Source: Gammaproteobacteria bacterium (GTDB taxonomy: Bacteria; Pseudomonadota; Gammaproteobacteria; GCA-002705445; GCA-002716945). Taken from it: a DNA stretch of 64,000 nt. This document shows, in pieces, positions 1 through 64,000 of this stretch. The stretch is taken from assembly GCA_029246085.1 (NCBI GenBank), contig JAQWOB010000035.1, positions 12,407 through 76,406 on the forward strand, written 5' to 3'. The notes under the pieces are model-generated. The model was not told the origin of the DNA and ran no database searches. It was given only the letters and a program-made list of their open reading frames with translations. A program made the translations under genes and the position numbers. The stretch's first letter is position 1; each line of letters opens with the position of its first letter.

Positions 1-75
1 TTCAGGAATATCTGTAATTGTTTTACCATTAAATACAATACTTGTATCATTACTATTTGTATTGGACGTATTCAT
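1..75 (-). CDS. Partial CDS (N-terminal about 25 aa: MNTSNTNSNDTSIVFNGKTITDIPE...) running off the window start; its ATG overlaps the trpS stop as ATGA
   Basis: Minus-strand ATG at 73-75 with an open frame to position 1. The 4-nt ATGA overlap with the trpS stop suggests translational coupling. Product unknown. Confidence 0.3.
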   Translation of the reverse strand, partial: MNTSNTNSNDTSIVFNGKTITDIPE

Positions 76-1112
76 CTACTAATCATACCAATTTGATCAT
101 AAATATTTCTGATAGTTTTATCTGCTATCACTCTAGCTTTACTTGCTCCCTCACGAAGAATTTTATCTAAGTATGTTTCATCTTTTAACAAGAGATTTGT
201 TTTTATAGAAATTGGCTCCACTGTCTTTATTATAACTTCAGTTAAATCTTTTTTAAATAATGATATTTCTCTAGATGCATATTTAGATATAACCTCTTCT
301 TTATCAATTAAACCACATGCACTATATATATTAAGTAAATTATTAATCTCAAGCCTTGTCTCAGCTTCTTTCAAAGTGTCTGGCATCTTCAAAGAGTCTG
401 TTTTAGCCTTTTTAATTTTCAAAGAAATCTGATCATTTGAATCTGTCATAAGGATTCTAGAATATTCAGAAATATCAGACTTACTCATCTTATTTGAACC
501 ATCTCTAAGACTCATTATCCTTGTTGTCGACTTATTCATGAGTGGCTCAGGAAGAATAAAACAGTTTTCATTATAGTCTGTATTAAATTTATGAGCGATA
601 TCTCTAGCCAACTCCAGATGTTGTTTTTGATCCTCTCCTACAGGAACATGAGAAGCTGAATATAGCAAAATATCAGCAGCCATTAAAACTGGGTATGTAT
701 AAAGTCCTATCGAGGCATTCTCTCTATTTTTTCCAGCCTTATCTTTAAACTGTGTCATCCTATTCAACCAACCAACTCTAGCTGTGCAGCTTAATATCCA
801 AGCTAACTGAGTATGCTCAGGAACTTGTGACTGATTAAATATAATATTCTTAGATTCATCTAACCCAGAGGCTAAAAATATTGCTAAAACTTCTCGAGTG
901 CTGTTTTTTAATGCTTCAGGATCTTGCCAAACTGTTATTGCATGGAGATCTACTATCGAGAAAATACTCTTATAATCAGCCTGATAGTTAACAAATTGTG
1001 TTATGGCTCCTAAATAGTTGCCTATATGTATTTCGCCTGATGGTTGTACACCAGAAAAAATGACTTTATCACTCATATTATAATCCAGATATTTAGTATA
1101 ATATTCTAACAT
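72..1112 (-). CDS. trpS: Tryptophan--tRNA ligase
   Basis: 346 aa class I aaRS. N-terminal FSGVQPSGEIHIGNY (HIGH-type motif) and KMSKS motif; length typical of TrpS. Confidence 0.9.
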   Translation of the reverse strand: MLEYYTKYLDYNMSDKVIFSGVQPSGEIHIGNYLGAITQFVNYQADYKSIFSIVDLHAITVWQDPEALKNSTREVLAIFLASGLDESKNIIFNQSQVPEHTQLAWILSCTARVGWLNRMTQFKDKAGKNRENASIGLYTYPVLMAADILLYSASHVPVGEDQKQHLELARDIAHKFNTDYNENCFILPEPLMNKSTTRIMSLRDGSNKMSKSDISEYSRILMTDSNDQISLKIKKAKTDSLKMPDTLKEAETRLEINNLLNIYSACGLIDKEEVISKYASREISLFKKDLTEVIIKTVEPISIKTNLLLKDETYLDKILREGASKARVIADKTIRNIYDQIGMISR

Positions 1113-1171
1113 AAAGTTACATAACTCTCATTTGTTATATAAAAAAATGAAAACTACCCTATAATAATGTC

Positions 1172-1438
1172 ATGAGTGAAAAACGAATGAAACTAATCGA
1201 AGATGGGCTCCAATCTCTTAATCCTTTGAAAATTGATATAGTAGATGAAGGTCATTTACATGTTGGACATGCCGGAGCAAAATCAGGAGGGCACTTTAAG
1301 CTATATATTGTGAGCGAGCATTTTAAAGGTCAGAGCATGGTTAATAGACATAAACTAATATATCAAAACCTAGATGAGTTAATGAAAACTGAAGTACATG
1401 CGCTCTCAATTAAAGCCGTGAGCCCAGAAGAACTTTAG
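1172..1438 (+). CDS. BolA-family protein (IbaG/YrbA-like)
   Basis: 88 aa with the BolA signature (VDEGHLHVGHAG, FKLYIVSEHF). Confidence 0.7.
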   Translation: MSEKRMKLIEDGLQSLNPLKIDIVDEGHLHVGHAGAKSGGHFKLYIVSEHFKGQSMVNRHKLIYQNLDELMKTEVHALSIKAVSPEEL

Positions 1439-1908
1439 TCCAATATTTTCTTATAAACTATGGCGTCTTCCTTTCCGAGAGAAGTCTTATAGTAATTTTT
1501 TCTGAACCCAATCTTTTTAAAGTCGTATTTCTCATATAATGCTATTGCAGACCCATTTGTTAAACGTGTCTCTAATAATATAATTTCTGATTTCAATATT
1601 TTACATTTATGAATAACCATCTCCAGAAGTTCTGATCCAATACCATTATTACGATATTTTTTATTTACCGTTAAATTTAGAATATGCGATTCAAAAGGAG
1701 TTACTTTAGAAATAATATATCCAACAATAGTATTATTATGTGTTGCTAGATACGAATCATATCTATTCATAATACAGTCTTTCAAAATATTCCGTGTCCA
1801 TGGGAAATCATATGACTGGCATTCCATATCATAAATATCATCGAGATCAATCATTTCGATGTCTCTATATTCTATAAATTGAGATAATTTAGCTGACATT
1901 AGAGTCAA
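1435..1908 (-). CDS. rimI: GNAT N-acetyltransferase, ribosomal-protein-alanine acetyltransferase-like
   Basis: 157 aa GNAT fold with acetyl-CoA motif (RNNGIGSELL). Adjacent to a family-4 UDG, as in many bacteria. Confidence 0.65.
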   Translation of the reverse strand: MTLMSAKLSQFIEYRDIEMIDLDDIYDMECQSYDFPWTRNILKDCIMNRYDSYLATHNNTIVGYIISKVTPFESHILNLTVNKKYRNNGIGSELLEMVIHKCKILKSEIILLETRLTNGSAIALYEKYDFKKIGFRKNYYKTSLGKEDAIVYKKILD

Positions 1909-2542
1909 TTATACCTTTAAGATATTGTAAATCATCCCAAACTTTCTTTTTCTGAGAAGGGCTTCTTAAAATATATGCCGGATGATAGAACACTATTACA
2001 GGAATATCATATTTATCAATAAAAAATTTTTTGAGCCTAAGTTCAGACATAGGCATATCTTCACCGAGCAATCTATTTGCAGCAATTTTTCCTAGCAACA
2101 CTAAAACCTTTGGTTTAATAATATTTATTTGTTGGTCTAAATAATCTGAACAAGCACTTATCTCTGATGCTTCAGGATTTCTATTCTCAGGAGGTCTACA
2201 TTTGATAGTGTTTACAATAAAGACTGAATCTCTATTCAAGTTTATTGATTTTAAGAATTCATTCAAGAGTTTACCTGCCCTGCCAACAAAAGGTCTGCCT
2301 ACTTCATCCTCTTCTCTACCCGGAGCTTCCCCAATTATCATTATATTTGAGTCTGGGTCCCCTTCTCCGAATACTGTATTTTGTCTTGTTTTATGTAAAT
2401 TACATTTTTTACATTTCTTAATTGTTTCGTCAAGACTTATAAGATTGTTATTTTCAGAAGAAATATTTTGTGTTAATTTTTTAGAATACCAAAATATGTC
2501 AATTCCCATTTCAGGAAAATATTTCTTAATCATGCTTTCCAT
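1889..2542 (-). CDS. Uracil-DNA glycosylase, family 4
   Basis: 217 aa. Fe-S Cys ligands (CKKCNLHKTR, CRPP) and the GEAPGxxE motif are characteristic of family 4 UDG. Confidence 0.8.
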   Translation of the reverse strand: MESMIKKYFPEMGIDIFWYSKKLTQNISSENNNLISLDETIKKCKKCNLHKTRQNTVFGEGDPDSNIMIIGEAPGREEDEVGRPFVGRAGKLLNEFLKSINLNRDSVFIVNTIKCRPPENRNPEASEISACSDYLDQQINIIKPKVLVLLGKIAANRLLGEDMPMSELRLKKFFIDKYDIPVIVFYHPAYILRSPSQKKKVWDDLQYLKGIIDSNVS

Positions 2543-4083
2543 TAAATTCCTCTTTTTTTAGAAGAATTAGCCTCGGGATTTTCTTTGAATTTATTTAATG
2601 CATTAACTAATGCTAAGATTGAAGCTTTAACAATATCAGTATCAGCGCCATGCCCATTAAAGACACTATTATTTTTAGTTATGCGGACCGTTACTTCGCC
2701 CTGAGCATCAGTACCAGATGTTATATTATTTACGGAATAAAGGGTTAACTTACAACCACTTTTAACAATACTTTCAATTGCATTATATGCTGCATCTACA
2801 GCACCGTCCCCTGTTGCTTTAGCTTCTTCGAGGATGCCATTTATCGAAAGCTTAACATGAGCATGGGGTTTTTTATTAGTTTCAGTAACAATATTCATAT
2901 AATTAAAGTTAATTAAATTTACAGAAACTTTTACATTAGATGAAAGATTTATGAGATCCTCGTCAAATATTTCATGTTTTTTATCAGCTAAATCCTTAAA
3001 TCTATAAAATAAGTCATCAAAAGCTATATCATCTTTAGGCATGATGTTTAGGTCAATTAGTTTCTGTTTAAAAGCATTTCTCCCGGAATGTTTTCCTAAC
3101 ACCAGAGAGTTACTTGCCAAACCAATATCTTCAGCTCTCATAATCTCATAAGTTTCACGAGATTTAATTATTCCATCTTGATGAATACCTGATTCATGAG
3201 CAAATGCATTCTTACCCACTATCGCTTTATTTGGCTGGACAGGAAACCCTGTTATAGAGGAGACAAGTCTAGAGCACTTTAATATTTTTTTTGAATTTAT
3301 ACTTGTATCGCATTTAAAAACATCCTGTCTAGTTCTAACTGTCATTACAATTTCCTCAAGAGCTGCATTGCCTGCTCTTTCACCTAATCCATTAATTGTG
3401 CATTCAACCTGTCTGGCTCCATTCAATACTGCAGACAATGAATTACCTACGGCAAGACCCAGATCATTATGACAATGTACTGAAAATATTGCTTTATCAG
3501 AATTTGATACATTTGAGATTATGTTTTTAATTAATTCTCCAAACTGATGAGGTAAGTTATATCCAACTGTATCAGGAATATTTATAGTTTTAGCTCCTGC
3601 ATTTATTGCTGCCTCTATAACTTCACATAAAAACTTTAACTCAGATCTTCCTGCGTCTTCAGGTGAAAATTCTATATCATCAGTAAAAGTCTTTGCCAAC
3701 TCTATTGCTGCAACTGCAGTTGATAGCACTTTTTCTGGCGTCATTTTTAATTTTTTTTCCATATGTATAGGAGATGTCGCAATAAAAGTATGTATTCTAG
3801 GAAATTTGGCATCTCTTAATGATTCTGCGGCAGTGGAAATATCTTTATCTAAAGCTCTCGCAAGAGCACAGATGGTAGAGCCTGTTATTATTTTAGATAT
3901 TTCTTGTACAGATTTGAAATCTCCAGCACTAGCTATAGGAAAACCAGCTTCAATAATATCTACATTTAATTCCTCTAACGCAATAGCAATTTTCATTTTC
4001 TCATTAACATCCATCGATGCTCCAGGACTTTGCTCTCCATCTCTTAGAGTTGTATCAAAAATTATTAGATTTTTATCATTCAT
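2542..4083 (-). CDS. leuA: 2-isopropylmalate synthase
   Basis: 513 aa. N-terminal LRDGEQSPGA and HxH motif (HCHNDLGLAVGNS) of the DRE-TIM family, with a C-terminal LeuA regulatory domain. Confidence 0.9.
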   Translation of the reverse strand: MNDKNLIIFDTTLRDGEQSPGASMDVNEKMKIAIALEELNVDIIEAGFPIASAGDFKSVQEISKIITGSTICALARALDKDISTAAESLRDAKFPRIHTFIATSPIHMEKKLKMTPEKVLSTAVAAIELAKTFTDDIEFSPEDAGRSELKFLCEVIEAAINAGAKTINIPDTVGYNLPHQFGELIKNIISNVSNSDKAIFSVHCHNDLGLAVGNSLSAVLNGARQVECTINGLGERAGNAALEEIVMTVRTRQDVFKCDTSINSKKILKCSRLVSSITGFPVQPNKAIVGKNAFAHESGIHQDGIIKSRETYEIMRAEDIGLASNSLVLGKHSGRNAFKQKLIDLNIMPKDDIAFDDLFYRFKDLADKKHEIFDEDLINLSSNVKVSVNLINFNYMNIVTETNKKPHAHVKLSINGILEEAKATGDGAVDAAYNAIESIVKSGCKLTLYSVNNITSGTDAQGEVTVRITKNNSVFNGHGADTDIVKASILALVNALNKFKENPEANSSKKRGI

Positions 4084-4223
4084 ATTATTAGGTAAATTTA
4101 AGTTAAGTAAATTAAAACTATAATGACAATTTTAAAAAGCCATTTAAAAGAGGATATCAATTATAGAAATTGATTTAATCATAACTGAAACTTTATATTA
4201 AATAAGTAAATTTGCAAGAAATA

Positions 4224-4999
4224 TTAAGGCTTTGTAGAGGTTTTCTCTTTAGAGAATGACTTTTTTTTCTTAACTATTCTCATGAGATACATGCTTGGAC
4301 CTGATAACGCATAAAGTAAGAAAAATGAGAACAATACCAATGGTGGATCAAAAGATATAAATGAAATGATTAATGCGATTACAAATAAAGTGATATGCGG
4401 TACTTTATGACGAATATCAAAATCTTTAAAACTATAATAAGTAATGTTGCTAATCATCAAAAATGATAATAACGGCAAGATGAATAATCCAACCCATATG
4501 TAGTGCATATATCCATTTACCATCGTCTCTACTATCCATATATATGTGATAATAACTGCTGATGCTGCTGGACTAGCTAATCCTATAAAATATTTTTTAT
4601 CGTGGGTTTGTATTTTTGAGTTAAATCTAGCTAATCTAATAGCAGCCGAAGCAACATAAATAAAACAGCATATTAATATAATTTTAGAGGAATCTAAGTT
4701 TAAAATTAAATTTGTATTGGCCCATGTATACAACATAATTGCAGGAGCTAACCCAAAACAAATCATATCCGATAAACTATCGTAATTTTCTCCAAACACT
4801 GTTTGAGTATTTGTTAGTCTAGCAATTCTACCATCCAAACCATCAAGGACCATTGCAATAAGTATAGCCAATGATGCAATAACAAAATCACCATTTATCG
4901 AAGATACAATTCCATAGAATCCACTAAATAAAGCAGAGGTTGTAATTAAATTTGGAAGAAGAAATACGCCTCGCGATCTCTTCTTTTTCTCTTCAATCA

Positions 5000-5000
<1 letters not shown>
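4224..5000 (-). CDS. pssA: CDP-diacylglycerol--serine O-phosphatidyltransferase (CDP-alcohol phosphatidyltransferase family)
   Basis: 258 aa multi-TM protein carrying the CDP-OH transferase motif DGLDGRIAR...DSLSD. Confidence 0.75.
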
Positions 5001-6531
<1,531 letters not shown>

Positions 6532-6533
6532 AT

Positions 6534-8309
6534 TTACGCGAGCTCCGTATCTTTGCCAGTGGGTGATAAATGCATTTCATTATGGGCTTGGCCACTTTTA
6601 ATCATTGGGTAAACATTCTCTTCTTGGTCGGTGATGATGTCTACAAAAACCAATCTATCTTTTAAATTCATAGCTTCCTGCAGCTTACTTTTTAATTCTG
6701 AAGGTTTTTCAATTTTGATACCAATATGCCCAAAACTAGATGCTAACTGAACAAAATCAGGTATAGCTTCCATATAAGACATTGCATATCTACCTTCATA
6801 GAAAAATTCTTGCCATTGCCTAACCATTCCCATATACCTATTATTAAGAGTTATAATTTTTATTGGTAGTCTATATTGCAAACAAGTTGCTAATTCTTGT
6901 ATACACATCAATATGCTAGCCTCGCCAGTTACGCAAATAACTTCAGATTTTGGGTAAGCTAACTGCGCACCCATTGCGGCAGGAAGTCCAAAGCCCATGG
7001 TTCCAAGACCTCCAGAATTAATCCATCTGTTTGGTTTATCGAATTTATAATATTGGGCAGCCCACATTTGATGCTGACCAACATCAGAAGTTACATATGC
7101 ATCACCTTTAGTTATCTCGTATAAAGTCTCTATTACAGATTGAGGTTTAATGATTGTTTTGGATTTTTTATAAGATAGACATTTTTTTGTTCTCCACTTA
7201 TCAATCTGAGTCCACCATCTCTTAAGAGCTGATTTATTAATATTTTTTAGGTATGGTTTGACAGCTTTATTCAGATCCCTTAATATCTTTGATGTCTCTC
7301 CAACAAGAGACAAATCTACTTCTATAATTTTAGATATAGAAGAAGGGTCTACATCAATATGTATAATTTTTGCAGATGGGCAAAATTTTGATGTATCACC
7401 TGTCACTCTGTCATCAAATCTAGCTCCAACTGCCAATAAAACATCACAGTCATGCATCGCCATATTAGCTTCATAAGTACCGTGCATTCCCAGCATTCCT
7501 AAAAATTGATTATCTGTGGCAGGATAACAACCAAGACCCATCAACGTATTAGTTATAGGGTATCCAATATTTTTAACGAGAGCGGCTAACTCTTTATGGG
7601 CATTACCTAAAATTACCCCTCCACCTGCATAAACCATTGGTTTCTTTGCAGAAGCTAGTAATTTAGCAGCTTCATCAATTTTTGACTTAGATTCTGAAAT
7701 GGGGGCCTTATAAGATCTTAGTTTCACTTTTTTTGGATGCTCAAAATTTATCTTAACCTTAGGGTCAGTTAAATCTTTAGGGATATCTATAAGAACAGGA
7801 CCAGGACGACCAGTTGTTGCAATAATAAAGGCTTTCTTAAAAACTTCTGCTATAGACTCTCTGCTATCTACTAAAAAATTATGCTTTGTTACAGGTCTTG
7901 TTATACCTGTTGCATCTGCTTCTTGGAAAGCATCACTACCAACATATTCTCTCGAGACTTGACCAGAAATTATAATCATAGGCACAGAATCCATATGAGC
8001 TGTAGCCAATCCAGTAACGCAGTTTGTAATACCTGGGCCTGATGTAACTAAAACAACACCAGGTTTACCGCAAGCTCTAGCATATCCATCTGCTGCATGA
8101 GTAGCTCCTTGTTCATGTCTAGTTAAGATATGTTTAATTTTTTTATCCCCAAACAAAGCATCATATATATGCAGTACTGCTCCACCCGGATATCCGAAGA
8201 TGAATTCAACACCCTCTTTCTTTAAACACTCTATGATTATTTGCGATCCACTTAATTTCATAATTTCCCTTGTTTTACAACCAGTCCATAATACATCTTT
8301 TTTGGCCAA
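6534..8309 (-). CDS. ilvI: Acetolactate synthase large subunit (TPP-dependent); likely true start at the internal Met near 8261 (MKLSGSQ...)
   Basis: 591 aa thiamine-pyrophosphate enzyme (GYPGGAVLHIYDAL, GGLGTMGFGLPAAMGA). Confidence 0.9.
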   Translation of the reverse strand: MAKKDVLWTGCKTREIMKLSGSQIIIECLKKEGVEFIFGYPGGAVLHIYDALFGDKKIKHILTRHEQGATHAADGYARACGKPGVVLVTSGPGITNCVTGLATAHMDSVPMIIISGQVSREYVGSDAFQEADATGITRPVTKHNFLVDSRESIAEVFKKAFIIATTGRPGPVLIDIPKDLTDPKVKINFEHPKKVKLRSYKAPISESKSKIDEAAKLLASAKKPMVYAGGGVILGNAHKELAALVKNIGYPITNTLMGLGCYPATDNQFLGMLGMHGTYEANMAMHDCDVLLAVGARFDDRVTGDTSKFCPSAKIIHIDVDPSSISKIIEVDLSLVGETSKILRDLNKAVKPYLKNINKSALKRWWTQIDKWRTKKCLSYKKSKTIIKPQSVIETLYEITKGDAYVTSDVGQHQMWAAQYYKFDKPNRWINSGGLGTMGFGLPAAMGAQLAYPKSEVICVTGEASILMCIQELATCLQYRLPIKIITLNNRYMGMVRQWQEFFYEGRYAMSYMEAIPDFVQLASSFGHIGIKIEKPSELKSKLQEAMNLKDRLVFVDIITDQEENVYPMIKSGQAHNEMHLSPTGKDTELA

Positions 8310-8349
8310 TCATCATTATTTATTGATAATTTTCATTAATATATAATAA

Positions 8350-8967
8350 TTATTGATGGGCCAAGTAACCATTAAAATCATCATATGTATAGTATAAGAA
8401 ACATTTCATGATTTCCGAGAAAACTATTTTTATTGCACTCTTGTCTTGTTTCCAATCTTTAATGTCATCTATATAAAAAAAATCTATTTCAACATTTTGA
8501 TCAAATGAGTTAAATATTTTTTTAGCTCTATATCCATGAAATTTATTAGTGATAATTAAAACATTTTTTATATCAGATAAATCAATTTCACTAAAAAACT
8601 TTGCTTCATCATATGTGCTCTTATTGTCTATGCCAAACAAAATAATATTCTTTCTTGGAATATTGTTTTTTAAAATAATGTCTATATATTTTTCATAAAC
8701 TCTTCTTTCTTTAGATGGGTTAATATAATTTTTAACTATCCCAGCTTCTTTGCTCAAATATATAAATTTAGCATCTTTTTTAAAAAATAATTTACTACCA
8801 AAAACTGCTCTCTCTGGATCCCCAGATAAAACAACAATTCCATCGTATTCTGAGCCAATGTAATCTATTTCTGGACTGGTTATTTTGAACAATAAGTAAA
8901 AAGTTATTGTTGATAATAATACTGTCATTAGGCCAATGACTAACAACAGTTTATTAAGATATAACAA
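8350..8967 (-). CDS. DUF218 (YdcF/ElyC-like) membrane-anchored protein
   Basis: 205 aa with an N-terminal TM helix; GIVVLSG and ITNKFHGYRA motifs typical of DUF218. Confidence 0.6.
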   Translation of the reverse strand: MLYLNKLLLVIGLMTVLLSTITFYLLFKITSPEIDYIGSEYDGIVVLSGDPERAVFGSKLFFKKDAKFIYLSKEAGIVKNYINPSKERRVYEKYIDIILKNNIPRKNIILFGIDNKSTYDEAKFFSEIDLSDIKNVLIITNKFHGYRAKKIFNSFDQNVEIDFFYIDDIKDWKQDKSAIKIVFSEIMKCFLYYTYDDFNGYLAHQ

Positions 8968-8971
8968 ATCT

Positions 8972-9202
8972 CTAGCTCTTTTTTAATAAAAAATAAAACT
9001 TATTATCTTTCTCTTCCGTGCTTAATAACTGATTTCCTGTTTGAGTGGCAAATGATTCAAAATCTTTAACTGCTCCTGGATCAGTTGATATAATTTTTAA
9101 TGTTTGACCAGCATCCATTCCGTTAATTTCTTTTTTAGCTTTTATTATAGGTAGCGGACAATTTAGTCCGCTAGTATCTAATTCTTTATCAAAATCTGAC
9201 AT
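8972..9202 (-). CDS. TusA-like sulfur carrier protein
   Basis: 76 aa with the CPxP motif (LNCPLPIIKAKK) of TusA/SirA. Confidence 0.75.
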   Translation of the reverse strand: MSDFDKELDTSGLNCPLPIIKAKKEINGMDAGQTLKIISTDPGAVKDFESFATQTGNQLLSTEEKDNKFYFLLKKS

Positions 9203-9275
9203 GCATTTTCCTTTGGGTTATAATAGTTAAATGTACATTAATTAGTATATAATAATTTATTAATGTTCCACTACT

Positions 9276-10727
9276 ATGTTAGTTACTATAAAAAAATATT
9301 CAACCTCTTTTTTATTATCAATATGCCTGTTTTGTGCAGATATTCCTTTTGCATTTAGCGTAGGCCAAATACCAGAACTTGGTGATCCATATAGTGAGAC
9401 CCTTCCACTTAAACAAGAAGATATTATTGGTATAGGCACATATCGTAGACTGCAAAAATTTGGTTATATTAATAATGATCCTCTAGTTATCTCTTATATC
9501 AACTATCTTGGTAATAAATTGTCGAGAAGCATAATGGATACAGAAAGAAGGTATCAATTTTTTGTGGTCCAGTCAGACCAAATAAATGCATTTGCGGTTC
9601 CAGGAGGTTACATTGGACTGAATATAGGTTTAATAATTTTATCTGAAAATGAAGCGCAGCTAGCAGGAGTAGTAGCGCATGAAATTGCACATATTAAACT
9701 AAGACATTCGGCTGAAATGATTGCTAATGCAAGCATGAGTAACATACCAATGTGGATAGGAATAATTGCTGGGATTTTTGCAGGTAATCCAAAGGCTTCT
9801 ATGGCAGCTATAAAGGCAGGAATTGGCTTATCTTCGCAAATGAATGTTAATTTAATTCGAACTAATGAAATAGAGGCAGATGATTATGGCGTAGAGATTA
9901 TGCATAAAGCCAATTATGATTTATCAGAGATGGCAAATTTTTTTGATAAAATGGAAAATTCTACAGGGGAAATATCAAGAAACTTAGAATATTTATCAAC
10001 GCATCCAATGTATGAAAACAGGATTGCTGGCATACAAAACAGATCATCTGTGCAGATTAACCCTATGAAAAATAGCACTGATGATTATATTTATATTAAA
10101 AATATTCTTAGCGTTTCAATAGTTAAGGATATAAATAAAAATATAAGATCAATAACCAGTAAAGACAAATATAGTCAACATAAATTAGCGCTTCTATATT
10201 ATAAGCGATCTGATTACAAAAACGCATATGATACAATATCACCTATCTATAAAACTAACCCCAATAACTTATATATATCGCTCGTATATGTAAATGTATT
10301 AGTCGGCCAAGGTAAAATAGATGAGGCATTAGAGGCTTTAAATGAACTAAAAAATATTTATCCATTAAATACCGTTATATCTCTATCTATTGCTGAAATA
10401 TTAGTCGAGAATAACTTAAATCTAGATTATGCTGAAAGACTTTTAGAGCCTCTAGAATCATATTACAATTTAAATCCTAACTACTTAAGATTATCCTCAA
10501 AACTTTATACACTGAAAGATAATAAATTTAAAGCTGCAATATCAAGATCAAATTATTATGAACTTTTAGGTGACACAGGGTTAGCATTAGAAGTTCTATC
10601 TAACTCAATAAGATCAAATAAGATGAATATGGATCAAAAAAAAATACTTGAAGCTAAAAAACTTGGTATTATCTGTGGTAACCCGAGACCACTAGAACCA
10701 CTATTTGGTGAAAAAACTTGTAATTAA
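9276..10727 (+). CDS. M48-family Zn-metalloprotease with C-terminal TPR repeats (BepA/YfgC-like)
   Basis: 483 aa. Signal peptide, HEIAH zinc motif, EIEADDYG, and a TPR-like C-terminal half. Confidence 0.75.
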   Translation: MLVTIKKYSTSFLLSICLFCADIPFAFSVGQIPELGDPYSETLPLKQEDIIGIGTYRRLQKFGYINNDPLVISYINYLGNKLSRSIMDTERRYQFFVVQSDQINAFAVPGGYIGLNIGLIILSENEAQLAGVVAHEIAHIKLRHSAEMIANASMSNIPMWIGIIAGIFAGNPKASMAAIKAGIGLSSQMNVNLIRTNEIEADDYGVEIMHKANYDLSEMANFFDKMENSTGEISRNLEYLSTHPMYENRIAGIQNRSSVQINPMKNSTDDYIYIKNILSVSIVKDINKNIRSITSKDKYSQHKLALLYYKRSDYKNAYDTISPIYKTNPNNLYISLVYVNVLVGQGKIDEALEALNELKNIYPLNTVISLSIAEILVENNLNLDYAERLLEPLESYYNLNPNYLRLSSKLYTLKDNKFKAAISRSNYYELLGDTGLALEVLSNSIRSNKMNMDQKKILEAKKLGIICGNPRPLEPLFGEKTCN

Positions 10728-10774
10728 AGTAGTTTTTTTCTATGCATATCAGTACTATACTGTATTAGGAAATT

Positions 10775-11116
10775 ATGAAAAATATACGAACTTTAATTGC
10801 TACTATTGTATTTACCTTGTCACTTGGAAATACTGCTTATTCTGGAGATATTGAGGAAGGTAAAAAATTAGCCTTTGATAGAAAGAAAGGTAACTGCTTG
10901 GCCTGTCATATGATGGATGATGGTGAACTAGCTGGTAATAATGGTCCTCCGCTAATAGCAATGAAGGCAAGATTCCCAAATAAACAGGATTTGTTTGATC
11001 AAATTTGGGATCCAACTAAAAATGACCCAAACTCATTTATGCCTCCTTTTGGAAAGCATGGGGCCATATCTAAAACTGAAATTAATAAAATAATAGAGTA
11101 TCTATATACTCTTTGA
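10775..11116 (+). CDS. soxX: SoxX, monoheme cytochrome c subunit of SoxAX
   Basis: 113 aa. Signal peptide, single CxxCH (CLACHMM); sits immediately upstream of soxYZA. Confidence 0.8.
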   Translation: MKNIRTLIATIVFTLSLGNTAYSGDIEEGKKLAFDRKKGNCLACHMMDDGELAGNNGPPLIAMKARFPNKQDLFDQIWDPTKNDPNSFMPPFGKHGAISKTEINKIIEYLYTL

Positions 11117-11589
11117 GGAAAATTATGAATAGAAGAAACTTTTTAAAAAATTCCCTTATGACCGTAGGTACTATAACAACTCTTGCGGGATTAATGATTA
11201 AACCAAAAAGATTATATGCGGCATGGCCGAAAGCATCTTTTGATATCACGGGCTTAAGTGATTCAATTAATAGTGTATATGGGCATAATAATTTGAATGA
11301 AAGCTCAGAAGTTATACTTAAAGCGCCTGATATTGCAGAAAATGGAGCAATTGTCCCCTTAAATGTAAAAACAAAACTTAAAAATGTTGAGTCAATAATG
11401 ATATTTGTTGAAAATAATCCTCAACCTTTATCTAGTGGTTATAACTTAAGCTCTAAATCGGTGCCAATCGTTGGAACAAGAATTAAAATGGGCAAAACTT
11501 CAAAAGTAATAGCGGCCGTAAAAAGCAATGGGAAAATATACACCGCTTCTAAGGAAGTGAAAGTAACAATTGGCGGATGTGGAGGTTAG
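11113..11589 (+). CDS. soxY: SoxY thiosulfate carrier protein
   Basis: 158 aa. Tat-like signal (RRNFLK) and the canonical C-terminal GGCGG carrier motif. Confidence 0.9.
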   Translation: MRKIMNRRNFLKNSLMTVGTITTLAGLMIKPKRLYAAWPKASFDITGLSDSINSVYGHNNLNESSEVILKAPDIAENGAIVPLNVKTKLKNVESIMIFVENNPQPLSSGYNLSSKSVPIVGTRIKMGKTSKVIAAVKSNGKIYTASKEVKVTIGGCGG

Positions 11590-11595
11590 ATAATT

Positions 11596-11904
11596 ATGAG
11601 TACAATAAAACTTAGAGCAAAAGAAAGTAAAGGCGTGGTAACTGTTAAGGCAATCATTAAGCATCCTATGGAAACAGGACAGAGAAAGAATAAGAAAACA
11701 GGTGAAAAAATTCCTGCTCACTTCATACAACAAGTAATTTGCAAAGCAAATAATGATGAAGTGATTACGATAAATTGGGGCCCAGCAGTTTCAAAAAACC
11801 CTTACCTAACATTCGCCTATATGGGCTCTAAAGGTGATGCGATTGAACTTACATGGGAAGACAACCAAGGAAATAAAGATTCTCTCCAGGGCGAGGTTAA
11901 ATAA
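11596..11904 (+). CDS. soxZ: SoxZ
   Basis: 102 aa, follows soxY; typical size and position for SoxZ. Confidence 0.8.
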   Translation: MSTIKLRAKESKGVVTVKAIIKHPMETGQRKNKKTGEKIPAHFIQQVICKANNDEVITINWGPAVSKNPYLTFAYMGSKGDAIELTWEDNQGNKDSLQGEVK

Positions 11905-11911
11905 ATATTAA

Positions 11912-12745
11912 ATGTATAATTATTTTCATAATTTTGTATTAATTATTTTATTTATAAATGTAACTGCATTTGCTTCACCAGAAGAGGATCAAAAGTTATT
12001 TAGAGATCATTTTGAAAATAGATTTCCTAATACTGAATTCAGTGATTATAAAAATGGAGTTTACTCAATTGATGCATCATCAAGAGAGCAATGGGAATCA
12101 ATAGAAGATTTTCCTCCTTATGAGCTAAATATTGATCAAGGTGAAGAGCTGTTTAATCAACCATTCAAAAATGGTAATACCTATGCGACTTGTTTTGAAA
12201 ATTCAGGCATAGCAGTAAGGCAAAATTATCCTTACTTTGATGAATCTACAAATCAGGTTATGACGCTGGAGCTAGCAATTAATAACTGCAGGAAAAAAAA
12301 TGGTGAGAAGCCCTTGAGTTATTACAAAGGCGGGCCAATGGCTGATATATCTGCTTATATGGCTTATACATCTAGAGGGAATAAATTTGATGTTAAAATA
12401 CCAAATAGCCAAGAAGCTCTCGATGCTTATGAGGCTGGCAAAAAACTCTATTTCACTAAAGTTGGCCAATTAAATTTTTCTTGTGCAGACTGTCATGTAT
12501 ACCAGACAGGTAGTAAATTAAGAGCTGATATTCCAAGTCCAGGCATTGGACACTCTACTCACTTCCCAGCATATAGGTCAGGAGCTGGACGCTTAGTAAC
12601 ATTACATGAAAGATTTGCTGGTTGCTTAAACAGAGTCAGAGCCAAACCTTTTAAAGCACAAAATGAAGAATATAGAAATTTAGAATACTTTATCAGTTAT
12701 ATGAGTAATGGGTTAGAAATAAATGGCCCAGGAAGCAGAAAATAG
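11912..12745 (+). CDS. soxA: SoxA, cytochrome c subunit of SoxAX (monoheme type)
   Basis: 277 aa. Signal peptide, CADCH heme site and a downstream conserved Cys (GCLNRVR). Confidence 0.8.
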   Translation: MYNYFHNFVLIILFINVTAFASPEEDQKLFRDHFENRFPNTEFSDYKNGVYSIDASSREQWESIEDFPPYELNIDQGEELFNQPFKNGNTYATCFENSGIAVRQNYPYFDESTNQVMTLELAINNCRKKNGEKPLSYYKGGPMADISAYMAYTSRGNKFDVKIPNSQEALDAYEAGKKLYFTKVGQLNFSCADCHVYQTGSKLRADIPSPGIGHSTHFPAYRSGAGRLVTLHERFAGCLNRVRAKPFKAQNEEYRNLEYFISYMSNGLEINGPGSRK

Positions 12746-12758
12746 GTATAATTATAGT

Positions 12759-13283
12759 ATGGTAACTAAATTCAATTCATCGAAATTATTATTGATATTA
12801 CTCGCTCCCTTTTTATTTACATCATGTGCAATGATAAGCGGAATAATGCCTGGTACAGATAATGCTGAAGATGGTGAAGTCAAAGAAATTAGCGTAAGTC
12901 AAAAATTACAAATATCAATTCCTATACCAGATAACTCAAAATACCTGACTGATCAAACTATAATATTCGGTGAAGGTGAACGTTTTACTGGTGTATTGCA
13001 TCTAGTTCATGACATATCTGCAGATGAAGTTGTTGAGTTTTATAGAGTGGGCATGAGAGATGATGGATGGTCAGAAATAGCAATTGTTAGAAGTGGATTT
13101 GTTCTAATGAATTTTGATAAAGAAGATAGGTTTGCAACAATTAAAGTGAACCGTGATAGGAATCTAGTATATGACTCATCTTCTTCCGAAGTAACTATAG
13201 GACCTAAAACTGGTACAACTATAAATGGAAGAATAAATACGAACACAGAGACTTCAGAGGATCAACCTTTTACAATTAAATAA
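12759..13283 (+). CDS. Hypothetical lipoprotein
   Basis: Start taken at the internal Met (MVTKFNSSKLLLILLAPFLFTSC, lipobox Cys) just after the soxA stop. No recognisable domain. Confidence 0.5.
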   Translation: MVTKFNSSKLLLILLAPFLFTSCAMISGIMPGTDNAEDGEVKEISVSQKLQISIPIPDNSKYLTDQTIIFGEGERFTGVLHLVHDISADEVVEFYRVGMRDDGWSEIAIVRSGFVLMNFDKEDRFATIKVNRDRNLVYDSSSSEVTIGPKTGTTINGRINTNTETSEDQPFTIK

Positions 13284-13290
13284 ATTTTAT

Positions 13291-14196
13291 TTAATTTATT
13301 CTCTCCACTATTATTTCTACAAGGTCATCAAAGTAAAAATCTCTAAAAAAATGATCAGCACCATCAACTTGATGTAACTCAATATTTTTTTCTTTATCTT
13401 TAGTTGTAACATCCTTAACTATTCCATAAGTATTGGGAACCACAGTATCTTCCGAGGCGGTTATTACATATACTTTCCCTAGAGTATTCAAAAGATGAAG
13501 CTTCAAACCATTATTAAAAAATCGTTTACGGTCGCTATCAGGAAAACGACTCTCATCATCAAGCAAGTAATAATCTAAAAATGAATCACTATAGACAGTT
13601 GCATCTTCACAACCCAAAAAATTAACTTTTAACTTCTTAATCTTCTTATTTACTAGATCATTAAGGTCAATATTATAGTTTTCTTTATATCTATCTACAG
13701 AAGATTTCCAGGTCTCTGATATAGGAGCCAATAAAAACATTGAATTGATAGGCTTTTGATATTTAGAATCCAAACTTTCATAAAAATTAATTATATCTAA
13801 ACCACCCCTAGAATGTCCGATAAGATATATTTTCTCATATCCTATTTTTTTTATATATTCATACCATAAATTTATTTCATCTTGAGAATCTGATTGCTTA
13901 TGCTCATGCTCTATATCGCATGAAAGAAAGTCATTAATCCGATTATTTATTCCATAACTCAAGTTAATAGTAAGACTATCTACTCCATTACTTAAGAGAG
14001 AATCTCTCAATGAGGTCATAAGTTCTAAATTTTGATGTCCACGAGTACCATGAAGAATTATAGCAATAGATTTAGATTTTTCAGACTGAGAAGAATAGAA
14101 GCCATTAAGAACAATTGAATTATATTTAATCTCAACTGGCTCTGCTGAGATATGTATAGAAAATAATACTAAGAATATGATTAAAAAATTCTTCAT
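13291..14196 (-). CDS. Secreted alpha/beta-fold hydrolase
   Basis: Signal peptide from the internal Met (MKNFLIIFLVLFSIHISA). Nucleophile elbow GHSRGG, with later Asp (SEDTVVP) and His (GADHFF) consistent with a catalytic triad. Confidence 0.6.
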   Translation of the reverse strand: MKNFLIIFLVLFSIHISAEPVEIKYNSIVLNGFYSSQSEKSKSIAIILHGTRGHQNLELMTSLRDSLLSNGVDSLTINLSYGINNRINDFLSCDIEHEHKQSDSQDEINLWYEYIKKIGYEKIYLIGHSRGGLDIINFYESLDSKYQKPINSMFLLAPISETWKSSVDRYKENYNIDLNDLVNKKIKKLKVNFLGCEDATVYSDSFLDYYLLDDESRFPDSDRKRFFNNGLKLHLLNTLGKVYVITASEDTVVPNTYGIVKDVTTKDKEKNIELHQVDGADHFFRDFYFDDLVEIIVERIN

Positions 14197-14208
14197 AGCC
14201 TGATTATA

Positions 14209-14281
14209 TAGGGCGTACTGGATTCGAACCAGTGACAAATGGCTTAAAAGGCCACTGCTCTACCAACTGAGCTAACGCCCC
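14209..14281 (-). tRNA. tRNA-Lys (anticodon UUU)
   Basis: The reverse complement folds as a 73-nt cloverleaf: acceptor 7 bp (G1.U72 wobble), D-arm GCTC/AGTTGGTA/GAGC, anticodon loop CTTTTAA, T-arm ACTGG-TTCGAAT-CCAGT. No encoded CCA. Very similar to E. coli tRNA-Lys. Confidence 0.85.
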
Positions 14282-14282
14282 A

Positions 14283-15482
14283 TTATATCTTTTCAAGTGC
14301 TCTGAATTTATTTGGTATTAAATTCAGATCTGCTAATGAAGACCTAAGACTATCAAAAAAACTACAATCTTCATAGACTGCATTATAATATTCTATTTTC
14401 ATTGCGATAGCTGAGCCAATAACTATTGATGTTAATGTTATAAATGACCCTATTGCTAGAGTCGATACTCCTGACACTCCTTGACCAATCGTGCAACCCA
14501 TTGATAGTACACCACCAATACCTATCAGAACAGCACCTATCATATGTCTTTTAAAGTCCTCTTTTGACTGAAACCATTCCATCCTAAAGCTTCTAGACAT
14601 CATGGAGTAGACAAAAGAACCTAAAATAACAGAAAGTAAAGCAGTAACACCGAAGGTCAAATAATAAATATCTGCAGACTTGCTAAAATATATGATGCTT
14701 TCACCCATCGGGTTTATAAATGTAAAAGACTGAACTCCTACACCCGGCAATGGACTATCTAAAAAGTCATTCGTTTCAATCCATTCTTGTCCTAAAGTAG
14801 AACCTGTTAAATACCAAGCAAGGACTACAACGCTTCCTACTATAAAACCACCAATTACATTATCTATATTTTTTACAAAAGAACCGGATCTGAATATATA
14901 ATACATGAAGATAAACCCTACCAGTAAACCTATTGTAAGCTTGTAATACACTGTATTTGCTGTAAATATTATAGACGACATGATTGTAGACAATGATTGA
15001 TCTTCTATCCCTAATATAGCTAAATCAGGGCTAATTGGGTTCATCCAACTATGGAAAATTATTCCATAAAAATCTGTTCTGGTCATTATATATGCCATGA
15101 GGCCCGCTATCAGAAGAACTACTATTGATTTAAGGTTGCCTCCACCAATTCTTATTAAAACTTTATTACCACACCCACTTGCATACGTCATTCCTACGCC
15201 AAACATAAGCCCGCCCAAAACATATCTAGGCCAACTAAAAACAGAGTTTCTGTAAGGTATTCTTGAGTTATTAAGGTCGAAGTATGATAGAAATTCAAAT
15301 ACAGTCACTCCAAGTATTGCAATAGCTGCAGCAAACATCCAAGACTTAAAACGTGATAAATCTCCAATATTAACCCAGTCTGAAACAGCACCCATTGTGC
15401 AAAAATTTGTTTTACTTACAACAAAACCAAGGATAAAACCTAAAATCGCTATGTATGACAATAATAAACCTGAGATTTCCAT
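14283..15482 (-). CDS. YeeE/YedE-family sulfur-containing-compound (thiosulfate) transporter
   Basis: 399 aa polytopic membrane protein with two repeated halves, each bearing a conserved Cys (FCTMGAV and GCTIGQG). Confidence 0.65.
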   Translation of the reverse strand: MEISGLLLSYIAILGFILGFVVSKTNFCTMGAVSDWVNIGDLSRFKSWMFAAAIAILGVTVFEFLSYFDLNNSRIPYRNSVFSWPRYVLGGLMFGVGMTYASGCGNKVLIRIGGGNLKSIVVLLIAGLMAYIMTRTDFYGIIFHSWMNPISPDLAILGIEDQSLSTIMSSIIFTANTVYYKLTIGLLVGFIFMYYIFRSGSFVKNIDNVIGGFIVGSVVVLAWYLTGSTLGQEWIETNDFLDSPLPGVGVQSFTFINPMGESIIYFSKSADIYYLTFGVTALLSVILGSFVYSMMSRSFRMEWFQSKEDFKRHMIGAVLIGIGGVLSMGCTIGQGVSGVSTLAIGSFITLTSIVIGSAIAMKIEYYNAVYEDCSFFDSLRSSLADLNLIPNKFRALEKI

Positions 15483-15562
15483 TCCTACCTATTCCTATCT
15501 ATTCATTTTTTAGTTTTTATAATTATATTAGCAAACAGTAATATAAGCATTACATTTTTTAA

Positions 15563-16231
15563 TTATTTTTTATAAAGTGTTGGATCATCAATTCCGGCAT
15601 CTAAAAAACCTTTTTTTCTAAACTTGCAAGAATCACAGTTACCACAAGCCTCTCCGCTTTTAGATAATGAATAACAGGAAACCGTAGCAGAATAATCCAC
15701 TCCTAGCTTTATTCCTATATTAATTATCTCTGACTTAGTCATACTAACTAATGGAGTTAAAATCTTAAATGGACTCCCTTCCAAAGCAGCTTTTGTTCCT
15801 AAATTTATCATTTTCTCAAAAGATGTTATGAATTCAGGTCTACAGTCTGGGTAACCAGAGTAATCAATTGCATTTACACCTATGAATATATCTTTAATTT
15901 TTAATGTTTCAGCATAAGATGCTGCTATTGATAAGAATATTGTATTTCTAGCCGGAACATAAGTAATTGGAATACCAGTAGACTCTTTAGTTGGCACATT
16001 AAGACTTGAATCAGTTAATGCTGATCCACCTATCTTGGTTAGATCTATATCAAAAATTATATGTTTGACATCAGGATAATTGGATAGAATTTTCTTACTA
16101 GCAATTATTTCATAGTCATGCCTTTGTTTATAATTAATGGTGAGAGCTATAATTTTGTATCCCATAGATCTAGCAATGGCCAATGATGTTGTAGAATCTA
16201 GGCCACCAGAAAAAAGAACCAAAGCATTCAT
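15563..16231 (-). CDS. queC: 7-cyano-7-deazaguanine synthase
   Basis: PP-loop motif LVLFSGGLDSTT and C-terminal Zn Cys cluster (CGNCDSC). Start placed at MNALVLF to abut the queE stop; the ORF track extends it to 16252. Confidence 0.85.
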   Translation of the reverse strand: MNALVLFSGGLDSTTSLAIARSMGYKIIALTINYKQRHDYEIIASKKILSNYPDVKHIIFDIDLTKIGGSALTDSSLNVPTKESTGIPITYVPARNTIFLSIAASYAETLKIKDIFIGVNAIDYSGYPDCRPEFITSFEKMINLGTKAALEGSPFKILTPLVSMTKSEIINIGIKLGVDYSATVSCYSLSKSGEACGNCDSCKFRKKGFLDAGIDDPTLYKK

Positions 16232-16232
16232 A

Positions 16233-16874
16233 TTACTTTCCACGTTCATCACTCCATATAACTTTATGTAACTGAGTCTGTAGTCTAGCTGGAATATTAT
16301 CTTTCAGCATATTTTCAGCAAGGATTTTTATATCCATTTCACCATAACTGGGAGAAAATAAAAGAGTACATTTCTTATATAAATTATATTTAAAAATATA
16401 ATCCTTTGCCCATATATAATCATCTAAGTCACAAATAACAAATTTAATCTGATCTATAGGTTTTAGATATTTATAATTATCTATAATATTTTTATCAGAT
16501 TCCTTTGAAGCTGGTGTTTTAACATCTAATATAATTATTGTTTTATTATCTAACCTTTTTATTGAAACAGCATTACTTGTTTCGATAGAGACATTGTATG
16601 ATAAATCATTCAACATAGTTAAAAGATCGATTGTATTTTTTTGAGATAATGGTTCCCCACCAGTTACTGTAATATTGTTACAATTGAATTTTCGCACCTC
16701 ACCGATTATCTCATCAAAAGTTTTTTTAGATCCTTCCGTAAAGGCATAGGCTGTATCACAATATTGACATCTTAAAGGGCAACCAGTTAACCTGATAAAG
16801 ATTGTAGGCATTCCAGATGATAAACTTTCGCCTTGAATTGAATAAAATATTTCGTTTATGATTAACGTATTCAT
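16233..16874 (-). CDS. queE: 7-carboxy-7-deazaguanine synthase (radical SAM)
   Basis: 213 aa with CPLRCQYCDT radical-SAM motif; adjacent to queC. Confidence 0.85.
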   Translation of the reverse strand: MNTLIINEIFYSIQGESLSSGMPTIFIRLTGCPLRCQYCDTAYAFTEGSKKTFDEIIGEVRKFNCNNITVTGGEPLSQKNTIDLLTMLNDLSYNVSIETSNAVSIKRLDNKTIIILDVKTPASKESDKNIIDNYKYLKPIDQIKFVICDLDDYIWAKDYIFKYNLYKKCTLLFSPSYGEMDIKILAENMLKDNIPARLQTQLHKVIWSDERGK

Positions 16875-16877
16875 AAT

Positions 16878-17375
16878 CTAAATACTTTTGACATTATCAG
16901 GGTTATCTATGTATGTCATTGCATGGCATATAGCAACACCTAGGGCATCAGAAGCATCTATTTCTAATTTACGCCTAATTTTAAGGATGTTTTTAACTTT
17001 TTTTTGAAGCTGTTCTTTGTCAGATGCGCCACTTGCTGTTACAACCATTTTTACCGTTCTAGGGCTATACTCAAAAACTTCTAAAGCCGCTCTACTGCAT
17101 GCACAAATAGCAGCTCCTCTTGCCTGGCCAAGCTTTATAGCTGTTCCTGCATTTACACTAAAAAATACTGATTCGATAGCCACATGTGATGGGTTATATT
17201 CATCTATAATATTATTTGTAGCCTCATTAATCAGCGCAAGTTTAGTTGTATATTTATTCTTTAAACCAGTCTTAATGACTGCATGATGTATATAGGTAAA
17301 ATTATTATCTATAAGTTTAATTAATCCAAATCCAGTAATATTTGTTCCGGGATCAATTCCTAATATAATTATCAT
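16878..17375 (-). CDS. ruvC: Holliday junction resolvase RuvC
   Basis: 165 aa; N-terminal IILGIDPGTNITGFG, typical of RuvC. Confidence 0.85.
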   Translation of the reverse strand: MIIILGIDPGTNITGFGLIKLIDNNFTYIHHAVIKTGLKNKYTTKLALINEATNNIIDEYNPSHVAIESVFFSVNAGTAIKLGQARGAAICACSRAALEVFEYSPRTVKMVVTASGASDKEQLQKKVKNILKIRRKLEIDASDALGVAICHAMTYIDNPDNVKSI

Positions 17376-17380
17376 AAATT

Positions 17381-18094
17381 CTATGAAAGACTAGCGTTCA
17401 TATAAACATTTTGAACGTCATCTAACTCCTCTATTTTACTAGATAAGTCAGAAATCTGTTCCTCATCATCTTTACTCATTTCTATTGTTGTTAGAGCATC
17501 CATAATTATTTCTTCATCAGCTACTTGGACGGTTTTAGATTCAAAATATTTTTTGGTATTAAATAACTCATTAGGTTTTGTAAAAATAATACAGTCAGCA
17601 TCAATCATCTCAAAATCTTCAATATCTACAAAATCCATATGTTCCAGCAAATCATCTTCAGTAACATTTAGTAATTTCATTATTCCAACTTTTCGAAATA
17701 AATGAGATACAGAGCCATTGGTTCCAAGACTACCTCCGTGTTTTGTTAACGCATGCCGTAAGTCAGAAACTGTTCTATTTTTATTATCTGTTAAACATTC
17801 AATTATTACAGCAATACCTTTAGGTCCATAACCTTCATATGTTATTTCCTCAAAATTATCATTATTCTGCCCAGAAGCTTTGTCAATTGCTCTTTTTACT
17901 GTATCTTTTGGAACATTCGCTGCATTAGCTTTAGATAGAGCTAATCTTAATCGTGAGTTACTACTTACATCGGTCCCACCCATTTTAGCAGCAACAGTTA
18001 TTTCCCTGATTACCTTTGTAAAAGTTTTACCTCGTTTATTGTCTTGGGCTTTTTTTCTATGCTGAATATTTGCCCATTTACTATGTCCTGCCAT
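17381..18094 (-). CDS. YebC/PmpR-family transcriptional regulator
   Basis: 237 aa; MAGHSKWANIQHRK N-terminus is diagnostic. Sits in the conserved aspS-yebC-ruvC neighbourhood. Confidence 0.85.
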   Translation of the reverse strand: MAGHSKWANIQHRKKAQDNKRGKTFTKVIREITVAAKMGGTDVSSNSRLRLALSKANAANVPKDTVKRAIDKASGQNNDNFEEITYEGYGPKGIAVIIECLTDNKNRTVSDLRHALTKHGGSLGTNGSVSHLFRKVGIMKLLNVTEDDLLEHMDFVDIEDFEMIDADCIIFTKPNELFNTKKYFESKTVQVADEEIIMDALTTIEMSKDDEEQISDLSSKIEELDDVQNVYMNASLS

Positions 18095-18095
18095 A

Positions 18096-19076
18096 TTAAG
18101 ATGCCTTATTGATAATATTATTTGAGCGAAAATTAACCATTCTATCTATTGGGGTCTTAGCTTTAGCTATTATATCATGCGATAAAGTTATTTCGTTGGA
18201 TTTTGATTTAAATACGTTTAAAACTTTATTAATAGTATTTAAATTCATCCAAGGACACCTCCCGCAACTCTTACATGTGGCACCTTCACCTTCTGTTGGA
18301 GCTTCTAAGAATATTTTTTCAGGTGAATATTTTTTCATCTGATAAAAAATTCCTTTTTCTGTAGCCACGATAATATATTTTTTACTACTACTCTTAGACG
18401 CTTCTATTAATCTAGTTGTTGAGCCTACTACATGAGCCATTTGTATTATGCTTCGTGGGGATTCTGGATGCACAAGAACATCGCTATCTGGATACTCCTT
18501 AATCATCTTTTTTAGTTCGATAGCTTTATATTCTTCATGAACTATACAAGATCCATCCCATAACAGCATGTCTGCACCAGTTTTCTCTAAAATATAATTT
18601 CCAAGATATTTATCAGGCGCCCATATTAATTTTTTACCTAAAGAGGTTAAGTGTTCAATAAGAGAAACTGCCATACTGGATGTAACTACCCAGTCAGCAA
18701 TTGATTTAACTTCTGCGCTTGTATTTGCATATACTACAACCTCTCTATCAGGATGATCATCACAAAATTTTTTGAAACTTATATAATCACAACCAGTATC
18801 AAGAGAACAGGTTGCTTCTATGTCTAACATTAGTATTTTTTTATCTGGGCTGAGAATTTTAGCTGTTTCCCCCATAAATTTTACACCTGCAACTATTAGC
18901 GTGGACTCTTTTTGCTTTGCACCATATCTTGCCATTTCAAGACTATCGCTAACTAGGCCTCCAGTATCTTCTGCCAACCTTTGGACTAATTCGTCAACAT
19001 AATAATGCGCTATAATTTTAGCATTATTATTCTTTAACAAAGACTGTGTTTTTAAAAGAGATTCTTTATAATCCAT
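18096..19076 (-). CDS. nadA: Quinolinate synthase A
   Basis: 326 aa; Fe-S Cys ligands (CKSCGRCPWM); NadA family. Confidence 0.8.
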   Translation of the reverse strand: MDYKESLLKTQSLLKNNNAKIIAHYYVDELVQRLAEDTGGLVSDSLEMARYGAKQKESTLIVAGVKFMGETAKILSPDKKILMLDIEATCSLDTGCDYISFKKFCDDHPDREVVVYANTSAEVKSIADWVVTSSMAVSLIEHLTSLGKKLIWAPDKYLGNYILEKTGADMLLWDGSCIVHEEYKAIELKKMIKEYPDSDVLVHPESPRSIIQMAHVVGSTTRLIEASKSSSKKYIIVATEKGIFYQMKKYSPEKIFLEAPTEGEGATCKSCGRCPWMNLNTINKVLNVFKSKSNEITLSHDIIAKAKTPIDRMVNFRSNNIINKAS

Positions 19077-19079
19077 ATC

Positions 19080-20846
19080 TTATTTTATTGATTTAGTTGT
19101 ATTAATAGATAGCTCACGTAACTGTTTTTCATCTACACTAGATGGCGCATTAGTCAGTAGACATGATGAAGATTGAGTTTTTGGAAAAGCAATTGTCTCT
19201 CGTATAGAATCTAATTCTAATAACAGCATAACTAATCTATCTATTCCAAAAGCTATTCCTCCATGAGGTGGACAACCAAAAGATAATGCTTTTAAGAAAA
19301 ATCCAAATTTTTTATTCATTTCCTCTTCGCTAATATTTAGTAGCTCAAATACTTTCATCTGTATATCTTTCGAATGTATTCTCATAGATCCGCCACCAAT
19401 TTCATTGCCATTCAAAATTAAATCATATGCCCTGGACGGGATTTTATACACATCAGCTTCTGATAAATCATTAAAATTTTTCGGGGAAGTAAATGGGTGA
19501 TGTATAGAGGTGGGATTTCCTTCTGAATCTTGCTCAAAAAGAGGATAGTCCAGAACCCATAAAAACTTCCATCCACCAGATAAAAGATTTAAGCTTGAAC
19601 CCAGGTCTTTTATTAGTGCTGACATAGAACTATTAACAATATCAGTAGAATCTGCAGAGAAAAATATTAAGTCGCCGTTTTTCGCATCAACTTCAGTGAG
19701 AATATTTTGGATAACTTCAGTGTTTAAGAATTTTTTAATTGGAGAAGCAATTCCATTCTCTATGTCAGAAATATCTTCACATTTAAAATACGCAAGACCT
19801 TTTGCTCCAAAATTTTTCACAACTTCCGTGAGATCATCAATATTTTTCCTAGACAAAGAGATGCCACCCGGCACTTTCAAAGCAGCTATCCTGGAGGTTG
19901 AATTATTTACATGATCAGAAAATACTTTAAAGTCTACTCCTTTCACTAATTCTTTAATATCTTTTAAAATTAATGGATTTCTTAGGTCTGGTTTATCACA
20001 GCCATAGTTTTTCAATGCATCATGGTATGACATACGTTCAAAATTTAAATTATCCTTATAATCCATAATATCTTTAAAGATTAAAGCAAATAATTCTTCA
20101 ACTATTTGAATGATTTCTTCTTCATCAGTAAATGATAATTCAACATCAAGCTGTGTAAATTCAGGCTGTCTATCAGACCTTAGATCTTCATCTCTGAAAC
20201 ACTTTGCAATTTGAAAATATTTATCTAATCCACCAATCATCAGGGTTTGTTTAAATAATTGCGGGGATTGAGGTAAAGCAAAGAATTCTTTTGGGTGTAC
20301 TCTACTAGGAACTAAGTAGTCTCTCGCACCTTCTGGAGTTGTTTTCGTTAAAATAGGAGTCTCAATATCAATAAACTCTTTAGAATAAAAATAATTTCTA
20401 ATTATTTGAATAAGTTTTGATCTGAAACGTATAGTCTTTTGCATCTTATCGCTTCTCATGTCTAGATAACGATATTGGAGTCTTTGATCTTCATTGACAT
20501 TGTCATCATTAATTTTGAATGGCGGAGTTTCAGACTTATTTAATATTCGCAAAGAAGATACTATAATTTCGATTTTGCCTGTCGCCAAGTCATCATTAAC
20601 TGTGCCTTCTAATCTAGGATTAACCATTCCTCTTATCTCTATGACAAACTCTGATCTAATGGATTCAGCTTTCATAAAAAGCTCTTTGTCTTCAGGGTTA
20701 AAAACAAGCTGGACAATACCGGTATAATCTCTTAAATCAACAAAAATAATTCCACCATGATCCCTGCGCTTGCCAACCCACCCAGACAACTTAATTTCTT
20801 TGCTTAATATATTTTCAGTTATTTCATTACAATGATAATTTTTCAT
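19080..20846 (-). CDS. aspS: Aspartate--tRNA ligase
   Basis: 588 aa class II aaRS with an N-terminal OB anticodon-binding domain (LSGWVGKRRDHGGIIFVDLRD) and the bacterial GAD insertion. Confidence 0.9.
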   Translation of the reverse strand: MKNYHCNEITENILSKEIKLSGWVGKRRDHGGIIFVDLRDYTGIVQLVFNPEDKELFMKAESIRSEFVIEIRGMVNPRLEGTVNDDLATGKIEIIVSSLRILNKSETPPFKINDDNVNEDQRLQYRYLDMRSDKMQKTIRFRSKLIQIIRNYFYSKEFIDIETPILTKTTPEGARDYLVPSRVHPKEFFALPQSPQLFKQTLMIGGLDKYFQIAKCFRDEDLRSDRQPEFTQLDVELSFTDEEEIIQIVEELFALIFKDIMDYKDNLNFERMSYHDALKNYGCDKPDLRNPLILKDIKELVKGVDFKVFSDHVNNSTSRIAALKVPGGISLSRKNIDDLTEVVKNFGAKGLAYFKCEDISDIENGIASPIKKFLNTEVIQNILTEVDAKNGDLIFFSADSTDIVNSSMSALIKDLGSSLNLLSGGWKFLWVLDYPLFEQDSEGNPTSIHHPFTSPKNFNDLSEADVYKIPSRAYDLILNGNEIGGGSMRIHSKDIQMKVFELLNISEEEMNKKFGFFLKALSFGCPPHGGIAFGIDRLVMLLLELDSIRETIAFPKTQSSSCLLTNAPSSVDEKQLRELSINTTKSIK

Positions 20847-20869
20847 TATTGATATAATTCCACTCAGCG

Positions 20870-21106
20870 TTAAGATTTGTCAGTTGCATTTAATTTCGGT
20901 GACGACTTATCCTCATTAACCTTCTTTCCTTTAAAATCTGTTTCATACCAACCGGACCCTTTAAGTCTAAATCCAGACGAAGATATCAATTTTTTTATTC
21001 CACTTTTTTTGCAAGATTGACATATATCTAAGTCTTTATCGGTTATTTTTTGAAAATTTTCAAAAATTGCACCACATTCATCACATTTGTATTCATAAAT
21101 AGGCAT
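20870..21106 (-). CDS. FmdB-family zinc-ribbon protein
   Basis: 78 aa; MPIYEYKCDECG...CQSC regulatory zinc-ribbon signature. Confidence 0.7.
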   Translation of the reverse strand: MPIYEYKCDECGAIFENFQKITDKDLDICQSCKKSGIKKLISSSGFRLKGSGWYETDFKGKKVNEDKSSPKLNATDKS

Positions 21107-21179
21107 AATTCAATTCACAGCGTAATATTAGGTTTTATTATACAAAAAAAATGAAGTTTTATCTCTAATAAATATAGTG

Positions 21180-21185
21180 TATAAT
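21180..21185 (+). promoter_or_regulatory. Candidate sigma70 -10 hexamer (TATAAT) for the cytochrome c gene pair
   Basis: Perfect TATAAT 18 nt upstream of the ATG at 21203, in a 96-bp divergent intergenic region. The -35 element is weak (TTTTAT). Confidence 0.3.
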
Positions 21186-21202
21186 CCTGGCTTAAATAGA
21201 CT

Positions 21203-21517
21203 ATGAAATCAATGAATAAATTACTTGCCGTAACCTTTGTAATATTATTTGCCTCGCATGCGATTGCAGATGAAATTCATCCAGGGAAAATAAAATCAGA
21301 AACATGCGCTGGCTGTCATGCAATTCCTGGTTATAATAATGTTTATCCTACATACAAGGTTCCCAAGTTAGCAGGTCAACACGCAGATTATATAGTCTCT
21401 GCTTTAAAAGCATATCGTAATAAAGATCGAGATCATAAAACAATGCATGCAAATGCTATAGGATTAAGTGATCAAGATATAAACGATATAGCACAATATT
21501 TTGAGTTATTGAAATGA
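21203..21517 (+). CDS. Monoheme class I cytochrome c (cytochrome c4 half-domain-like)
   Basis: 104 aa; signal peptide, CAGCHA heme site, and a distal Met ligand region. Confidence 0.75.
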   Translation: MKSMNKLLAVTFVILFASHAIADEIHPGKIKSETCAGCHAIPGYNNVYPTYKVPKLAGQHADYIVSALKAYRNKDRDHKTMHANAIGLSDQDINDIAQYFELLK

Positions 21518-21840
21518 AAATAATACAACTATTAATGATTCTTGGTTTAAATTTAATTTCGACAGAATTAGTTTATGCTGATTATAATGCAGGAAAAGCT
21601 AAAGCCGAAGTTTGTGCCGCATGTCATGGTTCAGATGGAAATTCACAAATAACAATATACCCAAAATTAGCTGGACAATACAAGAATTACCTTATCAATA
21701 CTTTGAATGCATATAAATCTGGATCTAGAAAAAATGCAATCATGGGTGGTTTTGCTGTTGGGCTATCTGATCAAGATATAGAAGATTTGTCAGAATACTT
21801 TTCTAAGCAAGATGGCTTGAAAGTATTGCCCATGAAGTAA
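21514..21840 (+). CDS. Monoheme class I cytochrome c (second cytochrome c4 half-domain-like)
   Basis: 108 aa; signal peptide, CAACHG heme site. Overlaps the upstream gene by ATGA. Paralogous to the preceding ORF. Confidence 0.75.
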   Translation: MKIIQLLMILGLNLISTELVYADYNAGKAKAEVCAACHGSDGNSQITIYPKLAGQYKNYLINTLNAYKSGSRKNAIMGGFAVGLSDQDIEDLSEYFSKQDGLKVLPMK

Positions 21841-21845
21841 TAACT

Positions 21846-24800
21846 CTATCGCTTATTTTCTATTAATCTATATAATGCAGGCACTAGATACAGTGTAACT
21901 AAAGAAGATAAAGTGATTCCTCCTAAAACAACAATTGCCATAGAATACCTACTTTCAGCTCCTGCTCCACTACTCATTACAAGAGGAACAGCCCCTAAAA
22001 GAGTAGATATAGTTGTCATTAAAACTGGTCTCAATCTTATTAAAGATGACTCAAAGATTGCTTCATCTACACTCATCCCTTGTTTTCTTAATTGATTTGC
22101 AAATTCTACAACTAATATTCCATTTTTCGTAATCAATCCAATTAACATCAGGAATCCTATTTGACTATATACATTTATAGAGGTTCCAGTTAAAAACAAA
22201 GTATAAAGTCCAGCAGTTAGAGCTATAGGTACCGTTAATATTATGGCTAGTGGCTTTCTAAAACTCTCAAACTGAGCTGCCAAAACTAGGTACACAATTA
22301 ATATAGCAAATAAAATTGTTATTTCTAAGCTACTACCTGACTCATAATATTCTTTTGATTGACCGCTAAATGATATTTTAGCATTAGCTGGTAATACAGA
22401 ATCTGTAACGCCAATTAAATCTTTTAATGCATCACCTAATGGATAGCCTGGAGCTAAAGATGCAGAAAATATTGTTGAAGGTAATCTATTAATTCTCTTC
22501 AAGCTTTGGCTAGTAGATGTCTCTTCATATGTAACTAGGTTTGATAAAGGTATTAAAGATGAGTTTGAGGATTTAACAAATATATTATCTAAACTATTTT
22601 GGTTAATTCTAAATGATTTATCAGCTTGCAAGATTACATTATAAGTTAAGCCGTCTTTAGAAAAAGTTGTGACTTGATTTGAAGCTAACAATATCTCCAT
22701 TGTTCTGGTGATAGAATCAGCTGACACTCCTAGCTCATAAGCCTTGTCTCTGTTTATTTTTAAATTTAACCGTGGACTTGTAATCTTATAATCAATATTG
22801 GCATTTCTCAATTTAAGACCAGCAGACTCCTTTATTAAAGTATTTCCCCATTCATTAACATCCTCATAATTTCCTCCACCAATTACTAGCTGAACAGGCG
22901 GTGTGAAGCGACTACCACCAAGACTTGGCGGGTTAATAGCATATATTCTGGCTCCAGGAATAGATAATAATTGAGGAAAAATTTCTCGAACAATATCTTT
23001 TTGATGTCTTCTACTACCCCAGTCAGTTAATGTGGTAAACATAAAAGCTGAATTAACTTCACCTGGTTTTCCTGAAAATCCAGGAGCAACAATCGAAAAT
23101 ACAGTATTAATTTCTTTATTTTTTACATATGGTTTTAAAGTTTTCTCAACTTGACGCACTATTGAGTCAGTATAGCTAAGAGTAGATCCCTCGGGAGCCG
23201 TAATAGAAATAATAAATATCCCTCTATCTTCTGTTGGAGCTAACTCTTTTTGTACTACTTGAAATAATAGTATAGATATAACTATCATCATAATTGAAAA
23301 AAGATAAACCTTTTTTGGATTATTTTGTGATTCTAATAAAGACTCTCTATAAAATTTTCTAAATTTTCTAATAAGAACAGGTTCTTTATTTATCTTTTCT
23401 TTATTTTTAATTAGCTTTGAACATAACATTGGAGTTAATGTTAAAGCAACAATACTTGAAAAAATTACAGCACAAGATAAAACTACTCCAAATTCAATAA
23501 ATAGTCTCCCTGTCTTTCCAGCCATGAAAGACAATGGAAGAAATACAGCAACAAGCACAAGTGTTGTTGCTATTACAACAAATGTAATTTGTTTAGCGCC
23601 TTCAATGGATGCCTCGAATGCTTTTTCACCATTCTCAATTCTTCTTTTTATATTTTCTAAAACAACAATTGAGTCATCAACAATTAACCCTATAGCTAGC
23701 ACTAATGCTAAAAATGTAAGTACATTTAATGAATATCCTAATACATATATGACATAGAATGTTGAGATTAATGAAACTGGTATAGTAATTGTAGGAATAA
23801 ATGTTGCTGCAGGAGATGCCAGGAAATAATATATTACCCCGATGACCATTAACATTGAAATAAATAATGCAAACCTAACTTCAGAAATTGATTCATCAAC
23901 AAATACTGATTGATCATAACCTACAAACATGTCGATGTTGCTGGGCAATGTAGGTCTGATTAAATCTAATTCTTTTTTTATAGCTGAGGCAACTTTTAAT
24001 ACATTAGATTTGGTCTGTCTTACAACGCCAAGTCCAATTGCATTCTCATTATTTGCTCTCAAGAAACCTCGATCACTTTCTGCACCAATAATAATTTCTG
24101 CCACATCACCAAGCCTTATTTTTTTATCGTCATAAGTCTTGATCACTATGTCATTAAACATATTCATGTCAGACAATTTTGATTTTACCTGTATTCCTAT
24201 TTCTCGATCAACAGAATCAAGACGTCCAGCTGGTTTTTCAATATTTTCTTTATTTATTGCATTTAATACATCATCAACTGTTATCTGCCTTGATGACATT
24301 TTGTCTGGATCAAGCCAGATTCTGATGGCATATTTTCTCTCTCCACCAACAGTAATAGAGGCCACCCCTGGTAAAATAGATAGTCTATCAATAATATTTC
24401 TATCTAAATAATCATTAAGAGCTATGCTGTCAAGCTGTTCACTTGTAAAACCAATCCATAAAATTGCTCTTGCATCAGTATCAGATTTTGCAACTCTTGG
24501 TTGTTCAGAATCTTTTGGTAATCTAGGAATAGCACGTGATACTTTCTCTCTTACATCGTTAGCGGCAGACTCCATGTCTCGCGATAAGTTGAACTCAACT
24601 CTTATCTGTGAAATTTCATCTTTGCTTGTAGATGTTATTTTTTTAATATTTGAAATTCCAGATAATGAATCTTCGAGTACTTGAGTGATATCCCTCTCAA
24701 CAATCTCAGATGAAGCTCCAAGATATACTGTTGATACGGTGACGACTGGCTTATCTATATCTGGATATTCTCTAATTGATAATTTGTCATAGGAAACTAA

Positions 24801-24875
24801 TCCTATGAGCACTAAAAACATACTTATTACTGCTGCAAGAACAGGTCTTCGAACTGTTATATCTGATATATGCAT
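21846..24875 (-). CDS. RND multidrug/solvent efflux transporter, inner-membrane permease (AcrB/HAE1 family)
   Basis: 1009 aa with 12 TM helices and two large periplasmic loops; the N-terminus MHISDITVRRPVLAAVISMFLVLIGL is typical of AcrB. Confidence 0.85.
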   Translation of the reverse strand: MHISDITVRRPVLAAVISMFLVLIGLVSYDKLSIREYPDIDKPVVTVSTVYLGASSEIVERDITQVLEDSLSGISNIKKITSTSKDEISQIRVEFNLSRDMESAANDVREKVSRAIPRLPKDSEQPRVAKSDTDARAILWIGFTSEQLDSIALNDYLDRNIIDRLSILPGVASITVGGERKYAIRIWLDPDKMSSRQITVDDVLNAINKENIEKPAGRLDSVDREIGIQVKSKLSDMNMFNDIVIKTYDDKKIRLGDVAEIIIGAESDRGFLRANNENAIGLGVVRQTKSNVLKVASAIKKELDLIRPTLPSNIDMFVGYDQSVFVDESISEVRFALFISMLMVIGVIYYFLASPAATFIPTITIPVSLISTFYVIYVLGYSLNVLTFLALVLAIGLIVDDSIVVLENIKRRIENGEKAFEASIEGAKQITFVVIATTLVLVAVFLPLSFMAGKTGRLFIEFGVVLSCAVIFSSIVALTLTPMLCSKLIKNKEKINKEPVLIRKFRKFYRESLLESQNNPKKVYLFSIMMIVISILLFQVVQKELAPTEDRGIFIISITAPEGSTLSYTDSIVRQVEKTLKPYVKNKEINTVFSIVAPGFSGKPGEVNSAFMFTTLTDWGSRRHQKDIVREIFPQLLSIPGARIYAINPPSLGGSRFTPPVQLVIGGGNYEDVNEWGNTLIKESAGLKLRNANIDYKITSPRLNLKINRDKAYELGVSADSITRTMEILLASNQVTTFSKDGLTYNVILQADKSFRINQNSLDNIFVKSSNSSLIPLSNLVTYEETSTSQSLKRINRLPSTIFSASLAPGYPLGDALKDLIGVTDSVLPANAKISFSGQSKEYYESGSSLEITILFAILIVYLVLAAQFESFRKPLAIILTVPIALTAGLYTLFLTGTSINVYSQIGFLMLIGLITKNGILVVEFANQLRKQGMSVDEAIFESSLIRLRPVLMTTISTLLGAVPLVMSSGAGAESRYSMAIVVLGGITLSSLVTLYLVPALYRLIENKR

Positions 24876-24878
24876 CTA

Positions 24879-25793
24879 TTACTCTATAATTTTTATTTTA
24901 GATCCATCTTTAAGCTTTTCATGGCCCATGAATATCACTTTATCAAAAGTATTCAACCCAGATTTAATCTCTACCAAAGCATTATTTCTAATACCTGTCT
25001 GTACTACTGTTAATTTAGCAACATCATTGTCTGCAACATAAACATAGTGTTTTTTATTAATACTTAATAATGATTTTTCTGGTATCAAAATTGCACCCTC
25101 TGTCTCTTCTAGATAAATATCCAATTTCATTAATAAACCAGGCTTTAACATATTATTTTTATTATCTAGCAAGGCATAAGCGCTGATGGTTCTAGTTTTA
25201 ACATCTATTTTAGTGTTCACATATTCTAATATACCTTCATATTTAGTGCCTGGAATACTGTCTGTAATAGCGACAAATGATAATTTATTTGTTAAATAGC
25301 CAAGTATACGCTCTGGCAAATTAATTGGTAATTTCATATAACTATTCTCATTTAATGAAGTAAGGAGCTCTCCCTTAGATACTGCATCTCCTATGTTTTT
25401 CTCGCTAAGACCTATCATTCCTGAAAAAGGAGCATATATCTGGGTTAAGCCGATAGTGTCAGAAGAAATTATAGAAAAAAGTAAGTCACCTTTCTTAATA
25501 GTAGTAGCTTCTTTATAGTGAATATTATCCAGGAGACCATTAACTTTGGAGGTGATATTAATTGATTCACGTGCTTCAATTACAGATAATGCCCGATATG
25601 TTTTTTGTATAGTATCAATTTTTACTGGCATAGCTTTTACTGCAATAATTCTTGTCTTATTCATAAATTGAGCGAAACCAGTATATTTTAAATATAAAGA
25701 TATTCCGCCATAAAGAAGACCGGCAATAAAGATGAATATAAAAACCTTAAATACACTTAAAGATTTTACATAATGTATGATTTTAGTCAGCAT
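24879..25793 (-). CDS. RND efflux periplasmic adaptor (membrane fusion protein)
   Basis: 304 aa; N-terminal TM anchor, then lipoyl/beta-barrel domains; immediately upstream of the RND permease. Confidence 0.75.
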   Translation of the reverse strand: MLTKIIHYVKSLSVFKVFIFIFIAGLLYGGISLYLKYTGFAQFMNKTRIIAVKAMPVKIDTIQKTYRALSVIEARESINITSKVNGLLDNIHYKEATTIKKGDLLFSIISSDTIGLTQIYAPFSGMIGLSEKNIGDAVSKGELLTSLNENSYMKLPINLPERILGYLTNKLSFVAITDSIPGTKYEGILEYVNTKIDVKTRTISAYALLDNKNNMLKPGLLMKLDIYLEETEGAILIPEKSLLSINKKHYVYVADNDVAKLTVVQTGIRNNALVEIKSGLNTFDKVIFMGHEKLKDGSKIKIIE

Positions 25794-25817
25794 TTCTCAA
25801 CTCATCCATGTTATTGC

Positions 25818-26558
25818 CTATTCTATCCATATTAACGAAGCAATTCTACCAGTATTATTTTCACCTCTATATGAATAATATAAGTTTGCGCTTTGATAAG
25901 TGCACATTTCATCTGTAAATATTTTTTTAACACCTGCATCTTTTAAAAAAATTTTAGCTGCTTTTTTTAAATCAAGCCCCCAGTGTTCTTCGTCAATCCT
26001 ATTAAATATTGTTGTAGATATTTTTGATAATTTTTTATAGACATCTTCTCGGACTAAATAATTATTTTGACTGATGGAAGGGCCAATCCAGCATATAACC
26101 TCAGAAGGACTATTAGAAAATCTTTTGATGAATTTTGTTACTATACCACTACTTAAACCTCTCCAACCCGCATGTATCACTCCAACCTTTGTTCCACTTT
26201 TATTACAAACTAAGATAGGAAGACAATCAGCAGACAAAACAACACATGGTAAGCCAATCGTATCTGTATAAGATCCATCGCATACTAATCCTGACACTGA
26301 CTCTTTAACTTTCTTTATACTTGCGCTATGTATCTGTTTCATCCAACAAGGTTCCATTTTTAAGTTTAAAGATTTTTTTATATCTTTCCTATTTTTTCTA
26401 ACATTAGTTTGCTCATCACCTACATCTAAGCTCAAATTAGAATCTCTATATTCACCTTTGCTATATCCACCTATACGTGTTGTAGAAAAAGCTTTTATAT
26501 TATCAGGAACTTCCCAGATTACTGGCTTAATTTGTATCGGCATAACTATGTTTCTCAA
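25818..26558 (-). CDS. pgeF: Peptidoglycan editing factor PgeF (YfiH/laccase-domain, DUF152)
   Basis: 246 aa; conserved His/Cys motifs (LSADCLPILV, HAGWRGL). Conserved rluD-pgeF linkage. Confidence 0.75.
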   Translation of the reverse strand: MRNIVMPIQIKPVIWEVPDNIKAFSTTRIGGYSKGEYRDSNLSLDVGDEQTNVRKNRKDIKKSLNLKMEPCWMKQIHSASIKKVKESVSGLVCDGSYTDTIGLPCVVLSADCLPILVCNKSGTKVGVIHAGWRGLSSGIVTKFIKRFSNSPSEVICWIGPSISQNNYLVREDVYKKLSKISTTIFNRIDEEHWGLDLKKAAKIFLKDAGVKKIFTDEMCTYQSANLYYSYRGENNTGRIASLIWIE

Positions 26559-27483
26559 TAAGTGATTGTATTTCTAAAAATTCTTTTGGCGGCAAAGACT
26601 CTATAAAAAAAATTTCTTTTGTAGATGGGTGCTTAAATTCTAATGACATGGCATGCAGCGCATGACCATTATATGATTCTAAAAATTTAATTAGCTCAAT
26701 ATTTTTACTAAAAATAGATTTTTTAAACCCATATAGCTTGTCACCAATAACTGGATGTCCAATAAATGATAAATGTACACGTATCTGATGTGTTCTTCCA
26801 GTTACAAGCTCAACTTCGATTAGTGATGCTTTATCAAATCTACGTTCAATTTTAAGTCGCGAAATAGACTCTTTTCCAGAAAAAGTTACTGCCATTTTTT
26901 TTCGATTGATCTTATGTCTACCTATTTTTTCATCTATCATATTTATGTTTTTTAAAATTCCAGATGTAATAGTTAAATACTTTTTGGTTATTGATCTATT
27001 TTGAATCTGTTTTGTCAAACTATTATGAGACTGAAGGGATCTTGCTATAATTAATAATCCAGAAGTTTGTTTATCTAGACGATGTATTATTCCAGCTCTA
27101 GGCACATTCTTCAACTCAGGGTATTTAAATAATAAAGCATTCTGTAATGTGCCTGAGTAATTTCCAACCGCGGTATGAGTTACCATTCCACTGCCTTTAT
27201 TAACAATTATCAGATCATCATCTTCATGTAAGATATCTAAGCTTATATCTTCGGGAGTAATATCTATCTCTTCATTGGGATGTACTTCTATCTCAATTTT
27301 AGACTTAATTGCAACCTTATCTTTGGGAGAACAAGTTTTGCCATTAACTAATATTTTGTCTGCATTTATCCAATTTTTAATAGTTGATCGTGAGTATTCT
27401 GGTAAGCGCGATGATATAATCTGATCTAGCCTTAAATTGTTTTCTGGCTCAATATCAAACTTGTAAAAAGTGACATTTTTCAT
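26527..27483 (-). CDS. rluD: 23S rRNA pseudouridine synthase RluD
   Basis: 318 aa; S4 domain plus catalytic HRLDKQTSGLLIIA; divergent from bamD as in E. coli. Confidence 0.85.
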   Translation of the reverse strand: MKNVTFYKFDIEPENNLRLDQIISSRLPEYSRSTIKNWINADKILVNGKTCSPKDKVAIKSKIEIEVHPNEEIDITPEDISLDILHEDDDLIIVNKGSGMVTHTAVGNYSGTLQNALLFKYPELKNVPRAGIIHRLDKQTSGLLIIARSLQSHNSLTKQIQNRSITKKYLTITSGILKNINMIDEKIGRHKINRKKMAVTFSGKESISRLKIERRFDKASLIEVELVTGRTHQIRVHLSFIGHPVIGDKLYGFKKSIFSKNIELIKFLESYNGHALHAMSLEFKHPSTKEIFFIESLPPKEFLEIQSLIEKHSYADTN

Positions 27484-27518
27484 GGTGTATTCTCACGTAA
27501 CTAATCTATAATAACAAA

Positions 27519-28394
27519 ATGAAAGCAAAAATACTCCTTATAAACCTTATCTTTAGTGCATTATTATCAAGCTGCTCATACTGGGAGGGCGTTTTTAAAG
27601 AACAGGACCCTACTATAGGCATGTCAGCTGCACAAATATATGGGGAAGGAAAATTCTTTCTTGATGCTGAGGACTACCCAAATGCCATCATATATTTTGA
27701 TATATTAGAAGCTAGATACCCATTTGGGATATATTCAACTCAATCAATGCTTGATTTAGCATATGCATCGTATCAGTCAAATTTAAAAGAAGAAGCAATA
27801 GTTGGCTGCAATAGGTTTATTAGACTATATCCAAATCATCCAAATGTTTCATATGCATACTATCTGCGTGCGTTATCAAATTTTAATATGGACCGAAATT
27901 TTATAACTGAACTATTTGGTCAAGATGCATCAAAATATGACGTATCAAAACTACGACAATCCTTTGACGACTTTTCTGTGATAGTAAATAAATTTCCAGA
28001 TAGTAAGTATGCCAAGGACTCAAGAAACAGATTAGTATACATTAAGAACCAAATGGCTGCCAATGAACTATATATAGCTAAATATTATATTAAACGATCA
28101 GCTCATATAGCAGCAATAGAAAGGATAAAATATCTATTAGTTAATTATAATGGTACCCCTAGCACAGAAGAGGGTTTATTAATGTTAATAGAGAGTTACA
28201 CATATTTAAAGATGAATGATTTGGCTGTCGACACATCTAGAGTTTTAAAAGAAAATTATCCTGACTATATGATAACAAGTAAAAACGGGATTGTGACAGC
28301 CAAAAAAAAGATTAAAGCAGTAAAGAAAATAGAGATTAAGAAAGATGATAGCTCAAGTTGGTTTGATTTTTTAAATATATATAATTATTTCTAA
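27519..28394 (+). CDS. bamD: Outer membrane protein assembly factor BamD
   Basis: 291 aa lipoprotein (LSSC lipobox) with TPR repeats; divergent from rluD. Confidence 0.8.
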   Translation: MKAKILLINLIFSALLSSCSYWEGVFKEQDPTIGMSAAQIYGEGKFFLDAEDYPNAIIYFDILEARYPFGIYSTQSMLDLAYASYQSNLKEEAIVGCNRFIRLYPNHPNVSYAYYLRALSNFNMDRNFITELFGQDASKYDVSKLRQSFDDFSVIVNKFPDSKYAKDSRNRLVYIKNQMAANELYIAKYYIKRSAHIAAIERIKYLLVNYNGTPSTEEGLLMLIESYTYLKMNDLAVDTSRVLKENYPDYMITSKNGIVTAKKKIKAVKKIEIKKDDSSSWFDFLNIYNYF

Positions 28395-29134
28395 TTTTTA
28401 TTTTTTATAATACAGACAGGTATATTTTGCATTTTGTGTATATTCTTTTTTCTGATGCTTAAATATTTTTCTCTGTGAACACTATCTTCGTTTGACATGG
28501 CCTCTTCTAATTCTTCATATGTTAGACCAAGTTGCTGTTCATCTGTCCTATCATCATCCCACAAACCATCAGTTGGAGGAGCACTTAATATATCGTTAGA
28601 AATATTTAAATCTTTTGATAAAGATCTCACTTCAGATTTAGTTAAATCTGCAATAGGAGATATGTCAACTCCTCCATCACCATACTTAGTAAAAAAACCA
28701 ACACCAAAATCTTCAACCTTATTACCTGTTCCAACAACTATTCCTGAAAAAGAAGCTGATGCCTGATAAAGCAACATCATTCTTAATCGAGATTTACTAT
28801 TAGCAAAACCTAAATCATTAATAAAATCAGATTTCACGCATGTTTCATGAAATTTATCAAAAGTATCGCTTAGATCAACCTCGTAAACTTTAACATTACT
28901 ATATTTAGATAATAGAAAATCACAGTGTAATTTACTTAAAGAAAAATTTTTAGTTTTAAGTGGTATCTTGATTACTATGGTAGGAATTCCAGTCATAGCA
29001 CATAAAGTACTTGTCAAAGCAGAATCAATACCTCCAGATACACCGACAATTAAACTTTTTATATTATAATCAGACGATTTAACATAATCTTTAATCCATT
29101 TAACTATATGTAATGTCACTTCACTATTGTTCAT
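28391..29134 (-). CDS. nadE: NH3-dependent NAD+ synthetase
   Basis: 247 aa; PP-loop SGGIDSALTSTLC; NadE family. Confidence 0.85.
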   Translation of the reverse strand: MNNSEVTLHIVKWIKDYVKSSDYNIKSLIVGVSGGIDSALTSTLCAMTGIPTIVIKIPLKTKNFSLSKLHCDFLLSKYSNVKVYEVDLSDTFDKFHETCVKSDFINDLGFANSKSRLRMMLLYQASASFSGIVVGTGNKVEDFGVGFFTKYGDGGVDISPIADLTKSEVRSLSKDLNISNDILSAPPTDGLWDDDRTDEQQLGLTYEELEEAMSNEDSVHREKYLSIRKKNIHKMQNIPVCIIKNKN

Positions 29135-29159
29135 ATATAAGGCCTTATATGTAATTAAA

Positions 29160-29174
29160 AACCAATCATTGGTT
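29160..29174. promoter_or_regulatory. Perfect 7-1-7 palindrome AACCAATCATTGGTT in the nadE / small-protein divergent intergenic region
   Basis: Read directly from the sequence. It sits about 70 bp upstream of the 29241 start and could be an operator for a dimeric regulator. No partner protein identified. Confidence 0.3.
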
Positions 29175-29240
29175 AATATTTAACCTAGAATCATATATTA
29201 TAGTCTATAATAACAAAAGAATACTATTCAAAATTTAAAT

Positions 29241-29438
29241 ATGCGTATAATTATAATATTCTTAGTAATATTTTTAGCTTATGTGATAGCTAAATCCTTG
29301 CTGGTAAAAAAAACAAAGGTCATAAAAAAGAAAGCTAATAAAACTCAATATTGCGGACATTGTAATTCCTATATAACAAATGAAGAATATTGCCTAAATA
29401 ACAATATTGATTATCAAGACTGCAAGCATTATAAGTGA
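29241..29438 (+). CDS. Small membrane-anchored Cys-rich protein (hypothetical)
   Basis: 65 aa; N-terminal TM helix (IIIIFLVIFLAYVIA), basic stretch, then four Cys (CGHC...C...C), possibly Zn-binding. Confidence 0.45.
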   Translation: MRIIIIFLVIFLAYVIAKSLLVKKTKVIKKKANKTQYCGHCNSYITNEEYCLNNNIDYQDCKHYK

Positions 29439-29445
29439 GATTAAA

Positions 29446-29523
29446 ATGAAAAGAAGACCATTACTGTTAACATTAACTATAATCATGTTTATAGGGATAC
29501 TGCTGACAGTTTTTTTACGATAA
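29446..29523 (+). CDS. Candidate 25-aa hydrophobic micro-protein (MKRRPLLLTLTIIMFIGILLTVFLR)
   Basis: Not in the ORF track because it is under 60 aa. The ATG is 7 nt after the preceding stop, the TAA is 4 nt before the coaE ATG, and it encodes a single predicted TM helix. Could equally be non-coding. Confidence 0.25.
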   Translation: MKRRPLLLTLTIIMFIGILLTVFLR

Positions 29524-29527
29524 AACT

Positions 29528-30106
29528 ATGCAGCTAATTATAATTTCTGGGAAAATAGGGTCTGGTAAATCAACTTTAAGCAAATGCTTCCAAAGAAAAG
29601 GTTATCATTATATAAATTCAGATAGTCTTGCCAAGAACATTATTCAAGGCAATAAACTTGTTATAAATAAATTAAATCAAGAATTTAATATTTTAAATGA
29701 TGATGGGAAAATATCTTTAAAAAATTTAAAAGTTATTCTTCTATCTTCTGAAGAAAATAAAAATAAAATTAATGCAATAGTTCATCCTTTTTTTTACAAA
29801 GAGTTAAATTTAATACTTGGTAAATCTAACCATAAAAAGATAGTTCTTGAGTTGCCACTAATTGAAACAAGAAATAATATTAAATTTAATTTCATAATAG
29901 TTTCTATTAAAACAAGTTTAAAAATAAGAGAAAAAAGGTATTTATCTCAATCTGAATCAAAATCTGAAGATTTTATAATCTTAAATAAATATCAAAAAAG
30001 CTCGGAGTATTATGAAAAATATTCTGACTATCTCATATCTAATAATGATACTATGGAAATATTACAAATAAAGTTTAATGAATTATATAGTAAATTTAAA
30101 GAATGA
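29528..30106 (+). CDS. coaE: Dephospho-CoA kinase
   Basis: 192 aa; Walker A ISGKIGSGKST; coaE-zapD linkage. Confidence 0.8.
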   Translation: MQLIIISGKIGSGKSTLSKCFQRKGYHYINSDSLAKNIIQGNKLVINKLNQEFNILNDDGKISLKNLKVILLSSEENKNKINAIVHPFFYKELNLILGKSNHKKIVLELPLIETRNNIKFNFIIVSIKTSLKIREKRYLSQSESKSEDFIILNKYQKSSEYYEKYSDYLISNNDTMEILQIKFNELYSKFKE

Positions 30107-30870
30107 ATAGCTTATCAGATAATCAGGTTTCATTGTATGAGGAACCTGTGCAAGAAAAAATTAGGAAATTTATTAAAATTGAGTTTTTATTAAATAAGAT
30201 TTACTATTTTAAAAGCAAGGATAATAAGAGTGAAAATTATATTGCCCTATTAGCGCTTTGTGAACTATATGAGATTTTATCACGCAGTGATATAAAATCT
30301 GAACTGATTAGAGAGATTGAAACACAAAATAGTTATTTTGAGAAGATAAAAGAAATTCCCCAAGCAGATAGTAGCAAATTAAATTCAGTTTTAGAAAAGC
30401 AGAATCTTCTTTTAAAGTCAATTTATAATATTGAGTCAAATTATCTTGATTACTTAGAACATGATATTCTTTTTAAGACAATACTAAAAAACTGCTTTAC
30501 TCAATTACAGCCGGCTTCTATTGATTTTTGGTTATCAAGAGATATATTAATCAGAGAAACACAAATAGATTTATGGCTTGAGCCATTGATATTTATCAAA
30601 CGATCAATTGATTTTATCTTAGAAGTAATCAGGAAGTCTGGTAGATTTGAGGATAGAATGGCAGAGAAAGGGTTTTTTATAGAGAAACTTGATATAAAAA
30701 GAAATATTCTTCTTATTCGAGTGACGCTTACTTCTGATTTATATTATTACCCTCAAATCAGTGTAGGTAAACAGAGATTAACTATAATGTTCATGACTAA
30801 AGATGATAAGAATAACTTGGTTCCATATCAGGAAGACTTAAACTTTATATTAACTACTTGTTCTCTTTAA
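30103..30870 (+). CDS. zapD: Cell division protein ZapD
   Basis: 255 aa; N-terminal and C-terminal (YYYPQISVGK...FILTTCSL) motifs align with E. coli ZapD (YacF). Confidence 0.75.
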   Translation: MNSLSDNQVSLYEEPVQEKIRKFIKIEFLLNKIYYFKSKDNKSENYIALLALCELYEILSRSDIKSELIREIETQNSYFEKIKEIPQADSSKLNSVLEKQNLLLKSIYNIESNYLDYLEHDILFKTILKNCFTQLQPASIDFWLSRDILIRETQIDLWLEPLIFIKRSIDFILEVIRKSGRFEDRMAEKGFFIEKLDIKRNILLIRVTLTSDLYYYPQISVGKQRLTIMFMTKDDKNNLVPYQEDLNFILTTCSL

Positions 30871-30873
30871 GAA

Positions 30874-31797
30874 TTAATTCCAAAAATCACTTATGCCTGA
30901 TACTCCGAAACCATTAAATTTCTTGCATAACTCAAGATCGCTAATTTTTATTCCACCTAATGCAAATACTGGCATATTTGATTTATCTGAAATAATCTTA
31001 AAATTCTCCCATCCAAGTATCTCCTTAGAATATTTTGTAGAAATTACTGGAGATAAAATTATAAAATCAAAATTATATTTATTAGCAATCATGACATCAT
31101 TTAAATCATGGCATGATGCGGAATAAATTAATTTTCTTTCTTTTATATCCTCGTAATTATCTATTTTATTTAGATTTTCAGATGTGAAATGAATTCCATC
31201 AATACTGATATCCCCTAAATCATTGCTAAATTTTTTATCAATAATTAGAGGTATATTTTTTTTTAAACAAAATTTAGCTAACCTCTCTGCTGCAAGAATA
31301 TAATTTGATATAGAATACCCAAATGACCTTAATCTAATAAAATAATTAGCATTATCAGTATTTTTCAATTTTTGAGGTATATTATCAAAATGTACTGGAG
31401 TAATATAAAATAATTCTCTTAGCCTCAACCTATTTAATATTCTAGTAGTTGACTCAAGAAATAAATGGCTAGATATAAAAGGGTTTGCATATAAAAGATT
31501 CTGTGTCTCTTTAGCTTTGATTTTCCCACTATATTTAATAATTTCAAATATATGTAATTTTACAGAAAGATTTTTGTATAGGTGGATTATTTCACCATGA
31601 TATATACTTTTATTAACCTGTATATCTAATTCTTCATGGCACTCCCTGACCAAACACTCTTCTGGAGTTTCTGACCCCTCTACCTTTCCACCAGGAAATT
31701 CATAATAATGATTGAATGGCTCTTTCCTTCTCTCTGAAAGTAAATATCCAGAACTATTTCTTATCAAGGCCACTGAACACTCAATATCATTGTTCAT
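30874..31797 (-). CDS. Nudix hydrolase (MutT-like) fused to a thiamine-phosphate-synthase-like (TMP-TENI) domain
   Basis: 307 aa; N-terminal Nudix box (GGKVEGSETPEECLVRECHEELDI). C-terminal ThiE-like fold. Same fusion and same position (downstream of secA-argJ) as Pseudomonas PA4400. Confidence 0.7.
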   Translation of the reverse strand: MNNDIECSVALIRNSSGYLLSERRKEPFNHYYEFPGGKVEGSETPEECLVRECHEELDIQVNKSIYHGEIIHLYKNLSVKLHIFEIIKYSGKIKAKETQNLLYANPFISSHLFLESTTRILNRLRLRELFYITPVHFDNIPQKLKNTDNANYFIRLRSFGYSISNYILAAERLAKFCLKKNIPLIIDKKFSNDLGDISIDGIHFTSENLNKIDNYEDIKERKLIYSASCHDLNDVMIANKYNFDFIILSPVISTKYSKEILGWENFKIISDKSNMPVFALGGIKISDLELCKKFNGFGVSGISDFWN

Positions 31798-31800
31798 TAT

Positions 31801-32976
31801 CTATGTTGTGTAAGCAGAATTAATATGAACATATTCATGGGACAAATCAGAAGTCAAAACTGTATGCGTATCTCTCCCAGAGTTCATATAAATATCTATG
31901 CTTATATTTTTCTTCATCATAGACTTATTGAGTTGCTTTAAATCACACTTTTTAGATTGTAAACCATTTTCAAATATTATTTTGTTATTAATTTTCAGAC
32001 TAATCTTATTTTGATCATAATGAATATTATTTATTGATCCTACTCTGGCAATAATTCTTCCCCAATTTGGGTCAGCCCCAAACATTGCAGTTTTAATTAA
32101 ATTAGAATTTGCTAAGCTGTAAGCTATTTTTTTAGCTTGCAATATATTGTATGATTTATGTACAGTTATTTTGATAACTTTTGTTGCTCCCTCTCCATCT
32201 TCAATTATCATTTTAGACAAATCATGGCATACATTTGTTACCTCATTTTCTAGTACTTTAAAAATCTTAGTATTAACACTAAGATTAAGCTCTTTATTCT
32301 CACCTGTTGAAATTAACATCACAGTATCATTTGTAGACATGTCACCATCAACTGAAATTGTATTAAATGAAGAGTTAACTGATTTTTTTAAGATTTTCAA
32401 TAAAAGTGATTTTTTCAGATTAACGTTTATCGATATAAATGACAACATTGTTGCCATATTAGGCTCAATCATTCCAGCGCCTTTACATATTGCATTTATT
32501 GTTATCTTGGTTTTGTTTAATAAAAAAGACCTAGTTATATATTTACTGAATTTATCAGTAGTCATAATAGTTGAGGCTGCCTGTTTCCAAGTAGATTTAA
32601 ATTTAAAATCATGGTCTTCTATAGATTTTATAATTTTATCAATTGGAAGCTGTCTGCCAATTATACCTGTTGAAGATAATAATATATTTTCTTTAAGACA
32701 ATTGAATTTCTTAGATATTGACTGTGTACATTTTATAGCATTTGACATCCCTGTTTTTCCAGTGCATGCATTAGCATTACCTGAGTTAACTAAAATATAC
32801 TTTGTATCAAATTTAGATGCATTATATTTAGATAAAATCACGGGTGCAGCTGCATACTTATTCTTAGTTGATACGACTGCAATTTTTGAAAGTTCTGGCA
32901 ATTTGAAACATACAGCATCTTTTTTCTTATCCTTAATACCTATATTAAGAATATCAATTAAAACTTTATTACTCAT
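31801..32976 (-). CDS. argJ: Bifunctional glutamate N-acetyltransferase / amino-acid acetyltransferase ArgJ
   Basis: 391 aa; autocatalytic ATML site (PNMATMLSFI); downstream of secA as in Pseudomonas. Confidence 0.85.
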   Translation of the reverse strand: MSNKVLIDILNIGIKDKKKDAVCFKLPELSKIAVVSTKNKYAAAPVILSKYNASKFDTKYILVNSGNANACTGKTGMSNAIKCTQSISKKFNCLKENILLSSTGIIGRQLPIDKIIKSIEDHDFKFKSTWKQAASTIMTTDKFSKYITRSFLLNKTKITINAICKGAGMIEPNMATMLSFISINVNLKKSLLLKILKKSVNSSFNTISVDGDMSTNDTVMLISTGENKELNLSVNTKIFKVLENEVTNVCHDLSKMIIEDGEGATKVIKITVHKSYNILQAKKIAYSLANSNLIKTAMFGADPNWGRIIARVGSINNIHYDQNKISLKINNKIIFENGLQSKKCDLKQLNKSMMKKNISIDIYMNSGRDTHTVLTSDLSHEYVHINSAYTT

Positions 32977-35546
32977 AATTTACCACAACACCTTTTATAT
33001 TTTTTACCAGAGCCGCATGGGCATAATGCATTTCTTGAAATATCAGCATTATTATCCATATTAGCATTCAAAGTCTTATCTTTTATCAGTTTATCTGAGA
33101 CATTCGAATTATTTACCTTAATTTTAGTTAAGATTTTAATAGTTTCAAGATTATTCACAGATAACATTTCTTCAAACATTTCAAATGATTCTCTTTTATA
33201 CTCATTTTTTGGATTTTTCTGAGCATAGCTTCTCAGCCCAATTCCTTGCCTTAGATAGTCCATGGCATTTAGATGATTTCTCCAGTCTTCATCAATTACA
33301 CTCAAAAATATATTTCTAACCAATTCGTTTTTATCTTCTTTAGATAAAATATCAAGATTAGACTGAATTGATGTAAAAATAATATTATGAATATAATTTC
33401 TAAAGGTTACTCTTCCTTCATGATCACCATTTTTAATAATCTCAGAACTTTTAATCTCAATAGCAAAATCACTTTTAAATAATTCATCAATTGCCTCATA
33501 ATCCCATTGAGATGATGGTATATCTAATGGAATGTAACTATTCATCAAATCCTCGCATGTAAAACTAAGAATATTGTTGTAAATAGATGATAAATCATCA
33601 GCTGATAAAATATCATTGCGCTGATTATAAATTACTTTTCTTTGCTCATTAGCGATATCATCATATTCAAGAAGCGTTTTTCTTATATCAAAATTATGTG
33701 CTTCAACTCGTTTCTGTGCGTTTTCAATTGAGCTAGAGACCCACTTATGCTCTATAGCTTCACCATCTTCCATGCCTAATTTTTTCATGATTTCGGTGAC
33801 TTTATCTGATGCAAATATTCTCATTAAACTATCTTCTAGTGATAAATAAAATCTAGATTCTCCTGGGTCTCCCTGTCTGCCTGAGCGCCCTCTTAATTGG
33901 TTATCAACACGTCTAGACTCATGTCTTTCTGTTCCAATGATATGCAGTCCTCCAATTTTTTTAACATCATCTGGATTATCAAGAGATGAACTGACTCCAT
34001 TATTTTCTATATCTTTACCGCCTAGAACAATATCTGTACCACGACCAGCCATATTAGTTGCTATTGTTACTGCAGATAACTTACCTGCTTGCGCTATTAT
34101 TTCTGCTTCCTTTTGATGTTGCTTAGCATTAAGAACATGATGTTTTATCTTTTTTACTTTTAAAAGTTTTGAAATATATTCCGATGATTCTATAGAGGTT
34201 GTTCCAACTAAAACAGGCTGCTTAGTATTATGTATATTTATTATATCTTTAATAATTGCCTCATATTTATCTTTGACAGTAAGAAATACTAAGTCAACGT
34301 GATCTTTTCTTATCATTTTTTTATGTGGCGGTATAACAATGACTTCTAAACCATATATTTGCTGAAATTCAGTTGCTTCCGTATCAGCAGTTCCTGTCAT
34401 ACCTGATAATTTATCAAATAATCTAAAATAATTTTGAAAGGTTATAGACGCATATGTTAAGTTTTCATTTTGTATTTTCACAGATTCTTTTGCTTCTACA
34501 GATTGATGAAGACCTTCTGACCACCTTCTTCCAGGCATTTTTCTGCCTGAAAACTCATCTATGATAACAATTTCATTATTTTCTACCACATAATCAATGT
34601 CTTTATGATACATTAAATTAGCTTTTAAACTTGCATCAACTAAATGTAGTAGTTGTATATTTTTAGGGTCGTATAAAGTTTCATTGTTCCCTAATAAATT
34701 ATTTTTTACAAAAGTATTTTCAATTTCTCCATGACCATCTTCTGTCAAAGAAACAGATTTTTGCTTCTCATCGATTGAGAATAGTTTATTATCTTTGTTC
34801 TTAGTTATCAGTGACTGCGTAACTTGATTAATTTTAAGATACAGATTACTTGATTCTTTTGCAGACCCTGATATCACTAATGGTGTTCTTGCCTCGTCTA
34901 TTAAAACAGAATCAACTTCATCAATAATTGCATAACTTAATTTACATTGCACTTTTTGACTTAACTCATAAGTCATATTGTCTCTCAAATAATCAAAACC
35001 AAACTCATTATTAGTTCCATATATAATATCAGATTCATATGCTTTCTTTCTTTCTTCTGGTGCTGAAGAGCTTGTAATAGTTCCAACTGATAACCCAAGA
35101 TAATTAAATATCTCACCCATCCATTCAGAATCTCTTACCGCTAGATAATCATTTACTGTAATAATAAAAACTGGTTGATCAGATAATGAGTTTAGATATG
35201 CGGGTAATGTAGAAACTAGCGTTTTACCCTCACCAGTTTTCATTTCAGCTATTTTACCAAAATGTAATCCAATTCCTCCTAAAATCTGCTCATCAAAATG
35301 TCTTAGACCCAAGGTTCTAATGGATGCTTCTCTAGTCAACGCAAATGCTTCGGGCAAAATGTTATCAAGATTATTACTTTCTCTGTACTTTTCTTTTAAT
35401 AATTTAGTTTCTACTTGAAAATCTGATTGAGTAAACTTCTGATACTTATCTTCTAATTCATTGATTTTTTTTACAAGAGGGGCGTATTCTTTAAGGATGC
35501 GACCATTTCTACTTCCAAAAAATTTTTTAATAAAACTAGATATCAT
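32973..35546 (-). CDS. secA: Preprotein translocase ATPase SecA
   Basis: 857 aa; DEAD-like motor domains and a C-terminal zinc finger CPCGSGKKYKRCCGK. Confidence 0.95.
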   Translation of the reverse strand: MISSFIKKFFGSRNGRILKEYAPLVKKINELEDKYQKFTQSDFQVETKLLKEKYRESNNLDNILPEAFALTREASIRTLGLRHFDEQILGGIGLHFGKIAEMKTGEGKTLVSTLPAYLNSLSDQPVFIITVNDYLAVRDSEWMGEIFNYLGLSVGTITSSSAPEERKKAYESDIIYGTNNEFGFDYLRDNMTYELSQKVQCKLSYAIIDEVDSVLIDEARTPLVISGSAKESSNLYLKINQVTQSLITKNKDNKLFSIDEKQKSVSLTEDGHGEIENTFVKNNLLGNNETLYDPKNIQLLHLVDASLKANLMYHKDIDYVVENNEIVIIDEFSGRKMPGRRWSEGLHQSVEAKESVKIQNENLTYASITFQNYFRLFDKLSGMTGTADTEATEFQQIYGLEVIVIPPHKKMIRKDHVDLVFLTVKDKYEAIIKDIINIHNTKQPVLVGTTSIESSEYISKLLKVKKIKHHVLNAKQHQKEAEIIAQAGKLSAVTIATNMAGRGTDIVLGGKDIENNGVSSSLDNPDDVKKIGGLHIIGTERHESRRVDNQLRGRSGRQGDPGESRFYLSLEDSLMRIFASDKVTEIMKKLGMEDGEAIEHKWVSSSIENAQKRVEAHNFDIRKTLLEYDDIANEQRKVIYNQRNDILSADDLSSIYNNILSFTCEDLMNSYIPLDIPSSQWDYEAIDELFKSDFAIEIKSSEIIKNGDHEGRVTFRNYIHNIIFTSIQSNLDILSKEDKNELVRNIFLSVIDEDWRNHLNAMDYLRQGIGLRSYAQKNPKNEYKRESFEMFEEMLSVNNLETIKILTKIKVNNSNVSDKLIKDKTLNANMDNNADISRNALCPCGSGKKYKRCCGKL

Positions 35547-35606
35547 AATATTTTATATAAATTTGCATGTAATGAGTTAATTATCGTACAATCATTATAA
35601 TAGATT

Positions 35607-35882
35607 ATGAAAAAAATATCGTCATTCATACCTGTGCATGTTATCAATAAGAATGACTTAATCAAAGGCTTAACTTCTTATATTTCAAATGTCTTTCCAA
35701 AGGATGTGCTTAATAATATAGAAGTAGGCTCTATTAAAGATAATGTGCTTATAATCAGCTGCAAAAATAGTTCAGTTGCAACACTTATGCGGTTCGAAAA
35801 ACAGAGATTTATTGATTTATTGCGTGGCAACAATATTTGTAAAATTGATGATATTAAAGTGACTATTATTAATTATGACTGA
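35607..35882 (+). CDS. DUF721 (DciA-like) protein
   Basis: 91 aa, on the opposite strand between secA and lpxC. This is the position occupied by a DUF721 gene in Pseudomonas and many gammaproteobacteria. Confidence 0.5.
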
Positions 35883-36790
35883 ATAATATGAGGTTCAGGC
35901 GTACTATAAAATATTGGAGACTTTTCATTATCTTCAATGGTTGCTTCTTCCCAGGCATCTACATTATTAACTAATTCTCTTAATAAGAGGTTGTTCAAAT
36001 GGTGTCCAGACTTATAAGCAGAAAAAGAGCCAATTAATCCATGTCCTAATAAATATAAATCACCAATCGCATCTAATATTTTATGTTTAACGAATTCATC
36101 TTGAAAACGAACTCCTTCTTCGTTTATAACCTTGTAGTCATCAATCACTATTGCATTATTAACACTTCCACCTAATGCTAGATTATTTTTACGTAATAAC
36201 TCAATATCTTTGGCAAAACCAAATGTTCTAGCACGGCTTACTTGACTTAAGTACGACACAGAAGAAAAATCTATTTCAGACGACTGCGAGCTTTCACTGA
36301 ATGCTGGATGGTTAAAATCAATTGTAAAGGCTACTTTGAATCCATCAAAAGGTTCAATTTTTGCCCATTTTTCATCTTGTCTCACTTCAATTTTTTTCTT
36401 GATCCTAATGAACTTCTTGGTATCATCTTGTTCTTGGATACCAGCAGATTGAATCATAAATACAAATGGTCTTGCGCTACCATCCATTATTGGTACTTCT
36501 GGACCATCGAGTTCTATTAGAGCATTATCTATCCCTAGACCCGCTAGAGCAGAAAGTAAATGTTCAACTGTTGATATTTTAGCAGTTTTATTTGATAAAG
36601 TTGTAGAGAGTCTAGTGTCATATACATTCTCTAGAGACGCCTTGATTGGGTCAGACTTAAGATCTGTTCTTACAAAAGCAATCCCTGCATTTACTGGTGC
36701 TGGTTTTAAAGTTAGAGTTATTTTTTTCCCAGTATGAAGCCCGACTCCTGAGGCCTTTATTTTACTGGACAATGTTCTTTGTTTAAGCAT
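35873..36790 (-). CDS. lpxC: UDP-3-O-acyl-N-acetylglucosamine deacetylase
   Basis: 305 aa; [24 protein letters not shown]-terminus and conserved HH motif (KSGHHLNN). Confidence 0.9.
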
Positions 36791-36885
36791 ATATTTAGTA
36801 TGTATATTATAGTAATTCTTAATAAATGTTAAGTAATTTCAAGCATTTTAGAACTAATTATATTAGTTTAGACAAAATATTTATA

Positions 36886-38136
36886 TTAAAGTTCCCGCTG
36901 AAAATACACTGCGAATTTTTTCCAAACTACTTCAAAATATCTTAGAAATGGATTTTCAGATTTTTGTCTATGAGGCATCTCACTAAGCTTTTCATCTTTA
37001 TACAATAATAACCCGACAGCTGTTGCATATCTTGTTTTTCCGCTCAAGTTTTGTATTCCAGTTATTTCTTTTGGACTGCCTATCCTTGTTGGCATCAGTA
37101 ATTTATTTTCAGCATATGCATCTAGGCCATTTAGCTTGCAACCTCCGCCAGTAAAAACAATACCAGCCCTAATTTTTGATACCCACCCACTAGAGTTAAT
37201 TTCCTCTTCTATTTGTTGGAATATCTCATCCACTCTACAAGTAATCATATGTGTAAGAATTGGTTTATTAACTTCAGATGCAGGTTTATCAGAAATTGAT
37301 GGTACTGGTATATTCACCGCAGTATCATTTGTCTCATTAATTAAACTACCATACTTCTGTTTTATATCTTCAGCTGCTTCAAATGAAGTACGTAATCCTA
37401 TTTGAATATCCTTGGTGACCATTTGGCCAGCAAGAGGGATTACAGCAGTATGCTTTATATCGCCATCAGTAAAGATAGCAATATCTGTAGTTCCTCCACC
37501 AATATCTACAAGACATACACCTAAAGATTTTTCTTCATCTGTTAAAACTGAATAACTAGAAGCTACCGGCTGCAATACAAATTCATCAACTTCTAAAAAA
37601 CTATTTTCTATACATTTTGTTAAATTTTTCTTAGCAGTTGTTGAACATGTAATAACATGGACATTTGCTTCCAATCTTTTACCTGCCATTCCAATTGGCT
37701 CTTTTATGCCCATTTGTCCATCTATGGTAAAATATTGAGGTATTCTATGAAGAATTTCTTGATCAGCAGGTATGCTAATATCACTTGCACTTGCTATAAC
37801 CTTATCTTTATCTTCTTGCGTGACTTCATCATTTAGAATATTAATAGCTGCATTACCATTATAACTTTGAATATGATTCCCGGCAATACCGGTAATTACT
37901 TTGGTAAATTTACAATTTGTCATGGCTCTAGCCTGATCTTTTGCTTTGCGAATACTTCTCACGGTTGCATCAATTTCAGAAATAACACCTTTATTTAGGC
38001 CATTACATGACTCTTGACCGATGCCCACTAACCTTAACTCTCCATCTTCATCATAGTCAGCAACTAAACATAAAACTTTAGTAGTTCCTATATCAAGAGC
38101 AACGATAAATTCATCTTTAATTGTAGTATTTGCCAT
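36886..38136 (-). CDS. ftsA: Cell division protein FtsA
   Basis: 416 aa actin-fold protein (ALDIGTTKV, DIGGGTTDIAIF). Confidence 0.9.
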   Translation of the reverse strand: MANTTIKDEFIVALDIGTTKVLCLVADYDEDGELRLVGIGQESCNGLNKGVISEIDATVRSIRKAKDQARAMTNCKFTKVITGIAGNHIQSYNGNAAINILNDEVTQEDKDKVIASASDISIPADQEILHRIPQYFTIDGQMGIKEPIGMAGKRLEANVHVITCSTTAKKNLTKCIENSFLEVDEFVLQPVASSYSVLTDEEKSLGVCLVDIGGGTTDIAIFTDGDIKHTAVIPLAGQMVTKDIQIGLRTSFEAAEDIKQKYGSLINETNDTAVNIPVPSISDKPASEVNKPILTHMITCRVDEIFQQIEEEINSSGWVSKIRAGIVFTGGGCKLNGLDAYAENKLLMPTRIGSPKEITGIQNLSGKTRYATAVGLLLYKDEKLSEMPHRQKSENPFLRYFEVVWKKFAVYFQREL

Positions 38137-38154
38137 ACTCTATAATATCATTTT

Positions 38155-38817
38155 TTACTGTACAGCAAAACCTGTAGGGTATCTTAAATCAATATTCTTT
38201 CTGATTTTTCCAGACTTTTGAGTTAATAAAAACTGCTCATATACAGACAAAAACTCTTTCATCTTTGATTCATAATCACTATGACGCACCAAAAATCTAT
38301 ATTTTGAAGTTAGTATAATAATCATTTCGTGATTTTTAGATAATTTAATAATATTAATATCAATCTCAGACAGCATTCTTTCAAGGTTTAAATATAAATT
38401 ATGCATGAAAACTTCATCATCTTGATCGCTAGATATCTCTAAAATATTTTTAATGGGGTGTCTCCCACTTTCAATAGAAAACCCTTCTTCATCTACATAT
38501 GATATATTATTCCATAAAAACATAGGCTTGAACTCAGATATCTTAACAATAATTTTATGTGGAGGATTTAATATGATTTGCGCGTTTCTTATCCAAGGAT
38601 CTTCTTCTATTTCATTCTTTAGCTTTCGTAAGTCAATTCGGTAAATTTCTTTAGAAATATACTCTTTTAAAATATCATCTATTCTAGATTGATTACTATG
38701 CTCAAATGTTCCTTCTTTAAAAATATGTTTTACAGGATTTGCGCCAAAAAAAAGAGGATAATTATATGCACCAATAAATAATAAAAACAAGCCAAAAAAG
38801 ATAAGAGTTCTTTTCAT
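38155..38817 (-). CDS. ftsQ: Cell division protein FtsQ (short form)
   Basis: 220 aa; N-terminal TM then POTRA-like domain; between ddl and ftsA. Confidence 0.7.
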   Translation of the reverse strand: MKRTLIFFGLFLLFIGAYNYPLFFGANPVKHIFKEGTFEHSNQSRIDDILKEYISKEIYRIDLRKLKNEIEEDPWIRNAQIILNPPHKIIVKISEFKPMFLWNNISYVDEEGFSIESGRHPIKNILEISSDQDDEVFMHNLYLNLERMLSEIDINIIKLSKNHEMIIILTSKYRFLVRHSDYESKMKEFLSVYEQFLLTQKSGKIRKNIDLRYPTGFAVQ

Positions 38818-38818
38818 A

Positions 38819-39754
38819 TTAATACTCTAAAAGTAATAAAAGTAATTGATCATATGAAAAGCCATTCTCTTTTGCAGACTTAGGAACTAAACTATGATCA
38901 GTCATTCCTGGTATAGAGTTAATCTCAATTAAATTAATTGATGAATCTTTATCCATAAAGAAATCAACACGCCCCCAGTTAGAACATCCCATGCTATTAA
39001 AGGCCTTCATGCAAATTAAATTAATATTTTCACGGACATCTTCTGAAAACTCAGGAAATGAAAAAATAGTATCATTATCTAAATACTTAGCTTCATAATT
39101 ATAAAACTCTCTCTTTGTTTCTATTTTAATTATTGGAAAAACTTCATTATTGATAATAGGAGCAGTATATTCTGGAGCAGTAATAAATTCTTCAATAAAA
39201 TACTCATGTGCATTGGCGCTATTAAGGGAAAGTTTTTTTAATATATCAGTGCAGCTAGATGAATAAAAATTAGCGCTATCAAATATTTTTATACCTACGC
39301 TTGACCCAGATTCACATGGTTTTAAAATAAATTTTTCATCAAACATTTCCTTTATATCTTTTGAAGAAATATTATCAGATAATTTTAAATAATTTGGTGT
39401 TTTTAATTTATTTCTTAACCAAATTTCTTTGGTATGAACCTTATTGAATGAAAGTTTTGAAGACTTTGAGTTTGAGCCAACATATTTAATAGATAACCTG
39501 TCTAAATAACTTTGTACTAGACCATCTTCACCACCAGACCCATGAATTAAGTTTAGCACAAGGTCTATATTATTAGATTTAATAAATTTAGAAAGTAAAT
39601 CAATATCATCATATTGAAAATCAAAAATAAAAGTATTTAAATTATTGCCTAGGAGTGATTCGTGAGCAGATTTACCGCTATCTAAAGATACTGGTCTTTC
39701 ATCAGACCAACCACCACATAATACTCCAATATTTTTTCCAGATAACTTATTCAT
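38819..39754 (-). CDS. ddl: D-alanine--D-alanine ligase
   Basis: 311 aa ATP-grasp protein (VLCGGWSDERPVSL, LIEINSIPGMT). Confidence 0.85.
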   Translation of the reverse strand: MNKLSGKNIGVLCGGWSDERPVSLDSGKSAHESLLGNNLNTFIFDFQYDDIDLLSKFIKSNNIDLVLNLIHGSGGEDGLVQSYLDRLSIKYVGSNSKSSKLSFNKVHTKEIWLRNKLKTPNYLKLSDNISSKDIKEMFDEKFILKPCESGSSVGIKIFDSANFYSSSCTDILKKLSLNSANAHEYFIEEFITAPEYTAPIINNEVFPIIKIETKREFYNYEAKYLDNDTIFSFPEFSEDVRENINLICMKAFNSMGCSNWGRVDFFMDKDSSINLIEINSIPGMTDHSLVPKSAKENGFSYDQLLLLLLEY

Positions 39755-40616
39755 TACTATTTGAGTATATACAAATCTCTCTGGTTAAAGAGATATTATA
39801 TTTATTTTTAATTAATTTTGAAACATATTTGATTAGCTGAATGAGATCTTTACATGAACCACTTCCATCATTAATAAAATAATTACAATGTTTTTTTGAT
39901 ATATATATACCGCCAATTTTTCTTTTTTGAATATCAAGAGAATCAATAAGTGAGCTTGCTGGAGTATTCTTTGAGGGATTCTTGAAGATACAGCCTGACG
40001 ACCATTGTCTTACAGGTTGAGTAATGCTTCTATGCTTGGAATATTCCTTAAGAAGATTTACATCAAATACCTTTCTTTTATTTATAACTAATAATGCATC
40101 TAAAAATAATAAAATATTATTTTTATCAACACTACGATAAGAAGTTTTAACTTTTTTATATGAAATATTCGTTATATCGCCTATGCTATTAACGACATTA
40201 ACAGAATCAACAGAATTCCATATTGATTGTTTAAATGCACCAGCATTCATTGCTAATGCTCCACCAATTGTTCCTGGTATTCCATGAAGAAACTCAAAGC
40301 CAGCTATAGACTTCTTATGGCAAAACTTTGCGAGTCTCGCACATGATATGCTGGCAGAAACAGATATATATTTATTATCAATGATGGAAATATGCCTATT
40401 ATGATATTTACTTAAAGAAATAATATCAGACTTATATCCATTATCTGAAAATGCAATATTTGAGCCTTTACCGATAACCAGTGTTTTTGGCAATAATAAT
40501 ATTTTTTTCAATCTAGATATATCTTCCAGAGATTCTGGAAGATATATTTTATTTGAATTTCCACCAATGCGAATTGTTGTAAAACTTTTTAGGGCTATAT
40601 TTTTTTGTATTATCAT
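39747..40616 (-). CDS. murB: UDP-N-acetylenolpyruvoylglucosamine reductase
   Basis: 289 aa; FAD-binding GIPGTIGGALAMNAGA. It sits in the slot that murC occupies in E. coli-type dcw clusters. Confidence 0.85.
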   Translation of the reverse strand: MIIQKNIALKSFTTIRIGGNSNKIYLPESLEDISRLKKILLLPKTLVIGKGSNIAFSDNGYKSDIISLSKYHNRHISIIDNKYISVSASISCARLAKFCHKKSIAGFEFLHGIPGTIGGALAMNAGAFKQSIWNSVDSVNVVNSIGDITNISYKKVKTSYRSVDKNNILLFLDALLVINKRKVFDVNLLKEYSKHRSITQPVRQWSSGCIFKNPSKNTPASSLIDSLDIQKRKIGGIYISKKHCNYFINDGSGSCKDLIQLIKYVSKLIKNKYNISLTREICIYSNSNE

Positions 40617-40619
40617 AGT

Positions 40620-41693
40620 TTATCTAATTAGTTTCAAAGAATCTTCCATAATAATATTTATAGCATTTGACGGAAATATATTTTGTATATTTTTTGATAA
40701 CATATACATCCGCTTTTGATCATTTAAGAGAATGTTGGCAATAGTGACAAAATTCTCAATAAAATCTATTTTTTCTTCTAACAAAATAGCAGCAGAATTC
40801 TTAGCTAGATGGCTAGCATTAAAAAATTGGTGGTTATCTGTTGCATGAGGAAACGGAACTAACAAGGCTGCTATTCCTATTTTTGATAGTTCAGATATAG
40901 ATGTCGAACCAGCTCTACATATCACTAAATCTGCCCAATCATATAACTCCTCGATTTTTTCAGAATATGCCAACACAGTTGCATCTATAGAATATTTTAA
41001 ATATTTATTTTGTACCAACTCCGCATGATTAGGGCCACTAATATGTTTTATGGAGATATTAATACTATGAAAGTGAGAAAAAGCAAAAGGCATTGTATTA
41101 TTTAAAAATTCTGCACCTTGGCTACCTCCCATAACTAAAATATTGATACAAGGATTATTATCGATATATTTTTCTTCAGGTTTCTTTACTTTATCAAATG
41201 ATGTTCTAACAGGATTACCCGTATGTATTATTTTTTTACTATTTTTTTTAAAACTTAAAGGAAATGTTTCATAAACACGTTTAGCAAAATAATAATTAAT
41301 TTTATTAGCTGTACCAGCTATTGAATTTTGTTCATGAACTACCATTGGTATTGATGATAGAAAAGAAGTTATAGAGGCTCCAACACTAACATAGCCTCCA
41401 AATCCAATTACCAGAGATGGCTTATATTTTTTAAGCAGCATAAATGATTCATATATGGATTTTAAAAAATTAAATAGGCCTAATATTTTTTTCAGTGATG
41501 ATTTCCCTCGTATCCCTTGGGAACTTACATGTTCGATAATTACTGATGAATTATTTACTACTTTATTTTCAAGACCATTTTTAGTTCCAATCCATAAAAT
41601 CTTATAACCAAGCTTTATATATTCTTGCGCAATAGTATATGCAGGATATACATGTCCACCAGTGCCGCTAGCTAGAATTGCAATTATTTTCAT
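40620..41693 (-). CDS. murG: UDP-GlcNAc:lipid I GlcNAc transferase MurG
   Basis: 357 aa GT28 protein (IIAILASGTGGHVYPA). Confidence 0.9.
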   Translation of the reverse strand: MKIIAILASGTGGHVYPAYTIAQEYIKLGYKILWIGTKNGLENKVVNNSSVIIEHVSSQGIRGKSSLKKILGLFNFLKSIYESFMLLKKYKPSLVIGFGGYVSVGASITSFLSSIPMVVHEQNSIAGTANKINYYFAKRVYETFPLSFKKNSKKIIHTGNPVRTSFDKVKKPEEKYIDNNPCINILVMGGSQGAEFLNNTMPFAFSHFHSINISIKHISGPNHAELVQNKYLKYSIDATVLAYSEKIEELYDWADLVICRAGSTSISELSKIGIAALLVPFPHATDNHQFFNASHLAKNSAAILLEEKIDFIENFVTIANILLNDQKRMYMLSKNIQNIFPSNAINIIMEDSLKLIR

Positions 41694-41699
41694 ATTAAA

Positions 41700-42896
41700 T
41701 TAATACCCTCTTTTAACAGCATGACTAATTTTCTGGCGATTTTCAATTTGTATTCTAATCAATAGACCAATAAAAATAAACATCATTAAAAGATTGGTTC
41801 CTCCATAACTAATAAACGGTAATCCCATCCCCTTAGTTGGAGCCAAACCTGTATTAACCATTATATGTATTAAAGCCTGATAAGTAATAAAAAAACCTAA
41901 TGTAAAACTTAAATTTCCTGCAAATATAAGATTATTATCATATGATTTATTAGCAAGCCTGACAATTCTAAACAAAATAATACCAAATAAGATAAGTACA
42001 ATTAAAGAAAAAAATAGCCCAAGTTCTTCAGCAATTAAAGCAAATATAAAATCATTATATGACTCAGGTAAATAGCTAAGTTTCTGAACACTAGAGCCTA
42101 ACCCTAAACCAAAAAATCCTCCTTTTCCAAATGCTAAGAGTGATGCTATAAGTTGGTAACCACCCCCGGACTGATCATCCCAAGGATTCATAAAAGATAT
42201 GATTCTCCTAAATCTATATGGCTCATAGAGTATCAATGGGACAGCTGTTAGAAAAGCCAGTGATATATAAGAAAATAAATATTTTAAATGTGCCCCAGCT
42301 ACTAACATTAAAGAAAAAAATGTAAAAACAAGTAGCGCTGTACTACCAAAATCTTTCTGATAAAGAATAATTAAAGATAATGCAACAATCATGAATAGGC
42401 ATTTATTAAAACTCTTGGTTACATCATGTTTGACAATAAATCCAGAAATCCAAAACATCACAAATAATCTTGACACTTCAGAAACCTGTATAGTTATAAA
42501 ACCTAAGTCAAGCCATCTTTTTGCTCCATTTATTTCTTTTCCTAACCCAGGGATAAATATTATCAATGAAATAATAAAAGAAAATAATAAAAAATATTTT
42601 CCATAATCATAATAAAAACTTAGTTTAATTTTAGAAATTATTGCTGAAAGAACTATTCCCATGGATAAATAGATTAAATGTTTAGTAATAAAATAATAAG
42701 GGTTTGATTTCTGATCTAATGCATAATCAAGTGTAGCTGAAGTAATCATTATCATTCCTATAGATAATAAAGCAACAAAGCATATGATTAAGGTATGATC
42801 TATGCCTTGGCTTTCACTAATTAATATATTCTTTTTAATAAAATCACTTAACAATGTTCTGAACCGCAGAAATAAATGCAGCACCTCTTTCTTCAT
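41700..42896 (-). CDS. ftsW: Peptidoglycan polymerase FtsW (SEDS family)
   Basis: SEDS multi-TM protein. Start placed at MKKEV (42896); the ORF track's 42950 start would overlap murD by 107 nt. Even the chosen start overlaps murD by about 50 nt. Confidence 0.8.
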   Translation of the reverse strand: MKKEVLHLFLRFRTLLSDFIKKNILISESQGIDHTLIICFVALLSIGMIMITSATLDYALDQKSNPYYFITKHLIYLSMGIVLSAIISKIKLSFYYDYGKYFLLFSFIISLIIFIPGLGKEINGAKRWLDLGFITIQVSEVSRLFVMFWISGFIVKHDVTKSFNKCLFMIVALSLIILYQKDFGSTALLVFTFFSLMLVAGAHLKYLFSYISLAFLTAVPLILYEPYRFRRIISFMNPWDDQSGGGYQLIASLLAFGKGGFFGLGLGSSVQKLSYLPESYNDFIFALIAEELGLFFSLIVLILFGIILFRIVRLANKSYDNNLIFAGNLSFTLGFFITYQALIHIMVNTGLAPTKGMGLPFISYGGTNLLMMFIFIGLLIRIQIENRQKISHAVKRGY

Positions 42897-44151
42897 AATT
42901 TTTAAACATGTCAAAGCTTGGGCTGGCAGGAGATAACAAAACATTATCATTAGCTAATGAGTGTGATAATGATATTTCAACGGCAGACTCAATACTCTTG
43001 GCATCTATCGTTTTAGTAGTTATTTTTAGCTGGCTCTTGATATATTCTTTATTTTCGCCAATAAATATTACAAGTTTAACCTTTTGATTTATCAAAGAAC
43101 TCAATGACTCATAATTCATATCCTTCATAGATCCGCCAAGTATTAAAATAATTTTCTCATCGATGCACTCCAGTGCAGCCTTTGTTGATGCACAATTTGT
43201 AGACTTTGAGTCATTATACCAATTTATATTATTTGATGATTCAATCAACTCTATTCTATGAGGTAAATAATTAAAATCACTTAAAGCATTTAAGGAATTC
43301 TTGATATTAACCTTAATAATATCTAATATAGAGATAACTCCTAATATGTTTTCAAGATTATGCTTTCCTTTATATTCTAAATTTTCATTTTTAAAATATA
43401 TCTTGGAGCCATCGTAATTTAAATCTTTAATTATGGAGCCATTAATAATAATTTCTTCAGTATCGGCTATGCCATAAGTCTTAATTTTTTTTGTACCGTC
43501 AGTAAGATGATTAATTGAATTTGAAGCTAAGGAAAAAGATGAATCATTATATATTGATAATTTTATTTTTGAGTAATTTTCTATATTTTTATGTCGCTCC
43601 AGATGATCATTTTCAATATTCGTAATCACACTAATAAATGATTTTAAATCTGACATATACTCAAGCTGATAACTAGATAGCTCAAGTATGATGTAATCAT
43701 AAGTATTGTTTATGATTGAAAGAGGAGGTATTCCATTATTTCCACACGCAATACAACTATAACCTATTTTATTAAATGCATATTTTAGCATTGTCACCAT
43801 GGTAGTCTTTCCATTAGTTCCGGTAACGGATATTAGCTTACTATCACAGTATCTTTTAAAGATATCAATATCTGTTGTAATGTTAATGTTATGTCTTTTA
43901 ATATCTTTAAATATCCTATGATTTTTATCCAGACCTGGGCTAATTATTACTTCATCAACATTACTTAGAAGATCAACGGGGTACTCTTTAAAATAAATAG
44001 AATCAAGATTAATTCCTCTAAAGTTAGAATTAAGAAAATAGTCTTTATCTCTAGTATCAAATATCCTAAAGGGGATATCTTTAGACTTAAAAAAATCTGC
44101 GCATGATATGCCTGTAATGCCAATACCTAGTATTAATTTATTTTTTGACAT
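42844..44151 (-). CDS. murD: UDP-N-acetylmuramoylalanine--D-glutamate ligase
   Basis: 435 aa Mur ligase (VTGTNGKTT). Confidence 0.9.
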   Translation of the reverse strand: MSKNKLILGIGITGISCADFFKSKDIPFRIFDTRDKDYFLNSNFRGINLDSIYFKEYPVDLLSNVDEVIISPGLDKNHRIFKDIKRHNINITTDIDIFKRYCDSKLISVTGTNGKTTMVTMLKYAFNKIGYSCIACGNNGIPPLSIINNTYDYIILELSSYQLEYMSDLKSFISVITNIENDHLERHKNIENYSKIKLSIYNDSSFSLASNSINHLTDGTKKIKTYGIADTEEIIINGSIIKDLNYDGSKIYFKNENLEYKGKHNLENILGVISILDIIKVNIKNSLNALSDFNYLPHRIELIESSNNINWYNDSKSTNCASTKAALECIDEKIILILGGSMKDMNYESLSSLINQKVKLVIFIGENKEYIKSQLKITTKTIDAKSIESAVEISLSHSLANDNVLLSPASPSFDMFKNYEERGAAFISAVQNIVK

Positions 44152-44152
44152 T

Positions 44153-45238
44153 TTATCTAATTTTTAATGATGCTAAAGCTATGAGAACCAAAACAAAGGT
44201 TATAATCCAGAAACGAACAATGATTTTTGGTTCTGGCCAACCTTTAAGTTCAAAATGATGATGAATAGGTGACATTCTAAAAACTCTTTTACCAAATAAT
44301 TTAAATGAGGCTACTTGGATAATTACAGATAAAGCTTCTACAACAAAAACACCTCCCATTATCGCATATACAACTTCGAGTCTTAGCAAAATCGCAATTG
44401 TAGCTAAGACAGCACCTAACGATAAAGATCCTACGTCCCCCATAAATACTTCAGCTGGGTATGAGTTATACCAAAGAAAACCAAGTCCTGCGCCAACAAT
44501 AGTACTAGAGAATATTGCAACCTCAGATACTCCAGGCAAATAAGGAATTAACAAGTAATTAGCAATATTAAAATTACCTTCAACATAAGCAAATAAAACA
44601 AATGCTGCGGCAATTAATATACAAGGTAAAATAGCAAGTCCATCTAAACCATCAGTTAAATTTACTGCATTACTAGAACCAATAATAACTAATATGGACC
44701 AAGGTATAAAAAATATTCCAAGATATAATGCGAAATCTTTTAAAAAGGGAAGCATTAGTTCTAACTCTATTAAACTTGTTGATGTGCTAAAAATAAAATA
44801 TGCTATGAAACTAGAAATAATAATTTGGAGTATTAATTTTTTCTTTCCGCTTATTCCATCACTTGATGAATGAACAAACTTTTGATAATCATCATAGAAA
44901 CCAATTGCTCCAAATGATATTAATGTGAACAATAATACCCATATATTTTTATTCAAAATGTCAGACCAAAGAAATGTACTAAATATTATAGATATTATTA
45001 TGATAAGACCGCCCATCGATGGCGTTTGAGATTTATTTTCAATATGTGATTTTGGGCCATCACTTCTTATACTTTGGTATAAACTTTTACTATTCAGATA
45101 ATTAATTACTATGGGCCCAAGTATCAAAGAAATTATCAGAGCTGTTAGAGCAGCCAATATGATTCTTAACGTAAGATAATGGAAAACATCAAACCCAGAA
45201 TTATACTGAGCTAAATAGTCAAATAAATAATAAAGCAT
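44153..45238 (-). CDS. mraY: Phospho-N-acetylmuramoyl-pentapeptide transferase
   Basis: 361 aa, 10 TM; conserved DD and HHH motifs (SPIHHHFELKGW). Confidence 0.9.
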   Translation of the reverse strand: MLYYLFDYLAQYNSGFDVFHYLTLRIILAALTALIISLILGPIVINYLNSKSLYQSIRSDGPKSHIENKSQTPSMGGLIIIISIIFSTFLWSDILNKNIWVLLFTLISFGAIGFYDDYQKFVHSSSDGISGKKKLILQIIISSFIAYFIFSTSTSLIELELMLPFLKDFALYLGIFFIPWSILVIIGSSNAVNLTDGLDGLAILPCILIAAAFVLFAYVEGNFNIANYLLIPYLPGVSEVAIFSSTIVGAGLGFLWYNSYPAEVFMGDVGSLSLGAVLATIAILLRLEVVYAIMGGVFVVEALSVIIQVASFKLFGKRVFRMSPIHHHFELKGWPEPKIIVRFWIITFVLVLIALASLKIR

Positions 45239-45245
45239 ATAGTTA

Positions 45246-46586
45246 TTAATCGTTCCTTTCAGTTAATGCATTCACAATAATCTCAAATTCCATAAAACGC
45301 GATGCTTTTACTAAGATATTAACATTATCATTGAGTTGTGGCTTGATAAAGGAAATTAATGCATCAATTGAGTCAAAATCATATGAATTTTTACCAAATT
45401 CCTTAAGGATTGCGCTTGCATATTTACTAATTACAAATAATTTTTTAATCCCCATCTCATATGCATGTTGCACTACTTGCTTATGGTAAAACTCAGAGTT
45501 ATCACCTAATTCACCCATGTCACCCATAATAAGCCAAGGATTACCATCTAATTTTACAAGCGAATTAATGGAAGCCATAAAAGATTGTGGATTAGCATTA
45601 TAAGAACTATCAATAATTCTAGATCCATGCTGCCCTTCCTTTATACTAAATCTTCCATCTATATCATTATAATCATAGAGTCCTTTTATAACATTTGGGG
45701 ATCTAGCTCCAGCTTCATATGAAAGTGCTATTGAAAATAGAATATTATTAAGAGTATGGGTCTCTAAATCATTTACATGCAAATTTGTAATATCTGAATA
45801 TGGTGTTTTAACGCATATATTGTGGTTATTTGAACCAGAGATGCAATAATCAGCAGACTGGCTAATAGATACTGTAATAATTTTATTCTTGTTAGCTTTT
45901 AATAACCACCTTTCAAAATTGTGATCATCCAGGTTCAGTATGACAGTTTTTGGATACCCTTGATATGATAAAATCTCTTCTTTTGTTTTAATAATATTTT
46001 CAATATTTTTAAAACTATCCATATGAGCTGGAGAAACATTTAATAGAGCTACTATAGTTGGTTTTGCAATTTGAACTAATTCTTTTATATCACCAACTTT
46101 ACTAGCTCCCATTTCTAGAACAAAAACCTCATCTGCTTCTGTCCCTTTCAATATTGATAATGGTAACCCTATTTGATTATTATAATTTCTATATGTACTC
46201 AATGTCTGCTTATATGTCCGAAGGATCATGGAAGTCATATTTGTCACAGAAGTTTTTCCATTTGTTCCAGTAATACCGATTACCAAAGGATTGACCTTAT
46301 CTGCATAAAATTTAGCAATATTGGTCAAGGCATCCGTCGTATCATCAACACAAATACATGGAAAGTCTTCCAAAAGATTTTCAGAAATAACAAGTGACGC
46401 GCCATTTTTTATCGCATCATTGATGAATAGATGCCCGTCATAGTTACTACCTTTTATAGCGATAAATAATTCATTTTTACCAATTGTTCTAGAATCAATA
46501 GAGATTCCATCAATAGAAACTCGAGTATTAATATTAATCACTTCTGATTTTAAGATATTTTCTAATTCTGGTATTGATATATTCAT
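45246..46586 (-). CDS. murF: UDP-MurNAc-tripeptide--D-Ala-D-Ala ligase
   Basis: 446 aa Mur ligase (ITGTNGKTSV). Confidence 0.9.
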   Translation of the reverse strand: MNISIPELENILKSEVININTRVSIDGISIDSRTIGKNELFIAIKGSNYDGHLFINDAIKNGASLVISENLLEDFPCICVDDTTDALTNIAKFYADKVNPLVIGITGTNGKTSVTNMTSMILRTYKQTLSTYRNYNNQIGLPLSILKGTEADEVFVLEMGASKVGDIKELVQIAKPTIVALLNVSPAHMDSFKNIENIIKTKEEILSYQGYPKTVILNLDDHNFERWLLKANKNKIITVSISQSADYCISGSNNHNICVKTPYSDITNLHVNDLETHTLNNILFSIALSYEAGARSPNVIKGLYDYNDIDGRFSIKEGQHGSRIIDSSYNANPQSFMASINSLVKLDGNPWLIMGDMGELGDNSEFYHKQVVQHAYEMGIKKLFVISKYASAILKEFGKNSYDFDSIDALISFIKPQLNDNVNILVKASRFMEFEIIVNALTERND

Positions 46587-47989
46587 TTCAATAATTTTTT
46601 TAAATAATCTATATCATTATGAACTATAACTTTATTATTATAAATAATATTATCTTCATTACCCTTACCAGCAAAAATTATCACAGCATCTTTTGTAGAC
46701 ATCGAAAGTGCTTTCTTAATTGCCTTCTTTCTATTCGGTATAATATAAATATTAGACTTATCTTTTATTTTACTATGAATATCATCAATTATATTCATAG
46801 AGTCTTCATTTCTTGGGTTATCATCGGTTAGAATAATCTTATCAGAATATTTTTTAGCAATTATACCCATTCTAGACCTTTTACTGACATCACGATCTCC
46901 GCCACAACCAAATAAAGTTATTAAAAATAGTTTTCCAGACTTTATTTTTATATCTCTTAAAAGTAGCTCTAAGGCATTCTCTGTATGCGCATAATCTATT
47001 ATATATACAGCATTACTTCTTCTATCCCTGAAATAATTCATACGCCCCCTAATGGCTTTAGATCTCTTATTTAGAATAAATTTGATTTTATTTAATGAAT
47101 AGCTCTCATTAATGAGAAGCTTATATAATAAAGATCGATTAGATTTTACAAAGTGATCTTCCAATATATCTGATGTTTTAGTCAAGCGATCTATTATTTT
47201 TTCATCTACATGACTTCCATAAGTTATTATTTTTGATTTTTTAATATTACTAAATTTAGATATAGTATTCTTACAGTCTATATTTAAAAAAATGTTTCCC
47301 ATAGTCATATCCAAAAGTTTTTGCTTAGACTTTATGTAATTTTTAAATGTCTTATGGTACTCGATATGATCTTTATTGAGATTTGTCACTATAGAATCAT
47401 TAAAATTTATATGATTTAATCTTCCCTGATCCAAACCTTGGGAAGAACACTCTATTACAATAATATCTACTTTTTTTCTTCTAAAATTATCAAATGTTTT
47501 ATATAAAATGTCACTTCTCGGCGTTGTATAACCTGTACGCTTTAGTCTTGGATATATCCCATTGCCTTCTGTAGATATTAGACCAACCTTGTTCCCTAGT
47601 TTAGTCAAACTCTCAGCAATAAAATGACAGGTTGATGTTTTACCATCTGTACCAGTCACACCTATTACTTTTTTATCTTTAAGCGGTTCATTATATAAAT
47701 AATCAAGAAATATATTTAAATTATCATTTAAATATTTTGATTTAAAAACTGGAATATCTTTTTTTAAGAAATTAATATTAATAGTAGTTGTTATAATTAA
47801 TCCAATAATTCCATCATCTATAGCCTCATTTATATAATCATACATGTCCTTTCTGGATAAATTATTGAGGACTAATATTTTATTTTTACAGTTATCTTTG
47901 CTATGAAAAGAAAATATTTTTGTAAAGTTTACAATATTGGGATTAATCTCTTGTGCAAATTTAATTATATTTCTAATATGGCTATTCAT
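46583..47989 (-). CDS. murE: UDP-MurNAc-L-Ala-D-Glu--2,6-diaminopimelate ligase
   Basis: 468 aa Mur ligase (VTGTDGKTST) with a DNPR motif for meso-DAP specificity. Confidence 0.85.
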   Translation of the reverse strand: MNSHIRNIIKFAQEINPNIVNFTKIFSFHSKDNCKNKILVLNNLSRKDMYDYINEAIDDGIIGLIITTTININFLKKDIPVFKSKYLNDNLNIFLDYLYNEPLKDKKVIGVTGTDGKTSTCHFIAESLTKLGNKVGLISTEGNGIYPRLKRTGYTTPRSDILYKTFDNFRRKKVDIIVIECSSQGLDQGRLNHINFNDSIVTNLNKDHIEYHKTFKNYIKSKQKLLDMTMGNIFLNIDCKNTISKFSNIKKSKIITYGSHVDEKIIDRLTKTSDILEDHFVKSNRSLLYKLLINESYSLNKIKFILNKRSKAIRGRMNYFRDRRSNAVYIIDYAHTENALELLLRDIKIKSGKLFLITLFGCGGDRDVSKRSRMGIIAKKYSDKIILTDDNPRNEDSMNIIDDIHSKIKDKSNIYIIPNRKKAIKKALSMSTKDAVIIFAGKGNEDNIIYNNKVIVHNDIDYLKKLLK

Positions 47990-47992
47990 GAT

Positions 47993-49678
47993 TTATTTAA
48001 TATCTGGATAAACTCTTAATAAATTTAATGAATGACTCATAAATTCTTTAAATATAGGCGCAGCATGTCTTCCTCCCGATGCGTTACCTTTTCTAGGATT
48101 GCGAACAATAATTGCAGCTACATACTCGGGCTTAGAGGCTGGCACAATACCTACAAATATTGCATTATGTTTATTTATATTATATTTACCATTATCTATC
48201 ATTCTTGATGTGCCAGTTTTCCCAGCAACAGAATATTTTTCTAATTTAGCTTTTCTTCCTGTACCTCCTATCTCAATGACAGACCTCATCATCTTAATGA
48301 TCTCTTTTGAAATATTTTTGCTCAGAACTTCATCATAATAGATTTCATTCTTATTTACTTTTTCATATGTTAATTGAATCTTTTTTCCATAATTGGCTAA
48401 TGTAACATAAGCATTAGCTAAGTGTAATAATGTTGCTGATACTCCATATCCATAACTAATAGAGGCATGGTCATCTTCAGACCAATCATTATAATGATGC
48501 AGATTGCCATTTTGTTCGCCAGGCCAATCAATATATAGACTGCCACCAAAATCTAAATCTCTTAGAGTATTATATATATCCTCTCTATTTGTTTTTTTTG
48601 ACAGGGTTGCTGCTCCAATATTACTTGATTTCTGAATGATTCCTTTTAGATCTAGAATCCCCAGGTCTTTATAATCTTTGAGAGGCTTGTTGTTTAATTC
48701 GAAACCTAGAGAGGTATTAATAGTATAATTATAATCAACAGATTTTGTCTCTAATGCTGTGTATACTGCAAATGGTTTCATGATGGATCCTGGCTCAAAT
48801 GTATATGTTGCTACTTTATTTCTTATTTTATGCCCAGTCATCTCTTGTCTATTATTAGGATTAAATGATGGATAATTCACCATAGAAATTATTTCACCTG
48901 TTGTATTTTTTATCAAAACAAGTGACGCGCTATCAGCATTACTACTCTCTACATGTTTTTGTAAAATATCATATCCAATAAACTGAATCCTTTTGTCTAA
49001 AGATAGATGTATGTTCTTTCCTGGTATTGGTTTTTTAATAAGCTCAATTAGTTCAACTGAGCGTCCAAGATTATCTTTTCTAACTTTTCTGATTCCTGGA
49101 GTAGGACTTAATTCTTTATTTTTTGAGTACTCTATACCTGCTTGACCATTGTCATCAATATCTGTAAATCCAATTATATTAGAAAAATATGACCCTCCAA
49201 GATAAACACGAGAAAATTCAGATATAAAATAAATATATGGTAGATCTAAATCCATTATTTTTGATGCAAGACTATCATCTAGCTTTCTTTTTAAATAATA
49301 TTCTTTCTTATTCGAGTGTTTCTTCAATATTTTTGAAAAATCTTTTTCAGACAATCCAATCATTTTGAGTAACTTACTATATTTTATATCCTTTATTTTT
49401 AGTAATTGTTTAACTTTATAAACATTAATGCATAATGTTTTTTTAGGTAGACTCATTGCAAGAATTTCACCATTTCTATCGTAAATCATACCTCTATATT
49501 TTTTAATTATCCTATGATCTATTTGGCGTTTATCTGCTACATGGCTGAGATTAACTTTGCAGTCAGATTTATTAAATAAAAAACAATCGGTATCAAACCC
49601 TTGTAATAAAATAATTCTTGCTGTGATGAGAAGAAAAGTTATGGAGACAATAAATAATATAAAATATTGTCTCCACAT
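47993..49678 (-). CDS. ftsI: Peptidoglycan D,D-transpeptidase FtsI (PBP3)
   Basis: 561 aa; N-terminal TM, SIMK (SxxK), SSN and KTGT motifs. Confidence 0.9.
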   Translation of the reverse strand: MWRQYFILFIVSITFLLITARIILLQGFDTDCFLFNKSDCKVNLSHVADKRQIDHRIIKKYRGMIYDRNGEILAMSLPKKTLCINVYKVKQLLKIKDIKYSKLLKMIGLSEKDFSKILKKHSNKKEYYLKRKLDDSLASKIMDLDLPYIYFISEFSRVYLGGSYFSNIIGFTDIDDNGQAGIEYSKNKELSPTPGIRKVRKDNLGRSVELIELIKKPIPGKNIHLSLDKRIQFIGYDILQKHVESSNADSASLVLIKNTTGEIISMVNYPSFNPNNRQEMTGHKIRNKVATYTFEPGSIMKPFAVYTALETKSVDYNYTINTSLGFELNNKPLKDYKDLGILDLKGIIQKSSNIGAATLSKKTNREDIYNTLRDLDFGGSLYIDWPGEQNGNLHHYNDWSEDDHASISYGYGVSATLLHLANAYVTLANYGKKIQLTYEKVNKNEIYYDEVLSKNISKEIIKMMRSVIEIGGTGRKAKLEKYSVAGKTGTSRMIDNGKYNINKHNAIFVGIVPASKPEYVAAIIVRNPRKGNASGGRHAAPIFKEFMSHSLNLLRVYPDIK

Positions 49679-49703
49679 ATATTTGCTTAAGCTATTACTT
49701 TTA

Positions 49704-50873
49704 CTAGTCAGCTTGTTGCCTTAAGAAAGCAGGTATATCTATATTCTCTGCTTTTTCTTTTTCTGTAATTGTATTGCTAGTTATAGGATCACTATAGCTA
49801 GAAGTTGCTGTTGATGAAACATTGGCTGTTGTCATTGCTGCCATTGTTCCATTAGATGAAGATATGCCTGTTTGACTATGAGATATATTTTCTTCTAAAG
49901 CATCTGGATTTTCAGAAAATTCTTCAAAACCTGTTGCTATCAGAGTCACTCTTAATTCTCCCAAACTATCTTCTTCTTTTATACAACCTACAATAACGGT
50001 TGCATTTTCATTTGCAATTTCTTTAACTCGCTCGCCTATTACACCAAACTCATTAGAAGTTAAATTTGCTCCAGCTGTAATATTAACTAATACACCACTT
50101 GCGCCATGCAAGTCTATATTATCTAATAAAGGACTATTTAATGCGGCTTGAACAGCTTCTTCCGCACGATTATCACCTGTCGCACAACCAGAACCCATCA
50201 TTGCTTTACCTCTGCCTGACATTACAGTTTTAACATCAGCGAAGTCAACATTAATGAAACCTCTTATGGTTATAATTTCAGCAATACCTTTTACAGCCCC
50301 TCTCAAAACATCATTTGCATTTTCAAAAGATGAGAATATTGAGTTATCACCTCCAAATACTTCAGATAGCTTTTCATTAGGTATTACAATCAATGAGTCA
50401 ACCCACTCACTCAATGCTTCTATACCTTGCTCAGCATGCAACATCCTTTTAGCTCCTTCGAACTCATATGGTTTTGTTACAACAGCTACTGTTAATATTC
50501 CTGCATCTCTTGCAATTTGAGCAATAACTGATGCGGCTCCAGTGCCGGTACCACCACCCATTCCTGCAGCAATAAATAACATATCAGCACCTTCAATAGC
50601 AGAAGATAACTCTTCTTTTGCTTCTAAAGCTGCTTGCCTTCCTTTTTCTGGATCAGCTCCTGCTCCTAGACCTTTAGTGATCTCTGATCCAATTTGTATC
50701 ATTGTAGCGCCTTTCACATCTCTCAAAGCCTGAGAATCTGTATTTGCTAAAATAAATTCTGCACCATGAATCTTAGATTCAAGCATTGACATGACAGCAT
50801 TACCACCACCGCCGCCAACACCAATCACCTTTATCACAGCATTCTGATTATACTCATTAACTAACTCAAACAT
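49704..50873 (-). CDS. ftsZ: Cell division GTPase FtsZ
   Basis: 389 aa; GVGGGGGNAV tubulin signature, C-terminal conserved peptide DIPAFLRQQAD. Near-collinear with E. coli FtsZ. Located between ftsL and ftsI, which is atypical. Confidence 0.95.
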   Translation of the reverse strand: MFELVNEYNQNAVIKVIGVGGGGGNAVMSMLESKIHGAEFILANTDSQALRDVKGATMIQIGSEITKGLGAGADPEKGRQAALEAKEELSSAIEGADMLFIAAGMGGGTGTGAASVIAQIARDAGILTVAVVTKPYEFEGAKRMLHAEQGIEALSEWVDSLIVIPNEKLSEVFGGDNSIFSSFENANDVLRGAVKGIAEIITIRGFINVDFADVKTVMSGRGKAMMGSGCATGDNRAEEAVQAALNSPLLDNIDLHGASGVLVNITAGANLTSNEFGVIGERVKEIANENATVIVGCIKEEDSLGELRVTLIATGFEEFSENPDALEENISHSQTGISSSNGTMAAMTTANVSSTATSSYSDPITSNTITEKEKAENIDIPAFLRQQAD

Positions 50874-50887
50874 ACTACACCTCCGGT

Positions 50888-51157
50888 TTATTCAACCAAA
50901 TCTAAATAAATTATTTTCTTTTTTGATGGAATTTCCATTCCAAGACTTTTTTCAATATTGGTATTTACTAACTTCTGATTAATTAGTTTTCCCTTAGTAT
51001 CCAGCAACCTCTTATGCTCATTTAATTCGAAAGATAATTCTTGCTCAATATTTTCAATACTAATATTCATGGTTCTATTTTTATGCTTTAAATGAACAAC
51101 GGTAAAAGCTGATATTGTAATAATAAATAATATAAATAAATTAAACATAATCCTCAT
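50888..51157 (-). CDS. ftsL: Cell division protein FtsL
   Basis: 89 aa bitopic protein with a TM then coiled coil; immediately downstream of rsmH with a 17-nt overlap. Confidence 0.7.
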   Translation of the reverse strand: MRIMFNLFILFIITISAFTVVHLKHKNRTMNISIENIEQELSFELNEHKRLLDTKGKLINQKLVNTNIEKSLGMEIPSKKKIIYLDLVE

Positions 51158-52085
51158 TAGCTTTTTCCAGTATATTTAATTTCGCAGACCTAGATCTTGG
51201 ATTTAAATCAATCTCATCCTTACTAGGTTTAATTGACTTAGCAACAATATTGAACATTTTTTTTAAAAATTCACTTTTTATAGGTAAGTTTCTTGGAGTA
51301 GAAATATTTTCATCCGTTACCGCAAGAAAATTTTTAATTACTCTGTCTTCTAGAGAATGATATGTTAAAAGTACTAATCTACCTTTTGGAGCCAGAATAT
51401 TATAACTATTACTCAATACATCTTTTAAAACTTCTAACTCTTTATTCATGAAGATTCTTATGGCTTGAAACGTTCTTGTGGCATTATGTTTATGCTTTTC
51501 ATTTCTAGGCATAGCTTTATCTATTATTTTGGCTAACTGTCCAGTATCTGAAATTTTTTCTTGATCCCTCTGGTATACTATTGCTCTAGCGATACGTCTC
51601 GAGTACCTTTCATCTCCATACTTCCAAATTATATGTGATAACGTTTGTTCATCAACGGTTTCTAACCATTCGCAAGCAGAAATACCAGATGATTGATCAA
51701 ACCTCATATCTATAGGTCCATTTTTATTAAAACTGAATCCTCTACCTGCTTCATCAAGATGGTGTGAGGAAACTCCTAAATCAAATAGAATTCCATTTAT
51801 TGAACCATATATGCCCCATTCTCTAGAAAAATTTTCTAATTCTGAAAAACATCCATGTTTAAGGGTGAATCTTTTGTCGCTAATAATATCTTCTCTAATC
51901 ATATTAATCGCATATGTATCTTTATCGATTGCATAGAGTCGACCATCGGAATCTAAAGCATCTAAAATCTTTCTTGAATGGCCGCCAAATCCAAATGTCG
52001 CATCAACATAAGTACCATTAGGCACAATCTTCATAGCATTAATAGACTGATTAAGCATTACGGGTATATGTTTCGGAGCAATCAT
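51141..52085 (-). CDS. rsmH: 16S rRNA (cytosine1402-N4)-methyltransferase RsmH (MraW)
   Basis: 314 aa; HIPVML and DATFGFGGHS motifs. Confidence 0.9.
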   Translation of the reverse strand: MIAPKHIPVMLNQSINAMKIVPNGTYVDATFGFGGHSRKILDALDSDGRLYAIDKDTYAINMIREDIISDKRFTLKHGCFSELENFSREWGIYGSINGILFDLGVSSHHLDEAGRGFSFNKNGPIDMRFDQSSGISACEWLETVDEQTLSHIIWKYGDERYSRRIARAIVYQRDQEKISDTGQLAKIIDKAMPRNEKHKHNATRTFQAIRIFMNKELEVLKDVLSNSYNILAPKGRLVLLTYHSLEDRVIKNFLAVTDENISTPRNLPIKSEFLKKMFNIVAKSIKPSKDEIDLNPRSRSAKLNILEKANEDYV

Positions 52086-52282
52086 TATTGAATACCTTTT
52101 TTATATTTCATAATATGTTCATATGCATTTCTTGCATCTATGAATTTCTCAGTTGACTTAATATCATCAGGGTTCTTATCAGGATGATATTTTTGAGCAA
52201 CTCTCATAAATGCCTGTTTGATGACTCTAACGTCTTCATTTCCAGTTACACCCAATGCTCTATAATATCTATCTAATTTCAT
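52085..52282 (-). CDS. J-domain-only protein (DnaJ-like, 65 aa)
   Basis: YYRALGV...KQAFMRVAQKYHPDKNPDD...ARNAYEHI is a J-domain with the HPD motif. Start and stop each share one nucleotide with the mraZ stop and the rsmH start. Confidence 0.65.
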   Translation of the reverse strand: MKLDRYYRALGVTGNEDVRVIKQAFMRVAQKYHPDKNPDDIKSTEKFIDARNAYEHIMKYKKGIQ

Positions 52283-52734
52283 TAAATTCTAATATCTGAT
52301 AAAACAGATTCCTCTGATTCATCTGTTTCTTCAGATCTCCATTTATTGACTTTATTATTCCAAATATCATCGCTCCAAATTTCAAATTTTTGACCTTGTC
52401 CTATTAAAGTGACTTTTTTAGACATCTCAGCAACGAGTCTAAGAGGCTTAGGTAATAATATTCTTCCGTTGGAATCTAACTCTAAATCCTCTGCATGGCC
52501 TATTAGTAAGCGCTGTATTCTTCTAGTATTTTTAGTAAAGCTTGGTAAGTCATTGATTTTACTTTCAATATTAGAGAAAATAGTTGCCGGATAAAGGAGT
52601 AAGCATTTTTCTTCTGAATCAATCGTAACAACCATATTGCCATTCGACTGATCACTAATAGTATTTCTATACTTGGTTGGTATAGTTAACCTGCCTTTTC
52701 CATCCAAGTTTATGTTATGGATACCTTTAAACAT
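52282..52734 (-). CDS. mraZ: Transcriptional regulator MraZ
   Basis: 150 aa; duplicated DxxxR-type MraZ repeats (LDGKGRLTIP, LDSNGRILLP). Confidence 0.9.
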   Translation of the reverse strand: MFKGIHNINLDGKGRLTIPTKYRNTISDQSNGNMVVTIDSEEKCLLLYPATIFSNIESKINDLPSFTKNTRRIQRLLIGHAEDLELDSNGRILLPKPLRLVAEMSKKVTLIGQGQKFEIWSDDIWNNKVNKWRSEETDESEESVLSDIRI

Positions 52735-52899
52735 TTACCATTATTCCCCACAATCTTACATAAATTACCATATATCAACACTATATGACTTTTTATTGAT
52801 GTATGCAAGGCTTTGGCTTCATAAATATATAGAATATACTAAAAATAGTCTATATTAATCAAATACTTATATTTAACAAGAGCTTATCTTGATATAGTG

Positions 52900-53240
52900 A
52901 TTTTATAATTAAAAAGTAGTCTAAGAGCCAACCGATAAGCCGGGTTCTGTCATGTATGATCATTAATCTGGGATTTTTGTCGCCAAAAACCTCTAGCAGC
53001 TTACCATATAGCGTGTCTTAGGCTGACAAAATGCTATAAATTTGCTTTGCTCCTAGTGGGGTTTGCCTCAACCATACTTGTTACCTCGTATGTGGTGAGC
53101 TCTTACCTCACCTTTTCACCCTTACTAATATAAAATATTAGCGGTTATTTTCTGTAGCACTTTCCGTAAACTCACGTTTCCCAGGCGTTACCTGGCACTA
53201 TTGCCTATGGAGCCCGGACTTTCCTCTGCTTACACAGCGA
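52900..53240 (-). ncRNA. rnpB: RNase P RNA (bacterial type A)
   Basis: The reverse complement contains universal P4 and flanking elements matching E. coli M1 RNA: GAGGAAAGTCCGGGCTCCATAGG, GTGCCAGGTAACGCCTGGG, GTAAGGGTGAAAAGGTG, GGTAACAAG...GAGCAAAGCAAAT and ACAGAACCCGGCTTATCGG. P1 forms between AGAGTCAAC (5') and GTTGGCTCT (3'). Ends approximate to within about 5 nt. Confidence 0.9.
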
Positions 53241-53295
53241 TCATATAGTTGACTCTCGATATAAGTATAGAGAACTTTAATATATATAGGAATAT

Positions 53296-54129
53296 TTATC
53301 GTTTATATTTGGAGGCTACGATATAAGCAACCCAGCCTGGATCTGCATCACATTTTGTCATTTTATAGAACTTTTCAGTCTCTTCATTTTTTTTATCATC
53401 CCATCCTTGCATATATACATCGATAGACTTAAATCCTGCTTCAATCAAACATTCTCTAATTTCAGGCAAGGACCAGAGTCGCCAATTATACTCAAAAGCT
53501 TTCTTTATGACCGAACCATCGTTGAACTCAAAATGTATATAGCATGTAATTGAGTTCGTTATTGGATTAAAACTATGTTGGTCCCAACAATAAGTAAAAT
53601 TTTTATATTTAGTTTTTTCTTCTAATTCCTGATGCGCCTCATATCCTCCAAAAGCATCTAACATTAACAAACCTTTTGAATTGAGGTTTGTATATGCATT
53701 TTTAAAATACTTAACAAGATTCTTTCTGTCTTGAAATACCCAATAACTAAAATTAAAGGCAGAAACGCAGTCAACTTTTGGCGTTTTCTTTATTAGTGAA
53801 TTACCTTTTATTAACTTAACCCTGCTTAATTGATGTTTTTCTAAAGATTCTATAAACTCTTTCTTTGCAAACCGGAGAATATCATCGTCTAGATCAATCG
53901 CATACGCAATGGTTTTAGGGTTACTTTTTACCCAAGCAGATGATATTTTTGCAGAAGCACAGAAATCCTCTCTAAGAGCTGTACATTCTGACTTATTATA
54001 TTTTTTAAAAGTTTTTGAGATAAACTCAACTTCAAAATCTACATTTTGGACTGACTGCTCATATAAATCATACTTATTAGCTGTTTTAGCGGTAAGCTTT
54101 AATTTCTTCGTCATAAGTTGATTCTTCAA
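53296..54129 (-). CDS. Putative class I SAM-dependent methyltransferase-like protein (degenerate motif I)
   Basis: 277 aa. The Rossmann-like order LREDFCASAKIS (motif I-like), AIDLDDD (acidic post-I) and VDCVSAFNFSYWVF (motif II-like) suggests an MTase fold. The Gly-rich loop is not canonical. The 5' end overlaps the dusA 3' end by about 44 nt. Confidence 0.35.
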   Translation of the reverse strand: MKNQLMTKKLKLTAKTANKYDLYEQSVQNVDFEVEFISKTFKKYNKSECTALREDFCASAKISSAWVKSNPKTIAYAIDLDDDILRFAKKEFIESLEKHQLSRVKLIKGNSLIKKTPKVDCVSAFNFSYWVFQDRKNLVKYFKNAYTNLNSKGLLMLDAFGGYEAHQELEEKTKYKNFTYCWDQHSFNPITNSITCYIHFEFNDGSVIKKAFEYNWRLWSLPEIRECLIEAGFKSIDVYMQGWDDKKNEETEKFYKMTKCDADPGWVAYIVASKYKR

Positions 54130-55063
54130 AATTAGTTATAAGCTCTATGTCTTTATCTGACTGAATAATATCATGTAAAAACTTTTTCCATTTCTTAGAT
54201 GAGCTAGTATTATAATATAAACTAAACAAATGCCTAAGCAAGAGATAATTACTTGTATTTTTATTTTGAAGACTTAATGCATATTTTAAATATTTTTTTA
54301 AAATACTTTGTCTAGATAAGGTTTCATTATTATTATATATTTCTTTTTCAATTTGATTCAAGAACATTGGGTTATCATATATTCTTCTTCCAATCATCAG
54401 GCCGTCAAACTTATTAATATTTTTTCTAATTTCTGAAATATCTTCTACTCCACCATTTAAGTAAAACTCAAGACCAGGAAAAGAATCTTTGACAGTAGTA
54501 ACATCAGCATATCTTAATAACGGTATCTTTCTATTTTTCTTTGGACTGAGACCATTTAATATTGCATTTCTCGCATGAATTATATACTTGCTACATCCAA
54601 ACACTTTTGTTTTATTAATTAAAGTAAAGAGCAAGTCAAGATTTTCTTCATAACCCAATCCTAATCTAGTTTTGATAGAGATGGGTAAGTCACACGATTG
54701 TTTTATCTCGTAAACACATTCAGCGACCTTGTCCGGATTATTCATCAGGCAAGCTCCAAACTCCCCCCTCACTACTTTAGAGCTAGGGCATCCAATATTT
54801 AGATTAATTTCATCATAACCTTGATCTTCAATAATACTGGCACATTGACCATATTTCTTAGGGTCTGATCCTGCCAACTGAATTGTTAGATTTTTTTCTC
54901 CTTCTTTGACCACGTAGTCTTTCCTATTTGTATGAAGAAAAGAGTCACATGTAATCATTTCTGTATATAAATAGATATTTTTTGATAATATTCTTACAAA
55001 TGCCCTATAATGTTCATCTGTTCTGCCAACCATAGGGGCTAAATATATACGCTTATTATCCAT
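54086..55063 (-). CDS. dusA: tRNA-dihydrouridine synthase A
   Basis: 325 aa; LAPMVGRTDEHYRAF and the Cys-containing active site region typical of DusA. Confidence 0.85.
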   Translation of the reverse strand: MDNKRIYLAPMVGRTDEHYRAFVRILSKNIYLYTEMITCDSFLHTNRKDYVVKEGEKNLTIQLAGSDPKKYGQCASIIEDQGYDEINLNIGCPSSKVVRGEFGACLMNNPDKVAECVYEIKQSCDLPISIKTRLGLGYEENLDLLFTLINKTKVFGCSKYIIHARNAILNGLSPKKNRKIPLLRYADVTTVKDSFPGLEFYLNGGVEDISEIRKNINKFDGLMIGRRIYDNPMFLNQIEKEIYNNNETLSRQSILKKYLKYALSLQNKNTSNYLLLRHLFSLYYNTSSSKKWKKFLHDIIQSDKDIELITNFEESTYDEEIKAYR

Positions 55064-55119
55064 GCTGAGTTATTCTATTATATAAGATACTTAATATCTA
55101 ATGATAACCTTTTAATAAA

Positions 55120-55722
55120 ATGAATATAAATAAAGAAGATATAACAATAGTAATATTAGCAGGTGGAAAATCCGAGAGAATGGATGGCCAGGATAAAGGT
55201 TTAATGCGGATAAACAAAAAATATGTTATCAAACATTTATATGATATCTGCAAAGAATACTCTAATGAAATTTATGTTAATGCTAATAGGAATATTGATA
55301 TATATAATAAAATGGGGCTAATAACTTGGCAGGATATATTAAAGGATTATCAAGGACCCTTATCAGGCATATATACATCACTATTTAATACTAAAACAAA
55401 ATATCTAATAACTCTACCATGCGATGGTCCATTACTTAGTCATACATACTTTGAGCGCATGACTAACATTAATAATCATTTTGATGTTAGAGCTGCTCAT
55501 AATGGAGATAGGATACAGCCCGTATATTCCTTAATAAAAAAAGATCTATTGAATAACTTAAAATCATTTATAGATACTGGTCAGAGAAAAATTGATAAAT
55601 GGTATAATCAATGTAGCCTAGAATTAGTAGATTTCTCAGATGAGAAAAATATATTTATTAATATAAACAGCCAAGAAGACTTGATAGAATATAAAACACT
55701 AATAAATAAAAGCATAAAATAA
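55120..55722 (+). CDS. mobA: Molybdenum cofactor guanylyltransferase MobA
   Basis: 200 aa; ILAGGKSERMDGQDKGL, VNANR, GPLSGI and PCDGP motifs align with E. coli MobA. Confidence 0.75.
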   Translation: MNINKEDITIVILAGGKSERMDGQDKGLMRINKKYVIKHLYDICKEYSNEIYVNANRNIDIYNKMGLITWQDILKDYQGPLSGIYTSLFNTKTKYLITLPCDGPLLSHTYFERMTNINNHFDVRAAHNGDRIQPVYSLIKKDLLNNLKSFIDTGQRKIDKWYNQCSLELVDFSDEKNIFININSQEDLIEYKTLINKSIK

Positions 55723-55723
55723 T

Positions 55724-56254
55724 ATGGATAATACAAAAAGAATAGCATGGTGTATTACTGGTTCTGGTCATTATCTAAAAGAATCAATAGAGATTATATT
55801 TACTCTAAAAAATGTAGACTTATTTCTTAGTGGAGCAGGCGAGGAAGTTCTTAAATGGTATGACTATAGTCTTGAAGATTTTAAATCAAAAGGAATTAAG
55901 GTTTTTAAAGATATTACAGCCAGCTCTGCTCCTGTTAGTTTACTATATGAGAATGTATATAAGCTAATTGTAGTTTCTCCTGCAACATCTAATACTATTG
56001 CACAAATGTCTTATGGATTATCAGATACTTTGGTGACAAATATGTTTGCACAAGCTGGTAAATGCAAAATACACTCAATAGTCTTTGCCTGTGATACTGA
56101 GCCTACGGTAATAACACAAGCACCAAAAAAGTCTGTGACATTATACCCACGTGATATAGAGTTAGAAAATTATGAAAAATTAAAAAAATTTAAGAATGTT
56201 GATGTTGTGGATAATGTTATGAAATTAAATCGAGCTCTAAAAAAATGGGTATGA
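55724..56254 (+). CDS. Flavoprotein of the AfpA/DmrB-like (PF02441) family, candidate dihydromethanopterin reductase
   Basis: 176 aa; N-terminal IAWCITGSGH flavin-binding start typical of the Flavoprotein family. Located in the H4MPT-biosynthesis island. Confidence 0.5.
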   Translation: MDNTKRIAWCITGSGHYLKESIEIIFTLKNVDLFLSGAGEEVLKWYDYSLEDFKSKGIKVFKDITASSAPVSLLYENVYKLIVVSPATSNTIAQMSYGLSDTLVTNMFAQAGKCKIHSIVFACDTEPTVITQAPKKSVTLYPRDIELENYEKLKKFKNVDVVDNVMKLNRALKKWV

Positions 56255-57636
56255 AAAAGAATATTTTATTTATTACGGGAAAATTAGCTGAGAAAAATCT
56301 AAAGAAGATTTTAGACTGCATAGAAGAGAAAGATTTTTCATATGAAATAAGGAATCTTAATATTAATGTTGCTGCATTGCTTACTACAGAAATGATATAT
56401 AGACGTATTGGAAATGTGGATAACTTCAGCAAGATTATATTGCCTGGTAAGGTTAGAGGCGATATAGATGAGTTGGCTAAAAAACTTAAGACTAAAATTG
56501 AGCGCGGACCAGAAGAATTAAAAGACTTGCCAGTTATGTTTGGAGGTAATCCCTTAAAATATGATCTCTCAAAGTATGAGGTACATATATTTGCTGAAAT
56601 AACTGATGCTCCTAATATGAAAATACAAGAAATTATCAGTATGGCTAATTATTATAGAGATAATGGTGCAGATATAATTGATATTGGCTGTTTACCTAAT
56701 AAACCATTTCCTCATTTATCTGAAACTATACAAGAGCTAAAACGTCAAGATTTTTATGTCAGCATAGATTCTCATTTAGATAAAGAATTAATTCTTGGGG
56801 GAAAATCTGGAGCAGACTATCTTTTGAGTATAAAATCAGATAATTTTTATATCCTAGATGAAGTAGATTCATACCCTATCCTAATACCTAAGGATGGAGA
56901 TATGGTCAGTCTATATGATTGCATTGATAGATGTATTGAAAATAAAAGAATATTTATTGCAGACCCTATTTTAGATCCAATAAACTATGGTTTTACTCAA
57001 TCAATTACTAGGTATAGTGAATTGAGAAAAAGGTATCCAGATATCCATATTATGATGGGTACTGGTAATGTAACAGAGCTTACTCATGCAGATACAACTG
57101 GAATGACTATGATACTGATGGGGATAATATCTGAACTTAAAATTAATCATATTTTAACTACTGAAGTTAGCAAACATTGCAGAACAGTAATTAAAGAAAG
57201 TGATTTAGCACGAAGGATTATTCTAGCAGCAAGTCTTGGAAACACCACGCCAAAACATATTAATTCAGGACTACTTACAACTCATGAAGAAGATCCTATA
57301 AGATACAATGCGCAAGAAGTTGAAGAATTGTTTGAACAAGTTAAAGATTCTAGCTATAGAATAATGAATACAGATGACGGTGTTAATTTGTTTAACAAAA
57401 AAGGGTTGCAAGTTGCTATCGATCCTTTTGATTTCTTTGAAAAGATAGACGTTGGAGATGATACTGGTCATGCTTTTTATTTAGGAGTAGAATTAGCTAG
57501 AGCTCAAATTGCACACCAACTAGGAAAAACTTATGAACAAGATGAAGAATTGAAATGGGGTTGCTTAGTAGATGAAAAGATTGATGATAAGCTTGAATTT
57601 AAAGAACAAGGTCCAACTTTTAAAAAGAAAAAATGA
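56245..57636 (+). CDS. H4MPT-biosynthesis dihydropteroate-synthase-like protein (N-terminal DUF6513-like domain + pterin-binding domain)
   Basis: 463 aa; the C-terminal half shows DHPS-like TIM-barrel features (GTGNVTELTHADTTG). This domain architecture is known from methylotroph H4MPT clusters. Confidence 0.5.
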   Translation: MGMKKNILFITGKLAEKNLKKILDCIEEKDFSYEIRNLNINVAALLTTEMIYRRIGNVDNFSKIILPGKVRGDIDELAKKLKTKIERGPEELKDLPVMFGGNPLKYDLSKYEVHIFAEITDAPNMKIQEIISMANYYRDNGADIIDIGCLPNKPFPHLSETIQELKRQDFYVSIDSHLDKELILGGKSGADYLLSIKSDNFYILDEVDSYPILIPKDGDMVSLYDCIDRCIENKRIFIADPILDPINYGFTQSITRYSELRKRYPDIHIMMGTGNVTELTHADTTGMTMILMGIISELKINHILTTEVSKHCRTVIKESDLARRIILAASLGNTTPKHINSGLLTTHEEDPIRYNAQEVEELFEQVKDSSYRIMNTDDGVNLFNKKGLQVAIDPFDFFEKIDVGDDTGHAFYLGVELARAQIAHQLGKTYEQDEELKWGCLVDEKIDDKLEFKEQGPTFKKKK

Positions 57637-58202
57637 TATATGAAGTTATAGTCACAACTGTCTCTCAAAAAAATATAGTTCATATAGCGCCTATGGGAAT
57701 ACAGCTCATCGACGATAGAGTTATTATTTCACCTTTTCGGCCATCTCAAACGTTAGAGAATATTACTAAAAATAATCTAGCGACCATAAACTTTATTGAT
57801 GATGTAAGAGTGTTTGCAGGGATTGTTACAAAATATAAAAAAGATTGGGAGCTAGAAGATATTAAGGATAAGAGTGTAGTGCCAAGGCTGACACTAGCTA
57901 ATACTCATTATAATGTAATAGCCAAAGAATTTAAAGATGATGAGAAAAGACCTAATATAGTATGCGATATAAGTAAAAAAGTAATTAATAAACCATTTAT
58001 GGGTTTTAATAGGGCGCAGTTTTCAGTAATAGAGGCATCAGTATTAGTTAGCAGGCTGAGAATGCTACCTATAGAAAAAATTTTACAAGAAATAGAATAT
58101 CTTAAGATAGGAATTAAAAAGACCGCGGGACCAAGAGAGTCTCAAGCCTGGAAATGGATAGAAGATAAGATTCAAGAATTTCAAGAAGAGAATATGAAAT
58201 AA
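57633..58202 (+). CDS. DUF447-family protein (H4MPT-biosynthesis-associated)
   Basis: 189 aa; translationally coupled (ATGA) to the preceding gene. The family is typically co-located with methanopterin genes. Confidence 0.45.
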   Translation: MIYEVIVTTVSQKNIVHIAPMGIQLIDDRVIISPFRPSQTLENITKNNLATINFIDDVRVFAGIVTKYKKDWELEDIKDKSVVPRLTLANTHYNVIAKEFKDDEKRPNIVCDISKKVINKPFMGFNRAQFSVIEASVLVSRLRMLPIEKILQEIEYLKIGIKKTAGPRESQAWKWIEDKIQEFQEENMK

Positions 58203-58203
58203 C

Positions 58204-58887
58204 ATGGTAGGATTTCTTGCTAGTATAAAAGATATTGATGAAGCAACTATTGCTTCAAAAGTTGATATTGATATTTTAGATTTAAAAAATATTAATGATG
58301 GTGCATTAGGTTTTGTAGGTATCGAATTAATCTCTAAAGTAAAAATTTTATTACCCAATAATATTCTTAGTGTAACTATGGGTAATGATATTAATCCAAA
58401 TAATAGTAGTAATATAAAAAATTTAAAGATTCTTATAGAAAAAGAAATAAATTATTTAAAGATAGGAATGTTTGATAAAAAATATTTATCAGAACATCGG
58501 ATTATTCTTGAACAAATTAATTTCAAAAATACTAAACCTATCTGTGTAATATTTGCTGACCAAGACTTTGATATTAATAATGTAGAAAAACTTATCGATA
58601 TGGGTTATCAAGGCATAATGATTGACACATGTCATAAAAATAGTAAATCAATAATAGACCTATTGAGCCAGAAAGAGATAAAAGATTTTTTAAAGATAGT
58701 AAAATCTTATGGGATGGTTTGTGGCTTGTCCGGGTCTTTAAAACTTGATCATATACAAATGCTAAAAGAGTTAAATCCTGATTTTTTAGGATTTAGAGGA
58801 CAATTATGCGATTCATCGAAAGCACGGTATAAATTTAATATAAATCTAGCAAAAGAAGTTTCAAAAAAAATTAAGTTGGATTTTTGA
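58204..58887 (+). CDS. MfnB-like (DUF556) (5-formylfuran-3-yl)methyl phosphate synthase, methanofuran biosynthesis
   Basis: 227 aa; the N-terminus (LASIKDIDEATIASKVDIDILDLKNINDGALG...KIGMFD) parallels archaeal MfnB (LLVSPIDVEEAKEA...ADIIDVKNPKEGSLG...KVGLYG). Confidence 0.55.
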   Translation: MVGFLASIKDIDEATIASKVDIDILDLKNINDGALGFVGIELISKVKILLPNNILSVTMGNDINPNNSSNIKNLKILIEKEINYLKIGMFDKKYLSEHRIILEQINFKNTKPICVIFADQDFDINNVEKLIDMGYQGIMIDTCHKNSKSIIDLLSQKEIKDFLKIVKSYGMVCGLSGSLKLDHIQMLKELNPDFLGFRGQLCDSSKARYKFNINLAKEVSKKIKLDF

Positions 58888-60232
58888 GTAAATCTAATAG
58901 AGGTTTGATTTTATCAAACGTTTCCTTATACTCTGATTCAATTTCAGAGTCATAGACTATCCCGCCTCCTCCCCAAAAATATAATTTATCTTTTGTAGCA
59001 ATTATAGTTCTAATAGCAATATTTAAGTCAGTTGTTCCGCTAAAGCTAATATAGCCTATAGAGCCACAATAAATATTTCTATTGTCGGGCTCAAGCTCGC
59101 TTATAATCTGCATAGCCCTAATTTTTGGCGCACCTGTAATAGAACCTCCAGGGAAACAGTCCTTAATAAGCTTGTAAATATTACTATTACTGGCAATCTT
59201 ACCCTGAATAGTACTGACAAGATGATGGACGTTTGCAAATGTCTCAATACTAAATAACTCCTTAACTTTTACCGAACCAAATTCGCAATTTTTTCCCAAA
59301 TCATTTCTCAGTAAATCAACAATCATTAAGTTTTCTGCTCTCTCCTTATATGAAGTAGATAATTCCTCTATAAGCTGTTTATTAAGCTGTATATCAGCAG
59401 AAACAGGACGAGTTCCTTTTATTGGTTTAGTCTCTACAATATTTCCATCATAGGAGAGAAATCGTTCTGGAGAAAAACTCATTATATTAATAAAAGGCAT
59501 ATTTATATATGCCGAGTAAGGTGATGAGTAAGCAGGTGTGATCTTATTGTAAATATCCCAAGTGTCTCCACTATACTGAGCAGAAAATCTTTGTGAAAAG
59601 TTAATTTGATAGCAATCTCCACTCTGGATATATGATTGTATTTTATTAAATTTACTTTCATATTCATCATGGGTAATGTTCGATTCACAAGCTGAATTAA
59701 TTAAGAATTTTTTTTCTTGATTCTTATCAAATATTTTTTTTTCAAGGCATAATTTTATATTTTCAATAAAAGAATCTTCATTTCTATAAACTAAAGTTGT
59801 ATTTTTTTTATGATGGTCAACAATAACTGCCCAGTCATAAATACCAAATGCCATAAGTGGTACATTAAGATCATTTTTTTTAATTTCAATACCTTCATAA
59901 TGATTACCTAAATCATATGATAAATAACCAATCGCTCCACCAGTAAATGGCAAGTCACTAGTATCGGAGGGGTACTTTTTCATGACAATACCTACTACAT
60001 CTATTGGGTCATCTTTATATTCTTGGATACCATTTTTATTTTCTACTGTAGTCTTATCTATATAAGAAATTATTTTTTCTACTGGATTAGCACTAAGTAT
60101 GTCATATCTCTCATCTTGAAACTTATCATGATTACTACATAAAAATACTGACCACTCAGAATCTTTGATTACTGCAAATATATCGCGAGTATCACCATAA
60201 TAGTCATAACTAATTTTATTTTGTTTATTCAT
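58871..60232 (-). CDS. pabB: Aminodeoxychorismate synthase component I (chorismate-binding, PabB-like)
   Basis: 453 aa; C-terminal chorismate-binding-enzyme motifs (LMIVDLLRNDLG, FPGGSITGAPKIRAMQII, CGSIGYISFSG). Confidence 0.7.
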   Translation of the reverse strand: MNKQNKISYDYYGDTRDIFAVIKDSEWSVFLCSNHDKFQDERYDILSANPVEKIISYIDKTTVENKNGIQEYKDDPIDVVGIVMKKYPSDTSDLPFTGGAIGYLSYDLGNHYEGIEIKKNDLNVPLMAFGIYDWAVIVDHHKKNTTLVYRNEDSFIENIKLCLEKKIFDKNQEKKFLINSACESNITHDEYESKFNKIQSYIQSGDCYQINFSQRFSAQYSGDTWDIYNKITPAYSSPYSAYINMPFINIMSFSPERFLSYDGNIVETKPIKGTRPVSADIQLNKQLIEELSTSYKERAENLMIVDLLRNDLGKNCEFGSVKVKELFSIETFANVHHLVSTIQGKIASNSNIYKLIKDCFPGGSITGAPKIRAMQIISELEPDNRNIYCGSIGYISFSGTTDLNIAIRTIIATKDKLYFWGGGGIVYDSEIESEYKETFDKIKPLLDLLKNPT

Positions 60233-61274
60233 AATATTTTTTTAATAACAAAGAAAGCAAAAAAGATGGTGCTGCATCAGATGGCTCATATAATCTCTTA
60301 TTATATCTAATATTAATATACTGATTTAAAGACATATATTTCCAATTATTTTTTTTACTTATCATGTTAATAAGCATTCTACCAACACCCATACCAATAA
60401 CTTTGAGATCTTTCACATTAGAGAAGTTATCTTTAATATGACTTTTTATAGTATAACTTATTTGATCTAGATGCGCTGACATGATTTTTCTAGACAACAT
60501 ATGAATAGTCTTGTTTTTATCCACACAATAATCAAATCCAAAAACTCTTGAAATCCTATTTAAAGTATCTTTTTTTGATTTTAATCTTCCATCAGCTGTA
60601 TTAGTATAATCAGATTTTTTTTGGATAATTGATAGTAATCGATAAACATCAGACATCGTAGCAAAATTTTCAGGAATCACATTGTATACCCTCTTATTTA
60701 AATTAAGGGTATTTATTACTGAGTATATGGGAGTTCTTAAAACGCCAGTATAAAGTAACTCTTTAGTATTAAGGCCTGAATAATCATCATGCCTTTTGTT
60801 TATACATGTGTGGTTTTTTATAAGAACTATATCAGTAGTAGTAGATCCAATATCAATAGCTATTATATTTTTATCCATATATTTTAAATAATCAGGAATA
60901 GCCATCCAATTTGTTGACGCTAGAGATAAATATTTTTTAAAACCCTGAAACTTTAATATTCGATTATCTTTAGAATATATGTGGTTAATAAAACCTTTAT
61001 TCTCAAATAAAGAAAGTATCGCTTTAACACCTTCTCTTCTGGAGGAAAAGATATCGCACATTTCAGCTGACATACTAATTAGATTTATTATATGAAATTT
61101 TTTTCTATATTTTATATCTATGCTTTTAACTATACCTTCTAACTGTGATAAAGATTTCCATAGTTCACAAAGTATAATTCTAGATTCTACTATATCTCTA
61201 GTGTCTGACGATATAGTATATTTTGTATGAGCGCCACCTATGTCCCAACCAATATATAAATTTTTTTTATCCAT
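60225..61274 (-). CDS. Hydantoinase/oxoprolinase-family (ASKHA) protein of the H4MPT-linked C1-transfer set
   Basis: 349 aa; N-terminal GWDIGGAHTK and a second phosphate loop (IDIGSTTTD), the actin-like ATPase fold. This family is characteristically encoded in H4MPT clusters. Confidence 0.45.
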   Translation of the reverse strand: MDKKNLYIGWDIGGAHTKYTISSDTRDIVESRIILCELWKSLSQLEGIVKSIDIKYRKKFHIINLISMSAEMCDIFSSRREGVKAILSLFENKGFINHIYSKDNRILKFQGFKKYLSLASTNWMAIPDYLKYMDKNIIAIDIGSTTTDIVLIKNHTCINKRHDDYSGLNTKELLYTGVLRTPIYSVINTLNLNKRVYNVIPENFATMSDVYRLLSIIQKKSDYTNTADGRLKSKKDTLNRISRVFGFDYCVDKNKTIHMLSRKIMSAHLDQISYTIKSHIKDNFSNVKDLKVIGMGVGRMLINMISKKNNWKYMSLNQYINIRYNKRLYEPSDAAPSFLLSLLLKKYYE

Positions 61275-62217
61275 GATTATTTATATAATACTTCTTTCCA
61301 CTTATAATATTTTTTAATGGTTTTCTAGATATTATTAAATCAATAATATTTATCCCTATTGTGTCATAAATTCCAATAAATGATGTTGTCAATCTAGGGT
61401 TAATCTCAATAATAAATATATCATTACCTTTAGTTATAATATCAATACCAACAAAACCATATAGTCCTGGAAGTGAATCTTTAATTTTCGATATAAGATT
61501 TATTATTTTTAAATATGCAGGGTGTTCCACATTAACAATAATACTACTTAACCTAGCTCTATTATTTTTATACTCTAATATTTGTTTATTAATAGTGAGT
61601 ATATAAAAATTATTTTTAGTAAAATAAATTGAGATACTATAATCATCACCATTTATATATGGTTGGATTATTTTATCATCCTTAATTAGTTCAAGGTTTT
61701 TTTTATTTTTAGTAATTTCTATATGAGAGCATCCTGCTCCATACCTATCTTTAATTAAAAGTAACTTATTATGTAAATCACTACTATATTTCTGATATGT
61801 ATCAATAGTAGGTAAAGAGTTCTTCTGGCAAAATTTATAAAACTTTAATTTATCGGAACATGTTTTTATCGTTTGTGAATTAGATATTACAGCATCAACT
61901 CCATTCTTTTCTAAGTATTCTACATAAAGATACAAGCTCATATCTATTTCTGGCAATATAGGTAATACATAATCGTATTTTCTTAAAAAATCTATATCAT
62001 AAATTTTGCTATTATCTCTTAAGACTATAGATTCTTTCTCATTTACAGGTGAAAGGCGAAAATCTCTAAAATAGCTATGCTTGATATGCTTTAATTTTCG
62101 ACAACTATCGTAAACTGAGGAAGTTATCATATTAGCTTCACTCATAAGATCAGAAGTTAAATCTTCATTTAAAAGCCCTCCTCCTGTAATATATTCATAT
62201 ATTAATATCTTTTTCAT
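61267..62217 (-). CDS. ATP-grasp ligase (MfnD/MptN-like glutamate ligase candidate)
   Basis: ATP-grasp motifs (IIQPYINGDDYSISIYF, GFVGIDII...IFIIEINPR). Start placed at the internal MKKILIYEY (62217); the ORF track's upstream start (62310) would overlap the divergent gene by 90 nt. Confidence 0.6.
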   Translation of the reverse strand: MKKILIYEYITGGGLLNEDLTSDLMSEANMITSSVYDSCRKLKHIKHSYFRDFRLSPVNEKESIVLRDNSKIYDIDFLRKYDYVLPILPEIDMSLYLYVEYLEKNGVDAVISNSQTIKTCSDKLKFYKFCQKNSLPTIDTYQKYSSDLHNKLLLIKDRYGAGCSHIEITKNKKNLELIKDDKIIQPYINGDDYSISIYFTKNNFYILTINKQILEYKNNRARLSSIIVNVEHPAYLKIINLISKIKDSLPGLYGFVGIDIITKGNDIFIIEINPRLTTSFIGIYDTIGINIIDLIISRKPLKNIISGKKYYINNHG

Positions 62218-62220
62218 ACT

Positions 62221-62919
62221 ATGGACATAATCCCTGTTATAGACATTCTTAATAACCAAGTGGTTAGAGCAATTAAAGGTGATAGAGATAATTATCAGTC
62301 TATCAACCATAAATTATACAATAGTACAGACCCAAGAGATATAATTGATCAAATTGTAAAAAGGTATTCTCCTAAGATATTATACATTGCTGATTTAGAT
62401 GCAATTATACATAACACTATAGACCCGAAGATATATAATGATATTTTATCTTCATTTCCAAAAACTAAATTCTGGATTGACTCTGGTTTGAAAGAAATAA
62501 AATTAAAAAAGAAATATAGAAATTATTATCCTGTTTTTTGCAGTGAAAAATCAAAAGGCTATGAATTTTCATCAAATAAATTTAATAATTGTGTTTGCTC
62601 ATTTGATTTTATGGGAAAATATATAGGAGAGAAACCTATATATAGACAACAAAAAGCATCCCCATCAAAAATTATACTCATGGACTTGCTTCAAGTTGGA
62701 TCAAAAAATAATATTAATTATAAACTTGCTAGAAGATTTATTAGAAATAATAACCAAGATTATTATATTGCTGGTGGAATTAAATCTATATTTGATATCA
62801 AAAGAGCAAAGTATTTTGGTGCGAGCGGAGTTTTAGTTTCAACAATGATTCATCAGAATAAGATTACAAAATATATGATTCAAAAAGAAAAAACCAGCTC
62901 TAAAAATAGAGCTGGCTAA
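62221..62919 (+). CDS. HisA/HisF-family (His_biosynth TIM-barrel) protein, H4MPT-biosynthesis-associated
   Basis: 232 aa; N-terminal MDIIPVIDILNNQVVRAIKGD matches the HisA start (IIPAIDL...G). Confidence 0.5.
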   Translation: MDIIPVIDILNNQVVRAIKGDRDNYQSINHKLYNSTDPRDIIDQIVKRYSPKILYIADLDAIIHNTIDPKIYNDILSSFPKTKFWIDSGLKEIKLKKKYRNYYPVFCSEKSKGYEFSSNKFNNCVCSFDFMGKYIGEKPIYRQQKASPSKIILMDLLQVGSKNNINYKLARRFIRNNNQDYYIAGGIKSIFDIKRAKYFGASGVLVSTMIHQNKITKYMIQKEKTSSKNRAG

Positions 62920-62936
62920 TCTTACTGTTCTAAGTA

Positions 62937-63455
62937 CTACTTAGGTGAGTATGGGTGAGCAGAATCTGCTGCTGCTGCAACAACGTCTTCAGCTGTTGGC
63001 GTACCAGCAACTGCAGCTTTGATAGCCATCATTGTAGCTTCATAGTTGTAGTCATAAATTCTAGTATCATCATTAGCATCCCAATGGATGAAAACACCAA
63101 CACAAACGAAAATATCATTAGCTTCAGCTGCTGGAATTGTTCCATTTTTTACAGAATCTGTAACAGCCATAGCTACCGCTCTTTGAGCTGGTCCAAACAT
63201 TTGAACTGCCTGTTTAGCGCCTTTAATAGTAACCTTATTAAACATTACTGTAGCTGGTTTAGTTGGTAGGTTAGGTGCACATACAGCTAATAGCGAAGTA
63301 AAACCATCTTTGTTATTACAAAGTGTATTACAAAATGCATCTTCTACAGCTGATCCACGTGGACCCATTATTAAGTCGATATGAGCTATTTCGTTATCAC
63401 CGCCTTCAGTTACAACTAGTCCTTCACCGACTAATACTTTATCAATTACTGCCAT
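62937..63455 (-). CDS. fae: Formaldehyde-activating enzyme (5,6,7,8-tetrahydromethanopterin hydro-lyase)
   Basis: 172 aa; near-collinear with Methylobacterium Fae ([73 protein letters not shown]). Confidence 0.9.
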
Positions 63456-63488
63456 TTTTATCTCCTTGTTTATATTAAATGGTTTCTA

Positions 63489-64000
63489 CTAAGATTGTAC
63501 ACTTTTGAAGATTCTATGAATCATCAAACTTGCGACTAATAAATCTGCAGTAGTCCCCGGATTAATTCCTTTTTTCTTGTATTCATAATCAAGATCATTT
63601 AACTGTTTAACCAGATAACCCTGACTACAATCCTTGTCTTGTATTTTTAACAAATCATTGACACGATTACTAGTCTTTTTTGCTATTTCTTCACCTAATT
63701 TCCGTGAAATATGCGAATCAGGGATTTTACTCAAGATTTGAAGATATGTCATTGATATTGAAATATCACTAGATTTATATTTAATCATGTTTTTATCGAG
63801 GCTAGGAATAATAAAATCAAGAATATCTTGATAATTATTATGATATTGATATGAAATACGGTCATATTGAGCCGAATAACTCATTATTTCTCTTAATTTC
63901 ACTGCCGGCATAGATTTAGTATCATAATCTAAAACATCACCTAATCCACCAGGATTAGCAATATTTATGGCCTCACATATCTTTACAGTATCGTCACTAG
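63489..64000 (-). CDS. Triphosphoribosyl-dephospho-CoA synthase (CitG/MdcB)-like protein, H4MPT-cluster type; 5' end beyond window
   Basis: GINPGTTADLLVASL motif. The reading frame stays open upstream of the called Met to the window edge, so the gene is truncated by the window. Confidence 0.5.
   Translation of the reverse strand, partial: SDDTVKICEAINIANPGGLGDVLDYDTKSMPAVKLREIMSYSAQYDRISYQYHNNYQDILDFIIPSLDKNMIKYKSSDISISMTYLQILSKIPDSHISRKLGEEIAKKTSNRVNDLLKIQDKDCSQGYLVKQLNDLDYEYKKKGINPGTTADLLVASLMIHRIFKSVQS

What the first reader, a model, noticed from the sequence alone, without database searches (positions are those of the whole stretch)
49704..51157. ftsZ relocated to the 5' part of the dcw cluster (ftsL-ftsZ-ftsI)
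In the near-universal dcw order, ftsZ follows ftsQ-ftsA near the 3' end, just before lpxC in gammaproteobacteria. Here ftsA is followed directly by lpxC. A full-length canonical ftsZ instead lies between ftsL and ftsI, with a 14-nt gap after ftsL and a 25-nt gap before ftsI. The tight spacing argues for a genuine, co-transcribed arrangement rather than an assembly join. This would place ftsZ under the mraZ-proximal promoter(s) and remove the classical ftsA:ftsZ translational and ratio coupling. That ratio is thought to matter for Z-ring assembly.
Basis: seen in the sequence. Interest (0 to 1): 0.6.

Follow-up and report, generated by a model that had tools for sequence, protein, structure and literature searches.

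The report
ftsZ moved next to ftsI
In an uncultured order of small-genome marine bacteria, the main cell-division gene ftsZ has moved from the end of the normally invariant division gene cluster to a spot between ftsL and ftsI, and the ftsI gene that follows it has lost its normal start codon in most lineages and begins inside a conserved RNA hairpin.

Summary
On the minus strand the order is mraZ, a 65-aa J-domain ORF, rsmH, ftsL, ftsZ (49704-50873), ftsI, murE, murF, mraY, murD, ftsW, murG, murB, ddl, ftsQ, ftsA, lpxC. The gaps are 14 nt and 25 nt, as reported.

It is not an assembly artefact. All 17 distinct lineages examined share ftsL-ftsZ-ftsI; they include two single-cell genomes and contigs of 0.6-0.9 Mb. 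Over 30 metagenome contigs show ftsA-lpxC with no ftsZ. All 67 outgroup loci keep ftsQ-ftsA-ftsZ.

Two members are placed in GTDB order GCA-002705445, family GCA-002716945, which is near SAR86 but is not SAR86.

ftsZ looks native: its GC3 is 0.19, like its neighbours. It is the only cluster gene with a GGAGG ribosome-binding site. The mraZ promoter is conserved; no conserved promoter lies closer to ftsZ.

Two new points emerged. A 12-bp hairpin at the first ftsI codons is kept by compensatory changes. ftsI alone lacks ATG/GTG/TTG in 12 of 15 lineages, and its frame stays open back to the ftsZ stop in 17 of 17.

My reading is that this is a rebuilt expression unit giving high FtsZ and low FtsI. 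The mechanism is inferred, not shown. It is a new variant of a known kind. Interest 0.62.

The parts
52780..52808 (-). Candidate Pmra promoter: -35 TTGCAT (52808-52803), 17-nt spacer, -10 TATAGT (52785-52780). It is followed down to the mraZ ATG by 10-nt periodic TGG/TGT boxes that look like an MraZ operator.
   Evidence: The sequence is. The same promoter and boxes are conserved in all 15 lineages aligned. Function is inferred from the consensus and its conservation.
52282..52734 (-). mraZ
   Evidence: TIGR00242, 145.8 bits against a cut-off of 98.35.
52085..52282 (-). A 65-aa protein consisting only of a J-domain (HPD motif, KYHPDKNPDD), inserted between mraZ and rsmH.
   Evidence: DnaJ N-terminal models match at 5e-14. 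PF00226 is called at the same place in every relative.
51141..52085 (-). rsmH (mraW)
   Evidence: TIGR00006, 353.2 bits.
50888..51157 (-). ftsL
   Evidence: TIGR02209, 42.4 bits against a cut-off of 42.45. It is an 89-aa bitopic protein. PF04999 is called in relatives.
50880..50884 (-). GGAGG Shine-Dalgarno sequence, 6 nt upstream of the ftsZ ATG.
   Evidence: GGAGG is present before ftsZ in every lineage. None of the other 18 genes tabulated has a comparable site.
49704..50873 (-). ftsZ: full length, canonical, relocated.
   Evidence: TIGR00065, 388.5 bits. GC3 is 0.19, like its neighbours.
49679..49703 (-). The ftsZ-ftsI spacer. The ftsI frame is open right through it, starting from inside the last codons of ftsZ.
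   Evidence: The frame is open in 17 of 17 lineages. Spacer length is fixed at 28 nt (22 nt in one subclade, 29 nt in L142).
49640..49677 (-). Conserved stem-loop over ftsI codons 1-13. The core helix pairs 49675-49664 with 49653-49642.
   Evidence: The fold is -17.5 kcal/mol and is the third most stable 45-nt fold on this strand of the window. Covariation is shown.
47993..49678 (-). ftsI (PBP3). It starts with ATG in this window, but relatives have ATA, ATT or no start codon at that position.
   Evidence: NCBIfam, PDB relatives, and start-codon analysis.
38155..47989 (-). murE, murF, mraY, murD, ftsW, murG, murB, ddl, ftsQ. There is no murC.
36886..38136 (-). ftsA, now the last gene of the operon.
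   Evidence: TIGR01174, 411.3 bits.
36791..36885 (-). The ftsA-lpxC spacer, which is the site ftsZ vacated. It holds a conserved TTGTCTAA motif, a small hairpin, and a promoter-like TTGAAA (36842-36837), 16-nt spacer, AAGAAT (36820-36815). The -10 element reads TAAAAT in most relatives.
35873..36790 (-). lpxC
   Evidence: TIGR00325, 389 bits.

Best explanation
In the ancestor of an uncultured marine gammaproteobacterial lineage, the cell's own ftsZ was moved within the dcw operon. It went from its place after ftsA to the slot between ftsL and ftsI. At least two members of the lineage fall in GTDB order GCA-002705445, family GCA-002716945. This step is shown.

The arrangement has been kept ever since. 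The rest of the neighbourhood stayed ancestral: ftsQ-ftsA, then lpxC-secA-mutT-zapD-coaE. This is also shown.

How it most likely works is inferred, as follows.

1. The whole cluster is transcribed from the conserved, MraZ-controlled promoter upstream of mraZ.
2. ftsZ sits near that promoter and has the only strong GGAGG ribosome-binding site in the cluster, so it is made in large amounts.
3. ftsA sits 13 kb further down with a weak site, so it is made in small amounts. A high FtsZ:FtsA ratio therefore comes from position and ribosome binding. In E. coli it comes from the extra ftsZ promoters inside ddlB-ftsA.
4. Directly after ftsZ, a conserved hairpin over the first 13 codons of ftsI insulates the low-demand genes downstream. 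It could act as a partial terminator, as a 3' stabiliser of the ftsZ message, or as a block to ribosome loading on ftsI.
5. In most lineages ftsI has no ATG, GTG or TTG, and its frame stays open back to the ftsZ stop. ftsI is therefore probably translated at a low level from a near-cognate codon (CUG, AUU or AUA) at or just after the ftsZ stop. Ribosomes that have just finished ftsZ may do this.
For: The relocation is real and old.
- 13 species-level genomes plus further lineages all carry ftsL-ftsZ-ftsI.
- All 67 loci with FtsZ at or below 55% identity carry ftsQ-ftsA-ftsZ.
- ftsA-lpxC adjacency is seen in more than 30 contigs.

ftsZ is the native gene.
- GC3 is 0.19, against 0.18-0.23 for its neighbours.
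- Its divergence from outgroups (53%, against 69% among the outgroups) lies between that of FtsA (43 against 76) and LpxC (60 against 70).

Promoters.
- Pmra and its operator-like boxes are conserved in all lineages.
- Nothing is conserved within 420 nt upstream of ftsZ.
- The same simple inspection does find a conserved lpxC promoter.
- Only ftsZ has GGAGG.

Hairpin.
- It is present in every lineage at -14.6 to -25 kcal/mol.
- The alignment is gap-free and anchored on codons, not on structure.
- 90.8% of cells pair in register, against 32-59% when the partner is slid.
- 9 of 12 pairs show compensatory changes.
- 39 cells changed on both sides, against 13.1 +/- 2.8 in shuffles; 0 of 500 shuffles reach that.
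- A comparably strong hairpin in murB is not conserved, which serves as a control.

ftsI start.
- Across 12 dcw genes and 10-16 lineages, ftsI is the only gene that systematically lacks a canonical start: 12 of 15 lineages. The only other miss is ftsW in one lineage (L007), which I take to be an alignment artefact.
- Gene callers consequently truncate ftsI to 487-548 aa, against 561 aa here.
- The frame is open across the spacer in 17 of 17 lineages; the product of the shuffle probabilities is 2.5e-7.
- The W-R...R...Q pattern after the spacer has the same 18-residue spacing as in E. coli and P. aeruginosa FtsI, so it must be translated. The comparison sequences are from my own memory. One search shows only that residues 47-559 align with residues 47-558 of full-length FtsI.
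Against: - No transcript, protein or ribosome data were available. Co-transcription, termination at the hairpin and the ftsI start are all inferred.
- The U-rich tract after the hairpin also encodes the FtsI membrane helix, so the resemblance to a terminator is confounded. The simple terminator scan did not flag it because of its 12-nt loop.
- In this window itself ftsI has a normal ATG, so here nothing unusual is needed to start it.
- No single near-cognate codon is shared by all lineages.
- The lineages are related, so the shuffle statistics overstate independence.
- Simple consensus scans can miss promoters, so an ftsZ-specific promoter is not excluded.
- Many outgroups also have some hairpin after ftsZ, so a 3' hairpin may not be a novelty of the new site.
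Confidence: 0.7

Rival explanations
1. Assembly or binning artefact: a chimeric join placed ftsZ between ftsL and ftsI.
For: The window comes from a metagenome-type assembly. Its 99%-identical twin L001 is a MAG contig.
Against: The same junctions appear in independent short-read, long-read and single-cell assemblies from many samples and 17 lineages. The junction sequences have diverged while keeping their features. The reciprocal ftsA-lpxC junction is equally widespread.
Confidence: 0.01
2. Xenologous replacement: a foreign ftsZ was inserted between ftsL and ftsI, and the native copy after ftsA was then lost.
For: Insertion followed by loss is mechanistically as easy as transposition within the operon. 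The clade's FtsZ is only 51-55% identical over its full length to the outgroups sampled.
Against: - GC3 is identical to the neighbours'.
- Its divergence from outgroups lies between that of FtsA and LpxC from the same genome.
- All nearest hits are Gammaproteobacteria, including Burkholderiales.
- The C-terminal peptide is the usual proteobacterial one.
Confidence: 0.06
3. The hairpin has no RNA function. It is either a by-product of coding for the FtsI membrane helix, or a DNA palindrome bound by a protein or used in recombination.
For: It lies wholly inside coding sequence. U-rich codons for a membrane helix make A/U pairing easy. A palindrome forms equally well in DNA.
Against: - The arm sequences differ between lineages but stay complementary: GGAGACAATA, GAGACGATCA, GGCTGCTGTTAT, GGCGACGATA.
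- The changes alter amino acids on both arms, which is not expected from coding constraint or from a sequence-specific protein site.
- Slid registers pair at only 32-59%.
- It is among the three most stable local folds in 64 kb.
Confidence: 0.12
4. FtsZ and FtsI are joined into one protein by a programmed +1 ribosomal frameshift at the end of ftsZ.
For: - In 16 of 17 lineages the ftsI frame is the ftsZ frame shifted by +1, and it opens 17 nt before the end of the ftsZ stop.
- The topology would be allowed, because the FtsI N-terminus is cytoplasmic.
- UUA-AGG-C resembles the yeast Ty1 +1 frameshift site. AGG is invariant in 12 lineages, although it makes up only 15% of Arg codons.
Against: - Lineage L142/L143 has a 29-nt spacer in two independent samples, which puts ftsI in the other frame; that frame opens only 4 nt before the stop.
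- Subclade B uses the common codon AGA.
- No slippery P-site codon allows re-pairing.
- The hairpin lies 25-30 nt from the stop, too far to stimulate a shift there.
Confidence: 0.04
5. A second, canonical ftsZ exists elsewhere in these genomes, and the copy beside ftsI is an extra paralogue.
For: Only 64 kb of the genome is visible here.
Against: - There is no second copy in the window.
- ftsA-lpxC is empty in all relatives.
- The copy beside ftsI is a full equivalog with the FtsA/ZipA/ZapD-binding tail.
- Protein searches returned one FtsZ type for the clade.
- The genomes are about 1.2 Mb.
Confidence: 0.03

Closest known systems
Canonical proteobacterial dcw cluster (E. coli: mraZ-rsmH-ftsL-ftsI-murE-murF-mraY-murD-ftsW-murG-murC-ddlB-ftsQ-ftsA-ftsZ, then lpxC)
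   Same: The gene set, the single orientation, the tight packing, the MraZ-type promoter region, and the downstream lpxC-secA-mutT-zapD-coaE neighbourhood are all the same.
   Different: ftsZ lies between ftsL and ftsI instead of after ftsA. A J-domain ORF sits between mraZ and rsmH. murB takes the place of murC. No conserved ftsZ-proximal promoter was found. ftsI lacks a canonical start in most lineages.
Reduced dcw operon of Mollicutes (mraZ-mraW-ftsA-like-ftsZ), as discussed for Mycoplasma genitalium in PMC12957436
   Same: ftsZ lies a few genes behind mraZ and is presumably expressed from the MraZ-controlled promoter.
   Different: In Mollicutes the closeness comes from deleting the peptidoglycan genes. 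Here all of those genes are kept, and ftsZ itself moved in front of them.
Weak-start and coupled genes: infC and pcnB of E. coli (AUU starts), and termination-reinitiation coupling of adjacent genes (from my own knowledge)
   Same: A low-abundance protein is encoded right behind a highly translated gene. There is no strong start codon and no Shine-Dalgarno sequence of its own.
   Different: Here the start codon is not even fixed between close relatives: ATG, ATA, ATT, or none at that position. The start region is also buried in a conserved hairpin. No experiment links ftsI translation to ftsZ termination.
Intrinsic terminators and attenuators inside operons
   Same: A stable stem is followed by a U-rich tract, between a high-demand gene and low-demand genes. 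In subclade B the stem is GC-rich with a 4-nt loop and a run of U residues (L011: GGCC then UUUUUUGUUUUUUU).
   Different: It lies inside the coding sequence of the downstream essential gene. In subclade A the loop is 8-12 nt and the U tract starts 4-7 nt after the stem.
J-domain division factors (ARC6 / Ftn2 / ZipN of chloroplasts and cyanobacteria; from my own knowledge)
   Same: A J-domain protein is associated with FtsZ-based division. Here the association is by operon position only.
   Different: The protein here is 65 aa, with a J-domain and no other domain and no membrane segment. No interaction has been tested.

Membership tests
FtsZ (TIGR00065 equivalog) | Whole-protein score above the curated cut-off | tested here: met
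   388.5 bits against a cut-off of 295.2.
FtsZ (TIGR00065 equivalog) | Tubulin signature GGGTG[ST]G, and the conserved C-terminal peptide that binds FtsA, ZipA and ZapD | tested here: met
   GGGTGTG and DIPAFLRQQAD are present. The peptide is essentially invariant in all 17 lineages, with I replaced by V in three.
FtsZ (TIGR00065 equivalog) | GTP-dependent polymerisation into a Z ring | not testable with these tools
   No biochemical data. A ZapD gene in the window and an intact FtsA gene are consistent with a normal partner set.
dcw cluster | Division and peptidoglycan genes co-oriented and tightly packed behind mraZ-rsmH | tested here: met
   16 genes from mraZ to ftsA on one strand, with gaps of -107 to +25 nt.
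dcw cluster | Canonical internal order, with ftsZ after ftsQ-ftsA at the 3' end | tested here: not met
   ftsZ lies between ftsL and ftsI, and ftsA is followed by lpxC.
dcw cluster | Transcription of the whole cluster from the mraZ promoter | not testable with these tools
   There is only indirect support: a conserved promoter and operator-like boxes, and no conserved internal promoter before ftsZ.
Intrinsic (Rho-independent) terminator | A stable GC-containing stem-loop immediately followed by a U tract | tested here: inconclusive
   The stem is conserved and stable. The U tract directly follows the stem in subclade B but is offset in subclade A, and it is confounded by the codons for the membrane helix. 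The consensus scan did not report it.
Programmed +1 frameshift site (prfB or Ty1 type) | A slippery P-site codon that can re-pair in the +1 frame, next to a slow A-site codon, and conserved | tested here: not met
   GAC/GAU before the stop cannot re-pair. UUA-AGG-C is replaced by UUA-AGA-C in subclade B. The frame relation is broken in L142.
J-domain (PF00226) | J-domain fold with an HPD motif | tested here: met
   DnaJ models match at 5e-14 over residues 3-61. HPD is present. PF00226 is called in all relatives.

The most novel reading that the evidence does not exclude
Moving ftsZ created a new two-gene translational unit. In most of this order the essential septal transpeptidase FtsI has no start codon of its own. 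It is made only by ribosomes that have just finished FtsZ and restart on a near-cognate codon at the ftsZ stop. A conserved hairpin over the first ftsI codons blocks independent ribosome entry and ends most transcripts there. FtsI, and through transcription-translation coupling the whole downstream cell-wall operon, would then be produced as a small fixed fraction of FtsZ synthesis.
Probability: 0.3. Interest if true: 0.8.

Novelty: new variant of a known kind. Interest (0 to 1): 0.62.

Why it matters
[quoted passage not shown] That stability is used to argue that the order itself matters for division, and ftsA-ftsZ adjacency is tied to the FtsZ:FtsA ratio.

A whole order of abundant marine bacteria has lived for a long time with ftsZ at the other end of the operon. 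This shows the canonical position is not obligatory, and it gives a natural experiment in how the ratio can be set differently.

The side findings point to a compact way of setting the amounts of division proteins in a streamlined genome. ftsI has no canonical start, it begins inside a covarying hairpin, and a J-domain gene sits in the operon.

There is also a practical consequence. Automatic annotation truncates FtsI in most genomes of this clade (487-548 aa instead of about 561 aa). Studies that use ftsZ transcripts as a growth index should know that ftsZ is wired differently here.

Tried and rejected
1. I assumed the clade was SAR86 and rejected that. SAG AG-461-I20 (GCA_902605525.1) is listed as o__GCA-002705445; f__GCA-002716945 among the non-SAR86 reference genomes whose GTDB taxonomy is tabulated in a supplementary table of PMC11582366. 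L151 is GCA_002716945.1 itself. Two earlier look-ups by isolate name or accession found nothing.

2. I tried to learn the gene order in the sister order SAR86 and failed.
   - The supplements of the SAR86 paper hold only marker presence or absence.
   - I ran the representative search and picked a low-GC representative, P0246. It turned out to belong to the Methylococcales.

3. Generic promoter and terminator scans of the region were uninformative: 100 promoter-like sites against 114.5 expected, and 7 terminator-like sites against 6.2 expected. I replaced them with conservation-based inspection.

4. I looked for a conserved promoter within 420 nt upstream of ftsZ and found none.

5. The strong hairpin in murB (40514-40558) is not conserved even in close relatives, so I dropped it as a feature and kept it as a control.

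6. FtsZ-FtsI frameshift fusion: I considered this seriously because of the fixed +1 frame, then downgraded it after L142/L143.

7. An out-of-frame NTG overlapping the TGG codon as the ftsI start, followed by a +1 slip on a U run: the base N follows background composition, and the alternative ORF is not conserved (reasoned).

8. Literature searches for ftsZ relocation, and for a near-cognate ftsI start, found nothing relevant. Megrian et al. 2022 on dcw evolution is not in the searchable library and was not read.
Full report
**1. What is in the window**

ORF listing and NCBIfam models give one co-oriented block on the minus strand.

- mraZ 52282-52734
- a 65-aa J-domain ORF 52085-52282
- rsmH 51141-52085
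- ftsL 50888-51157
- ftsZ 49704-50873
- ftsI 47993-49678
- murE, murF, mraY, murD, ftsW, murG, murB, ddl
- ftsQ 38155-38817
- ftsA 36886-38136
- after a 95-nt gap, lpxC 35873-36790, followed by secA, argJ and a mutT-like gene

The ftsZ product scores 388.5 bits on TIGR00065 (cut-off 295.2). It has the GGGTGTG signature and ends in DIPAFLRQQAD.

No second ftsZ is in the window.

**2. It is a real and old arrangement**

A scan of one genome per GTDB species returned 80 loci. I annotated them by tblastn with the window's own proteins.

- All 13 loci with FtsZ at 65% identity or more carry mraZ, J-domain, rsmH, ftsL, ftsZ, ftsI. They include a 781-kb contig that is 99% identical to the window, a 937-kb long-read contig, and two single-cell genomes.
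- All 67 loci with FtsZ at 55% identity or less carry ftsQ-ftsA-ftsZ. In most of these lpxC, or secA where lpxC was not detected, follows.

A metagenome scan with FtsA gave 43 contigs. In every contig that reaches past ftsA, lpxC follows ftsA after 94-120 nt with no ftsZ.

Look-ups of further FtsZ variants added more lineages from Tara, JGI, ENA, NCBI and Logan assemblies, all with the same order. That gives 17 distinct junction sequences in total. Misassembly is excluded.

**3. Who they are**

I first suspected SAR86.

- The single-cell genome AG-461-I20 (L006, GCA_902605525.1) appears among the non-SAR86 reference genomes whose GTDB taxonomy is tabulated in a supplementary table of the SAR86 isolate paper, as o__GCA-002705445; f__GCA-002716945 (PMC11582366).
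- Another lineage (L151) is GCA_002716945.1 itself, the genome that family is named after.
- That paper places GCA-002705445 with PIVX01 and SAR86 on a deep gammaproteobacterial branch near Francisellales.
- Francis et al. 2021 (PMC8371827) describe GCA-002705445 as a basal order of small-molecule and C1 users in North Sea blooms.
- This fits the Fae and tetrahydromethanopterin-type genes at 55-64 kb of the window. It also fits the Helgoland-style name of the 99% twin.

I could not test whether SAR86 itself shares the order. None of the papers found mentions the ftsZ position.

**4. Relocation of the native gene, not a foreign copy**

- ftsZ has a GC3 of 0.19, against 0.18-0.23 for its neighbours. 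Its higher overall GC comes from codon positions 1 and 2, meaning from its glycine- and alanine-rich composition.
- Against 20 outgroups the window's FtsZ is 53% identical, while the outgroups are 69% identical among themselves. For FtsA the figures are 43 and 76, and for LpxC 60 and 70. FtsZ is therefore not an outlier; the whole lineage sits on a long branch.
- The neighbourhood left behind (lpxC, secA, mutT-like, zapD, coaE) matches the E. coli order. The E. coli order is from my own knowledge.
- The simplest history is a clean move of ftsZ within an otherwise ancestral region.

**5. How ftsZ is probably expressed**

- Upstream of mraZ, every lineage has TTGCAT, a 17-nt spacer and TATAGT, followed by four 10-nt periodic TGG/TGT boxes (window 52808-52735). 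This is what an MraZ-controlled Pmra looks like, by analogy with E. coli (my own knowledge).
- Within 420 nt upstream of ftsZ, no promoter-like site recurs between lineages, and several lineages have none at all.
- The same kind of inspection readily finds a conserved TTGAAA, 16-nt spacer, TAAAAT in the ftsA-lpxC spacer. lpxC therefore has its own promoter.
- From mraZ to ftsA the gaps run from -107 to +25 nt.
- ftsZ is the only gene of the 19 tabulated with a GGAGG site, and that site is kept in every lineage.

I add that promoter-proximal position plus a strong ribosome-binding site could by themselves give the high FtsZ:FtsA ratio. E. coli obtains that ratio with extra promoters inside ddlB-ftsA (my own knowledge). 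All of this is inference.

**6. A conserved hairpin at the start of ftsI**

Directly after the spacer, the first 13 ftsI codons fold into a stem-loop.

- In the window it spans 49677-49640 (TGGAGACAATA...TATTGTCTCCA).
- At -17.5 kcal/mol it is the third most stable 45-nt fold on this strand of the 64-kb window. The mean is -4.1 with a standard deviation of 2.8.
- Every lineage has a hairpin at the same place, but with different arms.

There are no indels between the two conserved arginines of the FtsI membrane helix. The sequences therefore align by codon without gaps and without reference to structure. On that alignment the 12-bp core behaves as follows:

- 90.8% of cells are paired, against 32-59% when the partner is slid by 1-3 columns.
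- 9 of 12 pairs show changes on both sides.
- 39 cells changed on both sides, against 13.1 +/- 2.8 in shuffles; 0 of 500 shuffles reach that.
- The 17-pair version gives the same picture.

A similar hairpin in murB is lost even in close relatives, which is a useful control.

In subclade B the stem is GC-rich with a 4-nt loop and is followed at once by a U run, like an intrinsic terminator. In subclade A the loop is longer and the U run starts later. Because the U-rich tail also encodes the membrane helix, I call the terminator reading inconclusive.

**7. ftsI has lost its start codon**

In the window ftsI begins with ATG at 49678. At the same position a relative with 88% FtsZ identity has ATA, and more distant ones have ATT, AAA, CTT, CAA, CCA, TCC or GCA.

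A control over 12 dcw genes shows a canonical start at the homologous N-terminus in every lineage for every gene, with two exceptions.

- ftsI: 12 of 15 lineages have no ATG, GTG or TTG between the upstream stop and 8 codons into the gene. One more lineage has a start only after the conserved W-R.
- ftsW in L007: a single isolated miss, which I take to be an alignment artefact.

Gene callers respond by truncating FtsI to 487-548 aa, which removes its membrane anchor.

The region must nevertheless be translated. The pattern W-R, then 17 residues, then R-x-x-L-x-Q is conserved. Its spacing matches E. coli FtsI W22-R23...R41...Q46 and P. aeruginosa W13-R14...R32. Those comparison sequences come from my own memory. 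One search shows only that residues 47-559 align with residues 47-558 of the full-length P. aeruginosa chain.

The ftsI frame contains no stop anywhere in the spacer in 17 of 17 lineages, whereas the other two frames do. Shuffle probabilities of 0.27-0.56 per lineage multiply to 2.5e-7. This overstates significance, because the lineages are related.

Spacer length is fixed at 28 nt, or 22 nt in subclade B. By contrast the ftsL-ftsZ gap varies from 2 to 20 nt, and the ftsA-lpxC gap from 94 to 120 nt.

In 16 lineages the frame is ftsZ shifted by +1 and opens 17 nt before the end of the stop. In L142/L143, seen in two samples, the spacer is 29 nt and the frame is the other one. This speaks against an FtsZ-FtsI frameshift fusion.

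The only in-frame candidates common to nearly all lineages are near-cognates at the very end of ftsZ: CTG within GCT-GAx, or ATT within GAT-TAx. In the 11 non-B lineages that keep the CTG codon, a UAAGG lies 7 nt upstream of it. UAAGG is formed with an AGG arginine codon that is invariant in all 12 non-B lineages, although AGG is only 15% of arginine codons.

My best reading, at moderate confidence, is low-level initiation or re-initiation on a near-cognate codon next to the ftsZ stop. That would suit a protein needed in far smaller numbers than FtsZ.

**8. Putting it together**

The relocation is shown.

The model is inferred, but each piece rests on a conserved sequence feature. The pieces are one promoter, a strong ftsZ ribosome site, a hairpin and weak start that throttle ftsI and perhaps transcription into the 13 kb behind it, and ftsA last.

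The window's own ftsI has an ATG, so in this particular genome the unusual-start question does not arise. The hairpin still starts one base after that ATG.

**9. Comparison with what is known**

This is a dcw cluster in every respect except the defining internal order.

The nearest known case of ftsZ close behind mraZ is the reduced Mollicutes operon, where the closeness comes from gene loss (PMC12957436).

Surveys of dcw order that I could read describe losses and dispersal of genes, not an internal move of ftsZ (PMC8871954). The main survey, Megrian et al. 2022, was not available to me. "Undocumented" therefore means "not found in the held library".

I rate it a new variant of a known kind.

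**10. Verdict**

The interest score is 0.62. The arrangement is a clean, clade-wide exception to one of the most conserved gene orders, and the start-less ftsI and the covarying hairpin add to it. The score is held down because the organisms are uncultured and the mechanism is untested.

Noticed in passing
window 52085-52282 (-): A 65-aa protein consisting only of a J-domain (HPD motif) sits between mraZ and rsmH. Its start and stop overlap its neighbours by one base. It is present at the same place in every lineage of the clade. A J-domain gene inside a dcw operon is unusual, and it recalls the J-domain FtsZ-ring factors ARC6 and ZipN.
   Followed up: partly
window 39747-41693 (-); L112:2076-3467; L007:20360-21085: murC is missing between murG and murB in the window and its close relatives, and it is nowhere else in the 64 kb. 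More distant clade members (L112, and probably L007) still have it there. Its removal from the cluster is therefore a second and later rearrangement. Where murC went was not determined.
   Followed up: partly
window 36886-38136 (-): FtsA of this clade is only 43% identical to 20 outgroup FtsA proteins, which are 76% identical among themselves. FtsZ (53 against 69) and LpxC (60 against 70) from the same loci have diverged much less. FtsA may have evolved faster after it was separated from ftsZ.
   Followed up: no
window 52920-53256 (-): An RNase P RNA gene (RF00010, 294.8 bits) lies directly upstream of the mraZ promoter on the same strand, 185 nt before the mraZ ATG.
   Followed up: no
window 52292-52336 (-): A stable hairpin (-16.3 to -16.7 kcal/mol) lies in the last codons of mraZ, with a purine-rich loop just before the J-domain ORF. 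It is kept, with at least one compensating change, in the closer lineages (L124, L147, L128, L150), but not in L132 or L141.
   Followed up: partly
window 40514-40558 (-): A perfect 14-bp hairpin lies 56-100 nt into murB and is the second most stable local fold in the window. It is absent even from relatives with 93-97% FtsA identity, so it is probably incidental.
   Followed up: yes
window 55120-63911: A cluster of tetrahydromethanopterin/methanofuran-type C1 genes: Fae at 62937-63455, a 4-HFC-P synthase at 58204-58887, DUF447, DUF6513 with a pterin-binding domain, an ATP-grasp protein, and a CitG-like protein. This fits the published description of GCA-002705445 as C1 oxidisers.
   Followed up: no
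window 29528-30870 (+): coaE and zapD lie just beyond the dcw region, as in E. coli. ZapD binds the FtsZ C-terminal tail, so the usual FtsZ partner set seems to be retained.
   Followed up: no
L114:1-3857: One metagenome contig has ftsA at 95% identity to the window but lpxC at 65% and secA at 49%. This may be a chimeric contig or a recombinant.
   Followed up: no
protein P0193: The top hit in the representative library is an 840-aa protein with two FtsZ-like stretches and a proline-rich tail. It looks like a tandem or fused FtsZ from an unrelated high-GC organism.
   Followed up: no

What the first reader, a model, noticed from the sequence alone, without database searches (positions are those of the whole stretch)
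52085..52282. J-domain mini-gene inserted between mraZ and rsmH with single-nucleotide overlaps
A 65-aa ORF encodes nothing but a J-domain (HPD motif present). It is wedged between mraZ and rsmH (mraW), which are adjacent in essentially all bacteria. Its ATG shares a nucleotide with the mraZ stop, and its stop shares a nucleotide with the rsmH ATG. This strongly implies translation as part of the mra operon. A stand-alone J-domain would recruit DnaK/Hsp70 to an unknown client. Its placement at the head of the division/cell-wall operon suggests a link between Hsp70 activity and division or rRNA-methylation functions.
Basis: partly seen in the sequence, partly recalled or inferred. Interest (0 to 1): 0.5.

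Follow-up and report, generated by a model that had tools for sequence, protein, structure and literature searches.

The report
Minimal J-domain gene inside mra operon
A real, strongly conserved 65-residue gene that encodes only a J-domain (the part that activates the Hsp70 chaperone DnaK) sits between mraZ and rsmH at the head of the cell-division operon in a whole lineage of uncultured marine Gammaproteobacteria, which suggests, but does not prove, a built-in link between chaperone activity and division or ribosome genes.

Summary
On the minus strand, 52085..52282 is a 65-aa ORF. Its ATG overlaps the mraZ stop and its stop overlaps the rsmH ATG, both as TAATG.

It is a true J-domain: Pfam PF00226 scores 53 bits against a cutoff of 27.8. 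The best PDB match is the E. coli DnaJ J-domain, aligned without gaps. The AlphaFold model (pLDDT 88.5) shows helices I-III and the HPD loop, with no helix IV and nothing else.

It is a functional gene, not a chance ORF:
- dN/dS is 0.06-0.2, like mraZ and rsmH.
- HPD is kept in at least 116 of 118 family members.
- All 55 metagenomic loci retrieved through the mraZ operator motif alone, and long enough to judge, carry an intact 62-66-aa J ORF between mraZ and rsmH. All but five junctions overlap or abut; those five leave 1-2 nt before rsmH, and one mraZ/J gap came out as an unchecked 199 nt.

The lineage is deep (RsmH down to about 48-55% identity), low-GC and marine. Everywhere it also has ftsZ moved to just after ftsL.

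No phage copy, closer donor J-domain or published description was found.

Function is inferred. Most likely the protein stimulates the DnaK ATPase through HPD, at a dose tied to mra-operon expression. Its client (divisome, RsmH/30S or MraZ) is unknown. I rate it a new variant of a known kind, of moderate interest.

The parts
52085..52282 (-). Mini J-domain gene, 65 aa. Predicted helix I is residues 3-10, helix II 18-32, HPD 33-35 and helix III 41-64. There is no helix IV, G/F region or client-binding domain.
   Evidence: ORF. PF00226 at 53.3 bits, E 3.1e-14. Gapless match to E. coli DnaJ residues 4-63. AF2 pLDDT 88.5. Foldseek top hits are all J-domains; 5NRO_B at rmsd 1.2 A over 50 residues. 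dN/dS 0.06-0.2.
52178..52186 (-). Codons for His33-Pro34-Asp35, the HPD signature needed for Hsp70 ATPase stimulation.
   Evidence: Motif scan places YHPDK from 52189 on the minus strand. Across 118 family members H is kept in 116, P in 116 and D in 118.
52280..52284 (-). TAATG junction: mraZ stop and J start share one nucleotide.
   Evidence: Read directly. Of the 12 loci, 11 show a 1-nt overlap (TAATG or TGATG). In 55 further loci the overlap is 4 nt in 32, 1 nt in 21 and zero-gap abutment in 1; one gap came out as 199 nt and was not checked.
52083..52087 (-). TAATG junction: J stop and rsmH start share one nucleotide.
   Evidence: Read directly. In 55 further loci the overlap is 8 nt in 23, 4 nt in 21 and 1 nt in 6; five have a 1-2 nt gap.
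52094..52099 (-). AAAGGT inside the last J codons (Lys-Gly), 9 nt before the rsmH ATG. It looks like the Shine-Dalgarno site for rsmH. Equivalent AAGGA, AGGAGG or AGGAAT motifs occur in relatives.
   Evidence: Sequences printed. That it acts as a ribosome-binding site is inference.
52282..52734 (-). mraZ, 150 aa, first gene of the operon. It is translationally coupled to the J gene.
   Evidence: PF02381 at 1.9e-34. TIGR00242 at 145.8 bits against a cutoff of 98.
51141..52085 (-). rsmH (mraW), the 16S rRNA m4C1402 methyltransferase, 314 aa, immediately downstream of J.
   Evidence: PF01795 at 1.2e-102. Homologues are named RsmH by NCBI and JGI.
52780..52808 (-). Promoter-like element TTGCAT-17 nt-TATAGT, about 50 nt upstream of mraZ and conserved across the lineage.
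   Evidence: Alignment of 17 loci by eye. The generic promoter scan did not list it because the -35 hexamer matches only 3 of 6 positions, and that scan was not above chance overall. That it is a promoter is inference.
52736..52780 (-). Five TG(G/T)NN boxes at exact 10-nt spacing (TGTTG, TGGTA, TGTAA, TGGGG, TGGTA) between the -10 element and the mraZ ATG. They resemble MraZ-binding repeats.
   Evidence: Sequence. GTGG-type repeats at a 10-nt period in mra promoters of diverse species are described in bioRxiv 10.1101/2022.02.09.479790. MraZ binding here was not tested.
50888..51157 (-). ftsL, 89 aa; operon context.
   Evidence: PF04999 at 26.7 bits. TIGR02209 at 42.4 bits.
49704..50873 (-). 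ftsZ in an unusual place, between ftsL and ftsI and three genes downstream of J. This position co-occurs with J in every related locus examined.
   Evidence: PF00091 and PF12327. Gene order.

Best explanation
The ORF is a real, translated gene for a minimal J-domain protein: three helices plus the HPD loop, 65 aa, basic (pI about 9.6).

It was inserted once between mraZ and rsmH in the ancestor of a deep lineage of uncultured, low-GC marine Gammaproteobacteria, and purifying selection has kept it there since. This much is shown.

Inferred: it is co-transcribed from the MraZ-controlled mra promoter. It has no Shine-Dalgarno site of its own, so it is probably translated by termination-reinitiation coupling to mraZ, and it passes ribosomes on to rsmH in the same way.

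Inferred from established J-domain biology (the helix II / HPD / helix III face binds Hsp70-ATP and triggers hydrolysis): it stimulates the DnaK ATPase. It has no client-binding domain. So it would act as a free catalytic J-domain that works with clients DnaK binds directly, at a dose tied to expression of the division and cell-wall operon.

The most likely beneficiaries are proteins made from the same mRNA: FtsZ three genes downstream, other divisome proteins, RsmH and MraZ. No specific client is identified.
For: Domain identity:
- PF00226 at 53.3 bits.
- Best PDB sequence match is the E. coli DnaJ J-domain (1BQZ, 5NRO_B), gapless and with the same numbering.
- AF2 model pLDDT 88.5 with helices at 3-10, 18-32 and 41-64.
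- Foldseek top 48 hits are all J-domains.

Real gene:
- dN/dS is 0.06-0.2, against 0.04-0.10 for mraZ and 0.05-0.09 for rsmH.
- The family has 275 clusters at 90% identity. The 120 listed are 41-106 aa, nearly all 61-66 aa.

DnaK-directed constraint, across 118 members:
- H33 in 116, P34 in 116, D35 in 118, K36 in 116, F47 in 117, K22 in 117.
- Position 27 is always K or R; position 25 is always F or Y.

Fixed position:
- Every context examined is mraZ-J-rsmH, with J identity down to 48%.
- With ascertainment independent of J (RsmH homologues and the operator motif), 4 of 4 and 55 of 55 loci carry an intact J.

Operon membership and coupling:
- Overlapping or abutting stop and start codons at nearly all junctions; five J/rsmH junctions leave a 1-2 nt gap.
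- No terminator-like site between mraZ and rsmH.
- Conserved promoter and 10-nt-periodic boxes upstream of mraZ.

Precedents:
- JD-only J-domain proteins are a recognised group (PMC10410713).
- The J plus G/F part of a cyanobacterial DnaJ is enough for viability (PMC7609799, abstract).
Against: - There is no direct evidence of translation, DnaK binding or any phenotype.
- Position 26, Lys in E. coli DnaJ and important there to my recollection, is Met in 71 and Ile in 17 of 118 members.
- Helix IV is absent.
- From memory, an isolated E. coli J-domain stimulates DnaK only weakly unless a substrate peptide is present.
- No conserved surface beyond generic J-domain positions was found that could dock a partner, so the division-specific part rests on position alone.
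- I could not check that these genomes encode DnaK, DnaJ and GrpE. None lies in the window.
Confidence: 0.6

Rival explanations
1. Ribosome-biogenesis co-chaperone. The mini J-domain works with RsmH, the gene it is coupled to, and brings DnaK activity to late 30S assembly intermediates. Its basic charge would help it sit on rRNA.
For: The J stop overlaps or abuts the rsmH start in 50 of 55 loci, and the last J codons carry the probable rsmH ribosome-binding site. The protein has pI 9.6 and a basic C-terminal tail, with K or R at positions 61-62 in nearly all members. That DnaK and DnaJ assist ribosome assembly in E. coli is my own knowledge and was not checked here.
Against: The basic tail can be explained by the purine-rich Shine-Dalgarno sequence embedded in those codons. 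There is no RNA-binding motif and no evidence of an RsmH contact. Coupling to mraZ is just as tight as coupling to rsmH.
Confidence: 0.12
2. Regulator of the regulator. J plus DnaK remodels MraZ oligomers, as DnaK and DnaJ remodel RepA or sigma-32. This would tune repression of the mra promoter, with J made in a fixed ratio to MraZ through translational coupling.
For: The J start overlaps or abuts the mraZ stop in 54 of 55 loci, and J has no Shine-Dalgarno site of its own, so its output should track MraZ translation. The MraZ-box-like operator is conserved. MraZ overproduction is toxic and represses its own operon (bioRxiv 10.1101/2022.02.09.479790).
Against: No interaction evidence. MraZ in this lineage looks ordinary: the Pfam match starts at profile position 1 and TIGR00242 is above its cutoff. 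The hypothesis does not explain why only this lineage would need it.
Confidence: 0.08
3. Modulator or competitor rather than activator. A free J-domain occupies the J-binding site of DnaK and competes with full-length DnaJ or CbpA. This would damp or redirect the chaperone cycle during rapid growth.
For: The protein has only the DnaK-binding module and no client-binding part. K26 is replaced by Met or Ile in most members, which could change affinity or efficacy.
Against: Strict conservation of HPD and F47 fits productive ATPase triggering better than mere occupancy. A wasteful or inhibitory protein seems unlikely to be fixed in small, streamlined genomes of about 1-1.2 Mb at about 70% completeness.
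Confidence: 0.1
4. Non-functional remnant. It would be a fragment of a duplicated dnaJ 5' end, kept only because it carries the rsmH translation signals, or not translated at all.
For: It aligns without gaps to DnaJ residues 1-65 and stops where helix IV would begin, as a truncated copy would. The rsmH Shine-Dalgarno-like motif lies within its 3' end.
Against: dN/dS is about 0.1 over the whole length. The ORF is intact in 55 of 55 loci with 50 distinct sequences. HPD and core residues are nearly invariant while synonymous sites are saturated.
Confidence: 0.02

Closest known systems
J-domain of class A DnaJ (E. coli DnaJ residues 1-70; PDB 1BQZ, 1XBL, 5NRO chain B)
   Same: It is the best sequence and structure match. 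The alignment is gapless with identical numbering: HPD at 33-35, F47, and basic residues at positions 22, 23, 27, 31 and 36 of helix II and the loop.
   Different: The protein ends at residue 65. It has no helix IV, G/F region, zinc finger or C-terminal client-binding domains. Full-length DnaJ models score far below their cutoffs (52 against 338 bits). K26 is mostly Met or Ile. It is encoded in the dcw operon rather than next to dnaK.
'JD-only' J-domain proteins (Malinverni et al. 2023, PMC10410713)
   Same: By domain annotation it consists only of a J-domain.
   Different: That group is a heterogeneous bin, slightly enriched in eukaryotes, and many members have long unannotated regions. This protein is essentially the bare domain, forms one orthologous family, and has a fixed operon position.
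ARC6 / Ftn2 (ZipN), the J-domain division protein of plastids and cyanobacteria (Vitha et al. 2003, cited in PMC4164004)
   Same: It is a precedent for a J-type domain tied to FtsZ-based division.
   Different: From memory, ARC6 and Ftn2 are large multi-domain membrane proteins. This one is a 65-aa soluble protein with a canonical HPD. No homology beyond the J-domain was tested or is expected.
Small bacterial and organellar J proteins: ActJ (NCBIfam NF050028, 93-position model), DjlA, and chloroplast AtJ8/AtJ11/AtJ20 (PMC2844072)
   Same: They are short proteins dominated by a J-domain.
   Different: ActJ scores 25.4 bits against a cutoff of 150, and DjlA 24.3 against 162, so it belongs to neither. 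None of these is reported inside the mra/dcw operon.
Canonical mraZ-rsmH-ftsL-ftsI head of the dcw cluster (E. coli K-12)
   Same: mraZ is first, rsmH and ftsL follow, genes are tightly packed, and operator repeats lie upstream.
   Different: In E. coli, mraZ and rsmH are 1 nt apart with no gene between them, and ftsI follows ftsL. Here J is inserted after mraZ and ftsZ after ftsL.

Membership tests
J-domain (Pfam PF00226, DnaJ domain) | Profile score above the curated gathering threshold | tested here: met
   53.3 bits against 27.8, E 3.1e-14, profile positions 2-56 of 63
J-domain (Pfam PF00226, DnaJ domain) | HPD tripeptide in the loop between helices II and III | tested here: met
   H33-P34-D35. 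Kept in 116, 116 and 118 of 118 family members and in 55 of 55 independent loci.
J-domain (Pfam PF00226, DnaJ domain) | Antiparallel helix II / helix III hairpin fold with helix I packed on it | tested here: met
   AF2 pLDDT 88.5 with helices at 3-10, 18-32 and 41-64. Foldseek against PDB: 5NRO_B rmsd 1.2 A over 50 residues, and all top hits are J-domains.
J-domain (Pfam PF00226, DnaJ domain) | Fourth helix completing the canonical four-helix domain | tested here: not met
   The protein ends at residue 65, where E. coli helix IV would begin. The model shows no fourth helix. This feature is typical of the domain rather than strictly defining.
J-domain (Pfam PF00226, DnaJ domain) | HPD-dependent stimulation of Hsp70 (DnaK) ATPase | not testable with these tools
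   Needs biochemistry. Only the conservation of the interface residues could be shown.
Class A DnaJ (NCBIfam NF008035 / TIGR02349) | G/F region, zinc-finger region and two C-terminal client-binding domains; score above the model cutoff | tested here: not met
   65 aa in total. NF008035 scores 52.1 against 338 and TIGR02349 scores 45.3 against 377, with only the first ~60 model positions matched.
JD-only J-domain proteins (PMC10410713) | No annotated domain other than the J-domain | tested here: met
   PF00226 is the only Pfam hit and covers residues 6-60 of 65. The group is defined.
ActJ cold-adaptation protein (NCBIfam NF050028) | Score above the equivalog cutoff | tested here: not met
   25.4 bits against a cutoff of 150
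DjlA (NCBIfam NF006948) | N-terminal transmembrane domain plus C-terminal J-domain; score above the cutoff | tested here: not met
   24.3 bits against 162, with only the J part matched. The protein is 65 aa and has no hydrophobic segment.
mra (dcw) operon member | Same strand as mraZ and rsmH, no intergenic gap, no internal terminator, and a position conserved across relatives | tested here: met
   Overlaps. No terminator-like site between mraZ and rsmH. 55 of 55 and 4 of 4 J-independent loci carry it.
mra (dcw) operon member | Co-transcription and translation demonstrated | not testable with these tools

The most novel reading that the evidence does not exclude
The mini J-domain is a dedicated division co-chaperone. 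It would be hard-wired into the mra operon together with a relocated ftsZ, and would direct DnaK to FtsZ or another nascent divisome component, or to MraZ or RsmH. That would make it a previously unrecognised, lineage-wide coupling of Hsp70 activity to cell division in an abundant group of streamlined ocean bacteria.
Probability: 0.2. Interest if true: 0.7.

Novelty: new variant of a known kind. Interest (0 to 1): 0.45.

Why it matters
The mraZ-rsmH pair at the head of the dcw cluster is one of the most conserved gene adjacencies in bacteria, and the role of these two genes in division is still poorly understood. Here an Hsp70 co-chaperone module has been inserted exactly between them and kept under strong selection. 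It is present in every locus examined across a deep marine lineage.

This gives a concrete, testable handle on how chaperone activity is linked to division, ribosome maturation or MraZ control. It also provides a natural example of about the smallest J-domain that evolution keeps: three helices and 65 residues. That is useful for defining the minimal requirements for Hsp70 activation.

If it turns out to be only a general DnaK booster, the finding is a modest curiosity of operon evolution.

Tried and rejected
1. Phage origin. A profile-guided scan of IMG/VR returned only generic J-domains (at most 53% identity over partial matches) and no family member. PHROGs gave only weak hits to long proteins of unknown function.

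2. Donor J-domain. In the exhaustive representative search the family stands apart (P0007, P0219, P0221, P0226, P0227; 75-138 bits). After it comes an undifferentiated background of J-domains at 70 bits or less. The window protein is about 50% identical to many unrelated J-domains, about as much as to its own most distant orthologues. No donor could be named.

3. Taxon below class.
- NCBI titles and cluster names say only 'Gammaproteobacteria bacterium'.
- The TOBG tables give 'novelOrder_B', GC 31-32%.
- Literature searches for the MAG identifiers and for SAR86 with methanopterin or TOBG gave nothing usable.
- I suspected SAR86 from memory but could not test it, so I do not claim it.

4. Outer boundary of the J-bearing lineage. 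RsmH homologues down to 55% identity all had J.

5. Generic promoter scan. It was not above chance (17 sites against 18.5 expected) and missed the conserved TTGCAT/TATAGT pair.

6. Literature.
- No paper combines mraZ with a J-domain in this sense.
- Nothing was found on ActJ.
- The E. coli MraZ paper I tried to fetch from a recalled PMC id is not held.

7. DnaK or other J proteins in the window: none.

8. One dN/dS run crashed on rsmH for the L016/L017 pair because of start-offset framing. Values from before the crash are used.
Full report
**Observation.** On the minus strand, window 52085..52282 is a 65-codon ATG ORF. Reading the sequence, plus-strand 52280-52284 is 'catta', which is TAATG on the minus strand. 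The mraZ stop (TAA) and the ORF's ATG therefore share one A. The same pentamer at 52083-52087 joins the ORF's TAA to the rsmH ATG. The neighbours are MraZ (PF02381, 1.9e-34) and RsmH/MraW (PF01795, 1.2e-102), and downstream come FtsL and FtsZ. For comparison, E. coli K-12 has mraZ and rsmH 1 nt apart with nothing between them, followed by ftsL and ftsI.

**Is it a J-domain?** Yes.
- Pfam PF00226 scores 53.3 bits (gathering score 27.8, E 3.1e-14) over profile positions 2-56 of 63.
- A profile of the family finds the E. coli DnaJ J-domain as the best solved structure (1BQZ, 5NRO chain B). The alignment is gapless and the numbering is identical.
- An AlphaFold2 model built on 24 homologues has mean pLDDT 88.5, with helices at 3-10, 18-32 and 41-64 and the HPD loop at 33-35.
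- Foldseek against the PDB returns J-domains in all of the top 48 places. 5NRO_B fits at rmsd 1.2 A over 50 residues.

The protein ends where helix IV of DnaJ would begin. It has no G/F region, zinc finger or C-terminal domains, and the full-length DnaJ, CbpA, DjlA and ActJ models of NCBIfam all fall far below their cutoffs. It is a three-helix, J-domain-only protein with pI about 9.6.

**Is it a real gene?** A 65-aa ORF proves nothing in a 31%-GC window, and one search lists many spurious ORFs of similar size. Three lines of evidence show it is coding.
- The family is large and uniform. The first search found 72 clusters and the profile search found 275 clusters at 90% identity. Nearly all of the 120 listed are 61-66 aa, and all come from marine metagenomes or 'Gammaproteobacteria bacterium' MAGs. 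The exhaustive search of 1.8 billion representatives shows the family (75-138 bits, 64-66 aa) standing clear of the generic J-domain background at 70 bits or less.
- Pairwise Nei-Gojobori dN/dS is 0.06-0.2 for J, against 0.04-0.10 for mraZ and 0.05-0.09 for rsmH in the same genome pairs.
- Residue conservation follows what a working J-domain needs. Across 118 members H33 is kept in 116, P34 in 116, D35 in 118, K36 in 116, F47 in 117 and K22 in 117. L10, I21, Y54 and I57 are invariant.

**Position and distribution.** Every context I could see has the order mraZ-J-rsmH-ftsL-ftsZ-ftsI.
- Ten GTDB species representatives show it.
- Contigs found through J homologues show it, including the most divergent J (48% identity, L105).
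- Searches starting from J are biased towards finding J, so I used two J-independent routes. Four RsmH homologues at 55-60% identity all had J upstream.
- The second route was a scan of metagenome contigs for a 19-nt motif of the conserved mraZ operator. It returned 120 loci, of which 62 have mraZ just downstream (the rest are chance matches). All 55 that extend far enough carry an intact 62-66-aa J ORF with HPD between mraZ and rsmH, and none lacks it. Those 55 give 50 distinct J sequences, forming 38 clusters at 90% and 8 at 70% identity.

The junctions stay tight although their exact form changes.
- mraZ/J: 4-nt overlap in 32 loci, 1-nt overlap in 21, abutting in 1. One gap came out as 199 nt and was not checked.
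- J/rsmH: 8-nt overlap in 23 loci, 4 nt in 21, 1 nt in 6, and a 1-2 nt gap in 5.

Across the lineage RsmH falls to about 48-55% identity and FtsZ to about 65%, while J falls to about 48%. J therefore evolves about as fast as RsmH, faster than MraZ and slower than FtsL. This is an old, single insertion that has not been lost in anything sampled.

**Taxonomy and origin.** Below class level the taxon is unresolved. The TOBG tables call three of the MAGs Gammaproteobacteria 'novelOrder_B', with GC 31-32% and about 1-1.2 Mb at about 70% completeness. No family member occurs on viral contigs. No particular donor J-domain can be named.

**Expression signals.**
- The 75 nt upstream of mraZ are highly conserved across 17 loci. 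They contain TTGCAT, 17 nt, then TATAGT, followed by five TG(G/T)NN boxes spaced exactly 10 nt apart and reaching the mraZ ATG (window 52808..52736, minus strand).
- This is the layout described for MraZ-binding repeats in mra promoters of diverse species (bioRxiv 10.1101/2022.02.09.479790). Binding here is inferred.
- RNase P RNA lies immediately upstream (52920..53256, minus strand), so the mra transcription unit most likely starts at this promoter.
- No terminator-like site lies between mraZ and rsmH.
- J has no Shine-Dalgarno-like sequence before its ATG. The rsmH start is preceded at about 9 nt by AAGG, AAGGA or AGGAGG embedded in the last J codons.

The simplest reading is that J is translated by ribosomes terminating on mraZ and hands them on to rsmH. 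That would tie its output to MraZ translation. The basic C-terminal tail of J (K or R at positions 61-62) may partly be a by-product of this purine-rich ribosome-binding site.

**Mechanism.** What is shown: a conserved, selected, J-domain-only protein encoded inside the mra operon.

What follows from established J-domain biology: the helix II / HPD / helix III face binds ATP-bound Hsp70 and triggers hydrolysis. This family preserves HPD, F47 and basic residues at positions 22, 23, 27, 31 and 36. It has no client-binding part, and I found no family-specific conserved surface beyond generic J positions. I therefore think it acts as a free catalytic J-domain whose amount follows mra-operon expression, working with clients that DnaK binds on its own.

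Precedents:
- JD-only proteins are a recognised group (PMC10410713).
- The J plus G/F part of a cyanobacterial DnaJ is enough for viability (PMC7609799).
- ARC6/Ftn2 is a J-domain division protein of plastids and cyanobacteria (cited in PMC4164004).

Caveats:
- Position 26 (Lys in E. coli DnaJ) is Met or Ile in most members.
- Helix IV is missing.
- From memory, an isolated E. coli J-domain is a weak activator without substrate.

Which client benefits is not determined. The candidates are FtsZ and the divisome, RsmH and the 30S subunit, or MraZ. The co-occurring move of ftsZ to three genes downstream is suggestive but only correlative. Rival readings are a competitor of DnaJ and a non-functional remnant. 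The remnant reading is effectively excluded.

**Comparison and novelty.** The protein belongs to the J-domain superfamily and to the 'JD-only' bin. It is not a class A/B DnaJ, CbpA, DjlA or ActJ. I found no description of a J-domain gene between mraZ and rsmH. Databases label it 'hypothetical protein', 'DnaJ domain-containing protein' or 'molecular chaperone DnaJ'. I rate it a new variant of a known kind: a known module, in near-minimal form, in a new and rigidly conserved operon context. Interest is moderate (0.45). It is a clear, testable lead on chaperone-division or chaperone-ribosome coupling in an abundant uncultured marine lineage, but function is so far only inferred.

Noticed in passing
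window 49704-50873 (-) ftsZ; 36886-38136 (-) ftsA; 35873-36790 (-) lpxC: ftsZ is not in its usual place after ftsA. It lies between ftsL and ftsI, and ftsA is followed directly by lpxC. The ftsL-ftsZ-ftsI order is present in every related locus that reaches that far, so it always co-occurs with the J gene. I did not determine whether the two rearrangements arose on the same branch.
   Followed up: partly
window 38819-41693 (-): The dcw cluster runs murG (40620-41693), murB (39747-40616), ddl (38819-39754). murC, which normally follows murG, is absent from the cluster, and murB sits in its place. I did not look for murC elsewhere.
   Followed up: no
window 52920-53256 (-): A full-length bacterial class A RNase P RNA (294.8 bits) lies immediately upstream of the mra promoter, between a methyltransferase gene and mraZ. 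The same ~530-nt gap between those two genes is seen in relatives.
   Followed up: partly
window 52736-52808 (-): A very conserved 5' region of mraZ has TTGCAT-17 nt-TATAGT followed by five TG(G/T)NN boxes at a 10-nt period. These are probably the mra promoter and MraZ operator. As a 19-nt probe it retrieved 62 true mraZ loci from metagenomes.
   Followed up: partly
L001, L004, L018-L023 mraZ calls; window 52735-52773 (-): Public gene calls give MraZ as 163 aa, starting at an ATG 39 nt upstream that lies inside the operator-like repeats. The Pfam profile and TIGR00242 align from residue 1 of the 150-aa version, so the shorter start is more likely.
   Followed up: partly
window 55120-56254 (+) and beyond; L001 and L004 1-3167: Divergently upstream of dus lies a conserved block in relatives: NTP_transf_3, a flavoprotein, DUF6513, DUF447 and a 4HFCP synthase (MfnB-like). 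This looks like a methanofuran or methanopterin-type cofactor biosynthesis cluster, which is unexpected in a streamlined marine gammaproteobacterium.
   Followed up: no
window 41700-42950 (-) and 42844-44151 (-): The longest ORF for ftsW overlaps the end of murD by 107 nt. The Pfam match to FtsW starts at residue 54, so the true ftsW start is probably further downstream.
   Followed up: no
L013 7410-8497: In one species-representative MAG (JAYNVZ010000021.1), ftsZ aligns as two pieces in different frames. This is either a frameshift or an assembly error.
   Followed up: no

What the first reader, a model, noticed from the sequence alone, without database searches (positions are those of the whole stretch)
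55120..64000. Compact H4MPT / methanofuran cofactor-biosynthesis island with fae and mobA in an AT-rich sulfur-oxidiser
Eleven consecutive genes form a recognisable tetrahydromethanopterin plus methanofuran cofactor-biosynthesis module, together with the formaldehyde-activating enzyme. They are mobA, an AfpA/DmrB-like flavoprotein, a DUF6513+DHPS-like protein, DUF447, an MfnB/DUF556-like protein, pabB, an ASKHA/hydantoinase-family protein, an ATP-grasp ligase, a HisA-like protein, fae and a CitG-like protein. The same window carries soxXYZA, TusA and YeeE, so one streamlined genome combines thiosulfate oxidation with H4MPT-dependent formaldehyde handling. The C1-transfer enzymes themselves (mtdB, mch, fhcABCD/fwd) are not in the window. 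The role could therefore be formaldehyde detoxification or energy gain (methylovory) rather than growth on C1 compounds. Having mobA at the head of the island fits supply of the molybdopterin-guanine-dinucleotide cofactor to a formylmethanofuran-dehydrogenase-type enzyme. Several of the biosynthetic steps encoded here remain biochemically unassigned in bacteria: DUF447, the ASKHA protein, the HisA-like protein, the CitG-like protein and the DUF6513 domain.
Basis: partly seen in the sequence, partly recalled or inferred. Interest (0 to 1): 0.6.

Follow-up and report, generated by a model that had tools for sequence, protein, structure and literature searches.

The report
Methanopterin formaldehyde-oxidation gene cluster, marine bacterium
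This is one half of the well-known bacterial gene cluster that burns formaldehyde using the cofactors tetrahydromethanopterin and methylofuran; in this tiny-genome marine sulfur-oxidising bacterium it lies next to a methanethiol oxidase, and the combination has already been reported for what is probably the same lineage.

Summary
They are mobA, dmrB, a DUF6513/DHPS-like protein, DUF447, MfnB, pabB, MfnF-like, an MfnD-like ATP-grasp, the HisA/F-like Orf17, fae and a CitG-like protein cut by the window end.

The window edge splits the island. In contigs 98-99% identical to the window it continues with MyfB-like, mch, MyfA-like, mtdB, mptG and fhcBADC. That gives 21 genes in about 18.8 kb.

Immediately after fhcC lies a methanethiol-oxidase operon: mtoX, a SCO1-MauG fusion and a thiol-disulfide oxidoreductase. 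This adjacency holds across the whole marine clade. The likely role is dissimilation of methanethiol: formaldehyde goes through H4MPT/Fhc to formate, and sulfide goes to sulfur oxidation.

FhcB lacks the Cys118, His119 and Arg288 residues of Mo/W FwdB.

Gene order matches Thiobacillus, Thiodiazotropha and Methylococcaceae. A complete H4MPT pathway plus MTO has been published for the 1.1-Mb, low-GC marine order GCA-002705445, which fits this organism although membership is unproven.

One small oddity remains. The MfnE kinase is absent from the island, and mobA is linked to it only in this clade.

Verdict: ordinary and already known; low interest.

The parts
55120..55722 (+). mobA, molybdenum cofactor guanylyltransferase. 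First gene of a five-gene plus-strand operon, with a 1-nt gap to dmrB.
   Evidence: TIGR02665, 174.1 bits against a cutoff of 151.85; PF12804. Linked to the cluster only in the marine clade, with 43-50% identity in L007-L009.
55724..56254 (+). dmrB, the flavoprotein dihydromethanopterin reductase (AfpA/DmrB type).
   Evidence: PF02441; TIGR02699 and TIGR02700 hits. E=9.6e-52 to PDB 3wis/4mwg, 'putative dihydromethanopterin reductase (AfpA)'.
56245..57636 (+). DUF6513 plus dihydropteroate-synthase-like protein (the 'orf19' type of methylotroph clusters; that name is from my memory). Presumed to couple the pterin to RFAP in H4MPT synthesis.
   Evidence: PF20123, 92.6 bits; TIGR00284, 175.7 bits, below the 256.65 cutoff. 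No relative with a solved structure. Syntenic with dmrB and DUF447 in many loci.
57633..58202 (+). DUF447 protein with a split-barrel, PNPOx-like fold. Its step in cofactor synthesis is unknown.
   Evidence: PF04289 plus PF20766; weak PNPOx_N hit. PDB relatives 3b5m and 2ptf (MTH_863) are all uncharacterised.
58204..58887 (+). MfnB/Orf22 homologue, 4-(hydroxymethyl)-2-furancarboxaldehyde-phosphate synthase. It makes the furan ring of methylofuran.
   Evidence: PF04476, 149 bits. E=3e-19 to MJ1099 (4rc1). The DxK, K and D motifs are aligned and conserved by my reading of the alignment. NCBIfam equivalog scores are below their cutoffs.
58871..60232 (-). pabB, aminodeoxychorismate synthase component I. 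Supplies p-aminobenzoate for RFAP synthase.
   Evidence: TIGR00553, 373 bits against 328. Found at the same position in Thiobacillus, Lamprocystis, Thiodiazotropha and Methylococcaceae loci.
60225..61274 (-). MfnF/Orf9 homologue, an ASKHA/hydantoinase_A-like protein. Presumed to couple the furan moiety to glutamyl-tyramine or glutamyl-tyrosine.
   Evidence: TIGR03123, 224.9 bits (cutoff 244.1); NF040623 MfnF, 143.6 bits; PF01968. The Orf9 = MfnF mapping is from PMC8141765.
61267..62217 (-). MfnD-like ATP-grasp ligase (Orf1 type), the predicted tyramine/tyrosine-glutamate ligase.
   Evidence: PF02655, 119.8 bits. NF040722 MfnD, 106.9 bits over the full length but below cutoff. Its start codon lies 3 bp from the divergent orf17 start.
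62221..62919 (+). Orf17, a HisA/HisF-related TIM-barrel protein.
   Evidence: TIGR00734, 78 bits (below cutoff); PF00977, 63 bits. In M. extorquens, orf17 is essential for methylofuran and not for H4MPT (PMC8141765).
62892..62917 (-). Terminator-like hairpin (11 bp stem followed by a T-run) just downstream of fae, lying inside the 3' end of orf17.
   Evidence: The total count of terminator-like sites (4) is not far above the shuffled expectation (2.5), so this is suggestive only.
62937..63455 (-). fae, formaldehyde-activating enzyme.
   Evidence: TIGR03126, 227.3 bits against 118; PF08714, 215.8 bits. The exact protein occurs on 87 public contigs.
63489..64000 (-). 3' 170 codons of a CitG-like gene (the 'orf7' type; name from my memory), cut by the window end. 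Full length is 292 aa in L002.
   Evidence: Open frame to the window end. PF01874 CitG on the full-length product. Weak TIGR03125 hit.
10775..12745 (+). soxX, soxY, soxZ and soxA. This is context, not part of the island.
   Evidence: Cytochrome c, PF13501 SoxY, PF08770 SoxZ and PF21342 SoxA.
8972..9202 (-). tusA-like sulfur carrier (context).
   Evidence: NF001423 TusA, 61 bits (cutoff 78). CPxP motif visible in the sequence.
14283..15482 (-). YeeE/Sulf_transp family transporter (context).
   Evidence: PF04143, 180 bits.

Best explanation
The window holds the cofactor-biosynthesis half of a complete, canonical proteobacterial 'archaeal-like' gene cluster. That cluster carries out tetrahydromethanopterin (H4MPT) and methylofuran (MYFR) dependent oxidation of formaldehyde to formate.

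The full island has 21 genes in about 18.8 kb. It runs from mobA (55120) past the window end through the CitG-like gene, MyfB-like, mch, MyfA-like, mtdB and mptG to fhcB-fhcA-fhcD-fhcC.

Pathway steps:
- Fae condenses formaldehyde with dH4MPT.
- MtdB oxidises methylene-H4MPT to methenyl-H4MPT, yielding NAD(P)H.
- Mch opens it to formyl-H4MPT.
- The Fhc complex moves the formyl group to methylofuran and hydrolyses it to formate.

The remaining genes make the two cofactors:
- H4MPT: PabB, MptG, the DHPS-like protein and DmrB, possibly with DUF447 and the CitG-like protein.
- Methylofuran: MfnB, MfnF-like, MfnD-like, MyfA-like, MyfB-like and Orf17.

A methanethiol oxidase operon abuts fhcC. It comprises mtoX, a SCO1-MauG maturation fusion and a thiol-disulfide oxidoreductase. 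The main formaldehyde source is therefore most likely methanethiol (CH3SH + O2 + H2O -> HCHO + H2S + H2O2).

The C1 part then yields reducing power through this island, and the sulfide feeds the organism's sulfur-oxidation system (soxXYZA, TusA and YeeE in this window). The host is a streamlined, roughly 30% GC marine planktonic gammaproteobacterium, probably of GTDB order GCA-002705445.

Shown here: gene identities, gene order, adjacency and their conservation.
Inferred: direction of flux, methanethiol as substrate, dissimilatory rather than assimilatory use, and the taxonomic placement.

mobA is a genuine MobA that is probably only co-transcribed here. It most likely serves a Mo-bisMGD enzyme encoded elsewhere, such as SoeABC or a formate dehydrogenase, and not Fhc.
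For: - Family assignments are. Above curated cutoffs: Fae, FhcA (722 vs 393), FhcD (436 vs 293), Mch (412 vs 229), MptG family (123 vs 113.5), MtdB Mpt_N (122 vs 27), MobA, PabB and MtoX (NF052453, 692 vs 650).
- DmrB matches 3wis at 1e-51. MfnB matches MJ1099 at 3e-19.
- Continuity beyond the window: L002 is 99.0% identical, and L005/L131 98.4% identical, over window 52937-63996.
- The same gene order (fhcCDAB | mptG-mtdB-ATPgrasp-mch-RimK-CitG-fae | orf17 | MfnD-MfnF-pabB) occurs in Thiobacillus denitrificans, Parasulfuritortus, Lamprocystis, Thiodiazotropha and Methylococcaceae loci.
- The mto trio is adjacent to fhcC in every marine-clade contig long enough to show it, across 74-100% FhcD identity.
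- The MTO reaction and the mtoX-SCO1-mauG operon, including SCO1-MauG fusions, are described in PMC5739008.
- Literature describes the same gene content in small, low-GC marine genomes: PMC8371827 with its supplement, bioRxiv 10.1101/2022.08.12.503524 and bioRxiv 10.1101/2025.05.13.653689.
- FhcB lacks C118, H119 and R288.
Against: - No expression, enzyme or cofactor data exist for this organism.
- The off-window half and the mto operon were read from near-identical metagenome contigs, not from the window itself.
- Placement in GCA-002705445 rests on matching traits only. All close database relatives are labelled just 'Gammaproteobacteria bacterium'.
- No formate dehydrogenase, methanol dehydrogenase or C1-assimilation genes could be searched for genome-wide.
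- The MfnE-type kinase expected in such clusters was not found in the island, so methylofuran synthesis is not fully accounted for.
- Several biosynthetic proteins score below NCBIfam equivalog cutoffs: MfnB, MfnF, MfnD, FhcB and the DHPS-like protein.
Confidence: 0.78

Rival explanations
1. This is a cofactor-biosynthesis island whose leading mobA supplies molybdopterin guanine dinucleotide to a formylmethanofuran-dehydrogenase-type (Fwd/Fmd) enzyme, so formyl-MFR would be oxidised to CO2 (or CO2 reduced) at a Mo/W centre.
For: - mobA is a bona fide MobA, lies 1 nt upstream of dmrB, and keeps that position across the marine clade.
- The FhcB homologue retains the N-terminal CPFCxxxCDD...C motif of FwdB.
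Against: - FhcB has Phe116-Leu117 in place of the metal-ligand Cys118-His119, and Ser in place of Arg288, as do all 17 bacterial homologues aligned.
- It has no Pfam molybdopterin-domain hit.
- No FwdD, FwdF or FwdG-type subunits lie in the operon.
- mobA is absent from the cluster in about 75 other loci.
- The M. extorquens complex is described as a formyltransferase/hydrolase (PMC6926001 title and abstract).
Confidence: 0.04
2. Detoxification only. The pathway merely removes formaldehyde released by assorted demethylations (DMSP, methylated amines, methanethiol) and contributes little to energy metabolism.
For: - No methanol or methylamine dehydrogenase lies in the roughly 90 kb examined.
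- H4MPT clusters with this same gene order occur in organisms not labelled as methylotrophs, such as Caballeronia and Thiobacillus.
Against: - About 23 kb of a roughly 1.1-Mb genome is kept for this function, physically joined to mtoX across a deeply diverged clade. The genome size assumes the organism belongs to GCA-002705445.
- SBP56/MTO proteins of GCA-002705445 were detected in bloom metaproteomes, and the authors read this as dissimilatory methylotrophy (PMC8371827).
- MtdB yields NAD(P)H in any case, so detoxification and energy gain are not exclusive.
Confidence: 0.15
3. True methylotrophic growth. The island is the dissimilatory arm of a full C1-assimilating metabolism (RuMP, serine cycle or CBB), so the organism grows on methanethiol or other C1 compounds.
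For: The complete oxidation module plus mtoX is present. [quoted passage not shown]
Against: Francis et al. could not identify RuMP or serine-pathway genes in the two 1.1-Mb GCA-002705445 genomes (supplement). No assimilation genes lie in the regions read here. This was not testable genome-wide with these tools.
Confidence: 0.1
4. Non-orthologous displacement. The MobA-like nucleotidyltransferase at the head of the dmrB...mfnB operon replaces the missing MfnE kinase. It would activate the furan-methyl phosphate by nucleotidylation instead of pyrophosphorylation.
For: The distributions are complementary. An MfnE-like AA_kinase lies in the cluster in 40 other loci but is undetectable in the window and in all marine-clade loci. 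mobA is cluster-linked only in the marine clade.
Against: - The protein passes the MobA equivalog cutoff.
- GCA-2705445 genomes are reported to carry soeABC, a Mo-bisMGD client.
- About 35 other loci also show no MfnE within 10 kb and have no mobA either.
- MfnE may simply be encoded elsewhere in the genome.
Confidence: 0.05

Closest known systems
The 'archaeal-like' H4MPT/methylofuran gene cluster of Methylorubrum (Methylobacterium) extorquens AM1/PA1 and Methylobacillus flagellatus KT
   Same: It has the same enzyme set: fae, mtdB, mch, fhcABCD and mptG. It also has the MfnB (Orf22), MfnF (Orf9), MyfA (OrfY), MyfB (Orf5), Orf17, CitG-like, DHPS-like and DUF447 genes. The local order mtdB-ATPgrasp-mch-RimK-CitG-fae-orf17 is the same. 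Gene roles are from PMC8141765.
   Different: - It uses DmrB (the flavoprotein type, as in the 3wis entry) rather than DmrA; that M. extorquens uses DmrA is from my memory.
- It has an MfnD/Orf1-type ligase, as in tyramine-type MYFR strains such as M. flagellatus.
- pabB is included, and no MfnE/Orf21 is present in the island.
- The island is far more compact, with overlapping or 1-4 nt junctions, and mobA sits at one end and the mto operon at the other.
H4MPT clusters of sulfur-oxidising Beta- and Gammaproteobacteria (Thiobacillus denitrificans DSM 12475 L013, Parasulfuritortus L016, Lamprocystis L040, Ca. Thiodiazotropha L074) and Methylococcaceae L084
   Same: The order fhcCDAB | mptG-mtdB-ATPgrasp-mch-RimK-CitG-fae | orf17 | MfnD-MfnF-pabB is nearly identical. 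These carry the closest Fae sequences outside the marine clade, at 69-75% identity.
   Different: Those clusters carry the MfnE-like kinase right after pabB. They lack mobA next to dmrB and lack an adjacent mtoX operon.
Marine order GCA-002705445 MAGs (Francis et al. 2021, PMC8371827; Priest et al. 2022, bioRxiv 10.1101/2022.08.12.503524)
   Same: They are marine planktonic Gammaproteobacteria with about 1.1-Mb genomes and low GC. They have a complete H4MPT formaldehyde-oxidation gene set, methanethiol oxidase (SBP56) and sulfur-oxidation genes, with no recognised C1 assimilation.
   Different: Those papers report gene content, not the physical arrangement. They list dsrAB and soeABC, whereas this window shows soxXYZA. 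Membership of the window's organism in that order was not proven here.
mtoX-SCO1/senC-mauG methanethiol oxidase operon (Hyphomicrobium sp. VS, Ruegeria pomeroyi, Methylophaga thiooxydans; PMC5739008)
   Same: MtoX matches at equivalog level (692 bits against 650). It is followed by a single gene fusing SCO1 and MauG domains, as reported for M. thiooxydans.
   Different: Here the operon is placed back-to-back with fhcC of the H4MPT island. It carries an extra TlpA/ResA-like thiol-disulfide oxidoreductase and an upstream 513-aa beta-barrel-like outer-membrane protein.

Membership tests
Proteobacterial H4MPT/methylofuran-linked formaldehyde oxidation cluster | Formaldehyde-activating enzyme Fae | tested here: met
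   TIGR03126, 227 bits against a cutoff of 118; PF08714, 216 bits.
Proteobacterial H4MPT/methylofuran-linked formaldehyde oxidation cluster | Methylene-H4MPT dehydrogenase (MtdB/MtdA family) and methenyl-H4MPT cyclohydrolase (Mch) | tested here: met
   In L002, which is 99% identical to the window: Mpt_N at 121.8 bits against 27 and TIGR03120 Mch at 411.8 against 228.8. MtdB and MtdA were not discriminated; the MtdB name rests on gene position.
Proteobacterial H4MPT/methylofuran-linked formaldehyde oxidation cluster | Formyltransferase/hydrolase complex FhcABCD | tested here: met
   FhcA: TIGR03121, 722 vs 393. FhcD: TIGR03119, 436 vs 293. FhcC: GXGXG, 77.7 vs 32.5. FhcB: TIGR03129, 191 bits (below the 328 cutoff) but alignable end to end with FwdB.
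Proteobacterial H4MPT/methylofuran-linked formaldehyde oxidation cluster | H4MPT-biosynthesis genes (RFAP synthase MptG, dihydromethanopterin reductase) | tested here: met
   MptG: TIGR00144, 123 vs 113.5. DmrB: E=1e-51 to 3wis.
Proteobacterial H4MPT/methylofuran-linked formaldehyde oxidation cluster | Conserved gene order shared with reference organisms | tested here: met
   tblastn synteny matrix over 86 loci.
Proteobacterial H4MPT/methylofuran-linked formaldehyde oxidation cluster | Cells contain dephospho-H4MPT and methylofuran and oxidise formaldehyde to formate | not testable with these tools
   Needs LC-MS and enzyme assays on cells or enrichments.
Mo/W formylmethanofuran dehydrogenase (Fwd/Fmd) | Metal-ligand Cys118, His119 and Arg288 of subunit B (numbering of FwdB, PDB 5t5i) | tested here: not met
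   Replaced by Phe116-Leu117 and Ser in the marine FhcB, and absent in all 17 bacterial homologues aligned. The catalytic role of these residues is from my knowledge of the 5t5i structure paper.
MobA molybdenum cofactor guanylyltransferase | Equivalog-level profile match over the full length | tested here: met
   TIGR02665, 174.1 bits against 151.85, covering residues 8-188 of 200. Activity and client enzyme were not tested.
Methanethiol oxidase MtoX (SBP56) | Equivalog profile match plus an adjacent SCO1/SenC and MauG maturation gene | tested here: met
   NF052453, 692 vs 650; PF05694. The neighbour gene carries SCO1-SenC plus CCP_MauG domains. The locus lies outside the window, on L131, which overlaps L005 on the same contig; L005 is 98.4% identical to the window.
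MfnB 4-HFC-P synthase | Family profile and catalytic Asp/Lys residues of MJ1099 | tested here: inconclusive
   PF04476, 149 bits; E=3e-19 to 4rc1. The DxK, K and D motifs are aligned by my reading. The NCBIfam equivalog models score 94-149 bits against cutoffs of about 300.
MfnF | Equivalog profile match | tested here: inconclusive
   TIGR03123, 224.9 vs 244.1; NF040623, 143.6 vs 520. It is a homologue, and orthology is supported by position (Orf9 of PMC8141765).
MfnE/Orf21 kinase (AA_kinase family) as a cluster member | Presence of a homologue in the island | tested here: not met
   A profile HMM built from 40 cluster-encoded homologues finds nothing (best E=5.4) in the window or in the marine-clade loci. 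The rest of the genome could not be searched.
GTDB order GCA-002705445 | Phylogenomic placement by marker-gene tree or ANI | not testable with these tools
   Only trait agreement is available: marine origin, about 30% GC, very large contigs for a small genome, and H4MPT plus MTO plus sulfur oxidation.

The most novel reading that the evidence does not exclude
In this streamlined clade the methylofuran pathway would have lost the MfnE (Orf21) kinase. The MobA-like nucleotidyltransferase that heads the dmrB-DHPS-like-DUF447-mfnB operon would have taken over activation of the furan-methyl phosphate, by nucleotidylation instead of pyrophosphorylation. The roughly 23-kb mto + Fhc + H4MPT/MYFR supercluster of a 1.1-Mb genome would then define a minimal, partly re-invented gene set for both cofactors.
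Probability: 0.05. Interest if true: 0.55.

Novelty: already known. Interest (0 to 1): 0.2.

Why it matters
Methanethiol is a major product of DMSP demethylation in the surface ocean. A very abundant, hard-to-assemble, tiny-genome gammaproteobacterial lineage appears to devote about 2% of its genome to one contiguous module. That module turns methanethiol into reducing power (C1 branch) and sulfide (sulfur branch), so it is relevant to marine sulfur and C1 budgets.

That idea is already in the literature. What this analysis adds is modest:
- the physical architecture of one conserved supercluster;
- a clear sequence-based reason why mobA is not there to serve Fhc;
- a compact gene set that could help assign the still-unknown cofactor-biosynthesis steps (DUF447, CitG-like, DUF6513, Orf17, and the missing MfnE).

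Tried and rejected
1. Taxonomy. A LeuA homologue search and exact-sequence cluster look-ups returned only 'Gammaproteobacteria bacterium' labels. The single genome-contig scan found no conspecific genome; the best Fae hits were 79-83% identical marine MAGs and SAGs. Placement therefore rests on literature trait matching.
2. SUP05/Thioglobus was my first guess for the host. Literature searches gave no support, and no close hit carries that name.
3. Promoter scan. 59 sigma-70-like sites were found against 63.4 expected from shuffles, which is uninformative in 30% GC DNA. Only the hairpin after fae is worth noting.
4. Rfam. Nothing lies in the island; only RNase P RNA and tRNA-Lys were found elsewhere.
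5. PDB sequence search for the DUF6513/DHPS-like protein gave no hit. DUF447 matched only uncharacterised structures.
6. Recently acquired mobile island: rejected. GC matches the surroundings. No integrase or flanking tRNA is present. The same flanks (dus on one side, mto on the other) are kept across a clade with only 74-83% identity in the most conserved enzymes.
7. The provisional gene labels in my table (orf21/orf22/orfY/orf5) were wrong. I corrected them from PMC8141765: Orf22 = MfnB, Orf9 = MfnF, OrfY = MyfA, Orf5 = MyfB.
8. I could not extend beyond about 9 kb past fhcC or search whole genomes for fdh, soe, moa/moe, mfnA, mfnC, mfnE or C1-assimilation genes.

Full report
**Observation**

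The region 55120-64000 contains ten complete ORFs and one ORF cut by the window end.
- MobA: TIGR02665, 174 bits against a cutoff of 152.
- A PF02441 flavoprotein that matches the solved dihydromethanopterin reductase DmrB/AfpA (PDB 3wis) at E=1e-51.
- A DUF6513 plus DHPS-like protein (TIGR00284).
- DUF447.
- 4-HFC-P synthase (MfnB), E=2e-43. It also matches MJ1099 at E=3e-19, with the catalytic Asp/Lys motifs aligned.
- PabB: TIGR00553, above cutoff.
- A TIGR03123/MfnF-like ASKHA protein.
- An MfnD-like ATP-grasp ligase.
- A HisA/F-related protein (TIGR00734).
- Fae: TIGR03126, 227 bits against 118.
- The C-terminal 170 codons of a CitG-family protein.

The context claims also hold. soxXYZA, a YeeE-type transporter and a TusA-like protein are present, and GC is 0.26-0.35.

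**The island continues beyond the window**

An exact-sequence look-up of Fae found it on 87 public contigs. TARA scaffold_81 (L002) is 99.0% identical to the window over 52937-63996. A JGI contig (L005/L131) is 98.4% identical.

In these contigs the CitG-like gene is followed by:
- a RimK/MptN-like ligase;
- mch (TIGR03120, 412 against 229);
- a second ATP-grasp_3 protein;
- mtdB (Mpt_N);
- the RFAP synthase mptG;
- divergently, fhcB, fhcA (722 against 393), fhcD (436 against 293) and fhcC.

The full island has 21 genes in about 18.8 kb. Junctions are overlapping or 1-4 nt apart. The divergent start codons of orf17 and the MfnD-like gene lie only 3 bp apart.

**Comparison with other genomes**

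I ran tblastn of all 21 proteins against 86 loci. The order fhcCDAB | mptG-mtdB-ATPgrasp-mch-RimK-CitG-fae | orf17 | MfnD-MfnF-pabB is shared with Thiobacillus denitrificans, Parasulfuritortus, Lamprocystis, Ca. Thiodiazotropha, Methylococcaceae and others. This is the canonical proteobacterial 'archaeal-like' cluster.

Gene roles follow Hemmann et al. 2021 (PMC8141765):
- Orf22 = MfnB.
- Orf9 = MfnF.
- OrfY = MyfA, which has partial MfnD similarity. This fits the 354-aa ATP-grasp between mtdB and mch.
- Orf5 = MyfB, which is MptN-like. This fits the RimK-type ligase after mch.
- Orf1 = the closer MfnD paralogue found in tyramine-type strains. This fits window 61267-62217.
- Orf17 is essential for methylofuran, not for H4MPT.

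DUF447, the CitG-like protein and DUF6513 remain unassigned. PDB relatives of DUF447 are all uncharacterised, and the DHPS-like protein has none.

**mobA**

I aligned the FhcB homologue with tungsten FwdB (5t5i). The N-terminal CPFCxxxCDD...C motif is retained. However, Phe116-Leu117 replace the metal-ligand Cys118-His119, and Ser replaces Arg288. The same losses occur in all 17 bacterial FhcB homologues I aligned.

There is no Pfam molybdopterin-domain hit. The complex is therefore the hydrolase type that releases formate, and it does not need MobA.

mobA, together with the neighbouring dus, is next to the cluster only in the marine clade. There it is conserved in position despite only 43-50% identity. 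It is probably co-transcribed, with a 1-nt gap to dmrB. It most plausibly serves a Mo-bisMGD enzyme encoded elsewhere. soeABC is reported for the likely lineage, and a formate dehydrogenase would also fit. This last point is inference.

**What lies past fhcC**

A metagenome scan with FhcD recovered L131, the same contig as L005, which extends 8.8 kb beyond fhcC. Back-to-back with fhcC lie:
- a TlpA/ResA-like thiol-disulfide oxidoreductase;
- a single gene fusing SCO1/SenC and MauG domains;
- MtoX methanethiol oxidase (NF052453, 692 bits against a cutoff of 650; SBP56).

These are followed by a 513-aa signal-peptide-bearing, beta-barrel-like outer-membrane protein, a 90-aa membrane protein, a BenC/MmoC-like reductase and a GST-like protein.

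The oxidoreductase, SCO1-MauG and mtoX genes sit next to fhcC in every marine-clade contig long enough to show them, across 74-100% FhcD identity. Outside the clade, only one short contig (L141) showed an oxidoreductase/SCO1-MauG-like pair near fhcC.

Eyice et al. (PMC5739008) showed that MTO converts methanethiol to formaldehyde, H2S and H2O2. They also showed that mtoX-SCO1-mauG is a conserved operon, with the two maturation domains fused in Methylophaga thiooxydans.

The best-supported mechanism is therefore a methanethiol-dissimilation supercluster. MTO makes formaldehyde and sulfide. The H4MPT/Fhc module oxidises the formaldehyde to formate and yields NAD(P)H. The sulfide enters sulfur oxidation. 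Gene identity and linkage are shown; substrate, flux direction and physiological role are inferred.

**Host and prior knowledge**

All close database relatives are labelled only 'Gammaproteobacteria bacterium'. Some sit on contigs of 640-870 kb.

- Francis et al. 2021 (PMC8371827 and supplement) describe the basal marine order GCA-002705445. Its genomes are 1.1 Mb with complete H4MPT formaldehyde-oxidation gene sets and no recognisable RuMP or serine pathway, and SBP56 was detected in metaproteomes.
- Priest et al. 2022 report MTO, a complete H4MPT pathway and sulfur oxidation (dsrAB, soeABC) in every species representative of genus GCA-2705445.
- The Great Barrier Reef study notes the order's GC is below 40% and its recovery from short reads is poor.

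These traits fit the window's organism well. The cluster type itself has been known for decades.

**One unexplained detail**

In 40 other loci the cluster includes an AA_kinase-family gene (MfnE/Orf21 type), usually right after pabB or MfnF. A profile HMM built from those 40 finds nothing in the 64-kb window or in any marine-clade locus.

The ordinary explanation is that the gene lies elsewhere in the genome. The speculative one is that the MobA-like enzyme, linked to the cluster only in this clade, displaces it. I rate this at about 5%, because the protein passes the MobA equivalog cutoff and about 35 other loci show neither gene nearby.

**Verdict**

The pathway identity is right; the mobA rationale is wrong; the 'missing' enzymes are adjacent; the methanethiol link was missed.
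- Novelty: already known, as a member of a known system in a lineage where it has probably already been reported.
- Interest is low, at about 0.2.

Noticed in passing
window 35873-38817: In the cell-division (dcw) cluster, ftsQ-like (38155-38817) and ftsA (36886-38136) are followed directly by lpxC (35873-36790) after a 95-bp gap. No ftsZ lies between ftsA and lpxC, where it normally sits.
   Followed up: no
L131 17564-17836 (-), about 6 kb beyond fhcC, outside the window: A 90-aa predicted membrane protein with no family hit is 95-96% identical across the marine clade, while its neighbours are only 69-88% identical. That is unusually strong conservation for an unknown small protein next to the mtoX region.
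   Followed up: partly
L131 15820-17361 (-), outside the window: A 513-aa Gly/Ala/Thr-rich protein with a signal peptide and a C-terminal ...TWTF lies just upstream of mtoX. It looks like an outer-membrane beta-barrel but has no Pfam hit. It may be a porin for methanethiol or related volatiles.
   Followed up: partly
L002 2934-4184 (-) and homologues in L007-L079: Most bacterial FhcB homologues, including the marine one, keep the FwdB-like N-terminal CPFCxxxCDD...C four-cysteine motif although the Mo/W site is gone. The one alphaproteobacterial sequence aligned (L020) lacks it. An Fe-S cluster in non-alphaproteobacterial Fhc complexes seems possible.
   Followed up: partly
window 52920-53256 (-): Bacterial RNase P RNA class A (295 bits) lies two genes upstream of the island. 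tRNA-Lys(UUU) is at 14208-14282.
   Followed up: no
window 62217-62221: The divergent start codons of the MfnD-like ligase and orf17 are separated by 3 bp, so each promoter must lie inside the other gene. The convergent pairs pabB/mfnB (17-nt overlap) and fae/orf17 (17-nt gap) are just as tight.
   Followed up: partly
window 12723-13283 (+), 53296-54129 (-): Two ORFs have no Pfam or NCBIfam family. One is a 186-aa putative lipoprotein directly after soxA. The other is a 277-aa protein between RNase P RNA and dus, with only a faint methyltransferase hint in one relative.
   Followed up: no
L004 (ENA ERZ1699696 contig_8693): This 88%-identical relative shows several island genes split into two ORFs (mptG, MyfA-like, mobA, dus). 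These are more likely assembly or frameshift errors than pseudogenes, but this was not checked.
   Followed up: no
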